A DNA stretch of 64,000 nucleotides from Penicillus capitatus (GCA_965649825.1 OZ287706.1:496001-560000), one strand, 5' to 3'; shown: positions 1-64,000, numbered from the stretch's first letter. A program made the numbers and translations. The notes: a model not told the origin generated them from the letters alone.

Positions 1-263
1 ACGTGCTGAATAAACCTCTCCTGCGCTATCCCCGAGATGTCTGTCAAGGCAGAGACGCTCTCCCCGACATCGCCTGCATCTCGCTCTACAAAGATGACGC
101 GATTCTGCAGATAAACGATTTCGTCATGACGGGCAGTCTTGCCGCTATGGCGAAGTCTCAGATCGAGTTCATGCAACTGGCGGTCGCTCGCGAGCAGACA
201 TGGGCGTTGTATGTGTGGAATCTCATGGAGCTCTCGAACATATGGATCTCTAAATTTCTCTGA
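1..263 (+). CDS. 3' end of an unidentified protein-coding gene entering from the left edge
   Basis: Open frame from the window start to TGA at 263 with protein-like composition; no family recognised. Confidence 0.3.
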   Translation, partial: VLNKPLLRYPRDVCQGRDALPDIACISLYKDDAILQINDFVMTGSLAAMAKSQIEFMQLAVAREQTWALYVWNLMELSNIWISKFL

Positions 264-384
264 ATCTGTCACATCATTTCTGTCTGGGCACTCGCTGTCT
301 ATCCAGGAATCTCGCTCAATGTATCACACACATAGAGGCAGGGGGCAGAAGCAATGTCTTTCTGTACATGATATCAACCAGTGT

Positions 385-939
385 CTATCTCGAGCGGTCT
401 TGCTGCATCTGTGCTTGAACTTGATGCTTAAGATGTAAACAGCAACCGAAGGCAAACAGAATTTCGTACCATACAGATAACGGCGCGATAAGAACTTGCT
501 GAAAAATGGCATCGAATCCAACCGGCTTGCGTTTCTCGTAGATGCCATGACCGAAGTGCCATTGCAGAAACCCCGCCAAGAGGTGCACAGCCAAAGCCCA
601 CGGCCAGGCTCTCGGAACAGAGAGTCTGTAAAAATTGGCCATCATCCACAAGGGCCATCCAAATCCCAGCAGCCATGAAAAACAGCTCAGAATACCGAAC
701 GAGGCATAATAGAGTGTATAGACCGCTATCACGAAGAGACTGGGATTGGCAGACCAGACAGACGTCGGCATCTCACTGGAATAGGTACAGAGAACAAGAA
801 AGGACCACAACAGGAGTGGCACTGTCAAGACATGCAGAATCCTGTTGATAGGATGCTGATGATATCGCGCGTAGGATGCCATCTGCACGGTCAGTCGATC
901 GGGGGCATCTTTAGAAGACGTCCTGCACACAGACGACAT
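385..939 (-). CDS. Mpo1/DUF962-like ER membrane protein (2-hydroxy fatty acid dioxygenase family)
   Basis: Intronless 184-aa ORF with YARYHQHPINRILHVLTVP, hydrophobic helices and QWHFGHGIYEKRKP, matching the YH..P.N..IH / GH..FE.R.P motifs of Mpo1. Confidence 0.85.
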   Translation of the reverse strand: MSSVCRTSSKDAPDRLTVQMASYARYHQHPINRILHVLTVPLLLWSFLVLCTYSSEMPTSVWSANPSLFVIAVYTLYYASFGILSCFSWLLGFGWPLWMMANFYRLSVPRAWPWALAVHLLAGFLQWHFGHGIYEKRKPVGFDAIFQQVLIAPLSVWYEILFAFGCCLHLKHQVQAQMQQDRSR

Positions 940-1348
940 CGTAGACGGACACCCTCACGTGATATGGACGGACTGTTGAAACGATGCCGATGTGGTGAGT
1001 CTTCTCGAAGATGTACTGCGTCCCACAGCGGCAGCCGCACTGCAGAAGGTAACGACGACGGTCGTGGGTGGGAAATGCGTCTTCGGTGTGTTACCCTGTT
1101 AACGTGGCGATGCGTTTGTGATGTTTCATGAATGGCTGGATGGAGTGCCGAATGCGAAGAACTGGCAGCCAGGCAGTGCGTCCGTCAGCAGGGGCGGGCG
1201 TGTCGTGATGTGACGCGTACGAAGACGCTTCCCATTTTACGTCCCTTTGTTTTCTGACTGAGGCACGTCATCGTCGATTTCTTCCTCAACCGATTTTATC
1301 TTCGTCGTGCGTTTCTGCAGTTGTGCAGCGTCGCGTCCTTTTTGCGTG

Positions 1349-4342
1349 ATGCCTCGGAAGCCCGTTCGTGCTTGGAACGCCACGGCTTCGCGTCGAGGTA
1401 ATGGCAGTGGGAGTGGTGCGACGGACAGTCGCAGTCTATCGCCACGGAGTTGCGAGCGCCTCACACCGCCGCTGCCTGAAGCTCCGCCAAAAACAGCGCC
1501 CTATAAACCGGCACTCGTCTTTGCGCTCACGTATTGCGTCGGACACAGTGTCTCTGTACAAGTACGTTTGTTCACACCGACCACCAGAGCGACGCACCGA
1601 AACGTGTCACATCGCTGCAGACACGAAATGGCGATTGCTTTGAAGGGATACTTCATACGCCAGGCCTCGTTCAATCGGATGTGCATTTCGTTTTGAAAAA
1701 GGCGAGAAAAACCATGCAGGAAGGGGGAGAGAAGGATTTTATTGAGAGATTGGTGATTCCATCCACTGAGGTCGTGCAACTCTATGCCAAGGACTTACCC
1801 ATTCATTCAGAACCGCCATCGCGTCCTTCATCCAGCCCTGTGATGATGATTCCTATGAGGATACAGGGAGACAATGTTGTTCCTTATCGATTCGGCGATT
1901 TTGAAGACATTGGATTTCTGGGAGACAAAGATCAGGAACGCTCTGGGGCTGGGTAAGTAAGATCCACAATCGACGATGGATGTGACACGAGCATCTCCAT
2001 CGCTTTGCTCTGGCAGAGGGGCCCACCCATGCCTCAACGTGTCTGTTTTAGATTGTTTGGACGGAAATTGGAGAAGTGGCAGCCTGAAGGAGACGGCAGT
2101 CTATTGGAATTTGATGATGCGGATCATGAGGTCGGGACGTGGGATCAATTTGCAGAAAACGAGAAGAAATTTGGTATCAAGACAGATTTCAATATGGACC
2201 TGTACACGACTCGACTCGAACCCGAGAAGAGCCGATATACGGTTGCTCAAGCCGAGAAACTGGCACGTGCGATCCAGAGTGCCAGCTCACCAAATCTCCA
2301 TCTCCAAGATGAACGCAATCAATTAGCTCTCGATGACTCAGGGGTCCGTCTCGGGGCGGTGCGCTGTCGAGCGTAGGTGCCTGTTTCAGGTTTCTGAAGA
2401 AATGTTGTATTCCACTGTTATGACGTCAGAGCAGCTAGGAGAGAAAAATGAGACAGACAGTGAGACGCCCAAAAAGAGTGAGACGCCAGAAAAGAACTCA
2501 CTGGAAGAGAAAGCGACTGCTGTATCACCCAAATCTCCGGAAGCCAAGAGACCAGGACCCATTACTCTCATCCTTCCTCAAAATCACAGTCGGCCTATGA
2601 TCATCAACAGTCGCCAGAATTCCAAACTCGATGCACGTGCTGAATTCAATAGAGTGGCAAAGCAAATTTCAAGTGACGTTTCTTGGTGCATGTCTGCAGG
2701 GCATGTGTGCGATACCTATGTCGCAGGTTTGAAGGCAATTCCACACGGATCACCGCTGGAGACATCTCCACTCGTCAATGACTTCGAGACCCTCAAGGCG
2801 TTGAATCTGACTCCTGGCATCGGAAGAAAGACACTTCAACCGGCCGATCGAGACAAATTCCGAAAATTCAAAGAAGAAAACGAACGCCATAAAAGAGTAG
2901 AGACTCGAGGAGAAGCTTTGGCGAAAATGCGTACGTTTCAGGTGAAAGAAGATAGGAGTCTCCTTCGCAAGACACCGACAAAGAGCGAAAACGGATCACC
3001 GTTTACCCAGACAGCAGCGGTTGTTAGCACCTCTGCCACGCCATCCGCCTTGGACCGTGATGCCGGTTTTGGCTCACAGATCCTGAAAGAGGAAGATAAC
3101 AATGTGGCCATCGTCACTTCTGTTATCACCGCGGGCGAGGAGATGCAGCAACCGCCAGAAGACGAGGAGGATGAGGAGACGGAAGATATGGAAGAAGAAG
3201 AAGAAGAACTAGATATCACACTGACAGACGCCAAGACGCAGCAGGAGTTGCCCCGTTTGATCACGGAACGTGATGGAGATGAAGACGAGCTGCCAGAAGA
3301 GAACAGCGGACGCGGATTGAATCCACACGCGATGCCTTTTAACCCAGGTCAGACGTATCCGAATAAATTTGCGTCGAATGTGCCACTGACGGAAAGTGAT
3401 GGCTCAGATTCCACAACAGCAGCCGCAGCAACGACAACAGCGGAACCGAGTCCGCGCGTATCGCCCACGAGAGATCTCTCAGAATCACCGACGCGTGATG
3501 TGAAGCCATTCTGTCCAGAGAGTTTAGAAGATTTTCCACCATTGCCGCCGCCACAGATTCCGGAAACGGTGATGACACCGGTGCCACAGCCGCCGCAGCA
3601 ACCGCCCGTCTTAATTCGTCCGCAGCCACCGCCGCCGCCTCCACGTGTGGTCACACCGCCGCCGCCGCCACCACCTGCCATGATGACGGAGGTGCGACCA
3701 GCGCCGCCACCCATGGTGGTGCCTATGGTGATGCGTCCTCCACCGATTCGACAAAATCGACAGAGTCCTTCTCCGGGAAGCCATCGAACGCCGCCAACAG
3801 CAATGCATCAGGAGACGCAGCAAAGCATGATGCATGGCAATCCACCACCAATGATGCCTGTGCCGCATTCCGGAGGGCCGCCATCTCAGAGCAGTGGCCC
3901 AACCCATCCATCCAATGGGCCGCCGCCACAGATGATGTCAAACATGATGTCGCACATGAGTGGCGCCATGCATATGATGCCTCAGCCCATGGCACACTAT
4001 CCATACTCTGAGATGGCTGGTCGTGTGCCGATTATCTATCCCTATGGTGGTCATATGGCACCCGTTCCTGGACCCCCTGGACCTCCTGGTCAGCAAAACA
4101 ATCCTAACACAGATCAGCCCATGCCGCCGCCACATATGGTCTATCCAGCCTACTATCCGGCTCCGATGTCATCCTATCACGTGTCGTCATATGTCCCATC
4201 TGTCATGCAGCCAGGATTACCGCCTCAGTACGTTCCGGTGGCACCAGCACCGATGACGCCTCAACGTCCTGGATCGGGCCCGCGTCCAAAAGCTCGTCGC
4301 AAACCGGGAAGCTTTTTCTACGGTGCACCCAGAAGAGGATAG
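1349..4342 (+). CDS. ATXN2: Ataxin-2/Pbp1/CID3-4-like RNA-binding protein (LSm, LsmAD, PAM2, Pro/Met-rich tail); multi-exon
   Basis: LSm-like VQ|TRNGDCFEGILHT, LsmAD WDQFAENEKKFGIKTDFNMDLYTT, PAM2 LNPHAMPFNP (~3318-3347); GT-AG introns near 1562-1620, 1953-2050 and 2345-2390. Confidence 0.88.
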
Positions 4343-4945
4343 CAGCGATGTGGACGATAAAGCTCCCGAACTTTGTGTGTGTGTTCGTTTTGTTAAGTTA
4401 AGGCATGGCGCTGCTCTGATTGTGTGCTGTTCTGTTGTTTTGCGTTCCGTCCTGTGTCTTCTGATGGAGGGATGAATGGGCTCTCACACTGAAGAATCCC
4501 GCTCACACATTTTATGTGTAATCCTCTTGTGTCTCCCATTCTGCCACCACTTCGCTCTTTCATTTTCTATGCTTTTGTGTTTGCCGGCCATATGATCTGC
4601 GTGTTCATTCATTTTTTGACACATGACAGACAGCCGATTCAATAAATGGCAGCGGCATCAACAGCAGCTTCGTCATGGACAGCTTGTTTCGTGGATGCGT
4701 CTCTCTGATTCAGCGCAAGGCGATAAATGCGTTAATTCAGTGATCGTGTGTCTACCTCCCTCCTCTGCCATTCGATACCGCATCCCGGGCTCTTCCACGT
4801 CGCTGTCACATCCAAGATGATGGCCATTAAATTCACGATTCCCTCGCAAAGACAAACGCGTTTTTGGCGGCGGACTTCGTTTCTATCTTCTCCACCTCGA
4901 CGCACGCATCTCTGCCTTTCCTGAACGTACACACATCCGGCCATC

Positions 4946-6401
4946 ATGGGAAAGCAAAAGGAGCACTTGAGCATCGTCGTTATCGGCCACGTCGACTCCG
5001 GCAAGTCGACAACGACGGGCCATCTCATCTACAAGCTTGGTGGCATTGACAAGCGTGTCATCGAGAAGTTTGAGAAAGAGGCAGCCGAAATGAACAAGAG
5101 ATCTTTTAAGTACGCCTGGGTAAGACCATTCATGTGTGCGTTCGTTCGGTCGTCCGAGGCGGCGTCACTGCACTCTAGGTCCTGGACAAACTCAAGGCCG
5201 AACGCGAACGTGGCATCACAATCGATATCGCTCTGTGGAAATTCGAGACGTCGAAGTACTACTGCACCGTCATCGACGCTCCCGGCCATCGCGACTTCAT
5301 CAAGAACATGATCACTGGAACATCTCAGGCTGATGTCGCCGTTCTCTGTATCGATTCGACGCCTGGAGGATTCGAAGCAGGAATCTCTAAGGATGGCCAG
5401 ACGCGTGAGCATGCATTGTTGGCCTACACCCTCGGAGTCAAGCAGCTCATCTGCGCCTGCAACAAAATGGACGCCACAGAGCCAAAGTACTCCGAACAGC
5501 GCTACAACGAAATCAAGAAAGAAGTCAGTGCCTATATCAAGCGCGTCGGGTACAATCCGGATAAGGTCACTCTTTAGCATACATCGCAAAACGATGTGGA
5601 TTTCATGAGATGTGGTGTTAGGTGCCATTCGTACCGATTTCTGGATTCAATGGGGATAACATGTTGGAGAAGAGTGAGAATATGACGTGGTATAAGGGTC
5701 CCACTCTTTTGGAGGCACTTGATATGATGAATCCACCAAAGAGACCTCTCGACAAGCCATTGCGTCTGCCTCTTCAGGACATCTACAAGATTGGCGGCAT
5801 CGGGACGGTTCCGGTGGGACGTGTGGAGACCGGTGTGTTGAAGCCGGGTATGGTGGTGACCTTTGCGCCTTCCGGCCTGACCACAGAAGTCAAATCCGTC
5901 GAAATGCACCACGAGTCCCTTACCGAGGCCGTTCCTGGCGACAACGTGGGATTCAACGTCAAGAACGTCTCCGTCAAGGAGTTGAAGAGAGGCTACGTCT
6001 GTTCGGATTCCAAAAACGACGCAGCGATGGGCGCCGGCAAGTTCCAGGCACAGGTGATCATTATGAATCACCCGGGTCAGATTTCCAATGGCTATACACC
6101 CGTGTTGGACTGCCACACGGCACACATCGCCTGTCGCTTCGATAGCATCACGCAGAAGATCGATCGCCGTTCGGGTAAAGCACTGGAAGAGAATCCGAAG
6201 TTCATCAAGAATGGCGATGCGGCATACGTGGATATGATTCCATCCAAGCCCATGTGCGTCGAGGTTTTCACGGAGTATCCTCCGCTCGGTCGCTTTGCCG
6301 TCCGCGATATGCGCCAGACGGTAGCGGTGGGTATCATCAAACAGGTGGAGAAGAAAGAAGTGGCTGGCAAGACGACCAAAGCCGCTCAGAAGAAGAAGTG
6401 A
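4946..6401 (+). CDS. EEF1A: Translation elongation factor EF-1alpha (canonical, not EFL); 2 introns
   Basis: [43 protein letters not shown]; introns ~5120-5178 and ~5567-5620; TGA at 6401. Confidence 0.98.
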
Positions 6402-6727
6402 CTATTGCCGCATGCGACGTGGAATCGCCTCGCTCTTCCGCGTCTGGACGATCGGCTGGCTTACTTTCTTTTCCTTGCATCGAAGCACCGCCAGAATTGG
6501 GTTTTGGATTTCAGATGGCGCGTTTATGCATGAACATGTTGATGAAAATCTCGCTTGACGATGATCATGATACGGACCATCATCGCAACCGCGCACATCC
6601 CCATCGCGTCGTATCGCGCCAACCTTCTGGGCAGTTCTCTTCGAACGCAGGCTGCTGCTGCACGTCCAACGTCGAGATATAAACGACGGACTCCAAAGCC
6701 GCGACGCTTTTCGAGACGGTCATCGCC

Positions 6728-7859
6728 ATGACGAAGAAGGAAGGAGTACCTTTGCCTGGAGATATCGTCCAGCGCGATTTCCGCGAAGCTCTGCCGAAGG
6801 AAGACGTCACATCTCCTCGGCCGCTGCGTATCGTCCAGTGGAATATCGAACGTGGTTACGAGCTGCCTGGTATCATCGCCGAGCTACAGGAATTGGATGC
6901 TGACATCATCGGCTTGCAGGAAATCGACGTGCACTGCGAGAGGTACGCTCTCCTGCACGAGCAGTCCACTGCACAGCATCGTTCTCTGCAGGAGTGGCGG
7001 ATTGGACGTCGGTATAGAAATTGCACGAGCCCTCAAGATGAACTACGCCTTTGCATGCGAATTCGAAGAGCTGCATTCGACAGCACGTGTCGCTCGCGAT
7101 CAAGGCGGCGGCGTCCACGGCAATGCCATTCTCGCTCGGTTTGGTTTTGCCTCCGTCAACATCGTCCGCCATTCGCATCATCCCATCGACTGGGAGGCCG
7201 AGAAGCATCCGAAGACCAAGACGGAGCCACGTCGAGGTGAACGACTCGCGATCTCCGCCGTCGTCGAGCTACCGACGCATGACGATGCTCTTGTCGTTTA
7301 CTCGTGTCATCTCGAAGTCTTCTGTGGCATCAGTCATCGCCTCTATCAGTTTAGTGATATTCTGCGCGACAGTCGGATGAAAGCGAAGGAGGGCTACAAG
7401 ACACAAGTGATACTCGGCGATCTGAATACCATGGCAGATGGCGCTGTCCGTTTTCTCCCTCTCTTTTGTTCGGATCATCTACGGTTCAAGACGTTGGGCA
7501 TCCGCGAATCGACTTTCTGGAAACAGAATCTGTTTCATGTTCTCGACTCTTCCGATCAGCACCTGATGCACGACGAGAACGGCCGGCAGCTGAATCGCCG
7601 TCTGCTGCAGTGGGGGTTGGAGAAGGAGTACTGTCATCATTTGATCAATCCCGGCTTCCAGGATCCGTGGGATACAGAGAAGGACGTGACTTTGCAGAAA
7701 CCTCGTTCCAAATGGGCTTACTGGAAATTCGTTTCCGGGAAACTGGATTGGCTGCTCGTTCAGAATCTGAATGTCGTGGAGAAGTTCGTTGGAAATCATG
7801 ATTACCGTCATTCCGATCACAAGTGGCTGATGGTAACGGCAACACCGTTGCAGAAATAG
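6728..7859 (+). CDS. Endonuclease/exonuclease/phosphatase (EEP) family protein; 1 intron
   Basis: IVQWNIERG, DIIGLQEID, GNAILARF, ILGDLNT, GKLDW, SDH motifs; intron ~6943-6991. Confidence 0.9.
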
Positions 7860-7896
7860 GCGAAAGACATTCTTTACCAACACTGTATGCAACATT

Positions 7897-8622
7897 TCAT
7901 TCTTCCTCGACCTGTTTCTGCAAAGGATCGTCTGTGTCGTCGTCGATCGTATCCGGTGTCGTCGCTGCCAGAATGTCCTCGATCTCACAAATGCGCAGAA
8001 TTCGGATAGCCGTCAGCTCCTGCGCCGCGAATATCTCGGCGTCACGAGAGGCTATCGATGTGACAGAAGCTTACCGGTGTGTGGTACTTCATCCGACGGT
8101 AGCCCTTTCGTCGTTTCTTCTTGAAAACCATGATCGTGGCATCTTGGCATTGCTCCTGTGTCCGTCACTGTCAAGCGTGTAGGAGAGATCACTGTGAGGT
8201 CTGACCTCGACGACGGCCTCGACGTAGGAACCAGTTATGAAAGGCCGCCCGACGATGGTTTCGTCTTTCGATGCCCAGACGAGAACTTTGTGAAGGTGGA
8301 TCTCGGAGTTGACGGGAAGCAAAGGGATCTTGTCTGTGAAGATTTTGTCGTCCGGTGTCACTTTGAATTGATGAGGGCCGAGCTGCACAATGGCAAAGCA
8401 GTCCTGCTGCGTTACGGATAGACGCTCTCCCTTTATCTTTCTGGTGATCGTGTAGTCGGGGAAGGCGTCGAGTAGCTTAGGCGGTTCGATGGGCTGAAGG
8501 AAAGGGTCGCGGAGACATCCGTGTTTGGACTTCTCGAGCTCGTAGTTCAAAGTCCCTGTGGATAGAGACGAGGCTAGAACAGGAAAAAGGCGTCGTGACG
8601 ACAGCTGACGCAGGAGAGCCAT
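7897..8622 (-). CDS. MRPL21: Organellar ribosomal protein bL21 (probably mitochondrial); 2 introns
   Basis: FAIVQLGPHQFKVT, IVGRPFITGSYVEAVVE|EQ, VFKKKRRKGYRR; N-terminus resembles a mitochondrial presequence. Confidence 0.88.
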
Positions 8623-8752
8623 GAAGAGAATGTGATTGAATGCTACTTGATGACCATCTCACCGTCTTGCTGTCTCAATCAGTCACGTCGCGAGACTGAC
8701 TTCATTTGAGCCTTTTGGTCTATTACGTTTTGAAACGTTCTTCGGTTTTTGT

Positions 8753-9258
8753 ATTGCACGAGCGAGTGCAAATGGGGCATAATTCGACAGGCGGCAACGC
8801 GCCGACAAAGCAATTGGCGACGAAGGCTGCGAAAAAGTCGGCGTGAAGAAGCCGCACAGATATCGCCCCCAGAAAATGTGGTCCTTCGCTAAGACACCCT
8901 CGATAACGCAACGCGCCGCACGGACATACAAACGTCGACGTCCTAGTCAACTGTCGGCGACGGGTTTCCCTTCCGATGCACGCTTTACGTTCATTGACTG
9001 TCTGTCTGTCGCTGACACCGTGTGGTGTTGCGTAGTGAGACCCGCAAATCTCAGAAGTCCACAGAGCTTCTCGTCCGCAAACTCCCGTTCCGACGTCTGG
9101 TCCGCGAGATAGCTCAAGACTTCCAGGTAAGCGCCACTTAGAGGTTTCGGGCCGATGACCATATCTCTGTTTGTCGAAGACGGATCTGCGTTTTCAGAGT
9201 CATGCTGTATTGGCCCTCTAAGAGAAAGCTGAGGCACACCTCGTCGGTCTTTTCGAAG
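8753..9258 (+). pseudogene. Histone H3.3 pseudogene (intron-containing, 3' truncated)
   Basis: Decayed [53 protein letters not shown]|gtaag, FQSHAVLAL*EKAEAHLVGLFE; ATG lost, frameshifts, TAA at 9219-9221. SHAVLAL is the plant-type H3.3 signature. Confidence 0.9.
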
Positions 9259-9767
9259 GTGCGTCTTCCTTTCTTAGAACGCAGACAGGCGCCGCATGTG
9301 TGTGGGTGCTACGGGGAAGTCGTGATGACAAGGACTGAGAACTGTCTGTGAACTTCGTGTTGAAGTTCCTTAGAAGTTTCTAGAATCTCATTGGGAACTC
9401 ACTCTTGAACTTCACGGGGTTTTCCTCGCTTGTCCTATCGGTCTCATCATTAGAGGAGTATTTAAGCGAGGGTCGGACACGCAAAATATCTTTCGCTCGA
9501 CACCTAACTTTACACTTATATCTGTAAACTGCATACATACATTCTATTGTCAAAAAAACGTGCTGTCTATCGTGGTCGTAACAAGCTGTCTCTTGGCTGC
9601 GCCTTTGGTTTGGCCTCCGTTATCCTTGCCCATCTTCATCTTGCTTCAAAACTTCCGCTGCGTTTGTGTGATGAGCTAACGCGTGAACGATCCAGGCGCC
9701 AATTCTCTTCCTCCGCGTCTCTCTGGTTAGGACGGCCACGGAAAGATACGTGTTTATGCAGAGGATA

Positions 9768-10515
9768 TCATGAGGGAGGTGGAGGGTCAGGCTGCGAAAG
9801 AGAGTTCTTTACACTAACGTCCGCAGACTTAATGTCGCTTGCGCTGCACGCCTTGCAGGAAACCCCGTTTCCAGAAAGCACTTCGTTGATCCCGCAGCTT
9901 CGCATGATCACTCTCAGTCGGTAGCTATCGAGATGGCCCTCGTCGAATGCAAAGAGATCCGTGTACGAGCTTGGTCGCGTGAACTCAGTCTTCCTGAGCT
10001 CTACACTCGCGGACTGGAGCAGAAGATTCTGATTCTCTCTTCTGGAGATGACACGGTCGAGGCGATGATAGGACAATCTCGTACGTCGCAATGAATGCCT
10101 TGGTAAACTAGAATCCGTCCAGAGTGGAAACGATATGGTTCGGTATCTGTGCTGAGTTGTGGTGCGACGCTGGGACGACGTTAGCGATCAGGAGCTCCCA
10201 CAGTGCCGCTAAGGCAGTGCTCGTGAACTCAGTTGGCATCGACGCATTCGGACCTTATGCCGTCGAGAAAGGGAGTTGTGTGCTCGAAGGCGCCAACCCG
10301 ATCTCCTTGTCGAATGTGCAACACCATCTGCAGAGGCGAAACGAATTCTCGATACCGCGTGTCTTCGAGAGGTTCGCCGTATTCGTTTTCCGATCGCGTC
10401 GTTCGTCGAAGTGCCGTGTCGACGTTTGAGATTTCTCGCTCAGCGCGAGAGGACACCACAACGAGGTTGATTGATTCATCGCGAGGTCCAAATCGGAATC
10501 GGAGGTCGCTGTCAT
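9768..10515 (-). CDS. Hypothetical multi-exon protein divergent from MetAP2
   Basis: Several protein-like frames (EFVSPLQMVLHIR, ALAALWELLIANV, TDLFAFDEGHLDSYRLRVI) separated by possible GT-AG introns; no family recognised. Confidence 0.3.
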
Positions 10516-10555
10516 TTTGATTCCTTTTGACGCACGAGTCGGAGAGCAAAGGAAA

Positions 10556-12200
<1,645 letters not shown>

Positions 12201-12548
12201 AGCGGCGAAGACGAGACATGTGTTTGGTCCAGAGGACAAACCTGTAATGTCATCCATGATCATTGTTGGGTTCACTGTGCAATGCGCGCGCTGCCCGATC
12301 CTTGACAAGTCAACCGCGTTGATTCTCACACAGCTGTCACATCAGATCAAGCCTGAGACGTAGATCGCTGTCTGACATGCATCGCCGTTCTTTCGCCGTT
12401 GGACGACGATGACAGTGTTCGATCAATCCTGGGTTCATTTAGAAGTGTGCCAGTGCACCTTGTGTTTGGGCCCGAGTCTCGGGGATACACTACACGATAC
12501 GTTTCAATGCTCCGCATGTGGAAAACTGAACGCTTCCGACGCGGTGAT

Positions 12549-13777
12549 CTACATCTGTCTCCCTTCTTCCTTTGGCGTCCTGAAGCCGTAGGTCTTGACC
12601 AATCGGATCTGCGCCAACGAGAAGACAGCCTTGATGATGCGTGCATAATCCGTCCCAATCGACTTCAGCATCACGTCAGTTGCCAGCCAGGCCCAGAGCA
12701 ACGGACCCAAGAGACCCAACGTCCCATTCACTGAACTGTAACGCGCCACCGCTCGGGTCACGCCTTTGTGCGTTGCCTACACACAAACCATCGATCAACA
12801 GGGATGCTTCGTCGTGATGGTACAGGCGAATCCAACCTCCACGCTGAGACGTTTCCTCAGGTGATGCAGCCCTCGATGGTATGCAGCTCTCAAGGCTGTC
12901 TCGTAGCGCAGTCGATGTCTCACGACATCGACTCCCAGTCTTTCCAACAGCGCTCGCCGTATGACGGATAGAGTCAGGGCGCCGCCGAGTTTGGACATCA
13001 TGGATACCAACTCGTCCTTTCCCAGGCGCAGTGGAGCCAGAAGACGACTCCACCAACCTCGGGAGTGCACAGAGGTTCCCATGCCGTCTCCATTCTGGAA
13101 GGTGTTGACCAGGTCGTTTCGCTGAGGCTGATCGGCGATGTACTGCTGGCAGTTGGCGAGAAGATATAGATAGATCTCCGTCTCCAAATCTTCCGTTTCC
13201 AGATGTCTGGGACATCGAATCTCGAACCTTGAAATCTCACACTTCTGTCACATCATCCATCCACTGCACGATCACACCTGGATTGGATGTGCATGAGCGT
13301 CTCTCGATAGGTCGGTCGGTAGCCTCGCAGTGTCTGCATGGATGATGCTGCCAGGAAACGAAAACGCGATTGGATTTTGCGCATCACAGTTGTCCTGCCA
13401 CGGTACTCGACGGCCGCCGGTTCTTTCTCTACCACCAGGCTTTTGACGAAGGGACTGAACAGACTGGGAGCAAAGAGTGTGTCGTAGAGGAGCTCCAATT
13501 CCTCGCGATTACACAATTCCAGCACCTCCCAGAGATCTCGGTCGACATCGCAGGGGGAGGAGGGACGATCCGAAGCGACCTCGCGCACTGCTCGGCACCG
13601 TGTCGAAGGCGATAGAGTCATGCGATGAAGCGATTGGCGGGAACGCTCGACGATACGCTTTCGCGTCGGGCGTCGCTTTGGAGCGGCCGAACGTCGGACA
13701 AAGAAAAACGGCCCAGATCGTACGACCGTCTGCATCGCTGCCGTTCTCGGCAGTGCGGCGATGTCGTGTCGCGTCAT
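12549..13777 (-). CDS. Plastid-type YaaW-like conserved protein (cyanobacteria/plant family); multi-exon
   Basis: LELCNREELELLYDTLF, RFRFLAA, YRETL, LGLLGPLLWAWLATD...TDYARIIKAVFSLAQIRL; transit-peptide-like N-terminus. Confidence 0.7.
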
Positions 13778-13801
13778 CTGCTTTCGGACGCGTGTCGGTC
13801 G

Positions 13802-14219
13802 CATGGCAAGTTTCGATGTGCTGGGATGGCTCGAACTCTATCGATCCGGCGACACGACGCCCGTCTCTATCGACCAACCGACCGAGACAGGCGCCTGCTG
13901 GACGCGGACGTCGAATCTTCTGGGCGGCGAATACAAATATGGTGACAAGACAGGTCCGCCAACCACAAGAAAGCACGGCGATATGCGGACGATACTGTAC
14001 AGGACTCCTGTCTTATCGTCCCTGTTCGCCTCCCTGTTCCTTGGCCGAAGGCTTTCCGGAAAAATACATCCCGAAGCCGAAGGAACGCTCGGTGCACGTG
14101 GAGATCATTCTGAGAGCGCTAAAGAAGACAGGCGTGATCTTCGAGGACTTTACGATCATCTCTTTCGCAATAACGTCAATAAGATCTGCAATACGATGAC
14201 GGACAACACGGCGTCATAG
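13802..14219 (+). CDS. Hypothetical small protein, exon structure unresolved
   Basis: ATG at 13802 and a protein-like downstream frame (GFPEKYIPKPKERSVHVEIILRALKKTGVIFEDF); no family recognised. Confidence 0.25.
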
Positions 14220-14849
14220 GCATTGGACGCCGTTTGCGGTTCGGATTTCCCGAAAACGACCTTTCTGAACATTCGTGTCATAACATGACCCGCATCACCG
14301 ACCGATGACGTCACGTATTTGTGAATGGTGTATGTAGCTTACAGAAGGGAAAGAGTATCCAGCTTCAGAGAGATACTGTTACTTTGGGTACAAGTTTGAG
14401 ACGATGTGTACGGGCAGAAGACGAGAGAAGAGGCGTTCGCTGAAGACAATCGGTCCACTTGAAAAAAAGCAACTCAAAAGTAGAGTGCATCATCCTGACT
14501 GTTCTGGACGAGAAATTCGAACATTCACGGAGTCCTTGTTCAGCTTATCTGTGTGAAGTCGGTTTAGCAAAAAAAATCATCAACAGACTTCAAGAATGGT
14601 CAGTCGGTTTAGAGAACGTTCTTCCGCTTTCGCTACTCTGCGCCGGAGAATTCGTTGCGACAAACAAAAGAAAAGAATGTGACGATAAGCCTTGCGTCGT
14701 CAGGAGCAATAGTAATCTGTCTTTCGCCATCCGCCACATATCAAAGAGCTATTCCTAGACGACAACTGCACGAGAGGATCACGTTCGTCTCGCAAAAACG
14801 TGTCGCGTTTGGCGACACAGCCCTTGTTCGACGTGCCTGCTTTGGCGAG

Positions 14850-17073
14850 TTATGTCTTGATTGGTGTCGTCGCTGTAGTCTTGGCCTTGTAGCACCATGT
14901 ATCCTTCTTGTCTTCTGAAGTCTTCCACCAACAGCAGCCGTGCTCTTCGCACGAGTTTTGGTTGGCGAAATATCCTACAGTGCAAGACAGATAGCGTCTT
15001 CAGTCAACGACGAACTGAAGCGGAGCGGCAGATGCTGACCGCATGGTTCACGGGCGGCCAGGGGAAAGACTTTGCAGGTCTCTGGGTCGAGCTCTGTATT
15101 CGGGTAGAAGCAGACCACATCCGAGAATTCGGATCTGTTGTAACAGCAGCCCCTTCTCTGGCATTCTTCTTCCGTTGAACGGCTCGTGCCTGTCCAGATC
15201 AGAGTCGAAACGTCAAATCTTCGGAATACAGACGACCTCTTACTCACCGCAATTGCTTCTATGGAGATGATTGGCGCAGTACTTGTAGTACTTGCTAATA
15301 ACGTGAAAACATTGGATTCCATGAGATGCATATAGATCTCTGCTCCAGCAGCAGCCTTTTGCCGCGCACGTTTCTGGCGTATTCTCCCTCCCTAAGTGTT
15401 CGCACGATCGATGAGTGACACTGTGACTGGATCGTTTACCGCAGTCGTTAATGTAAGAACCTTTTGGCGGAGAACAGCCAAACGAAGTACCCGACGGACG
15501 CATCGTCTCTGGTGGGGCAATTGAACTGGGCCGCGATGATGGCTTAAACCGTCTCGCAAGCTCCGCCAACAACGCATCCTGGCTCGCAGTCGGTTTCGGT
15601 CTCTGGCACATAGCCGGCGGCTCTGTGCTCAACTCCTTTCCGCTATCGGGCGATTGCGGTGGCCGGTCGTGTACCACAGGCTTTTTTATAGACACCTTGA
15701 TCTCGGGTGGTTCCCCTGGCTTTGTCTTGCACGCCTGCAAATATCACACACATGTAAGACATCGTGTGTTACTGTCCACACAAAGTACTACTCATCAAGG
15801 CAGAGGAATGAAACCAGTTCGCAGATCGATTCAGCAAGCACTGCATGCGTCGAGAGTACCTCAAGAGGTTTCTTGCAGACGGAAAGGTCGGGTGGAGGGG
15901 GCGACGGCTTTTCCTTCGGGGGCGTCTTGCATTTGCTCCGTGGAACTTTGCCTGCCATCACTTTCATCATCCAGTTCCTGTAGTAGGAAACGCTGGAGTA
16001 AGCAGAACAGGGAGGATCGCCAGATCCACCGCGATCTTCGTTGACAGGATCGAACGACAGGACGCCGACCACCAGATCCTCTGACGGATATCCCTTGTCC
16101 AACTCGCAGGGCCAGTCGACCAACGTAAGAGGACTTCCGTCCAGACCTGAACAACAAGACCATCAGCATGGATCGACGCGAATCTCCCATTGGGCTGCTG
16201 GACGCACTCTCCCGTGTGCTTTTGCTGTCCTCGCAGAAGCAAAGCCAGCTGTCCTTCGGGACACTCTTAAGAGGCTTCCGGCATCGATTGTGTTTCTCGC
16301 TGTGGACACGCATATAGCCTTGACCACTGCACTCTGTCGCTCCATTCTCGAGGCCCCACCCAGGAGTCACCATCTTCGTCTCATCGTCGTAGACCATTCC
16401 CTCTCGAAACAGTCTTGGCAGTTCCAGGGGCGCCTGCTTATCGAGCTTGAGCATGGCGATGTCTGATCCCAGTTCGATTTTATGCGTCCAATCTTTGTGC
16501 AGGTATGCCTCTTCGACATGGAATGTCTACAGCACGCTTGCAGTCGGCAAGCCGAGGGCGGATTTGCGAGAACTGCGCCTCACCTTTTCTTCGGAGATCG
16601 TGTCGACATCGTCGATGCCGCAGTAAATGACCGGATAGCAACCGACCGAGTTCTTCACCATTGGGTCGATGCAGTGTGCCGCCGTCACGACCCAGCGTCT
16701 GCCGACGAGCGTGGCGGTGCACGAATGCTTCCGGCTTCCGGCCATCCGAAGACTGCACAGGTAAGGGAATCTTCCTGGATAGCCCTCCATTTTGTAGCAC
16801 ATCGCATTCGCATCTTCCCCATCGCCACCGTCCGTCAGGGACAAGGCCTCTCTGACATGGTGACGGACGAGCGAGTTGTACGCGCTGCGTCCTCCGAGGT
16901 CTGGATAGCAGCGAACTCTACAGTCGACCGGAGGTCCTGTCGCCAACGACGTTACCTGGGTAGGCGAATAACGGACTCGGCGCAGACAGCAACAAGCACA
17001 GCAGAAGCGCTGCGAACCCCGAAACCGTTTTGGCCAAACGCAAAGGCATCCCAGGCGAACGGAGTGGAAGCAT
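14850..17073 (-). CDS. Secreted trypsin-like (S1) serine-protease homologue, probably inactive, with Pro-rich linker and three P-type trefoil domains; multi-exon
   Basis: Signal peptide (FAALLLCLLLSAP), GRFPYLCSL, WVVTAAHC, SDIAML, VTPGWG; the GDSGGPL position reads ESLDGSPL after splicing; three C-x-CG-x-C-x3-GCC(W/Y)-x-C(F/Y) modules. Confidence 0.8.
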
Positions 17074-17499
17074 GGATGCCTCGAAATCACGATGCAGAAT
17101 CGATTCTGATGGCCTCATGTGAGGGATTTCGACTCCCGATTCTGCTTCGATCTTGCTACGTCGACCTAGCGAATCGATCTCCTTTTTGGAACGGTGGCGA
17201 GTCGCCGCTCGATCTACAGCTTCAGCCGCAAGAACGAAAATCCGATGCTCTCGATGATCCACGTGGACGAGATTCGTTCGTCCGGATACGCCTTGCAGAG
17301 CGCACGCGGATCCATCGTCTGCACTGCGGTGACCCTCCGTCGAACGTGACATACGGTCCTGATGTCTACGGCTCAGGCAGTCAGTCAGTCTGGCAGATCA
17401 ATGAACGCGAGCTGCTATGCTTTCGAACTTTCACGCTGGGTGCAGCGTCTTTGCTCTGTGCTCGCGCCTAATCGGCGTTCAGCTCCCTGTCGCGCGCAG

Positions 17500-18280
17500 G
17501 GATAGCAAGTGGCAGAACTGTCAGCCATTGTGCCATCTGTTTGCTGACGAGAAAGCGCTGTCTCTGCAGCATAGGAGGTCCCTCTTCGTTTGGTGAAATG
17601 CATTGGTACTGATTCATCCGCCTGATAGTCGGCTTGGATGCGTTCAGTCATTCGGCTGGTCTCGTTGCGTTTGTTTCTGCCGTGTAACAGACGAGTTCTC
17701 TCCTCGCAGATGCTCTGTTTCCCGGTCCACTCTATCACTCTTCTGGCGAACGACTCACAGCTTCGTCCCTTTTCGTCGACAGCCCGCAGCGCAGCGTTTT
17801 GCGACGTTCTCCGTTCGGTAAACGCTTCATTTGCGAATAGCAGTGATCTTTGGCCCAACAGTCGACGCCGAAGTGCTGGACGGCCTCGAATGTCGGAGGA
17901 GCCAGTCCAAACGCGCCGGCGACGTAACCACAGCAGGTGCATGAGTCACATCACCCGTATACTTTGTCGTCGTTAAACCGGTCGACCGTTTGTACGCTTT
18001 GCTGACTGACCTTTCGTTGCCCTGCATGACATAGTTGCACGGCAGAATCTTGCCTTGACTCTTCGACGCTGCATGCTGGACCCAGGGAACAGCAGACGGT
18101 CTAGTGCAAATACTGAAGTGACGTCGATTCGGTGTTAACGAGAGTCAGCGTGTTCTTCAGCGACACCTGCCATCCACCACAACTGCTCCACACTCATGTC
18201 TTGAACGCGGGAGTGTGCTGAAGAACATTCTAACGCAACCGATCGCACTCACAACGCGGGACACCGATCGAGACGTCTCA
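17500..18280 (-). CDS. Hypothetical Cys-containing multi-exon protein
   Basis: GT-AG-bounded segments with protein-like frames (DMSVEQLWWMA, RLLFPGSS, CTCCGYVAGAFG...HFGVDCWAKDHCYSQ); splicing not fully resolved. Confidence 0.25.
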
Positions 18281-18391
18281 TTGAAGCGGTGTTCGGTTTA
18301 CAGTGTGATACGAGGTCCAATCTTCTGACAAACAGCGACACCCGGGCCTAAGAGTCGCAAGATCCGAGTACTGCCTCCGTCGCAGCTCGGA

Positions 18392-19095
18392 TCACAAGAT
18401 CTTGATCGTGAAGGAACCTAGACAGGCAGAGCCTCAGTCAAGGGATCCCTCACTGCCCCATTCTTACATAGAGGAACGGCATTCGCGTCTCCCGACACAA
18501 GACAGTTCACGCCAAGGTGCGTCAAGGCTCCTAAGCCGCACGAACACTCTCGGCAAATGACATGGAGATCGTCCATTCTCGCCCTTGATGATGCCGCAGG
18601 GCAAGGCAAGGTACTGCTGCAACAGCCGCATGCGTGCTGGCGTTTCGCAGTCGGTCGTGCTGGACGCGTTGATGTGTGCCATCCAGCGGAACTGGTTGTC
18701 CTGGAGAACGTAGACGCCCTACAGTTACTAGTCTCTCGCCGCCGGTGTAAGGATACAATAAGGAAGAACCCTGTGATTGGTCTTCAGATTATCGACCTGT
18801 TTCTGGAAAACGTGCATCCAGAACTCCTTACAGAGAAATTTGATGACGTCCAGGTCGTCTGCCATTCTTGGACGGCCTCGAGAGCATCTACCGACGAGAG
18901 AATCGTCGTGCAGATGAAGGTGCGAGACATCTGTGACCGTTCAACGAGCTGCTTGCCGACTCGGTTGCCTATTGCCTCCAGCGTCGCCATCGCCTTGGCA
19001 GTCGAGGCTTCGGACGTGTACTTGTGCACGAGTTCCATGAACAAGAAATCCAAACATGATTCGGCGCAGTTTCTCGGGAGCGACGACGCTGGCAT
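18392..19095 (-). CDS. TRS33: TRAPP complex subunit TRAPPC6/Trs33 (Bet3 family); multi-exon
   Basis: CAESCLDFLFMELV, LEAIGNRVGKQLVER, LDVIKFLCKEFW, QVDNLKTNHR, YVLQDNQFRW, YLALPCGIIKG, C|SFTIKIL*. Confidence 0.92.
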
Positions 19096-20979
19096 GCTAC
19101 AACGCGAGACCTTCCACAATACAGCACCTCCATTCCGTCATCAAGGCTCGTTAGATGGCGAACGCACGTCCTTTCATCTGTCATCGTGAGACCTCTAACT
19201 CGGAATGCCTAAGTCCGTCCCTGGCGACAGAATAGCGCTGCGATCAGTCATTGACTCTTTGGCTCGGGCAGCCGCGAAGAGAAACGGTCAGAGCGACGGA
19301 TTCGCCTGGCGGCTTCGATTGCCGGAAGAAGACGCCGCTTCGCTTGTATGTGAAAGGACTTTGCTGTCTGGCCTTTGATGAATAGTGCGATTAGGTTTTT
19401 GTTTCTGTTGCTATAAAGCACTGTCGTTGTTCAGATACATCGCCGTGTCCTTCGGCGAGCGGCTTCGCGTCGGTTGTCGGCGGTCTTGGAAACGAATGCT
19501 GTTACCAAAAACGAAAGTTTACATCTCGAATCCTCTTATCGAGTTGTTCGTTCATTTGCGCCGTGATGTCTTTTCAACGTCTTCTTCATCTGTCGGCGAT
19601 CACATAAGAACGTCTCGTTATTCTCCCTCGTCGTCGATGTGACTCCATGGTCTCCAACCACGATGGAGTTTATAGCGGTTAAGAGACCGAGAATTACTCT
19701 TCTGGGAAGAGCGAGGTCTATGCAGCGAGACCTATCGACCTTGACCGCAGATACACTCGTGTCCTCTTTAAAGATGATGCTAACGCTACATGCGTGATCA
19801 AACGCATACACCTCGACACTCATTTGTGATAGCAGAGGGTGTGAAATGGCTCACAGATAAACACCTACCCTTTGCGCTATCTGGATGCCTCTGGGGAGCA
19901 GAATTCTGGATGAACAGCAGCGTTCTCAGCTGTTTCGCCTGCAGATGCGTCCTTGCGCCCGTTAACGCAGAGATGCGTCAGAAACCAAGGCATCCGAATC
20001 TTTGCTACCACGGAACGATGCTAAGCAGACTATTTCGTTTGGCGTGTGGGAAGGATTCAGTCACCTCATAGATAGAACATATTTATTCATATACCAAACG
20101 TTACGCTAGAAATCAGCAGACGATGTGTTTCTGATAAATCAAACCAACGGAGTGTCGTCATTCGGCACCAACTGAATTACTCCTCATAATGTACAGAGAT
20201 TGGAAGCGACCTGCGAGTATTGGCTTCTGGACTGACAGGAGCACAACCATTTACGCCGTCAATGCGATCGCGTCTTCCTTGCATAACTGAAAGACCATAC
20301 CCAACAAAGCGAGAAAGTGTTGTATCATTGTGCTTGACGACGATGGCACAAATATAACCGTCCTCTCTCTGGTTTAGTCTCCATACACACGCTTTATCTC
20401 TCCTTTGGACCCGACATACATACATAGATCATTGCATGATCTGCCAGTAAAGAACAAACAACCTTTCTGGCGTTGTGAAACAACAGAAATGAGTGCCTCT
20501 GTCTTTTTCGATTGGTGTGGGTGGCAAGACTGTTAAGTACCCTCCTTTAGGTGCTGAGAAACATCGGCTTCGTTGTTCGTGGATTCTGATGAAGAATTCG
20601 TTGCTTTGCTCTGTGGCTTCGAGGCATAATGTGAGGCGTATGCAGAAATCACCGTACCAACAAGCGAATACTGTCGATTCGTCTCTGACAATCACTTGCC
20701 CTTCAGCCGTATATGCAGTAAGGTAATATCCCTGAGCCTTGAAATAGACTTTTCCTGGGTGGATAACTTGAATTCGAACTATAACATGGAAATAAGATAG
20801 AATGAAAGAGAAAAAATTCAGTGACGTGACCTGGTGCGGTAAGCACGTGTGGTTTAGGTTTCATAATAGGAACTCGGTTAGGGGCTGAAGGAACTGCGAC
20901 ATGCAGGTTTAACAGAACGAATGAAAGAAAACAATGGCATTACCTGATGTGCTAGGAAATCTCGGTCTAGAACTGGACG

Positions 20980-22875
20980 CTATGTATGACACATACAAAT
21001 TGGATAGAACGAACATATGACATAACTGGCGTTACCGTATTCGGCGACGGGGCGATGTGTGTCGAGATACTTCTTAAATGGAATGGGCGGTCCCCTAGAT
21101 GGCATACGAAACCAATCATACCTGAATTCACCACGAGATTCAAAGTCGCTGCCCATCGCTGGATGCGTTACGTTGTCTGTAGGATCTTCTCCTTGGGCAA
21201 CAAATCTCCACATTCCTTGGTAAATAGTACATCCATGATCGCCGACTCTATTTCCGACTCTGAAATTTCCATCCAGCTTGTACTTCGCCAGGAAGTTCGT
21301 ATGAGCTGTTAGGACATCGAGAGGTTCGTTTGCCGACAGTGGAAAAGATAGAAACAAAAACACTTCGCCATCAATGCTCCACTGTCCTTCCAGGACATTT
21401 CCCACACGACTGCTGTTCGGTGACTCTTCAATCGACAACCAGCCACTCAGATCTGAATTCTCTTGCAGCCACAGCACCATTTTGTTGCGATACTCCTTTC
21501 CATTGGCAGCGAAGATGATCCCCTCTGCCTCCAAGGGTCCAGGACGAAGCAGGAAGTGATACTGAAATGGGGGCGGCATAATCTGCGGATACATGAAATC
21601 GCCGTACAAAGCAGTCCTCCACATCCTCTCGCCAACCAACTGAAATGCCGCATGGATGGATGCAACAGCGTGGAGATTGCCTTTATACTGATAGCTTCCA
21701 TTGGTGAAAGACAGTCTTCGACTAGAAACATCCCACTCTCCATTCACGATGATATGGCCATCCTCCCTATCGCGATTCTTTATCGCACAGAACATATACC
21801 CCTGTACACTTCTTTTTGGGTTAAGGCAGATAACAAGGTGGAAGAATTCCACAATGCCATTTGCTCCTTTAAGCTGACCATGTCCTTCATACAATCCAGG
21901 TTTCAGCAGTTGCTCGTCTTTGTTTGCCATTTGGCGACCCGCTGGCCCTTCGATGCCCAACATGGAGCGTACCATGCTTTTAACCGCGCGGTTTGGAATG
22001 AGTTCTCCGTATCTGATCTCGATCTTGGTTGTTGGGTCCTCTCTATGTCCACGGCGCATCCACTCCACAACGCTGGCTCTGTCATAGGTCACGCCCGAAT
22101 CCTTCAACACAACCGGATCTTTCATGACCTCCTTGCTGATGGGACAACAGAGATGTCCGCGAATCTCATTGCTCAGCTGCAAAGACGCGGCTCTCTCTTT
22201 CTCATCGATGGACTCAGAAACGACGTCGATGATCTGTTGTAGCTCGAATTCATGTTGTGTGTCTTTCTCTCTGCGCGCCTCTTCGATGTACCTCTTAAAC
22301 ACATCCAAGTCCTGTAGACGCGCTTCGACCGTGCTGGAGTGTTCTTTTATCATGTCGACAATGATAGATTTCATCTCCTCTGTTCCTTTTCGATTCTCGT
22401 GAAATGCCTTTTCCAGTTCCTCCCTCAACTTACGCGTCTGATTCGTGGACACTGCGACACTGTCGAATTTGGCTCGGCGCAAGTGCTCTGTGAGCTCGAG
22501 TATGCGTTCATGCATCTCTGTTGTAATGGGCAGACTCGCCAAAGGCAACTGATTCAATGCGTGTTCCAGTTTCTGAGATGCCTGCTTCAGCATCTCGCTA
22601 TTCTTGGAAGCGCACACCATTGCGGCGAGATATGTCGACGTGCAGCACCTCTCTATGGCTTTGTCCGCTTCGTTGACAGCGTCGAGCACAAGGTCCAGCG
22701 CCTCCAGCAGCGAAGGGTCATCTAACGGATGCTGCTCCAGGGCGTGTAAAAAAGGTTTCGTCTGTTCCGCCAACGAGGCAAGCGACTTACACTCTTCGAC
22801 ATTTGCCACCGCGTGTGCGGCATGTTTGGCAATGCCTTCGACAACCTTTAAGGCCGCACTTAAAATATCCATCAC
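20980..22875 (-). CDS. U-box E3 ligase with N-terminal MLKL/RPW8-like helical bundle and duplicated C-terminal beta-rich domain; intronless
   Basis: 631-aa ORF; U-box LCCPISKEVMKDPVVLKDSGVTYDRASVVEW; N-terminal amphipathic helices (NVEECKSLA...LEHAL). Confidence 0.85.
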   Translation of the reverse strand: MMDILSAALKVVEGIAKHAAHAVANVEECKSLASLAEQTKPFLHALEQHPLDDPSLLEALDLVLDAVNEADKAIERCCTSTYLAAMVCASKNSEMLKQASQKLEHALNQLPLASLPITTEMHERILELTEHLRRAKFDSVAVSTNQTRKLREELEKAFHENRKGTEEMKSIIVDMIKEHSSTVEARLQDLDVFKRYIEEARREKDTQHEFELQQIIDVVSESIDEKERAASLQLSNEIRGHLCCPISKEVMKDPVVLKDSGVTYDRASVVEWMRRGHREDPTTKIEIRYGELIPNRAVKSMVRSMLGIEGPAGRQMANKDEQLLKPGLYEGHGQLKGANGIVEFFHLVICLNPKRSVQGYMFCAIKNRDREDGHIIVNGEWDVSSRRLSFTNGSYQYKGNLHAVASIHAAFQLVGERMWRTALYGDFMYPQIMPPPFQYHFLLRPGPLEAEGIIFAANGKEYRNKMVLWLQENSDLSGWLSIEESPNSSRVGNVLEGQWSIDGEVFLFLSFPLSANEPLDVLTAHTNFLAKYKLDGNFRVGNRVGDHGCTIYQGMWRFVAQGEDPTDNVTHPAMGSDFESRGEFRYDWFRMPSRGPPIPFKKYLDTHRPVAEYGNASYVICSFYPICMCHT

Positions 22876-23599
22876 GTTGCGGAATTAGGAAAATGCATAA
22901 CGTTGACGACACTCTTGCGCCGTGAGGCTGTAACCGGTCGGCGCATTTATGGCATGAAGTCGTGGTCTGATGCAGAATCTCTCTAGACTGCCCTCGAAGG
23001 TTTCTGTCTCCACTCGTTCAGATCAGCTAGACGACGCATGACGGTACACCGGTAATCAATTGTTGTATTGTTGCGCTCTACCGACGTTTGAGTCGACCAC
23101 GGAATCAATTAACGGTTAAAACTGTGTACATAATGATGATGGTGTCGCCTTTATCGTTTCTCTAGCTTTGCGTATCGACCAACACCTTGTCGTTTACGCA
23201 GCTTCCCTGGTCACCGTCAAGCAATCAATCTCATAGAAGCATTTCACAGAGTATGCGTTTAGGGTATACGTATGTGAGATAATAGTTTGCGCGAGCAAAG
23301 TGTGATTGGAAATCTACGTTCGGCATGCAGTTTGCATGATAAGCACGTCCCCATTTGCATCTGCGACGAGACACGTTTCCAGAACATGCTCGAGCTATCT
23401 ACCCCGGATGATCAGAATTCTTAAATGTCCAGTACGGACGGTGTCGAATGGGAACCAAAGAGATTCCATTCGTGGCGAACGCATTCAACACTTTGTTTTA
23501 CGTTCACCAGACATCACTCTGATGGCCGTTATTTGCGCATGATGCTTTCTTTTCCTTTCGGCGAGTGATCGATCAAAAGGATCATGGGACCGTCGTTGT

Positions 23600-25070
23600 G
23601 GTCGGCCGTGCTGTTCAGTTGACTGCTGCTTTTTACTGTGCAGGTGGGATTAAAGCAAGAAGTGTGAAGAAAGTAGTCAGTGTGTTTTTTTGGCATTCTC
23701 GCCTAAACCCATCGTTTGTGTACCTTGTTCCCGTAGAACCCACTGCACGAGACCAAAGTAATTTCAGAACTCGTTGGCCGACTGAATCAATTCAAGCGAC
23801 AAAGGAGAACTTCCTGAAACGCACAGAGCACTTGGCAGCGAACAAAGAGGGACCTTAATGTTCCGCTTGTCGACACGAAAGAGAGATCCGCATTCGATCT
23901 GTCGGCGGTCAAAAGATAATTCATAGGCATTGCGTCCAAGCAGAAAGACCTTTTTCGGCGAAGGTGCAAACGCCGAGTGTTTTCCAATCCAGACTCCGAG
24001 GAAGAGACGACAGCGAAGACGCGGACCAAGAATGCTAGGAAGTCTATGCAAACGACTAGAGTGTGTACTGAGAACCCGCCTACCTGTAAAAACAGAACAG
24101 AGCTTGTTGTCGATCGAGAACTACGGTTCACGTTGCGCGACGACGGCAAACGCGACGGACACAAAAGCAATTCTTTAAAGCTCCGTATTCAGCGGCGGAA
24201 AGAATCGAAGGGCAAGAGGACAAAAGTTTTTGTCCGGGTGGTGACTCCGTCGTCGGCCCCCGAACTGGCTCGACGTTGTCCTTTCCCCGCCGTAACCCAT
24301 CCAACTCGGCGCGGGCTCGCCAGACACATCCGGGTCAACTCTGATGGGACTACCCTCCTCTGTGTCCGGCGCAGGAATCGAACCCCCGCGGTCGTACTTC
24401 TCGAACTGGCCAACTGCACCATCCGCATACGGGTCGATCCCCACCGTCGAGAAGTTGCCGACCCCATCGTATGCCCACAGGTGACGACTTCGTTGACGAC
24501 TCTGGTGCCACTTCGCCTCCTCCCGTGCATCTATGACGACTTCGTTGACGACTTTAACGCGCAACGACCGTGCTCATGTGACGACTCCTGACAACTTCTG
24601 CAAGATCCTGCCCGTTTCTGCGTTTCTCCTAATTCACCACGTCTCCTTTCACCTCTCGAGGCGTTCTCTCACAGACGTAGACTTCTACTTCGACGATAGG
24701 GAGGAGATTACGAGAGTGCACTTGGACTTCGTCGAGCTATTCTAGACGCATCTTTGCGAGTCTAACCGAGACTGATTTTTTCTGTGTGCTGCAAGCGGCG
24801 AATGCGTTCGTCCAGACACCAAAGAGGAAACCAGTGGTCCGAAAGTCGCGTTAAATGTCTCAAAAAGCAAGTGCAAACATCCTCGTCAAATGTTCTCGGA
24901 CTAAACAGTGAAAGAGAGAATGCATTGTCCAATAAGATACAGGAGAAGGCTGCATTAGACCGCAACGACGTTTGCTTTCTTGTCATCTGCGCCGTCCACC
25001 CAATTTGGTACCAAAAAAGGGAATGCAAACTTGATGGAAATACAGACTGCAGCCGTTGTCGAGCTTAGCT
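23600..25070 (+). pseudogene. GNOM/GBF-type ARF-GEF remnant, copy A (HUS-region end, linker core, start of Sec7)
   Basis: Homologous to 39730-41560, 46880-47970 and 55790-56800; decayed LCKRLERVLRTRLPV (FPVN region) and DFYFDDREEITRVHLDFVELF (Sec7 start); stops and frameshifts. Confidence 0.7.
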
Positions 25071-25168
25071 ACAAGATGGATCTATCACTCCGGGGAACTG
25101 TCATATCGGCAACCAGAGTAGCGACTCTCAGCGACTACTAAGATTTGGTTCATTGCTGAAGGTCGGTC

Positions 25169-26500
25169 ATGATCCGCGCATCGAAACCGCACGGCCGACT
25201 ACTGGACAGCACGTTTCGACTTGCGGAGTCGAAGCGTCGTGCGAATCTGCGACACGACTTCACTCGGCGACGGGTTCAGAAATCGGAGAACGACGTTGCC
25301 GTTTCGAAGGAGGCCCAGCGGACGACCGGCCGAACGCAGCGTCTGTGGTCCAACCTCGACCCGGAGACTCTCAAACACGAGCCTGGAAACGTCTTCGGCG
25401 CCGCCGCCCTCGTGGCAGGCACAACGATCGGCGCCGGCATCCTTGCCCTCCCTGCCGTCACCTAGGTCTCCCGACAGCCACCGGCCTTTCGAACGAGAGC
25501 AGTGCTTCTCAGGAGTCCGGCTTCGTCGCGTCGAGCGTCGCCATCTGCGGCGTCTGCGCTTTCTCGGTGGTCACGGGGCTCCTCATCGCCGAGGTCAACA
25601 TAAACACGATGTGCGAACTCGGCTCCGGGGCGTCTCGCTGACGTCCATGGCCGAAAGGACTCTGGGTCCTCTGGGCACGCGCATCTCGAGCGCGGCCTAC
25701 GTCTTCCTTCACTACGCCTTCCTCGCCGCCTATATATCCCGAGGCGGTGGCATCCTGAGCGAGTGGTTCGACGTACCTCCGTGGACAGGTAGGTGGTATC
25801 ATCTTCGCCTTGCCGCTCGGCGGCCTGTGCTACGCGTCCAGCACCAAGACGCTGAACGTCGTCAACTCCGCTCTCGTGGCGTGCGTCATCGGATCGTTCC
25901 TGAGTCTGCTGCTGGTCGGCAGCGGAGGCATCCAGCTCGACAACCTCGCCAAGGCAGACTGGTCGGCTGTTCCCGCAAGCCTCTCCATCCTGTCCCTGGC
26001 CTTCGTCTACCACAACATCGTCCCAGTGGTGGCGTCGGACTTGGAAGGCGACATCCAGAAGGTGCGCACGGCCGTCGTCTTGGGCACAGTAGTGCCGCTG
26101 ATCATGTTTCTGTCGTGGGACGCCACGATACTCGGATCCGCCTCGTCTGGTAGCGCTGCAGATCCTCTGGGAGCCCTACAGTCGAGCAACCCGCTCTTCT
26201 CGCCGCTGGTGCAGAGCTTCTCTCTGTTTGCACTGGCCACCTCGTATATCGGATTCGTTCTGGGTCTCGCGGACTTCATCTCTGACGCCGTTAAGTTGCC
26301 CTCCGGTCGGCAGCCCGTTCCGTACCTTGTCGCATTGCTGCCGCTTCTGGGACTGCATTCACCTACCCCGACGTGTTCTTTAAAGTCCCGGACTACGCCG
26401 GGACATACGAAGTGCTCGTCCCGTTCGGCGTGGTTCCGGCTCTGATGGCTCAGCCTCTAGACATGTCTCCGATGTCGACGGTCTAAAGTGGGCGACGGCC
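25169..26500 (+). pseudogene. Trp/Tyr permease (HAAAP family) pseudogene
   Basis: GNVFGAAALVAGTTIGAGILALPAVT*|ESGF, YHNIVPVV, FALATSYIGFVLGL, YPDVFFK..DYAGTY; TAG at 25463-25465 and at least three frameshifts (~25630, ~25790, ~26350). Confidence 0.85.
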
Positions 26501-26569
26501 CGTCGCGCGTCCAGAGAGACATTTGGTGGCCTGCTTCTTTGTGAGGCCAGAAGCCGTCAGAGAGCGACA

Positions 26570-27786
26570 CGTTGGAAGTCGTTGTCAAGTCGACAGCGAC
26601 TGTCATGGAGGTTGCAAAGAAGACATTGAAGACATTCACTTTCGAACGTCTTCATTTTTATGGCGCACGGCACGATGTCGGCTGAGGAAGAAGCAGAGCA
26701 GACATCCCTCAAACGACTCTACAGTTCCATGCAGCGTTTTGAGGTCACAGTCTCGGCGAGGGACGTCTGTCTTGACGCTCCACGATCTAGAACAAACTCG
26801 AAGGATGCCAAGGGTACGAAGGCGTAACGGGGGTGGTCGGTCGCTGCCTCTCTGCGACGCCACTGCTCCTTCGCAGCCAGTCGCTTCCTGAACGTAGGAG
26901 CCGGTCTGGGACGCCCTCTGATGCACGCCCGCGTCAGTCCGGGTATGACGTCTCTGTGGGGCATCGAGGTGGACAGCGTCAAGGTGCAGAAAGCGCTGGC
27001 CTTTACGAAGCACATACGCCAAAAACTCGTCGTCGATCAGATCATTGACTCCGCGAAAGTAGCGACGCCCAAGTTCACGCACTCTCCCGTCGAAGAGGTC
27101 GCGCCGCACGGTCAGACACACGGCTTGACGTGAGACTGTGCAGATAGCGTCGCTGGATCCTTACACGCACGTCTACTCGTTCTGGGAAGGCGTTCCCGAG
27201 GAGGGCAAGTGCGCGCTGGGGCGGCTGTTCATCGAATCCGAAACGATGATGGCATCAGATCCCATCAATCTTGCGATAGCAGAGATCATGCGACTGCTAT
27301 AGGGACTGGCCGTCGTGCAGCGGGCGTTTCGGAAGTGCCCGGTGGCGGAGATGGCGAAGCGAGGGTTCTACGTAATCAGCTGAAGCTGTCTATGCGCGTT
27401 CGCATGTCAGGTGCGCACCACAGTGCAGCTGCCGCTCGTCAATGCAGCCGTGTCTGCTCTGCACAGGAAGCGGTCAGGTGTTCCATGCCTACGTCTGCAG
27501 GAAGCTCCCTGCTCCTTAACAGCGGGCAACGGTCGGGGCGATCGCCACGCCGAAGAAGAACTCCAAGCGCTATCGCATCACGATCCCTTGCATCCCTGCA
27601 ACCGACCGATGCAGTAGCAGGAGAGGCACAGAGGCGATTCTTGCGGAAGAGCTGTCTGTCGCGCGACGGTCCCTCGGCAGACTGGAGCTCACGGGGCGTC
27701 CACTGCGCCACACCGTATTTAATCCGATTGGCTCATCTCCACAACGCAGAGACAAGAGCATTCCAGCAAGAATATTCAAAGAATAA
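26570..27786 (+). pseudogene. DOT1-like SAM-dependent methyltransferase pseudogene
   Basis: FLNVGAGLGRPLMHA (motif I, 26885-26926), WGIEVDSVKVQKA, LDPYTHVYSFWEGVP, GLAVVQRA, RMSG|SGQVFHAYVC; frameshifts and in-frame stops. Confidence 0.55.
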
Positions 27787-28087
27787 CAATCCTTCTTCGA
27801 TCAGCAGTGGAGACTAGCGAAATCGACCGTCGGACATCACTCTCGTGGCTGCTTGAATTCCTTCTCGTGGCGGTCGACGCGAGTGATATCCGAGTAGATC
27901 TCCATTTTTGATCGTTGTGATCGAAACGCGCGATCTGCTGAATGCGTTTTGATACCGATGCTGAATGTCACATCGAGACGATTCCATCCTTTTTGCGATT
28001 TAAACGACTGTTCGTACATTCGTTCGTTCGTTTGTTTTTGCGAACTGTGTTTTTCCTGCGAACTCGGATTTGCGAATCTCCTTTACG

Positions 28088-31000
28088 ATGGATCACGATA
28101 TGCGCGGCAAACGCAGACGTTCACCGCAGGGGTCATCCAGTAGGGTCACCAGTCGATCTCGGCACAACCCCGTCGAGACGACGGCGGCGCCGAATCTGCA
28201 ACCCATTCGGGACCTATTTCGAATCCTCAAGTTGTTCCAGGCGGCCCAGCCAGACGACGGGCCATACGATGAAGATTGGTACCACTCGGTGCTGCAACAC
28301 GCGCGGTCGGAAACGCCACAGGAGAAACGCCTGGCCGCGCGAATGCTGAGGAGGATGGCGCCGAAGTACCTGGGCAACATCGACACGACTGTCTCTGCGC
28401 TGATCGAAATCAGTTCCTGGCGACCGGAACTTCGGATTCAACGAGAGCGCAGTCTGTGCGAAGAGACGCGTCACGACGCGCTGACCGTCCTCGACGACAT
28501 GTTCGAGTGGACGACACCGGACATGAGGCCCCACTTCATGAAGATCATACCACATCTCTTCCGGTTAGCGACACAGCAGCGAAGTTCATGGTGTGATGTG
28601 TGTGACCGCAGGCAACTGTACGAGCTTCGCAGGCACATGGATCACTCACGCACCAGTCTCGGTATCCCCATCGATCTGACCCCCGAGCGCACCGAGTGCT
28701 GGATGATTCTGAATGCCCTGGCCAAAGGGCTGAAGCACTACGCAAGAGATATATTGTCCGAGTGCGTCCGCATCTGGACAGACATGTCCAAGCCTTATCA
28801 CGAGTCGGCCAATGTCTTTTTCAATCGCATCCTGCTGCCGCCAGAGACACCAGACAACTACAGTCTGGCATACGAGATTCACGCCTCCGACAAAGATCTC
28901 CTCAGATGGACGCTCAACATGCTCAACAGCGTCATCGAAAGTGAGATCAACGATGATGCGACACGACGTGGCTGACGCATCGTTTGGGTGACCCTTGCAG
29001 GAAGGCAGCACACACAGCATCCGGACTCTTCGTACATGAGACACGTATACAATCTCAGGAACGTCCTCATCCGCATACAGGAAGCGGAGAGGAAGAGAGA
29101 GCACGAAGGATGTCCAGAAGAGTCACACCTCGCCGCCCGCTCCGGGCCGGATGGACTTCGATCGCGCACGACAGCGGACGCCTACGCCGCCAAATGGGCC
29201 AGAGCTCGACGAAAACTGATAGAGGACAAGCAAGCAAAAGAGCTGGGACACGAGAGAGAAGGGCGTCCGAAGAAGTCGCTGCGTCATCGCGTCGAGTCTG
29301 GACCCAGTCTCCCGCAGGACCAACCCGGACGACAGTCCCTTCCGCCGACTGGGCCCGTGCCCTACGCCCCTCAGATCCCTGCCACACCCATCGATGATCC
29401 GGCGGTCATGTTGAGCAGGGATTTTGAGCGCGGTAGGTTCAGGAAGGCTCCCGGGGGATAATGAGTGGGTTGGATGCAGGATCCGCATCCTGTTCGGTGG
29501 CCGACCAGTACGGACCCGTCATCTGGTTCATGGCTCTGCCTGGAAACCTGAGAAACGGTGACATTAGTGATGCATGTAACGAGTATGGAAGGGTTTCCGG
29601 AGTTCTCTTTCCCCGAGTCTCGCTCGCCAGAGCTCTCGTCGTGTTCGATTCTGCAAAGTTTGGAACAGTGCTTTCCGATCAGTCCGATCTCACTTGTCAT
29701 TTCTAGGGAGGCCCTGAAGTGTTACCAAGGGCTGAAAGGGAATCCAGAATACGAAACGGAACGCCCAGCATTCATGCTGGTTCCATCCGTACGGTGCATG
29801 AGGGATGAGTACTACTCGGCCTTCCTGTGGATGGACGCATCGCATGCGCACTCAACGATCCACGATCTGGTCAGATGCTTTGACAGCGACGGCCGCCGTG
29901 CTCCGCAGCACATCATCAAAGTCGACGACTCTATCCGAAAGGGTGCCCCAACCTCACTGATGACGCTCATTCTTCAAAGAGTGATCTATCCGCAGGATTC
30001 TTGATCGAAGCTCCGACGATCGAGAAGATGACGGTGTGTTTGCGCGTCCTGCAGCCCGCGCTTAGGAATCTCGATCGTCGCTATCCTGTGAAAAAGAGAT
30101 CGAGGAACGATCTGCTACCTCGCGAAGAAGAGGCGAGCCAGGAACGCCGCGTGTCGCCGAGATCTCTGTCTTGGTCTGATCCTGCTGCCGACATCGGTCC
30201 TAGCCGCGAACGGCCTACACAGTCCCTCGCTGAAGGTGCCTGAGTCGCGAAGCATCGAGCATCGTTCTGCCGATGCATGCTCATCGATCGTTTATTCAGA
30301 TCGGGGATACGAATCACCGTGTTTTTAGGGAGGGTCAAGACATCGACTGTAAACACCAAAGACAGAAAGAAGGCAGATCGTGGATTTGCCAGAGAAGCCA
30401 AGCGCAAGAGTCCATCTGTATCCAGGGCGTCTGAATCTGACCCGGACACGTTTGATGCACCGACAGAGGCTACTACTAGAGACACTGCAGATAAGAAAGC
30501 CCAGAGAAAGCCGAAGAAATCCCGAACAGCAGAGGCGCCTGCAAGTCATTCGGCGCCTAAGTACAGAGAGACGAAGGCAGTTACCCAAAGTACAACGAAC
30601 CTGCAGTGTACTTATAATGGAAATCTCTTGTTCACTGTAGAAGAGGAGTCCAACAGTAAAGAATCTCGACCAAAGCCAGCAGACATTCCTAATCCGACTC
30701 CACAAACATCAAGTCCCGGAGAAGAAGTCGCGGTCGAGTCTTTGACAGTCTTATCGACCCAAGCAGAAGACAAACAACCTGTGCACGAAGAAGATGCATC
30801 TCCAAGCCATAAAGAAGACGTTCCGAATAAGTCTTCAACAGTCGTATCAGCTGCAGTGGAGCAGCAAGATGAAGATGACAACAACAAATCAAGTCCAATC
30901 GAGCAGCCCATGCACGAGTCCTTTGAAGCCCTGTCAAAGGGTGCGGAGAAGCCAGCGTCTGTAGAAGAAGATGTTTACTGTCCAAGCCATAGAGAAGGTG

Positions 31001-33960
31001 TTCCTGATGAGCCTTCGACAGTCCTGCCAACTGAAGAGGAGAAGAAGCAAGCTGAAGATGAAGATGCCGTTCCAAGCCCTAGCGAAGACTGTCATGCCGA
31101 GTCTTCGACAGTTCTTCCCACCGATGTGGAGCTGCAGCAACCTGTGCACTGCGAAGATGTCTGTCCAAGCCCTAAAGAAGAAGACTTCGATGCTGAGTCT
31201 TCGACAAGTAAGCCAACCGACGCAGAACAGCAACAACCTCTACCTGACAACGACCAATCATCCTTCCTCGTCGAAGAGCTTTCACGCAAATTATCCATAT
31301 CAGATTCATTGCCGACCGAGAAAAGCATGCAACATCGTCCTTTACATCAAGCCTCCTTGTGTGTGAGATATGTTCATTTACACGAATACGAGAGAGCCTG
31401 TCCTATCCTCACTGACGATCTTTTACACGGGTCACCAGATGACGCGCCAGAAGAAGCCGGGTGTGTCACACCAGAGCCTACCCGGAGACACTCAGGCCTT
31501 CTCCGTGATTCCGCGCCCGGATCGCCAGATGATGCACCACATGAAGCCGAGTGCGTCACGCCGGAGCCAACCAGAAGACACTCAGGCCTTCTCCGTGATT
31601 CTGAACCCGGATCACCAGATGAGGCATTAGACGACGCCGAATGTGTCACACCAGAGCCTACCAGGAGACACTCAGGCCTTCTCCGTGATACTGAGCCCAG
31701 ATCACCAGATGACGCGCCAGAAGATGCCGGGTGTGTCACACCAAAGCCTACCAGGAGACACTCGGGCCTTCTCCGTGATACTGAACCCGAATCACCAGAT
31801 GACGCATTAGACGACGCCGAATGTGTCACACCAGAACCTACCAAGAGACACTCAAGCCTTCTCCGTGATCCCGCGCTTGGATCACCAGATGAGGCATTAG
31901 ACGACGCCGAATGTGTCACACCAGAGCCTACCAGGAGACACTCAGGCCTTCTCCGTGATACTGAGCCCGGATCACCAGATGAGGCATTAGACGACGCCGA
32001 ATGTGTCACGCCGGAGCCAACCAGAAGACACTCAGGCCTTCTCCGTGATTCTGAACCCGGATCACCAGATGAGGCATTAGACGACGCCGAATGTGTCACA
32101 CCAGAGCCTACCAGAAGACACTCGGGCCTTCTCCGTGATACTGAACCCGAATCACCAGATGACGCATTAGACGACGCCGAATGTGTCACACCAGAACCTA
32201 CCAAGAGACACTCAAGCCTTCTCCGTGATCCCGCGCTTGGATCACCAGATGAGGCATTAGACGACGCCGAATGTGTCACACCAGAGCCTACCAGGAGACA
32301 CTCAGGCCTTCTCCGTGATACTGAGCCCGGATCACCAGATGAGGCATTAGACGACGCCGAATGTGTCACGCCGGAGCCAACCAGAAGACACTCAGGCCTT
32401 CTCCGTGATTCTGAACCCGGATCACCAGATGAGGCATTAGACGACGCCGAATGTGTCACACCAGAGCCTACCAGAAGACACTCAGGCCTTCTCCGTGATC
32501 CCGCGCTTGAATCGCCAGATGAGGCACCACATGAAGCCGAATGTGTCACACCAGAGCCCACCATAGGATTTTCACGTCGTTACCATGACGATGCACTTGC
32601 ACCTGAGTCGTCTGAAGCCGTTCCAGCCGAAATTGATTGCGTCACTCGACTGCGCCAACTCTACCAGTTAAGCCCCGTCGAGAATCCTGCACATGTATCG
32701 CCAGAAGCTGCACCAGACAAAGCCGAGTGTCTCACTCCGGAGCCCACCAGAAGGTATCCAACTCTTCACCGTGATCCTGTACCCGCTGTCCCAGAATCAT
32801 CTGAAGCCATACCGACGGAACTCGAATGCGTCACTCCAGTGCACCGCAGTCCATCGAACCCAGTGGATGATCCTGTCACGGAACCGTCCGAAGCCATGCC
32901 CGCCGAAGCGGAATGCCAAACGCCTGTGCACGAAGAGATCCATCAAAGCCCTATCGATGGATCTGCACACGTGTCGTCTGCTTGCGAGCAAGCATCTACT
33001 GTCAAAGAGGAAGCAGCAATGACGTACGAAGACTATCTGAACATGCTTGGAAAGAGACCTGTGCATGAGTCTGCGAATGATCTGCCGCTCGATGCAGATC
33101 GACGCAGTCCCGCACACGGAGGCTTCTCAGCAAGTCATGGTTGTGTTCTTGCGCACGAGTCTTCCAATGCACTGCCAGTCGAAGCAGCGCAACGGAGTCC
33201 TGCCCGTGGACACAACCATCCGAATCTGAGGACAACGTTCGTACCCGAGTCGTCTTCGTCGTCTCGCCCCTCTGGAAGAAGCGCACCAACAGACCCGATG
33301 GCTCCATCGGGTTCTGGCGAGACACCTGAAATCGAAATCATCGAGCCTCTCCCCTCGTACTGGACAGGCCATCCATCGAGTGGTGTCGGCAATGACGATG
33401 ATCTGATGTGCAATCTCGTCGCCTTCTCCATGTTCCAAGAAGACGGACAGGCGGATCCAGATGACTTCATTCGTCAGCAATCTCTTCTCCTGGATGCCTA
33501 CAGAAACGCTCGAGACGTCAAGGATCAGCAGCCCGTCGACAATCCTGCCCAGGTGACGCAGCCAAGCATCCCCCAGCAGCCTCCGGACGGTGCATGGACC
33601 GGCAAGATCTTCTTCCGCGAATGCGAAATCACTGGTGCCACTGCAGAGTGTCCCATTTCATTACCTCCTCAGCTCACGATCGAGGCAAGAGTTCCTATGA
33701 CATACGTTTTCAGATTGGCCGAAAACCCAGCGATCAAGAAAATCGAGCATCACTTCTTCCAGATCACTCCCACTGTGCCCAATCGCCTCTTCCACAAACT
33801 GCTGAGACATCTCAAGGGCCGTAAAGCCGCTGGCGTTGTGCACCTCCAAGGGTTCAACATCACTCTGTATCTCGTTCCTGCCTTGGAATCCAGCTGCATG
33901 GAACTAGGTGTCGTCGAGGATCCAATGAACAAACTGGTCTGTTTTTTGATTGCGACATGA
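28088..33960 (+). CDS. Large nuclear protein: API5-like N-terminus, RRM(s), acidic SP/TP-rich tandem repeats, C-terminal SPOC domain; multi-exon
   Basis: YHSVLQHARSETPQEKRLAARML (API5-like), IWFMALPGNLRNGDISDACNEYGRV..ARALVVFDS (RRM), WTGKIFF..LPPQLTIEARVP..LLRHLKGRKAAGVVHL..LYLVP (SPOC). Phase-compatible introns join the ORFs (e.g. ~29943-29996, ~30237-30328). Confidence 0.7.
31429..32598 (+). repeat. Coding tandem repeat: 13 x 90 bp (30 aa, GSPDEALDDAECVTPEPTRRHSGLLRDTEP) with a 360-bp higher-order duplication
   Basis: Visible directly: 31789-32123 is identical to 32149-32483; degenerate units continue to ~32950. Confidence 0.98.
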
Positions 33961-34254
33961 CGTGAGATGCTGTCGATGCGCGTGTCTGTTAAACATGTTG
34001 TTGTCTTTGATGTGACAGCTGTTCACACGCAACATTCATTGTTAATCGATTATAAATTCGACACGTCTTTGCGCGACATCGTTGTGACGAAGTTATCGCC
34101 GCGCTCTTCTCTGGCGTCTCTGTCGGGATCTCTCTCAATCACGCGTGCCTCCATCTGCCCTCGCACGGTTGACCTTCTGTCGTGTCTCACTGATTGTCAT
34201 GCACTTGAGATTCTGTACCGAGCCTGTCTTTTAAGTAATCCAGTGCTCTTTAGA

Positions 34255-35690
34255 CGGCACAACGGCAGCATGGCATGGAATGTCGCGATGCAAACTTCTG
34301 CCTTGATCTTAACAATCCGGGCCTCGTAAGCCTTGGAGGAAGGAATTGATCTCTCTTGCAAGGAAAGCCACTTCATCGTCTGCAGAGATCGCCTTTGCGA
34401 TACGACGTTTTCCAAAGCTGCCCACCAATTCGAGATGTTGTACTGTATCGTGGCCGCTGGTATGGTGGGTCGTCATCTGCCGCAAACCGCAACAACGTCG
34501 CTCATTCGAAGAGAGTGAATTGGTACTTCTGCTCTCCTTAATTCGGATGTGTTGCCGAATATCTGTTGAGTCAAACAACCCTGCATTATCCCTTCCAGTT
34601 CATTAGATTTGTCTTCTTCACTGGTTTCTGCTTGGGAGATACAATATTGGGAATCGAGAGTTCTTCTGATTTCAAATTCTGTCGCAGTGATCGTGATCCG
34701 CTCACGGCCGAAGCAATATGGGATATAGGGTATCAACGGGAGGCTAAAGAGCGAGCTAAAGATAATAGGAACAATCCAAGCCGTTGCTACACACCAAGAA
34801 TCGCTTAAAATGCAAACATATCACGGAAACATACGTTCGGATGGATATCGGACGATGGCAACAACTGTCAAGGGCACAACTACCGAGCAGCAGATTAGAG
34901 CCACAAAAAGATACTTGTGTCCTAAAAACAATGGCGACGAGATTCCCTCGATCTCAGTTTTCGAGAAAGGACAATTCAGTCTGACGATGTTTTACCGCCA
35001 TAAGACGCAGGAGGGATGTGTGCCTGAAGATAGGTCTTTCCACGTCTGACGACGCACGATTTTCCTGGTCCTTGTTTCCTCTCTTCCGCTCTCGAAACAC
35101 TGGACGAACAGGATAGCGTTCGAGTTCACCGCCGGCACCTCTCAATTCGCCTCACCTTCCTCGCCAGTCAGCAGTAACGCCCGATTGCGTTCTCTGCGCA
35201 TGAACCTGAGCGACACACCGAGTGTTCACTTGCAGGAAGCACCCGGATGACAAGGCAACGTACGATGACAATGTGATAGATCTTCTCTGTTCCAACTTCT
35301 CTCTCAAAGGACTCATTGTTCTGTCGAGTGCCATGGTGGAGACGGTTACACATTTCCTGAAAGCGAGAGAGCTAGGCGCGCGCGTTGGTCTACCTGCTGA
35401 GACGCCTACTTGTTTCTGTTTCTCGTAGATGTCTTGTCGGATGGAAGAAGCGGTGGTCTCCAGTGAAAGACATTTCACAGTGACTGGGCGTTTGTCTGAA
35501 AGCCTCTCGCACTAACACACGTCGACTCAGAGTGGAAAATGGATTGTCCGGACGGCAGAGCCACACCTCGTAGATGTATCCGACTGTCGAAAGACGGACG
35601 CGGAGGACGCGAAAGCGTCCGTCGATAACGGCACCTTCCGAATACATCATTCAACGTTTGCAAAGATGGGGATCGTTACTGTTGGAACAT
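34255..35690 (-). pseudogene. SRPK-like (CMGC) protein kinase pseudogene, copy 1
   Basis: GAVIDGRFRVLRV..VWLCRPD (N-lobe), frameshifted HCD/LKSE (catalytic loop), IFGN (DFGN-like), QHLELVGSFGKRRIAK; homologous to 49000-50420. Confidence 0.6.
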
Positions 35691-35889
35691 GGAATGGCAC
35701 AGGCAACTGACGTGACGTTATCATATAAAACGATGTACAGACTCACGTGTAAGAATATCCGTCCGCTTTGTGTCTACTCGTGGCCTCGACAAGCGTCGAC
35801 GCATGGAGTGTACATGTCAGGAGGCAGACTCATCGATGCAGTAGACGACTAGCGTACGGACGCTGAGGGTAGCATCTCAAACGGTGAGT

Positions 35890-36562
35890 GAGTTGTGTAA
35901 TACTAGACGGACGGGATTCCTGGACCAACACACCATGTGTCTCGGGAAATGGGACGCCTCGTGTCTGCGGATCGTGAAGGAAACAACAAGGGTTTCACGA
36001 AAACGGCGTCTTGGTCGAGGGCCGTCCGAGAATTGACATGCGGTGTGGTAATGTGTTGCGTTCGACGTGATGTGACGTCGGATGTGTGGCCAGATGAAGG
36101 TTTTGTGCAGAAACTGGTGAGCGTGCATCAGATTCTGGACAGGATCGTTGTCGAGAAGGCTCCAGCTGTGCGGCTACTCTTTGCTGCGGAACGCTCTCAC
36201 TTTTTGGTGATTAGATGTGCGTTTGGTTGGCAAGCGTGACGCCGAATGGCAAAGGATCTGCTTACGCTTACCTGCGTGACGAATCCGGAGAGGTAGGCGG
36301 AGCGATCTGCACAGAAGTGTTCGATCATTTTCCCGAAGTCGCAGAAGGATCGACGCTGTTGCTCAGACAGGTCGGTGTTTCTCTCTCACTCTTTTCTCAC
36401 TCCTGTCCCTCTAGGTTCCTCTCTTCGCCGCGCCACTAGGTGACGTGAGCTTCGTTCTCAGACCGGAGTCTATTCAAAAGGTAAAAGATCACTCACGCAC
36501 CTCGCAACACGCTGTGTGATGGGACGTGTGTGAGTCAGGTCTTTGCGGATGGCGATGGATAA
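35890..36562 (+). CDS. HROB/MCM8IP-like OB-fold protein (start not resolved); multi-exon
   Basis: IPGP, FTKTASWSRAV, SVTPNGKGSAYAYLRDESGEVGGAI..EGSTLLLRQ|V, FVLRPESIQK|VF resemble the DUF4539/HROB OB fold. Confidence 0.6.
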
Positions 36563-36814
36563 GACTGGTAAAAGAAGGACGGATCAATTTCGTTGCATCA
36601 CTCATGTACGTGAAAGAAAGCATTCGAGCCAAGAAGCTGAATTCTCTGTGTGTTTACCTAATGTCATTGCACCCATCTGTATCAAGTCTTCAGATCGGCA
36701 TGCCTTTACTGTTGCCGCTGTTGTGTTGGATGCTATGCCTGTCTTCAAGCTGTAAAGCTCATGGGCAATTCTTGCAGACAAACGTCACATCATCTAGCGT
36801 CGCCTCGTTCGTAC

Positions 36815-37320
36815 ATGGCAGCTTCCAGTTGGTCGCGCATACGACCTGTTGTCGTCTATGCTGGCGGCGTGGTTCTGACGGGAGCGACGCTCTGGTCATT
36901 GGGCGAAGCGATCAGCAGCTCCGTGACGCACTCTTACTGTCGAAGGTAGTCCGCTCGTCTCCAGAGTGGAAAGCGAAGGGGACTGTCTCAGTCAGGCCAT
37001 ACGTTACCTCGACGCGAATGCCGCTTTTCAGGAATGGTGGGGCCTGCCGGTCGTGCCAGGTGTCAGGTGCCTGGTACAATGATTCGATCGCTTTCTCGCA
37101 CCAAGGTCACATCGCCAAGTGTGACATAAGATTCGATGCCACGAAACGCAGGTCGGATGTGATCGTTCGCGTCATCCACGACCCAGGCTGGCCATCGACC
37201 GTCCTCTACAACATCTTAGGCGACGGACGGTGGAAAGTGCTGTCGTGCGAAGCGATGACAATCGATCGAGGCGGTCGAGCACAGCGTATGGAACTGCAGC
37301 CTCCAGAAGGCGAGGCATAG
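36815..37320 (+). CDS. Coa1/Tim21-like mitochondrial inner-membrane protein
   Basis: Single TM segment near the N-terminus, then VSGAWYNDSIAFSHQGHIAKCDIRFDATKRRSDVIVR; intron needed near 36945-37065. Confidence 0.55.
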
Positions 37321-37431
37321 AGAAGAGAGCGAGAACGTTGTCCGTCACATTTTTAGATGACCAAACGTCACTGTCAGTACAGCAGTATAAGGAATAGTAG
37401 TTTCATTCATCACCCAAAGCCGGTTCCCGTT

Positions 37432-38118
37432 TTAGACCACGGGTGGATACTTGAGAGCTTGTTGACGCACAGTTTCAAAGTACTTGCTTCTGTTCGTATT
37501 GAGCATCGTGAACGCCTCGGATTGGGCAGGACTGTTGAGATTGGGCTCGCTCAGCAATTCCTACAGATAACAATATTCTTTCGATGTGACACGCCAGGCA
37601 GGATCTCACCCGAATGCCGACGAGGATCTGCTTCACCGTCAGAGAGGGACGCCACGCCTCCTCCTAACGAATGGCCCGATTGCACGAAGAGTGATACAAA
37701 AGAGTGAGCAGCGCACTTCGTTGAGGATGCTCAGACAGACGGTGCCGGAAGGATAGACATTCGGATGAAAGAACCCTTCGGGAAACTTGCACTGCCACAC
37801 ACGGAAAGGTGCTTTAGTAAGACGCCCAGCCTCAAGGCGTTCGGACTTTGGGCGGACGGGTTGGGTACTCATCAGGAAATTCCATTCGAAGGGGATAGAA
37901 TCCGTTTTCCCACGGCGTTCCAGGTTTGCCGGGGATGCGGCAAATCCAGCAGGCGAGGTTGACAGTTCTGAAGAGAAGCCAGGGGAGAAAAGGAGTGGGT
38001 CTGTCTTGCCTCACTGGTCCGGTCGTCTTTCTGGACGCGCGTGGTATCCGAACGGCTTATCTTTGCGCCAGTTCTTGCGCTCTTCTACGAGGCGAGCCTG
38101 CGCCACCTCGGAGGCCAT
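37432..38118 (-). CDS. UBC9: SUMO-conjugating E2 enzyme; multi-exon
   Basis: [67 protein letters not shown]. Confidence 0.96.
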
Positions 38119-38395
38119 CCTTCTCAAATAGATGGTTTGGTGGCACGAGGAATAAATGACAAAATCGCGTCATTATCTGCCTCGCCTGTCTTGCCGCATA
38201 CCCACCTACTCTTCCACGCTGTTAAATCTACCGCTGGTGCGAGTGCCGATCAAACACGCCACACAACGCAGAACTGAAGAAGAGCGAGACTGTGACTGAC
38301 TTGATGTCACGCGCATTCTTAAACAGCAGTCCACTCGAAAGGTATCATCCTCGGAAGACATTGCCAAGAAGGGCATCGTGTGAGAACTCGGTTCT

Positions 38396-38735
38396 CTACT
38401 CTGTCACGGCAATGGCATCGATTTCGACCTTGGCCTTAAGGGGGAGTCCTTTCACCGAATAGGCCACAAGCGCCGGCGGATCTTCTGCGAAGTACTTGGC
38501 TGGACAGCGCGAAGGTGTCTCATTTATCACAGGCGACAAGGGAGATACTGTAGACGGCATTGACTTCCTTGAAGTCTTCGATCTCCGCCAGCAGCAGAGT
38601 GGTCTTCACGACGTTGTCGAACGACGTCCCCGCCGCTTCGAAAACGACCCCCATGTTGTTCATCTCCTGATCTGTTTGCTCAACAGAACTCTCCGAAATC
38701 AGCTTGCCCGTGTAAACCAAGAGACCTGTGCGAGT
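38396..38735 (-). pseudogene. RidA/YjgF/UK114 fragment lacking the N-terminus and the catalytic Arg
   Basis: TGKLISESSVEQTDQEMNNM, VVKTTLLLAEIEDFKEVNAVY|intron|KYFAEDPPALVAYSVKGLPLKAKVEIDAIA*; the PAR motif reads PAL, and no GPYSQA exon was found upstream. Confidence 0.7.
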
Positions 38736-38887
38736 GAACGCTACAAAGGACGATGCTTTCGACATCGCGCCCTTACGAACACGTTCCTTTTCCGCAGCGC
38801 CATTCGCCCCGCGTCTGATTGAATGTCGATGACAGACGGTGTAAGAGGCGGAGTACTTGAATGAAACGAGATGGATACAGAAATCGA

Positions 38888-39722
38888 TCAAAACAGGTCC
38901 GAAAAGGCCGTGGCTATATCGGAGGCATCTCCGGATCGCGATTTCCATGTGCCATGATCGAAATCCGTCGATTCTCTGAGATCGAAGTCGATCTCTTCTT
39001 CACCCTCTTCGTCGTCTTCTTCTCCATCGTCGTCCTCCCCTTCCTCGACGTCTTCCTCAGCTCTCAATCTGTCTGCCAGATCATGAGTCTGGAAACAGAA
39101 ACGTCTGTCTGGATGTCAGGCACACGGACTGCTTCATACCTCGTGCATGATCTCGTACTCTCTGTCTAAGATGAATCGCACTTCTGGCACGCGTTTGAGT
39201 GAGATCTTCTTCGCGATGACGCTTCGTACGTAACTAGCATGAGTGTTTCGACGAGGGGTCGATGTGTACGAAGCTTACGGCTGGAGTTTGACGAGGCGAT
39301 CCCACTTGTCGTATAGTACCTCGTCGTCGTCTTCGTCGTCATCCGCTCCGATTCGATAGAGCGAGATGTAGATCTTGGCCACTTGGAGATCGTTCGAGAC
39401 GACGACGTCCTTCACCGTCGCGATCTCATCCAGTTCCAAATCGGTCGCGATGCCCATCAGACCTCCCGACATCACCTGCTCCATGGTAATCTTTTAGAAG
39501 AAGGCGTACGCCTCCCATGTCGACCTTGTCCGTGGAAAGCAGCTCGGAGACTTCGCGGTTGATCTGTCTAGACACTCGAGCAACACGGAGAGGCGATGCC
39601 ATACAGGTCGGCAGGGTACGGCTTCCAGCGACGCTGCGCAGAACGAAGGCCATCGCGAAACGCCGGCACGCGCACCGTTCAAGCACTGAATGCCTCAGCG
39701 TCCTTCCGATGCCCCTGTGCAT
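38888..39722 (-). CDS. rbfA: Plastid ribosome-binding factor A (RBF1) with acidic C-terminus; multi-exon
   Basis: RVARVSRQINREVSELL, VKDVVVSNDLQVAKIYIS, YVRSVIAKKISLKRVPEVRFILD. Confidence 0.9.
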
Positions 39723-39729
39723 TCAACAA

Positions 39730-41560
39730 CACCTCTGGCTTCGAAGCGAACGAAACGTCTAGTGCTTTGCGTCAGGTCGTGTCCTACATGGACATGCCAC
39801 ACTCAGACATCCAGGCTACGGTAAAGATGCCCCCGTACATCACCGGTATCAGACTCTAAGCTTCCTCAAGCACCGCATCAGGCAGCTCGGCTTCCACTCG
39901 ACCGGAATACGATTGCTAAACATGCACGTCACATCAGATTCCGATGACGCTTCGGTGGACGCCGCACGTGAAGAAGGGAGAGGATCTTGATCATCTCTGT
40001 GGGAAATCTGCTTCGCCGCCCTTCAGGACATCCAGAACTGCAGAAAGGTCCTGATTAATATTTTCAGCCTCTCACAGTATCTTGTTGCATTCGGGAAAGT
40101 GGCGGCTGTTCTTTGATAGACTGATAGACATCCTCCAACGTCTTCCGTGGAGTATCCTCATCCCTGTTCATCCTTGTGTCATACGCGTGAACTGATCTAG
40201 TATCATTTATGACTCCAGGCGCGTGCAGATCGGTATTCGGCAGGGTGATCGAATAGGCCAAAGTGTGCACCGAATCCTCGCTCTTGAAGGGGGAGTCTTG
40301 ATAGTCGAAGAAGACCTTGCTGAACTTGCTCAATACACGGATAGCGCATTCTCTCTTTGTTGCATTGCTTACCCTGAGAGCGTATGGCAAGGATATTTAC
40401 GCTTACTTGTGTGGACATACAATTCGACTTTCAAGTTTATAGTTGTTCCTCTTTGGTATCTCGCGGACGCATTTGCCACTTTGCAACAGACACAAAAAAG
40501 CGCGTGTGACCTACTCGCATGAAAACCTCCAAAAATAGCTCGACGCAGGCCACTTTTATGGTCTCTCCTTCTATTGCTGAAGAAGAAGTCATCGCGTGTC
40601 AGAACACACCTTTAGGAGTGAACGGAGACGTTTTGAATTCGGAGAGATGAAAGAACAGACAGGATCCTGCAAAGGTTGTCAACAGTCGTCGCGTTCGTGC
40701 GTCTTTAGGCGTCAGAGTCGCTGTTTAAGAACGGCAGTCAGACTTCAAAGTCGTCGACAAGAGTCGTCAGCAAAGTCGTCACGGACGCACGGGAGGAGGC
40801 GAACTGTCACCAGAGGCGTCAGCGAAGTCGTCACGGGTGGGCATACGATGGGGTCGGCAACTTTTCGACCGTGGGGATCGACCCGTATGCGGATGGTGCA
40901 GTTGGCCAGTTCGAGAAGTACGACCGCGGGGGTTCGATTCCTGCGCCGGACACAGAGGAGGGTAGTCCCATCAGAGTTGACCCGGATGTGTCTGGCGAGC
41001 CCGCGCCGAGTTGGATGGGTTACGGCAGGGAAAGGACAACGTCGAGCCAGTTCGGGGGCCGACGACGGAGTCACCACCCGGACAAAAACTTTTGTCCTCT
41101 TTCCCTTTGATTCTTTTCGCCGCCGAATACGGAGCTGTAAAGATTTCCTTTCGTATCCGTCACGTGCGCCACCGTCGCGTATCGCTCAACGTAGTTGTTT
41201 GCTCGTTTGATCCTACTCTGTTCTTAGTTTACAGGCGTCCTGTTGTATAGCAACTTCCGGGGTTAGACGAATCAATGCGAAGACGTAGTTCTAGCTGTGT
41301 CGCCTCGTTGAATGCGCTCGCAGCCGTGTGTCCCCTGAATGACCGTAAAGCGAGTTTCACGATATCTTTTTTGCGCAGCCTGCCCATGCTAGTATGGATG
41401 GTTTCCGGCATTCAACTTCTTCTCTTATCCAAACGAGCAAACGCAGTCCTCGAGAAGAATCTCGCTACAGCAGCAGAAAGAAAGGATTCTGGCGTATGAT
41501 CAATCAACAGACGTAGTAGACGAAGAAGCTTTTCGCCTGTTGCCGTTAAAAGCCACGGAA
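39730..41560 (-). pseudogene. GNOM/GBF-type ARF-GEF remnant, copy B (longest: pre-Sec7 region, Sec7, HDS1 start)
   Basis: IRVLSKFSKVFFDYQDSPFKSEDSVHTLAYSITLPNTDLHAP..TLEDVYQSIK (Sec7), SSPFFTC, GIFTVAWMSEC, LDVSFASKPEVLLN (post-Sec7), VARFFSRT; many stops and frameshifts. Confidence 0.8.
40870..41125 (+). repeat. Homogenised ~260-bp dispersed-repeat core (other copies: 24190-24450 on -, 47020-47275 and 56400-56650 on +) with Pol III A/B-box-like motifs
   Basis: Only a few differences among the four copies; TGGTGCAGTTGG 40894-40905, GGTTCGATTCC 40931-40941, palindrome GGACAAAA-AC-TTTTGTCC 41080-41097. Confidence 0.85.
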
Positions 41561-42935
41561 AGACCACTTTTGCCTCACAGACTGAGGGAAAAAGATGTCG
41601 ACAGTGCTACTCGTTTCGCGTGCACACGTGACTACCGGCCACCAGAGGTCGGACAGTGAAGGAGAAGTGTGGCAAACCGCGACGCTTTGGATATGGGCCT
41701 CATCGAGGCTCCACTTTGAGCCAGCTGCAGTCGCCACGCAAGCCTGCTCTGTGGATTCTGCTTAAACGGATGCCCGAGACAAAGATCTGTTATCTTTGTA
41801 TCACGCTGGAGTGCGATTGCTGTTTCTTTGTCCTCGCACGATGCGTTTCGAATCTGAGATGAACGAGCTGCCGGCAGTCTGAGACGCGAGAATACCGTTA
41901 GGCATCCAGAAGAGACGCTTTTCTGACCCCCCAGTTGCTCATGCTGCTGTACTTGGCCGTTTCTTAGCGTCAACTCCGAACATCTACCCCATTCTGCCGA
42001 TCGAGTGACGACTGAGATGCATAGCTGTCAGTGGATGCCTGCTTTGAAGACATGTCTGCACTCGCTTGACCTCTTGGTGCTCGCCTTCTGTCATCTGGAT
42101 GTTCCCGGATCCTCCTCTCATCGACCTAGACGGCCTTGGACCCACCATAGGAATTCCGGCCAGTGGGCGAAATGAAGTGCGGGTAGGGCGTGCTTTAGCT
42201 TTAATTCGCATCCTCCGTCTGCGAGGCTTCTCTGACTGCGGTTGAGTCATGTCACTTAGGAGATACCTTCTTTCTGACTATGAGCCTTTCAACAGGCCGC
42301 TTCCTGTCCCTCGAGTGATGATGCCGACGCCGGCAGAGTATTCATCGCGAAACAGTGCGAATCTGTTGAGATTACCGTCTGCTCGAGACGTCGTGTCACA
42401 ATACACGACATGGTGCGTTTCTCATGCCTGCTCGATTGAGGGATAACGTGGGCGGGTAGACGACGCACGCTACTCGGATTAGATTTCCAAGCGAACTGCC
42501 TTGTTTACGTGCATACCCCTGCGAGCGGCATCCGGCTGAATGAGAACTTAGAGCAGGCCCCGGCGTCGGACGAAGAGTGAAGACCACGGCAGCTGCCGAT
42601 CGTTCACATTCCTGCAAGGGAATGGAATGGACTGCCGATCTTACAGCCGATCTTACAGTAGAAGGTCCACTTTGATTTCACTGAGGACGGGAGGAAGACT
42701 AAAAGCCTAGCAGTGTATGTTACGGACAGGCACATTGAGAACGTGCCCTTTATACAGCCATAACCACACGGTTGGCATTCTCTTTAAAAAAAGCACGACG
42801 GCGGCCATGGACGAAATGTGTGGCCAGAGACGTCGAGAGATTCAACGGAACAGCAATCGAATGCAATGTACGACCGTCCGACACGTCAAAGGCATAACAA
42901 GCGCGGTAATCGATCGTGGAAACTGTCTCGTGCGG

Positions 42936-44039
42936 TCACACTTGCGAAGAAGGATGCACTTGACGGTTCTCCGAAAACCTTTGGTGGTAACGCAGGAGCA
43001 AGATGAAGACAAGGACGCAAATCCAAACTGGAAGGACGATGACGCAAGCCAACACCCCTCCCCAGATGACAACACCCACCAGCCATGGCAGACAGAGCAA
43101 CACCGTCATGCACAGAATCCTAATCAGCTGACCGCGGAAGGTTTTGTGAACAGGATTCAGGAAAAGAAACACAAATGGACATGCCCCTGGCACGAATACA
43201 CACAACACACACAACAATACACCTCTCTCACACCATTGCTTCTGTCGCTCATTCTCGGATGGATTTCGGATGAGGCAGCCAATGAGCAGCAGGAAGAAGA
43301 GTCCGAAACCGCCGCCGATAACAACACCGGCTTTGATGCTGCACCATCCACCGTCATGCGCGGCGCAGCGAATCATGGACCTCTCCCGGCATTCCCAGTA
43401 CTCACAGAAGTGCTTTCCTCTTTCGAAGCACTCGCACACGGAAGACTCGATCTCCAGAGTGGAGGAAATGTTGCCTTTCCAGCGATAGCAGTACTCTCCA
43501 GTGACGTCCTCCTCCAAACACTGGTAGTCTTCTTCCTCGGAGTACCCCGTGGAGCTGTCATCTCTGCACGACCACTCGGAACAGTACCTCTGGTTCGGTG
43601 CCGGAGAATCGCAAGCACACGTCAATGTGTCATTGAGGTAGAGATCCACGCAAACGCTTGAGTCGCCTTTCGACCTGCAGTCGGCACTCTTGTCGATATG
43701 TGTCGTCTCGCACTGCCAGCGATGGCAATAGGGCAGCTCTGTCTGAGCGCAGGTACAGTTGCCATATTCTCTCTTCCTTCGATTCTCTTCGTGCATCGAC
43801 CAGTCGAGACAGTGACTGTTGGCGTGTTCGAAGCAGCGATAGACTTCTGCCTCCGTGTTGCTGGCGACACGCCACAGACCACCTCTGTAGACGCCTGACT
43901 CCGTATAGTACCCGGCCTCGCGCTTCATGCGGTTCCATGACTGCAGGCCCTCGTTCAAATCGTGAACGGTCTCGCTCAACACTCCCAGTGCCGTCACGAG
44001 GAAACAACCCGCAATGCAGGAGCTTCTCGATGCTGCCAT
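42936..44039 (-). CDS. Secreted/membrane protein with five Cys-x-Cys-x2-Trp modules and 3-4 C-terminal TM helices; intronless
   Basis: 367-aa ORF with hydrophobic N-terminus, repeated C-x(5-9)-(Y/F/H)C-x2-W motifs and a hydrophobic C-terminal region. Confidence 0.75.
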   Translation of the reverse strand: MAASRSSCIAGCFLVTALGVLSETVHDLNEGLQSWNRMKREAGYYTESGVYRGGLWRVASNTEAEVYRCFEHANSHCLDWSMHEENRRKREYGNCTCAQTELPYCHRWQCETTHIDKSADCRSKGDSSVCVDLYLNDTLTCACDSPAPNQRYCSEWSCRDDSSTGYSEEEDYQCLEEDVTGEYCYRWKGNISSTLEIESSVCECFERGKHFCEYWECRERSMIRCAAHDGGWCSIKAGVVIGGGFGLFFLLLIGCLIRNPSENERQKQWCERGVLLCVLCVFVPGACPFVFLFLNPVHKTFRGQLIRILCMTVLLCLPWLVGVVIWGGVLACVIVLPVWICVLVFILLLRYHQRFSENRQVHPSSQV

Positions 44040-44208
44040 GGCTCAAAACGTACTGCCAAATGCGGACGCTCACGCACTGCAACCATATACTTCCGCACAA
44101 AAGCCGTTGGGGTCGTCTCTCTCAACGAACGAACGAGACATGAAAGTGACGTCGACTGCTAGCGTCATTGTCGATGACGGATAGCCGACACGGCGTCGAT
44201 TGTTCTCA

Positions 44209-44845
44209 TCACGGCCACGATTTCTTCCCGTCGACGGGGCCGTTCTTATCTTGGCAGAGACAAGTTAGACGCGTCTTTGTTCTGGAAACAAAAATACTCG
44301 CATCCTGGATGCGGATGTAGCTAAAGCGGTCGCTGTCGAGATCGAACAATTCTCTTCGACGCCTCGAGGTTCCACTGCAGTCCGACAGAGGAAAAGCACG
44401 AGGATGAGGCAAGAAGATGTCATCATGCATGCGTCGACGAAGTGAACATGTGGGCGTCGACACTAACTGTTGCTGTGTTCACTTGTGGCATCGTCGACTC
44501 AACAGTTCGGAAGAACAACTCGTCGGTGCTCTCAGACATTTCATGGAAGAAGAAGACCGAAGAAGACTCATCGTTTAGCGACGATCGGTGAAGCTCGGTG
44601 TCGAATGACAGTGACATGTAGCTAACTCCCGCCTCCATGTTTAACGAGATGTCCACTCCGTGACAGTGGGTCTTTTGGAATTGCGAGCAAACGAACACGA
44701 CATCAAAGAACGAACCAGGAGAACAATGCGGCTCCGTGGAAAGAGTCTGGACAGGATGCAAGAAGGACGTGTGTTGCAAAGATGTCATTCGTGCTTCGAA
44801 TGAGAGGTGTCCAGACGGGACAGACCAAATGGGGTCTGCCAGCAA
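44209..44845 (-). CDS. Hypothetical protein (possibly spliced)
   Basis: Protein-like frame VVFVCSQFQKTHCHGVDISLNMEAGVSYMSLSFDTELH followed by a possible GT-AG intron; family unknown. Confidence 0.25.
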
Positions 44846-45352
44846 AGACGACAGATGACAGGCAGTCGACCGATGTCCGAATCGACAAATCTAACGTTAG
44901 GGTGGCGATAACATCTAAACACTTCGGCAGCAAACGGAACACGAAACTTCATTGCTCGATGCAATGTTTCAGGTTCCGTTCCGCGTTCGCGGAGTTCCTC
45001 CCAGATCCTTTACGCTTTCGTAGATCTGAGCGGAGTGGAAACGAAGGACGCGATATCGTAATCGCGCCGCCCACGGCGACTAGGAGGCCATGCATACGGC
45101 TGCGGGTACGGCGGCTGACAAAACCTCCTTTTATTCCAGTACAGGTCTGCATTCGCTGCTCAGAGCTGAGTGGGGTTCCTAAGGGAGAAGTGCGGAAGGC
45201 AGAGATCGACCGCATGGAAGCGGCACGAACGATTGTCGATTCGATTCTGCGATTACGTACAGGTCGAATCGTACGACAAAGGCAGGTATGGAATGCTTCG
45301 CGGCCATTGACTGGAAATTCTCGTTATGTCTACCGGCGGGATAGATGACTCG

Positions 45353-45909
45353 ATGAAACATCACCGCCGCGTGTAGCCGTTGTCCAAGTCGCTTGTACCA
45401 TTTCCATCTCCATGTAGACCTCACATCGCCTCTTCTTTTTGCTGCTGGCCCTCGTGCTGCTGTCGTCGACCGTCGACTGTCGAGGTCCGTCTTCGCACCT
45501 CCCGCGACGTCGTGCTCACTCTGGCTCTTCGTGTTCTGCAGGCGGCAGCCATTCTTCGCACAGCCATTCCTCACACAGCCATTCTACGACAAGCCGGGCG
45601 CGTCCCGTCCCGCCTCGAACAACGCATGTGGACCAAAAGAAAGAAGACAGAGAGGCCAGTCCGAGCGTCAAAACCAAAACCACATCCTTCACGAAGCCAC
45701 ACATCGATGAGAACATCGCACCCGGATCAGGGCTTTGGGGTCCCAAAATATCAACCCCTTCAAAAGATTCTCGTCGTTGGGAGACGGCCCGCAAAGGTGC
45801 GCTCGAATCTGCTGTGTCGTTCTTAAGGAAGCGTGCAAATATGAGCTTGTGCTCTGGGCAGTTGAAGAGAGATTCGAAAAGCCCTACACAGGGTCGATGG
45901 GATACATGA
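45353..45909 (+). CDS. Putative secreted His/Ser-rich protein; 1 intron
   Basis: MKHHRR|intron|TSHRLFFLLLALVLLSSTVDC signal peptide, followed by GGSHSSHSHSSHSHS. Confidence 0.4.
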
Positions 45910-46879
45910 CTCAGCACTAAGATCCGCCGCCTTCGACACAACTGGCCGTTCTTCATCACTCGCGTTTTTTTGTCTTCCATTATTACTGTCTACCGTTCAT
46001 GCATAGTCTCGGCGTCCTTAAAGGATGCAGACACACACGCATCCTGGAGTTGGCTTCATCTGGGTGATTTGTATGCTGGCAAACGATCTAAAGAACACCA
46101 CTTCACCATGCAACCATCAAATCGAACACGCAAGCCTTTCCTTGAGGCAACTTTCCATGTAAAAGAGGATCGATCTCGCATAAGCCGAATCATGTAAAAC
46201 GCTTCACTTTCCTGCTAACGAAGCTCATTTTGTGTCCAGCTTCTGTGTCTCCACGCGGATACCAAAGTGGGCATTTGATGTGACTGCTATCGCGAGCTAT
46301 CGATCCGCTGTGCTCTCCGTCCCTTCTTCGATAGGAAAGACGACTTCTAGACGGAAACGTGCGACAGAGAGATTTCTTCATGAACAGTAGGAATCCAACC
46401 CAAAAAATGCAAGAGCGCATCACTCTACTAGTACAAGTGCAATTTTTAGTATGGTACGATAAGTTGTTTCATGTTGGACGATAGAAAAGACAGAGATGAG
46501 GCCAAAGTGTTCAGTGAGTATGTTTTTTAGAGAGAGAAACAGATAATGATCGACAAAGGTGTCGCAACATGCCGATGACCTGCCGAGAGATGGAGCCGCA
46601 TCCTCATTGCTAGATTCTATTCATTCTCGGCGATGCTGGCTTCGTAGAACTAAGAGTGTGAAGCAAAGTACTGTGTGATGATAAGTTAGAGTTAAGAAAA
46701 TACTATCTTTAAGAAAAAGAACGTGCTTTAAAGCACATAGCAGGGGGTGGTATTCGTCGCCATCTCTAAAGATCCAGCGTCGTTGCGGTTGCACGGGACG
46801 GAACTCGTCAGCCAACGGGCTGATCACAGAGCCACGAAGCCGATATAGACGGTCACCAGAAAAGAGTCGTCACATGAGC

Positions 46880-47970
46880 ACGGTAATCAGGATTCAAAGT
46901 CGTCGACAAGAGTTGTCAACAAAGTCGTCACGGACGCACGGGAGGAGGCGAACTGTCACCAGAGGCGTCAGCGAAGTCGTCACGGGTGGGCATACGATGG
47001 GGTCGGCAACTTTTCGACCGTGGGGATCGACCCGTATGCGGATGGTGCAATTGGCCAGTTCGAGAAGTACGACCGCGGGGGTTCGATTCCTGCGCCGGAC
47101 ACAGAGGAGGGTAGTCCCATCAGAGTTGACCCGGATGTGTCTGGCGAGCCCGCGCCGAGTTGGATGGGTTACGGCAGGGAAAGGACAACGTCGAGCCAGT
47201 TCGGGGGCCGACGATGGAGTCACCACCCGGACAAAAACTTTTGTCCTCTTTCCCTTTGATTCTTTTCGCCGCCGAATACGGAGCTGTAAAGATTTCCTTT
47301 CGTATCCGTCACGTTCGCCGCCGTCGCGTATCGCGAAAAGCAGTTTTCGATCGACAGCAAGCTCTGTTCTGTGTTTACAGGTAGGCGGGTTCTTAGTACA
47401 CGCTCTAGTCGTTTGCATAGACTTCCTAGCATTCTTGGTCCGCGTCTTCGCTGTCGTCTCTTCCTCGGAGTCTGGATTGAAAAACACTCGGCGTTTGCAC
47501 CTTTGCCGAAAAAGGTCTTTCTACTTGGACACGGTGCCTGTGAATTGTCTCTTGGCTGCCGACAGATCGAACGCGGATCTCTCTTTCGTGTCGACAAGCG
47601 GAACATTCAGATCCCTCCTTGTTCGCTGCCAAGTGCTCTGTGCGTTTCGGGAAGTTCTCCTTTGTCGCTTGAATTGATTCAGTCGGCCAACGAGTTCTGG
47701 AAATACTTCGGTCTCGTGCAATGGTTTCTACGGAGACAAGGTGCACAAACGATGGGTTTAGGAGAGAATGCCAAAACAGCTGTTAAAGAACAGAACGTTG
47801 GCAGCTTACTCGTCTTTCCACAGGCCCTGGTCTGTGACCGATATCGCACTCGAAATCTTCGGGAACAGATCATGGCGATTTTAGAGAACGCCGTAGATAC
47901 ATACTGCGTCAGTCATCTCTATAGAAGCAACTGCGGTGAGTCTGCGGTCATCTTCATCCAGGAGGTGTAA
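46880..47970 (-). pseudogene. GNOM/GBF-type ARF-GEF remnant, copy C (pre-Sec7 region plus core)
   Basis: 46894-47335 is nearly identical to 40745-41185; 47340-47720 is about 90% similar (estimated by eye) to 23760-24150; GSLCKRLERVLRTRLPVNTEQSLLSIEN. Confidence 0.75.
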
Positions 47971-48066
47971 AGTTTCGCGCGAGGTTCATTCGAACAGGCG
48001 TTAGCAGTAATTCAGTCGAGGTGGACGAGAGGCTTTCGTAGAGGAATGCCGCATCTAGGGTGTCTC

Positions 48067-48321
48067 TCAAGAAGAACGGTCCAGCAATCCAAATGATCTC
48101 CGTGAGCGGCAGCAGCAGAAGAGGGACTGCAGACGATCAGCCCATACGATGGCTAGACGCAGGGTCTTGCATAGATTCTGTGCGAGGATGATGAAAACAC
48201 TGCCGCAGCAGACCAAGCCGATGGCGAAAAATAAGAGAAACTCCTCAGATCCTGACCACACAGGTAAAGTTGAACCCTTTCCGGCCATTCTTCGGTCTTC
48301 ACTTATCGTTACGACATCCAA
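48067..48321 (-). CDS. Possible small single-pass membrane protein
   Basis: 84-aa ORF with one hydrophobic segment (FLLFFAIGLVCCGSVFIILA); no further support. Confidence 0.2.
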   Translation of the reverse strand: MDVVTISEDRRMAGKGSTLPVWSGSEEFLLFFAIGLVCCGSVFIILAQNLCKTLRLAIVWADRLQSLFCCCRSRRSFGLLDRSS

Positions 48322-48999
48322 CGTGCGTGATCGACGTCAAGAACTCGCTTAAGCATCGTTGATCGAACGGCGGCTGTTTATTCCAGTCGCGTCTTTGGCG
48401 ACTTCTCGCACAAGGTTTTTTGCCCGATACATCAACGACGCTGTGCGAGGATTCTTCATGTTGGATACAGTCGGTGACATTCCGTCCTCCAGAACTACAT
48501 TTTTGTTGAGGTGGTTTCGGATCGGACCGGCAAAGCATCTGTGAGTGACAGACGCGAACAGGATGGACCCGTAGACATATCGTCAAGCAGACAAAAAAGA
48601 ACGCACCAAACGCAGCTACGACGGGTTGCTTATCTAGAATAAGTGGCCGCCAACCTTTCAAGCGTATCAGTCAGTGAACGTGCAGTACATGTTTGCAACC
48701 CTTTACATCCGTTCCTTCCGACGTCCAAATAAGAGTGAGTGTCGCTAACACAAAAACGCTAACAAAGTGTTAGACAATGAATGAGAAACAGCAACGATAC
48801 ATTGAAATATGGCAATCATGTGACGAAATAGATGGCAAATTGGAGCTGTTGTGATTCGATTGGGAAGGGAGATAAGGTAACGATATGCACCTGGCTAGCG
48901 AATATTAATGCGGCATGTATGCGTGTAACAGGCATAATATGCCATCGACGAAAAGGAGGAGAGTCAAGGACAAGTGATGTTGCAGAATCATTAGCGGCA

Positions 49000-50420
49000 C
49001 TTCGCCAGTGTAATGAAATGTCTGATGCAAGGCATCAGCCTTGACCTCAATAATCCAGGACTCGTAAGTCTTGGAGGAAGGAATTGATCTCTCCTTCAAG
49101 GAAAGCCATTTCATCGTCTGCAGAGATCGCCTTTGCAATACGACGTTTTCCAAAGCTGCCGATCAATTCGAGATGTTGTTCTCTACCGCTGTCGCGGCTA
49201 CCGTAGAAGGTTATCTGCCGGTAAACGCAACAATACCGCCCATTCGAAGACAGTGAATTCGTACCTGTGCTCTCATTAGTTCGGATGTATTGCCAGATAT
49301 TTGTTGAGTCAAACAACCCTGCATCACGCCTTCCAGTTCATTAGCACTGTCTTCTTCACTGGCTTCTGTTCGGGAGGAGATGCAGTATTGGAAATCGAGA
49401 GTTCTTCTGATTTCGAACTCTGTCGCGGTGATCGTGATCCGCTCACGGCCGAAGCAATATGGGAAATTGGATATCAATCCGAGGCCGAAGAGCGAGCTCA
49501 TGATAATAGGAACAATCCAAGTCGTTGCTACATACCAAGAGTTGCTTCAAAGATGAGGGCATGTTTCATAATGTACGTTCAGATGGAAATCGGATGATGA
49601 CGCCAACTGTCAAGGGCACAGCTATCGCGCAGTAGATGAGAGCTACAAGAAGATACAGGCATCCTACAAACAATGGAGACGAACTTCCCTTGATCTCAGC
49701 TGCCAGCGAGGACAACTCACTGTAACAGTGTCTTACCGCCGCAGGACGCAGGAGGGACATGTGCTCCAAGATGGGTCTCTCCACGTCTAACGACGTATGA
49801 TTTTCCTGGTCCTTGTTTCCTCTCTTCCGCTCTCGAAGCACTGGACGAACAGGATAGCGTTCGAGGTCATAGCCGACACCACTCGAGTCGCCTCACCTTC
49901 CTTCCCAGTCAGCAGTAACGCTGGATTGCGTTCTCTGCGCATGAATCTGAGTGATACACTTGCAGGAAGCACCCGAGACTAGCAAGGCAACGTACGAGCA
50001 CAATGTGATAGATCTTCTCCGTTCCAACTTCTCTCTCAAAGGACTCATTGTTCTGTCGATTGTTACAGTGAAAAAGGTTACACATTTCCTGAAAATGCGA
50101 CAGATTGGCGCACGCGTTGGTCTTCCTGTCGAGACGCCTACTTGTTTCTGTTTCTCGTAGATGTCTTGTCGGATGGAAGAAGCGGTGGTCTCCAGTGAAA
50201 GACATTTCACAGTGACTGGGCGTTTGTCCGAAAGCCTTTCGCACTAACACAGGTCGACTCAGAGTGGAGGATGGATTGTCCGGACGACAGAGCCACACCT
50301 CGCAGATGTATCCTACTGTCAAAAGACGGACGCGGAGAACTCGAAAGCGCCCGTCGATAACGGCACCTTCCTCATACATGATGCAGTGTTTGCAGAGATG
50401 GGGATCGTTATGAGAATCTA
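49000..50420 (-). pseudogene. SRPK-like protein kinase pseudogene, copy 2
   Basis: Direct repeat of 34255-35690 (roughly 80% identical by eye); YEEGAVIDGRFRVLRV..EVWLCRPD, REQHLELIGSFGKRRIAK. Confidence 0.6.
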
Positions 50421-50699
50421 TTGAACTCATTCGGTACGTCGGGCAGACGACCGAAGTAAAAAAATGAGAAGCGCGGCGGAACGAAACAAAGAGATTTCCC
50501 CGAGGAACGGCGTTGTCTGGCACAGGTACTGCCGTGCAGTCTAAGAAGACGAAGAGACTTTCGTCTCTTGTTCTAAAAGACTTGCTGAAGAGTGCGTTCT
50601 GCGCAGCGTTATCCGTCCGTGCCTGTGCTCGTGAGAATGGACTGAGAGTGGAAGAGAGAGGGGAGTGGCGTTCACAAGTATGGTCTGCCACTTGAACAT

Positions 50700-52650
50700 T
50701 GCGCCAATGGACACGGAGGCTGTGCCTTTGCCATCATCATATCGCACTTCGAACAAACGCTATGTCTGTTTACGGCATTATCTCGTGTCGATAGATATAC
50801 ACTAATTGCCAACATACAATCCAGCATCGCAGATAAGCCAGTCGCATCAGATAAACGGGCGAACTGTCCCGTTCGGCGACGTGATCGATTGATTGTCGCG
50901 AATAACCACATCAAACGGCGCGATTGATGATTTCGAAGACGTGTATTTGCAGTTCCGATGATTGATGCACCGATTCCTTCTTCAAACTGTCTTACGATCA
51001 GGTTCTTACCGGTCATTATGAGAGAGATTCTTAGATCCAGGAGGGGCTTCGTCAGTGGCATGTCGCCCATGTTCTCCTGGTGGTTCGTACATCATTGGTT
51101 AGGTTCTTAGCGTCTGTGTGCATTACGTTGTTTTAAAAGTACGTGCAGGCTCGGTTCGAGACAGTTATTTCATTTTGCTTCTCTCCTGAGTATACAGAAG
51201 ATGTCTTTGCAGTATGCTGCAAATCGAAAGTAGAGTCGGCCTTCTTGGACCAGCGTTCCTAGTTCATCAATTGGCAGATCGTCTTGGTAGAACAGTTGTC
51301 TTCGTTTCTCTCCCAAGGATTCGCACTGGAGAAGGTGGTCCCTTGTTTCTCTTTGCTTCCCACACCCTCTGCATAATCCGGTGTCTATCTCGATTTCCTA
51401 GTTTCGTAGGTATTCCAACGTTGGGAGATGTCCCGAGAGTAATTGATTGATGTGTGAGATAGCTGCCCTGGTCCAGCTCAGATCTTGGAACCATGGACGT
51501 TGGTGGATACAATATTTCCAGTTCAATTGTTTCAAGAGAGTACCCCGATCACTGTTGTGCCATTGCCTCGAGGCTTGCTATCCATAGAACTGCCACGTCT
51601 TGTCTGAATCGTCGTCGTCCTACTCGGGTTTTGGCAAGTGTCGAAATCGTCTCCGCCGAGCCGTTCCTGTCTAATGGCACCTGGGATTCTTCGATACGCA
51701 TTAACTCAGCTATGAGGAAATCCGCGGACGTGAGATGAGTAGCTCCATAAGAGGGTTGATTGAAATCTTCAGCCGGTGCTGTTGACGAGACGGCGTGAAT
51801 CACTAGCGTCCACATGGCAAGGACAGATAGAGGATGAATATGCGCAAGTTGGGTGACTGCCTCCAGTGAAACTGTGGTGAGCACTCCGCTAATTGCGATT
51901 CCGGCTTGTCTAGTAATACCGTCCAGTGCTTTTTGGTTAGAAAAATACTGACACGATGGGCCCACATCGGACTTGCCTAGAGTATCATCGGTTACACACT
52001 GAAGAAAGAGTCTTCGAATGATCCTTGGCTCAGCGCCCCGGCAGATACGGGTCAGCTTGCGGATTGTTTTTAGTCGTTGCAAGCTCTTGGTGACTCTTTC
52101 TTGAATGTGTTGATCCAAATAGAGTTTCGAGTCTAGTAGGATTCCCAGGTACTTCATTTTCGGCTGAAATATGATGTTCTCTCCAAAGACACTTAGGAGA
52201 GGAGAAGAAGAGACAGAGTTGCGTCGGAAGATTGTGCCTGAGTCTTCGAAGCGTTGAGTTGTATTTCACGCTTGGAGCACTATGCTTCATTAGTGCAAAT
52301 GGTCTGTTGCAGGCGTGTGCGTTTGTCTTCAGTATCCAGTGTGTAGAGCAACAAATCATCTGCATACAAGAGCGGATGCACCTCTGGAGGATTTCAGCTA
52401 CAATGTTTTTTGAGTAGATGGTATAAAGTGTAGGGCAGAGGGGACTTCCCTGGAACAGTCCTCGTTCTGGTTGGAACTGATGTCGTTCTCTCTGTGAGCT
52501 TGTCAACGCTGATCCCTTGTGTGTGATGTTCCTTCTGGTAGTGGTTTAACCAATGTATGCGATTGTGCTCGAACGATTCGAACTGGTTTTGTAATTGGAC
52601 TGGACGAAGAACGCTAAAGTTTAACGGTCTGTGACGACGAGCAAACAAGC
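50700..52650 (-). mobile_element. Decayed, 5'-truncated non-LTR retrotransposon (LINE) reverse transcriptase
   Basis: GLFQGSPLCPTLYTIY, LYADDLLLY (YADD 52355-52366, reached by frameshift), KYLGILLDSKL..HIQ; possible decayed CxxC knuckle near 50750. Confidence 0.85.
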
Positions 52651-52985
52651 GTGCGTGGGTTCCTGCGCTAACAGGAATGAACGCCAGGATTCATGTTCCA
52701 AGAGCTTAAGCCTTTACATGACTGTTTTGGTGGCGCATGAGGCCTCAAAGTACTCTAGGAAATAGTTATGAGATGAAGCGATGGACAGTCATCGAGTGGA
52801 ATGATGACAGTCGTCTACTATCGTTCGACGAATGGCGTCAAGCCCTCTCTAACGTCCATCGTTCGACAAAACATAATCTTGGACAGTGGAAGCTGGAGAT
52901 AGATATCAAATGACAGGGTCAAAAAGATATGAGAATGGCTGTCAGGATCGAAGCAGGCGCAGAGCGTTAGGCCCATTCCTCCTGC

Positions 52986-53948
52986 TCAGTTGTTGGTTGC
53001 ATCACCTCCTCCTCCGGTGTTTGCAATAACTAAATAGGCAAACAAAATGAGTGTCAGCGGATGTGACAGGGAAGGGAGATGCTCTTACCATCACCGACAA
53101 CTTATGCAGGGAGGATCCCTCATACTCTCAGTGGTGACTATGAGGACACCATTCTCAACTTCCACTACGATATCTGCCACGGCAGCTCCTGGTGTCACGA
53201 GTGCGAGTGCAACGGTGAAGAATTCAACAAAAGGCACTGCAAGCGCCTGAGAGACGATTGAGGTGTATTCCACAGCATCGAACACTCCAGTGCCGCACAC
53301 TTGCGTCTCGGAGACAGCGTAAGCGCTGACCGTCGCTGCCGCAATCGCATCAATGGCAAACTGAGCCTGAGCAAAGTTGATGTCATTCGATGCTTGCGCG
53401 AAGACCTAGATCGAAATGGATGAGCTGGTGGAGATTGGAACGGGGGTGCGGAGCTTACCTCGACGATGACTCGGGCAACAGCGGTTGCGGTCGCCTCAGC
53501 CTCGGCACTGGCCGACACGCAGAGAGCAGCTCCGGGAGAAGTGGATTCGATAGAGACGAATGTATCGGCCAGTGCTCGGGCCACGGCAAGTGCAAAAGCT
53601 TCTGCTTCCACGACTGCGATGGCCAACGCGTCTCCGAAGCCTTCGACGTCGGCGATGGCGGCCGCAAGTGCGAAAACAAGTGCATTGCGGGCGATGGCTA
53701 CGGCTTCTCCAATTGCCCTGGCATCAATTGAGACTGTGCCTGGCGCTGAAACAGTTAAACTCCCACGGAGGGTTGCCGTGGCTCCCTGTTCGGTTTGCTT
53801 CAAAGCCCTCGACACGGTCGTTTCTAAATTGCGCACCTGTGCTCAGCAACACAGTCAGGCCACACATGCTTCTTCATGCGAACAAACATACGGCGAAGAC
53901 ATGTGCGCAGAGCAACAAGCAGAGAACGGAAATGGCCTTCGTTGCCAT
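52986..53948 (-). CDS. Secreted Ala/Val-rich protein; multi-exon
   Basis: MATKAISVLCLLLCAHVFA signal-peptide exon, phase-0 introns (gtatgt ~53890, gtaag ~53455), long A/V/S-rich exons with AEAEATATAVA-type repeats. Confidence 0.7.
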
Positions 53949-54843
53949 CTTAACTGATCGTCTTCTTGAAAAGGCGCGTTTAGATATAAGCTCCGAGGCG
54001 GGCAGGTAAGAATTCGTTTGACTGATAGAAGAAACTTTGTCTCTCAAACACTTGTTGTTGGACAGACTGCGTCGGAACGCAATTTATACTCGGGCAGCGC
54101 CGGTCGCAGCATCCTGGCTCCAAACCCGCGGGAAGGCGGTAGGAAGACACGCTGACGCGTGTTAACACGATGACAGCTCATCATGCTGTATCGCATCGTT
54201 AGATGCACCGCCTGAGTAGTCCGTTGTCACAACGCCCACGCATTCAACAGCTGTCGCGAAGTGTACCGTGTATCCATCCCACTATCGGCATGGGTCTCTT
54301 GTCAAAAGTAAGCATACCAGTCGGAACTGTGAATTTCACAGAGTCAGTGATACGCACAGCTGGTTTCCCACAACGTCCGAATGACAGCGGTGACTTTCTA
54401 GGTAGTGGACCGATGCCAACTGTCTCTCACGCGAAGCACCATTCAATGTCCATGTTTAGAAAGCCGTAAAGAATCCCTCGCTGACCGTGAGCGCACTTAG
54501 TGGCCATCGCGTGGCGACAGAAACGTTTTGCGACTGGATAAGACCTGCCGATCCATCCACAGTGAACATCTAACGTCACGTGGGTGTATCATAAAAGATC
54601 GATCGTGCATGCAGGACGTCCCGCAGAGCAACATGACTGTGTCGCACGTCAAAGACAACGACTCTTGGGAAGGACAGCGATGCATTGAGTGTCCTTGTAG
54701 ATGAAGATGTGACGTTCCTCGAGCAACTTCAGCTGCAGATGGAGGAACCCTTATCGCAACGATAGAGACACGTTCTCGAGACATAGTCATTCGCTGTCGA
54801 TAAGATTGGCAAGTGTAAAATACGCATCGTCGTCTAACGTCTA

Positions 54844-55760
<917 letters not shown>

Positions 55761-55789
55761 TAGGACTCCTAAGAGGCGTTCCTCTCGTC

Positions 55790-56800
55790 TGAATCACGGA
55801 AGGCGGCCCGGAAACCCAGGTGAGTGGAAAAGGCGAGGAATCAAAGGTCCTTTAAGTCCGACGCGGCTCTTTATTGTAGCTTATTGGAGAGCGTATTTTC
55901 TATTTGTTGCATTGCTCACCCTGAGAGCGCATGGCAATCGTGTTTACACGTACTTGTGGGGACATCTAACTCGACTTTCAAGTTTCTACTTGTTCCTCTT
56001 TGGTATCTCGCGGACGCATTCGCCACTTACAGCACACAGGAGAAATCAGTCTCGGCCAGACTCGCAAAGATGCGTCTAGAATAGCTCGACGAAGTCCAAG
56101 TACACTCTCGTAATCTCCTCCCTATCGTCGAAGTAGAAGTCTACGTCTGTGAGAGAACGCCTCGAGAGGTGAAAGGCGATGTGGTGAATTAGGAGAAACG
56201 CAGAAACGGACAGGATCTTGCAGAAGTTGACAAGAGTCGTCACACGAGCACGGTCGTTGCGCGTTAAAGTCGTCAGGAGAGTCGTCACGGATGCACGGGA
56301 GGAGGCGAAGTGGCACCAGAGTCGTCAACAAAGTCGTCACGGACGACGCGGATACGGCGAATACGGTGGGCATATGTTGAAGTCGGCGCGTTCTCGATCG
56401 TGGGGATCGAGCCGTATGCGGATGGTGCAGTTGGCCAGTTCGAGAAGTACGACCGCGGGGGTTCGATTCCTGCGCCGGACACAGAGGAGGGTAGTCCCAT
56501 CAGAGTTGACCCGGATGTGTCTGGCGAGCCCGCGCCGAGTTGGATGGGTTACGGCGGGGAAAGGACAACGTCGAGCCAGTTCGGGGGCCGACGATGGAGT
56601 CACCACCCGGACAAAAACTTTTGTCCTCTTGCCCTTTGATTCTTTTCGCCGTCGAAAACAGAGCTGTAAAGATTTCTTTCGTATCCGTCACGTGCGCCGC
56701 CGTCGCCTATCGCGAAAAGCAGACTTCGCTACACAAACCGAACTCCGGTTGTTCTGTGTTGACCGAAGTTTTTAATCACACATTCAGGTGTTCTGTATGG
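55790..56800 (-). pseudogene. GNOM/GBF-type ARF-GEF remnant, copy D (core plus Sec7 start)
   Basis: 56020-56340 closely matches 24500-24830; 55890-56030 matches 40350-40490; core 56400-56650 matches the other three copies. Confidence 0.75.
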
Positions 56801-57766
56801 TTTTTGCGATTCCAATTCGCTTTTTACGATTTTTCCTGGTGTTTCGATAGAAAACGGTACGGGACCAAAATCGCCCGAGACTTCTCTTGAAACCTATTCT
56901 TCGAGTAATTGCAAAACTTGTAAGATCGGCCTCTATTTGCCTAAAATGTTGATCACAATGGCAGCCTTCGTTGCTCGCGCAAGATGTGAGTCGACAATGC
57001 TATGAATGTTCAGTTTCCATGGATCATTAGGTGCGATCGCCGAATAAATTCAGCGACAAGTTTACGTCCTCTTATCTCCGTTCACGCTACAAAGACACCG
57101 AAGATCGGACTCTAAACGTGCATTTTGTCGAAGGTTGGATTACATAGCTAGGGGATGATAACGCGAAGCGACACAAGATCTGTCGTTTTATTCCTTTTTA
57201 ACTGTTAACTGAGCACACGAAGCACTACTTCGTTCGCTTCGTGCCCCGTGAACGGCGATATCAAAGAGCGTTGATTGAAATCAGTAAGGAGTTACGAAGC
57301 CAATTAAAACGTCGGCACCACAACAAAGGTGTCCATCCATGTCCTTGTGCTTCTAGCCTTTTTCTGTCAAGCAAACGTCGCTGTAAGGCTGGAACGTGTC
57401 GAACGAATGAATATTCACAAGCGGTGAACAAATCGCTCGTCGATATCTTCTGCTTTGGTGCCCGCTCGTTAACTGATTCGTCGAGCCCTCACAAGTTCTC
57501 CATTCGATAGTCGCTCCTGAGTAAGAGAAACAGCAGGAGCTTTACTTTCCAGTCAATGCGTGCCGTATATCGATAAGGCAATATGTTTCTTGCGGATCGA
57601 CTTTTGCCTCAGCTGGTTGTTTCGATGCATTCCAGGATCCTCTTATCGCTTCCTCAAGGGCGAGAGCCATGTGTTCACGATGACGAATGCCGAAAATGAC
57701 ACACGACGATTCCCAGTCCACCAGATGACATCATTTCCAAACGCGCGTCTTCATTCTGCCAAATAG

Positions 57767-58159
57767 ATGTCTGCGTTGTCCGTGCGCTCTCCTCCGTCGC
57801 TGCGTCCTGCGGCGCCATGTCGAACGGCACGCGTCGCGATGAGGCCAATGCAGCCGACGATCCAAACACGCGAGATGACTGTCGTCTATGCCAATCCAGT
57901 GGTCGAAGAGATGGCGAATATGACGGAAGTGGATCTCATGAATGAAGTGTTCTCTCTGAAAGAGGAGCTGTATACGTTACGTGCGAAACGTGGCGTTGGA
58001 GAGAAGGTCGAGACCAAACTCTTTCGCCAGCACAGAAAGCGAATCGCCCAGCTGATGACGGTGAAGAGGAAGAAAGAGATCGAGCGTGGCATTTCCAAAA
58101 GAGAATCGCGCAAGATCGAAAAGAACAATCTTCTCAAGGCAGGTGCCTGGGTGCGCTAA
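57767..58159 (+). CDS. RPL29: Plastid 50S ribosomal protein uL29c; intronless
   Basis: Transit peptide, EVFSLKEELYTLR, FRQHRKRIAQLMTVKRKKEIERGISKRESRK. Confidence 0.93.
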   Translation: MSALSVRSPPSLRPAAPCRTARVAMRPMQPTIQTREMTVVYANPVVEEMANMTEVDLMNEVFSLKEELYTLRAKRGVGEKVETKLFRQHRKRIAQLMTVKRKKEIERGISKRESRKIEKNNLLKAGAWVR

Positions 58160-58870
58160 GCAAAAATTTCTCACAGTCTGAGAGAAAAGGGATTTTGCAA
58201 TGTAATGCACTCAGACTCAGTTTTGCGTCCTGCTGGGTCACGGCACGCATGAAAGCTAACTTATAGGCTCTCGAAACAGAACGGAGATTGAGTGCAGTCG
58301 CATATCTACTGGCAGGATGGTATCGTGTTCGCTCTTCCTTTTACACCATCGCCGTCGAGCTGCGCTCTCTTCTATGTACACAGCATGTCCTCGAGATCTG
58401 TTGGATTGATCGTCCGTACAAATCTGCTCGCAGAGGCAGTTACACAGAAGCGACAGAGAGTCCGTCGTGCATGTCTAATCGTAAGATGATCATTATTGGA
58501 TGTCATCGATGCTTAGCAGGATTCGAACAGCTCCTGTCCCTATCTATGCCTTGAATGGATATCTTGGTATATATGCTTGATCGTCAGAACGTGACGGTGA
58601 AGTGACAGTTTGCTGATGTTGAATCATCGGCCATCGTATCACGCACACTTCTAAAACTCAAGCGCTATTTGCAGAAGGAATCACGATCGTCCGTTCAGCG
58701 AGAATGAAAGTCTAGTGCTGCCATCCGTACTCTCTACATGACGCATCCGTTGTTCGCTGCACAGTTCAGAATACTGTGATCCGCGCTCAAAGAATCGAGT
58801 GGTTCATAGATTCGACTTGGAGAATGATCAAGAGGCCAACAGATGGATTGCAGAGATAGAAGAACATCCT

Positions 58871-61800
58871 TCACCACGAATGCGGATTCTGCAGTTTTTC
58901 CTGTACAGTCGGCTCCACACCTGCCCACACGCCATCCCATTCATTTCTGGACTCCAGAAGCTGTTGTAGGCGCTGCATAACGTCACGGATATCCGATTTC
59001 AATGATTCCGGCATTCCACGGGACCAGGAAGCCACAGCAGCGCAGAGTGAAGGAAAGGAATAGGCAGCTGCATTCAGATTGAGAGAAACGGTTTTCATCA
59101 GTCCAGTAAACGCTTGCTCCTTCTCGATATCATCGCGAATATTGCGCAGCATTTCGCACCAGATCCCGACGAAGTGATGCAGATGCGATGCGAGATCTTG
59201 AGCACAGACAAGAGCAACCCGTCCCAGACAGATGGCGGCGTTCTCGCTCAGATTCCTCGGTAAACAGCGAGCGTGGACGAGGACATTGACAGAGCTCTCG
59301 ACGATTTTTAACGCCATCGGTTGAAGTTCCTCCCGTGTACAGTGAATAGCGATTTCGCCTAGTGCCCAACACGCATTGTTGCTGGCCGACAGCGACGGCT
59401 GGATGAGCATCTCGTGTGCAAAGTTCTTGACGCAGAGTGTACAGAAGTCCATGTTACGGGGACGGATGTGCGACGGGCAGATCTTTGCCATCTCTCCCAA
59501 CAAAGCAAAGGCACTCTGTCGAATGTCCGAGTCTGGTGACTCGCAACAACAGTAGACGGCCGTACTGAGTTGCGCTTGATGGACGAGGAACTCCGATGAG
59601 GCGCCGACGCCTTCGATCAGACCGGATATCAGATCGAGAGCACTGATGATGAAACTGCTGTCTGCGGAAGATCCAGAGATGCCCGATTCTTCAGCACTGA
59701 ATGCCTGTAGCTGTGTGTTCAGGATTCGAACGCATCGTTCGAAAATGGGAACCGTATATTCTTCGAAAGCTTTGCCAAGAGATGTTGCCAGCACAGCAAA
59801 GCATGCAAAGAGCGGCTGGAGTTCCTTATCGTCATCCTCGTACCGTTGATTCAGATCGAGCAGAGGCGACATGATGATCGCGCGGTTCTCAGGCTCAGCG
59901 ATCCTTGACCCTAATCTCTCTGCCAGAATCCCGATTGCATCGTAGGACATGCGAAGGTTACGCCTTCCGTAATGTCGGCATGTCTGCGCCAAGTGTTGCA
60001 GAATCGTCTAAACAGAGAACAAAGATGAAGGGCGAAAAGGCGATCCGTTGTACCGACCTTGAGCCTTGGCAGCAACGCAGCACCGGCATACTCCTCGATC
60101 GTCGCCAGGGCACTGCACGCTGCTAACTGAACTTGACGATTGTTATCGTGCAGCGCGTTCAGGACGGCATCAAAGATGGCCGATACGATCTCTTCTCCTG
60201 TTTGGGTGGCATAAGCGTGATCGATGATGCGCTCGGCATACCGACTGAGAGACCAACAAGATATAATCCGCACGAGAGGATCGCTATCGGTCGTTCTCGA
60301 GAGAATCTCATCGAGAACATGTTTGAGCATCGGTTGTAGGGCGGAACGGCATCCATCGGAAATGGCACCCAGGACGAGAATGGCACACTCTCGATGTTTC
60401 CAGTCCGGACTTCGGGTCTTCCTTTGAATGAGAGGAAAGACGTGCTGCAGCAATTCGCTGCCGAACATCGTCGAGAGTTTGTCCAGGCCGGCTGCGCTGC
60501 ATTTCCTCAGTGTCCAACTGTGGCAGGTGTCTGCATCAAGCTCCGTGACTTGAATGCCGTCTCCCGTTGCAACAAACGGCCGGAGTTGGCTATCGTCTTC
60601 CTGCTGAACCTCATCCGCTTCTCTCGCTGATGTGACAGCCTCGTCATCGTCCTCGTAGACCTGGACCCACATGTCAGGCGACGACAACTTGTGTAAGAGA
60701 CGTGCCATGTTGTTCAAGAGAATCGGCAGTAGTTCGCCCAGCTTTGGTTGCAACTCCGTCGGATCTAAGCTGGCGTCCACAAATGCCACCCAGAACTCAC
60801 AAGACTCCATAACGATGGCCACCTCTGTCTGTTTTGTACAGTCTAACATAAACTGAATGACATGCCTGAGATGCGGCTTTATAAACCCTTGATGATAGAC
60901 AATGAGCTGTGTCATGCCATAGCACACCTCTCTACGAATACGAATCTCTGGATCTGCATTCAGGACAAAGATTCCTTCTCTGTATCTGATAGAACAAAAG
61001 CTGACGACAGGAAAGCGGCGACGGTTGGAAAGCACTGTTCGATGATATGTTCGTGGGACGGCGGAATGTGTCCGATCAAGATGTTCATAACGGACAGAGC
61101 CAGTCGTCGAATGTCATTGTCCTCGCACATAAAGTGCTGCATAATCGAGTAGATAAGCTGAAGCACCACTTCGTTCTCGACCAGAATCGGTTCGAAGGCC
61201 TCGGGGCAATCCTCACAGATCTGAGACCTGTCTTCCTTCCATGGAACGTTCCCAGAGAGCACATACCTTGAAGATGGTGTCCAGGGCGCTTTCCTTTTGA
61301 TAGAGTTCGCCAGAGGCCAGCAGCTGCGCCAGATGATGCAGCAAAGCGTCTTGCCGGACGAGCCCCGTTGAACAGACGATGGCAGATATCACTGTCCCGG
61401 CTGTCTGTCGCAGACAGCGTGCGACTGGAAGACTCAACGCCTGCAGAACGGAGGCCTACGCATCATGAATGCACGTGACGCCTGCCATCGTGTTCGTTTC
61501 CATACATGGATGTATTTGAGATGGTCTCCAGGAAGGAACTGCATTTGGGAGCGGATTTTGTTTTTCAGCAGCAATCCTGCACATTGTCGCACCTGCATGC
61601 CTATTGCTCAGCTTCTCCTCTGCGTGCAGCGGTCCTTACTTCGCTCGGGAAATTGTCGCCATGTGCCAAAAGAAAGGCCAGATAGTTGCTGAATTCTGGC
61701 TGAGTGCAATACTCTTCGATACGTTGATATATCTACACTGAGTGAGGTTAGGCGTTGTCTCCTCAGTCCATGTCACGTGAGAGTGATTGGCACTTGGCGT

Positions 61801-61872
61801 TTGGTATTCAGATAGCAACGCACATATCTCCTTCAGACCGTCGTCTCGTGGAATCCAGTGCGGAACGTCCAT
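58871..61872 (-). CDS. TRN1: Transportin-1 (importin-beta family); multi-exon
   Basis: WIPRDDGLKEICALL, FCNYLA region, acidic H8 loop ending in WTLRKCSAAGLDKLS, RECAILVLGAISDGC, VRIISCWSLSRY, NNACWALGEIA, ENAAICLGRV. Confidence 0.95.
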
Positions 61873-61923
61873 CGCGGAGCGCTGCCGATGATCGAACCTA
61901 AATGAATCGCGTTTCTCGGCGCG

Positions 61924-63476
61924 ATGAACGCTGGAGAGATACAGTATAGGAAGGAGTGGAACGCATGGCAGGCTGCGAAAACGGACGCTGAGAGAAACCA
62001 GCTGTTCAAATGTCTGACACTCAAGACGATTGTACGGGTCAGATCACGACCGCCACTTCTGCACCAAAGACGCTCCTTTGCTCGCATCTCATACAGGAGA
62101 ACAGCAATGAACCCGTCGCCTGTCTGCGATATAATGGCACCGCTCCAGAGTTTTATCATCTGTTTGCCGCCGCCGGCGGCCGTCAGGTGGGAAGAATCAG
62201 CTGAAGGCGAAGTCATGTTGTGATCTGTGGGTTAATCAGGTTACGGTGTACGATGATGCTCACCTCGGCGGGTATCTTCGAGTGGTCATGCAGTTATTGA
62301 ATGTCGAGACGACAGAGACGAAGGGAGGGGTAAGAACAGAAGCCGTAGCTGTACGTACGTACCACGTGCTCGTCATAGGGACTGCATTGCTGCGCGTGGC
62401 TTTTGGAAACGGAGACGAATTTCGCCTATCTGGTCCCTTGACCAGTCTATGGTCTTTCTATGTGAAGCTTGTGTTAGGCAGTTGCCGGCGAAGATCCCAA
62501 CATCACGATCATCAGTCTGGCCGATTCCGCCGTCGTATCTCTGCTGAGAGGTATGGTTGACAAGAGAGCGCGCAGAATGTGTTTCTTCGATGGCAGGCCA
62601 CGAAGATGAAGTCGTAGCCTTGGAAGCAGCCCCAGTTTACGGCGGCCGATGTCTCGTCGCCTCTCTCGATGTCTGCGGCGTTCTGAAGATTTGGGATGTG
62701 TTTCAGAGCAGATGTCTTTACACCATGGCTTCAGATATACGCACCATGGTAGATGTTCGTCACCCTCTGTCGATCCACCTTCCGAATGTCTGCTGTGAAG
62801 ATTTATCATCGAGAGAAACAGAGCATCATTGCCAGCAGTCAGAATTCGGTGTTGTGCTTGGAGCTGCAACAAGAAACGACGTCATCTGATGATCTCGCTG
62901 TCCGTACATCGACTCTGCCGTTGCCCGGGGAACTGCAGTCAGAGATGAACGGCTCAGAGATCAATGCCTTTCACCATGTCTCAAGTCGGCTGACTTCTGG
63001 TAAACCTATACAGGCTGAGAGATGCTTCTGGTTGTTCAGTGAATGTTCTGGCGATATGCTTGAACAATGGCACGGTACATCTCCTGAAGTATGATGATAG
63101 TGGTCGCACACATGTTCATGTCACGATTGACCAACAGAAAAGCGTGTCATGGGCGACGACGCGTTTGGGGGACGTTTTGTGTCTCGGTTTGCCAAAACAA
63201 GAAGATTCGAACAACACCGACGTGTGGGCTGCTTTAGGCAGCGATGATGGAGCGGTGAAGATTTATGATGTGACCTGTGGAGAGGAAATCGCATGCCTCG
63301 AAGTGCCTCAGCGGCTGAAGGGCGTTGTCCATGCGTGTGCACTGTCAGCCGATCACATGACAGTTCTGGTCGCTGTCTCGACTGGTTACATATGTCGCTT
63401 TGAGTACCAAATGCACAGAAATCAGACGCAAGCGACAAATCTGGAAAGAGCACCTCAGACGACTCTCTCCTCATGA
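61924..63476 (+). CDS. EED/ESC/FIE-like WD40-repeat protein; multi-exon
   Basis: IQENSNEPVACLRYN..FYHLFAAAGGRQ|VTVYD resembles the first FIE blade; GHEDEVVAL..LKIWD and GSDDGAVKIYD WD repeats. Confidence 0.6.
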
Positions 63477-64000
63477 GTATCGAGCGATATGCATGTCGAA
63501 GAAGCCGTACTCGTCTAGTCAATACCTGGTACACTTGACCTAACGTGCAGATCTCTCCACTTCGAAGCACGGGCGGCTACATGTGCCACTCTAGATGGAC
63601 GAATCCATCCGTTTTTGCATAGTGTTTTCTGATGCGCGTCTGCTGGTAGACACAACGTGGTCGACTGATAGCACCTCTGATCTGTAAGTGATGTGTCCCT
63701 TCGATTGACCCCAATGACGACATCTCTCTTTACGGTGTTGTTGCTTCGCTGCCAGATGCACACGTAAAGCCATTTGTCCGGCCGATGCTTCGGATAGGGC
63801 TGTCATTTTTGGCAGTGAATCAATGTGGGCCGTCCTAGTGCCGCCGTCGTACAATGTCTTGACCACTTTAGCCTCTCATTCACATCGCTATTTGCTTTGT
63901 TCCAGACGTGCGCGTCTGGGAAGTGTCGCTTTTGACATTGACATGTGGAAACCTCTGCTGTTCCCCGTTCTCCTTCTATGGACCGTGGCGTCCGTCCGTT

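Follow-up and report, generated by a model that had tools for sequence, protein, structure and literature searches.

What is the short sequence that recurs, almost unchanged, at four places in this stretch of DNA? An earlier note on the same stretch (64,000 nt, here called the window) described a core of about 260 bp that resembles a structured RNA or SINE of RNA polymerase III (Pol III) type, antisense to a remnant of an ARF-GEF gene, and proposed that it may have inserted into the ARF-GEF copy before this multiplied. Here, the copies are compared with each other, with further copies from the source alga and a close relative, and with known RNA families and mobile elements. The core emerges as a non-coding unit in its own right, and its anatomy suggests, tentatively, a family of small RNA genes.

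Results

Four copies share a near-identical core

Self-comparison of the window recovers the four near-identical copies described previously: copy A at 23688-24941 on the minus strand, copy B at 40339-41235, copy C at 46859-47776, and copy D at 55875-56763. Their features are collected in Table 1. Over positions 40883-41094 of copy B, the six pairs of cores show 1-3 differences in 212 positions (98.6-99.5% identity), whereas the alignable flanks (40728-40882 and 41095-41196) are 72.9-94.9% identical, in agreement with the earlier observation that the flanks have diverged more than the core. Fisher tests of core against flank identity give p = 1.5e-2 for B/C, the youngest pair of window copies, and values between 1e-11 and 1e-18 in each of the remaining five. 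The contrast is confirmed as real and lies far beyond chance. The listed motifs, i.e. the A-box-like motif, the B box, the T-arm-like hairpin, the stem, and the palindrome, are all found where the earlier note had located them. Copy A lies ~1.35 kb upstream of a U-box gene and in the same orientation as the gene.

Table 1. Features of the repeat copies and their immediate context, in window coordinates.
Feature	Position	Strand	Sequence or basis
Copy B, highly conserved core, putative ~211-nt RNA	40883..41093	+	Column identity and motifs
Copy B, A-box-like motif	40894-40905	+	TGGTGCAGTTGG
Copy B, B box	40931-40941	+	GGTTCGATTCC
Copy B, T-arm-like hairpin CGCGGG/CCTGCG	40925/40940	+	Motif position
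Copy B, arms of 11-bp stem	40944 and 40987	+	CGCCGGACACA / TGTGTCTGGCG
Copy B, helix with covariation support	40945-40954 with 40987-40996	+	GCCGGACACA/TGTGTCTGGC
Copy B, terminal palindrome	41080	+	GGACAAAAACTTTTGTCC
Copy B, T4	41090-41093	+	3´ end of core
Copy B, 5´ part, moderately conserved, subfamily-specific	40837..40882	+	74-80% identity between subfamilies
Copy B, upstream AGTCGTC motif array	40684..40832	+	AAGTCGTCR at 40748, 40773, and 40825
Copy B, downstream region, weakly conserved, T-rich	41094..41235	+	Homologous in most copies and in both species
Copy C, core	47032..47242	+	5´ part 46986-47031; motif array 46865-46981
Copy D, core	56412..56622	+	5´ part 56366-56411 (L3 type, preceded by a 23-nt insert); motif array 56235-56338
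Copy A, core	24222..24432	-	5´ part 24433-24478; motif array 24483-24586
Remnant of a Sec7 domain, its C-terminal half (neighbouring sequence outside the element)	40064..40390	-	Pfam PF01369, E=1.6e-14

The core is conserved as nucleotides and is independent of the ARF-GEF fragment

The earlier note was right that the core lies antisense to a genuine Sec7 fragment (Table 1). This Pfam-detectable remnant flanks only copy B, on the opposite strand and 450 nt from the core; a Sec7-like flank is seen in the window beside copies A, B, and D only, and the stretches beside A and D are short. Such a neighbourhood raises the question whether the core is ordinary coding or linker sequence of a GNOM-like ARF-GEF gene, kept for the sake of the protein, all the more as each of the four window copies has one minus-strand frame that stays open across the core. 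This is hardly credible. The indels between subfamilies are of 1, 1, 1, 1, 2, and 5 nt, so that the core cannot be coding, and the frames switch between subfamilies, the type-2 open reading frame (ORF) P0016 being pieced together from two frames of its type-1 counterpart. The frame with GIEPPRSYFSNW contains stop codons, and Pfam finds no match in the ORFs that cross the core and nothing ARF-GEF-like (N-terminal HUS/Sec7_N) to the right of copies A and C. Constraint is thus shown to act on nucleotides and not on any reading frame, and this frame-independent conservation refutes the coding explanation. It also bears out the suggestion that the core is a separate, non-coding unit.

Occurrence outside the ARF-GEF context had been proposed as a check, and at more than 10 other loci the element is indeed present with no ARF-GEF flanks beside it. 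At the loci outside the window, no Sec7 sequence was found near the copies. Since most copies thus lie at loci without a Sec7 remnant, the element is independent of the ARF-GEF fragment. An insertion into an ARF-GEF copy before its multiplication is not needed to account for these data, with a Sec7-like flank only at A, B, and D and nothing ARF-GEF-like right of A and C. On the minus strand, an "LPVN" overlaps a conserved motif, CTCTGTTCTGTGTTTACAG followed by GT, that could equally be a splice signal.

A dispersed family in two related algae

The window sequence belongs to an ENA metagenome contig of 91 kb (ERZ25074695:ctg339056_22x). It runs colinear, at about 98.2-98.8% identity, with a portion of a longer contig from this sample (954 kb, 41x), and is therefore either a second haplotype of that portion or a copy that arose by very recent duplication. 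The source alga (sample ERZ25074695, species 1 in the following) is taken to be an uncultured ulvophyte-like green alga, and sample ERZ26696514 to represent a close relative (species 2). An EF-1alpha fragment in the window (5622-6401) is 98% identical to a protein on an ERZ26696514 contig; its best named matches are from Ostreobium (85%), Bryopsis (83%), and Cladophorales (82%).

An ORF predicted by the gene caller (P0001) spans copy C, and when the core was translated in two reading frames and compared with protein collections, 16 related "proteins" were retrieved and then another 5, all of them ENA entries. The contigs behind these ORFs gave loci L002-L009 and L013-L015. In the 275 kb of DNA collected in this way, a profile search detected 21 full-length copies with a unit of less than 1 kb, which are spread over at least 13 distinct loci and occur in either orientation. 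It detected no fragments, truncated copies, or decayed copies. Three of the 21 (L8a, L8b, and L13) are from species 2, and at least 10 copies lie on one 954-kb contig. Called ORFs that cover the core number only ~30 in a collection of 15 billion proteins, all from genomic contigs of ENA assemblies, which suggests a copy number in the tens. Among 1.84 billion representative proteins, HMMER found 13 matches only, again all from ENA. A 21-mer scan of JGI metagenomes for relatives yielded three chance matches only, and none were found in viral contigs and prokaryotic genomes.

Several copies are found ~1.3-1.5 kb 5´ of a U-box gene that has the same orientation. The segments that hold copy A and L9b, each together with a U-box gene, are paralogs of one another; their U-box genes are 70% and their cores 92% identical, and the spacer cannot be aligned. 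L3a and L8a adjoin the same GST gene in species 1 and species 2, respectively, and are positional orthologs; identity between them amounts to 85% in the core, 77% in the GST region, and 32-58% in the flanks. The copies L9a/L9b and L14a/L14b form convergent inverted pairs, their members ~7 kb apart on either side of a U-box gene. The related locus L005 contains an LTR retroelement that has a reverse transcriptase.

Conservation is delimited sharply and extends weakly into the flanks

Column identity was computed across 13 independent copies. Its mean is at most 0.62 and mostly 0.3-0.4 before 40837, about 0.7 in the 46-nt 5´ part (40838-40882), 0.8-0.99 from 40883 to 41092 with a single dip to 0.62 at 41063-41077, and 0.53 and falling after 41093. 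A conserved block of the kind reported earlier thus exists, but its limits are 40837-41093 rather than 40870-41125, and at the 3´ side it stops short of the position given. Pairwise identity of the cores is 95-100% among 13 type-1 copies, 99-100% among five type-2 copies, 92% between the two types, 89-93% between L6 and the rest of species 1, and 78-87% between species 2 and species 1, which shows that the core is conserved between the two species. Between subfamilies, which carry different 5´ modules, the 46-nt 5´ part is 74-80% identical, the upstream 118 nt 25-68%, and the downstream 100 nt 25-50%.

The flanks are diverged yet homologous. Recognisable stretches, e.g. CTTTTNGCCGCCGAAAAC downstream, are found in most copies and in both species, as is the motif of CTCTGTTCTGTGTTTACAG and GT ~185 nt downstream of the core. 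An array of AGTCGTC units precedes every copy in both species, with a unit length that varies (13, 22, or ~60 nt). Within the window, all 11 occurrences of AAGTCGTCR are placed just upstream of the four copies, where 1.8 would be expected. The arrays are confined to one side, and their orientation is always that of the core.

The arrays are reminiscent of subterminal transposase-binding repeats, and the core could in principle be the end or an internal part of another type of mobile element (a DNA transposon with subterminal repeats, a Helitron, or a gene-fragment capturer) carrying the Sec7 piece seen beside three copies. The palindrome near one end of the core and the convergent inverted pairs around U-box genes would be in keeping with such an origin, which we nevertheless consider improbable. 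There are no terminal inverted repeats within a copy and no transposase nearby, the arrays are one-sided and follow the core, the palindrome is not conserved, and the window pairs A/B-D are divergent rather than convergent. Moreover, homology between L009, L014, and L007 continues beyond the inverted pair, which indicates segmental duplication and not insertion. An LTR or terminal-repeat arrangement of copies B, C, and D, and an inverted-repeat transposon at L9a/L9b, were both rejected, since what lies inside and outside these arrangements is ordinary genes that have been duplicated. An ORF at 51549-52157, considered as the tail of a reverse transcriptase, has no Pfam match.

Copies exchange sequence by gene conversion

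Copy D and its allelic counterpart L2c share a background of 98% identity, and the block in which they differ is identical to L3b, including the 23-nt insert. This block spans the 5´ part and the core and is an ectopic gene-conversion tract. Within a genome, paralogous cores are 95-100% identical versus 85% for orthologs; that paralogs are closer than orthologs is the signature of concerted evolution. In species 2, the cores of L8a and L8b are 99% and their flanks about 80% identical. Near-identical cores within drifting flanks are the outcome of ectopic gene conversion together with purifying selection, and since orthologous cores are only 85% identical, much of the identity within the genome comes from gene conversion and not from selection.

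Signals of Pol III type

The B box GGTTCGATTCC at 40931 is a perfect match to the consensus GGTTCGANNCC and is kept in all copies; it is identical in most, altered at an N position in type 2, and carries one change in L6. In a type-2 Pol III gene, an A box would be expected 30-60 nt ahead of the B box and some 10-20 nt past the start of transcription. The A-box-like motif TGGTGCAGTTGG, spaced 37 nt from the B box, departs from TRGCNNAGTGG by one mismatch and one extra base. High conservation begins at 40883, 11 nt upstream of this motif, and collapses past the T-run at 41093. The core ends in CAAAAACTTTT, and a second T-run follows in several species-1 copies. In all species-1 copies, T4 is present at the end of the core and T-rich sequence after it. 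In the three species-2 copies, CTATT replaces the T-run and the next run of four or more T is found 30-85 nt downstream; termination at the core end is therefore not conserved.

Two details of the anatomy proposed earlier need amendment. The terminal palindrome with its T4 is present in the window but does not characterise the family, being broken in L3b, L6, and L7/L9a. Copies B and C have a further T4 at 40862, just 5´ of the proposed start of the core at 40870, and this argues for a Pol III start downstream of 40862. The proposed arrangement of A and B boxes and a T-run is otherwise supported by the perfect B box, the A-box-like motif, and conservation boundaries that fit a transcript of ~210 nt ending at the T-run.

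Resemblance to a known tRNA was sought in several ways. ARAGORN at default settings finds no tRNA in the core, and a "tRNA-Ala" reported at 80% stringency is poor and represents background, as 12% of random window segments score likewise. No cloverleaf can be drawn for the core. Rfam 15 has no match in the window at gathering score, and at E<=10, the region 40650-41250 gives four chance-level matches only, the best from the tRNA clan being a T-arm of 9.5 bits. Motifs of H/ACA and C/D-box RNAs, Sm sites, telomerase templates, SRP RNA, and MRP RNA were looked for by eye on the basis of their consensus, and none is conserved across copies.

Is the element then a tRNA-derived SINE or other retroposon, in which Pol III transcripts of master copies were reverse-transcribed by a LINE enzyme and inserted, and in which near-identity reflects recent amplification? 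It is a short interspersed repeat of ~210-260 nt found at many loci and in both orientations, of a length within the range of SINEs (mean 253 nt; PMC3531059), with a B box, an A-box-like motif, a T-arm-like hairpin, and subfamilies that have different 5´ modules. In L3b, L6, and L7/L9a, close similarity stops right past CTTTT, and L005 has an element encoding a reverse transcriptase. A and B boxes are, however, an indication only according to the SINEBase authors, who define a SINE head as at least 60% identical to tRNA, 5S RNA, or 7SL RNA over at least 60 nt (PMC3531059). Judged by proxy from ARAGORN and the Rfam tRNA clan, the head is not tRNA-like; the collected loci contain no tRNA genes of the alga itself, and the comparison is by proxy only. 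An A-rich or simple-repeat tail and a target-site duplication were looked for, and none were found. Homologous, if diverged, sequence upstream of the putative start and downstream of the T-run is shared among copies and species, and a retrocopy should not carry this. In one and the same pair of copies, the core can be 99% and the flanks 30-80% identical, which recent insertion cannot explain. At least one locus (L3a/L8a) is orthologous between the species, all copies in the 275 kb are intact, and the copy number is apparently in the tens, judging from the ~30 database ORFs. On this balance, a SINE is unlikely, and the corresponding suggestion in the earlier note is not upheld.

Predicted RNA structure

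Folding of single sequences does not reveal unusual stability compared to shuffled sequences (z = -1.4, -1.0, and -0.8; +0.6 for the minus strand; none significant). RNAalifold on 13 distinct sequences (alignment A3) predicts 73 pairs, most of which never vary. The 10-bp helix GCCGGACACA/TGTGTCTGGC (A3 positions 113-122/157-166) has two compensatory pairs, GC to UA in L8 and AU to UA in L13, in addition to exchanges of GU and GC, and is 99% paired. The G·U pairs exist on the plus strand only and would be A·C mismatches on the other strand. True covariation is confined to this one helix. Variable columns make up 47% of unpaired versus 23% of paired positions (p=4e-4), for a structure predicted from the same sequences, and substitutions and indels concentrate in the loop of a GGG-NNNN-CCC hairpin and in the loop of the 3´ hairpin, which corresponds to the dip in conservation at 41063-41077. 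A long helix predicted by RNAfold, GGGGATCGACCC with the B-box region, was dropped because, by eye, it is broken by substitutions in L6, L7, and L9.

These observations also bear on a DNA element without relevant transcription, either a TFIIIC-bound boundary or regulatory module or a tract that was homogenised by ectopic conversion confined to the core after divergence of the flanks and is preserved without a function of its own. Gene conversion is directly seen, orthologous cores fall to 85% against 95-100% for paralogs, the fold shows no unusual stability, conservation covers nearly all positions in loops and stems alike, and the recurrent placement upstream of U-box genes in the same orientation would suit a regulatory module. 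Conversion alone does not predict the sharp drop in conservation at the T-run, however, and between species the core retains 79-86% identity compared to 32-58% for the flanks and 77% for the GST region. Compensatory and G·U-specific changes in one helix, and the enrichment of variation in loops, likewise speak against this alternative, and we regard a purely DNA-level element as rather unlikely. In decreasing order of likelihood, the alternatives are a classical SINE, a DNA-level element homogenised by conversion, and another transposon.

Discussion

The reading that we tentatively prefer, at somewhat short of an even chance, is that the core is the conserved body of a dispersed, concertedly evolving, multi-copy family of small non-coding RNA genes of Pol III type. 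The family may have an ancient tRNA-related or SINE-like origin, with copies that now behave as maintained genes rather than as decaying insertions. Transcription, the polymerase, the RNA ends, and any cellular function are inferred. In such a gene, TFIIIC would recognise the internal B box and the A-box-like motif upstream of it, and Pol III would start ~10 nt before the A box, near 40880, and stop in the T-run at 41090-41093. The product would be a plus-strand RNA of ~210 nt with a long central hairpin formed by GCCGGACACA and TGTGTCTGGC and further hairpins with freely varying loops. The upstream AGTCGTC array is probably an upstream promoter or enhancer element. Several points weaken the RNA-gene reading, namely the lack of an Rfam match, the ordinary fold stability, covariation in a single helix, the imperfect A box, the failure to form a cloverleaf, and the CTATT of species 2. 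Furthermore, conserved sequence and the motif array reach upstream of the proposed start, which is also compatible with a DNA-level element or with a longer transcript made by Pol II.

Gene families that evolve in concert, such as those of tRNA, 5S RNA, and U-snRNA, offer a close parallel. They, too, have near-identical bodies at many loci, flanks that diverge fast, conversion between copies, and conservation that ends at a T-run. The present element differs in that it matches neither these nor any other Rfam family, and at ~210 nt it is much longer than a tRNA. Vault RNA, the EBER and VA RNAs, and BC1 are made from type-2 Pol III genes that combine internal A and B boxes with conserved upstream motifs; these RNAs are 90-170 nt long and have the B box nearer the 3´ end. 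The element has no sequence similarity to them, and its upstream element is a variable tandem array. On the other strand, the upstream motif contains TGACG, which we take to resemble a bZIP/CRE half-site. A further comparison is with Cassandra and Helenus/Ajax, which are non-autonomous retroelements with small-RNA-like promoters in their repeats (PMC10886601). The likeness lies in a small-RNA-like Pol III promoter inside a larger repeated unit; the element differs in that there are no paired direct terminal repeats around a primer-binding site and a polypurine tract, and copies B, C, and D enclose unrelated genes.

One possibility that goes further, and that we consider doubtful, is an undescribed class of structured Pol III RNA of ~210 nt specific to one lineage of ulvophyte algae. 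It would comprise at least 15 selectively maintained loci with a hybrid promoter, made up of A and B boxes and the TGACG-containing array, and its copies would be kept uniform by gene conversion that is possibly RNA-mediated.

The locus is a clean natural example of ectopic conversion among dispersed copies, in which two haplotypes can be compared directly. A practical consequence concerns annotation: the ~30 public "proteins" (P0001, P0003-P0017, and P0138-P0141) are open frames across a non-coding element, and hence an annotation artefact. To our knowledge, the repertoire of non-coding RNA in green algae outside Chlamydomonas is almost unknown, and the element, if transcribed, would add an uncatalogued multi-copy small RNA to it. 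It would then also be a case of a sequence with a promoter of tRNA type that has turned into a maintained gene family instead of a decaying SINE.

Surroundings of the core

About 30 predicted "proteins" in public protein collections (P0001, P0003-P0017 and P0138-P0141 among them) are annotation artefacts, merely open reading frames running on either strand across the GC-rich, non-coding core. Some 185 nt downstream of the core lies a conserved motif, CTCTGTTCTGTGTTTACAG/GT, that is common to both species. On the plus strand it would pass for a good 3´ splice site. Alternatively, the minus strand could be read as ...LPVN followed by a GTAAAC donor. Further downstream, at about 1.3-1.5 kb from copy A in the window and from copies L9b and L14b on other contigs, are paralogous U-box genes in the same orientation as the core, with coding regions that are approximately 70% identical as against 92% for the associated cores.

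Positions of features in the window and at related loci on other contigs
Feature	Location	Strand or copies
EF-1alpha exon	window 5622-6401	
U-box (PF04564) genes	window 20980-22872	minus
	L007 14436-15503; L009 14696-15811; L014 4754-5818	
CTCTGTTCTGTGTTTACAG/GT motif	~24080-24102	A, minus
	~41213-41238	B
	~47362-47384	C
		also L3a, L5, L8a, L8b, L15
1227-aa open reading frame	window 30277-33960	
90-nt tandem repeats	window 31338-32627	
Direct segmental duplication	window 34247-35678 and 48988-50410	
Block distinguishing copy D	window 56340-56411; L002 19470-19530	D
1.96-kb insertion	L002 2903-4865	
Site lacking the insertion	window ~41727-41729	
Gag-protease and RT-integrase pair	L005 4710-9157	

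The EF-1alpha exon has its nearest named relatives in ulvophycean green algae (Ostreobium, Bryopsis, Cladophorales), the group from which the metagenome contig probably derives. The long open reading frame harbors at least 12 tandem repeats of 90 nt (30 codons) that are 83-89% identical and contain ...GSPDEALDDAECVTPEPTRRHSGLLRD... Two 1.4-kb stretches that have no relation to the core form a direct segmental duplication (84% identical), evidence of repeated duplication in this region.

Haplotype differences and retroelements

What sets copy D apart from its allele on the 41x contig is a block with exactly the sequence of the distant copy L3b, a 23-nt insert (GACGACGCGGATACGGCGAATAC) included. 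The block is a recent tract of ectopic gene conversion in which the two haplotypes differ. The same 954-kb contig carries a 1.96-kb insertion missing from the window haplotype, an insertion polymorphism. The inserted sequence has direct terminal repeats of 271 bp (99.6% identical) and resembles a small LTR-type element; its single called ORF (406 aa) had no match in Pfam. At another locus, L005, an LTR retrotransposon encoding gag-protease and RT-integrase (RVT_1, rve, Asp_protease) lies directly 5´ of a core copy and cuts into the upstream array of that copy. Retroelement reverse transcriptase is thus present in the genome of the alga.
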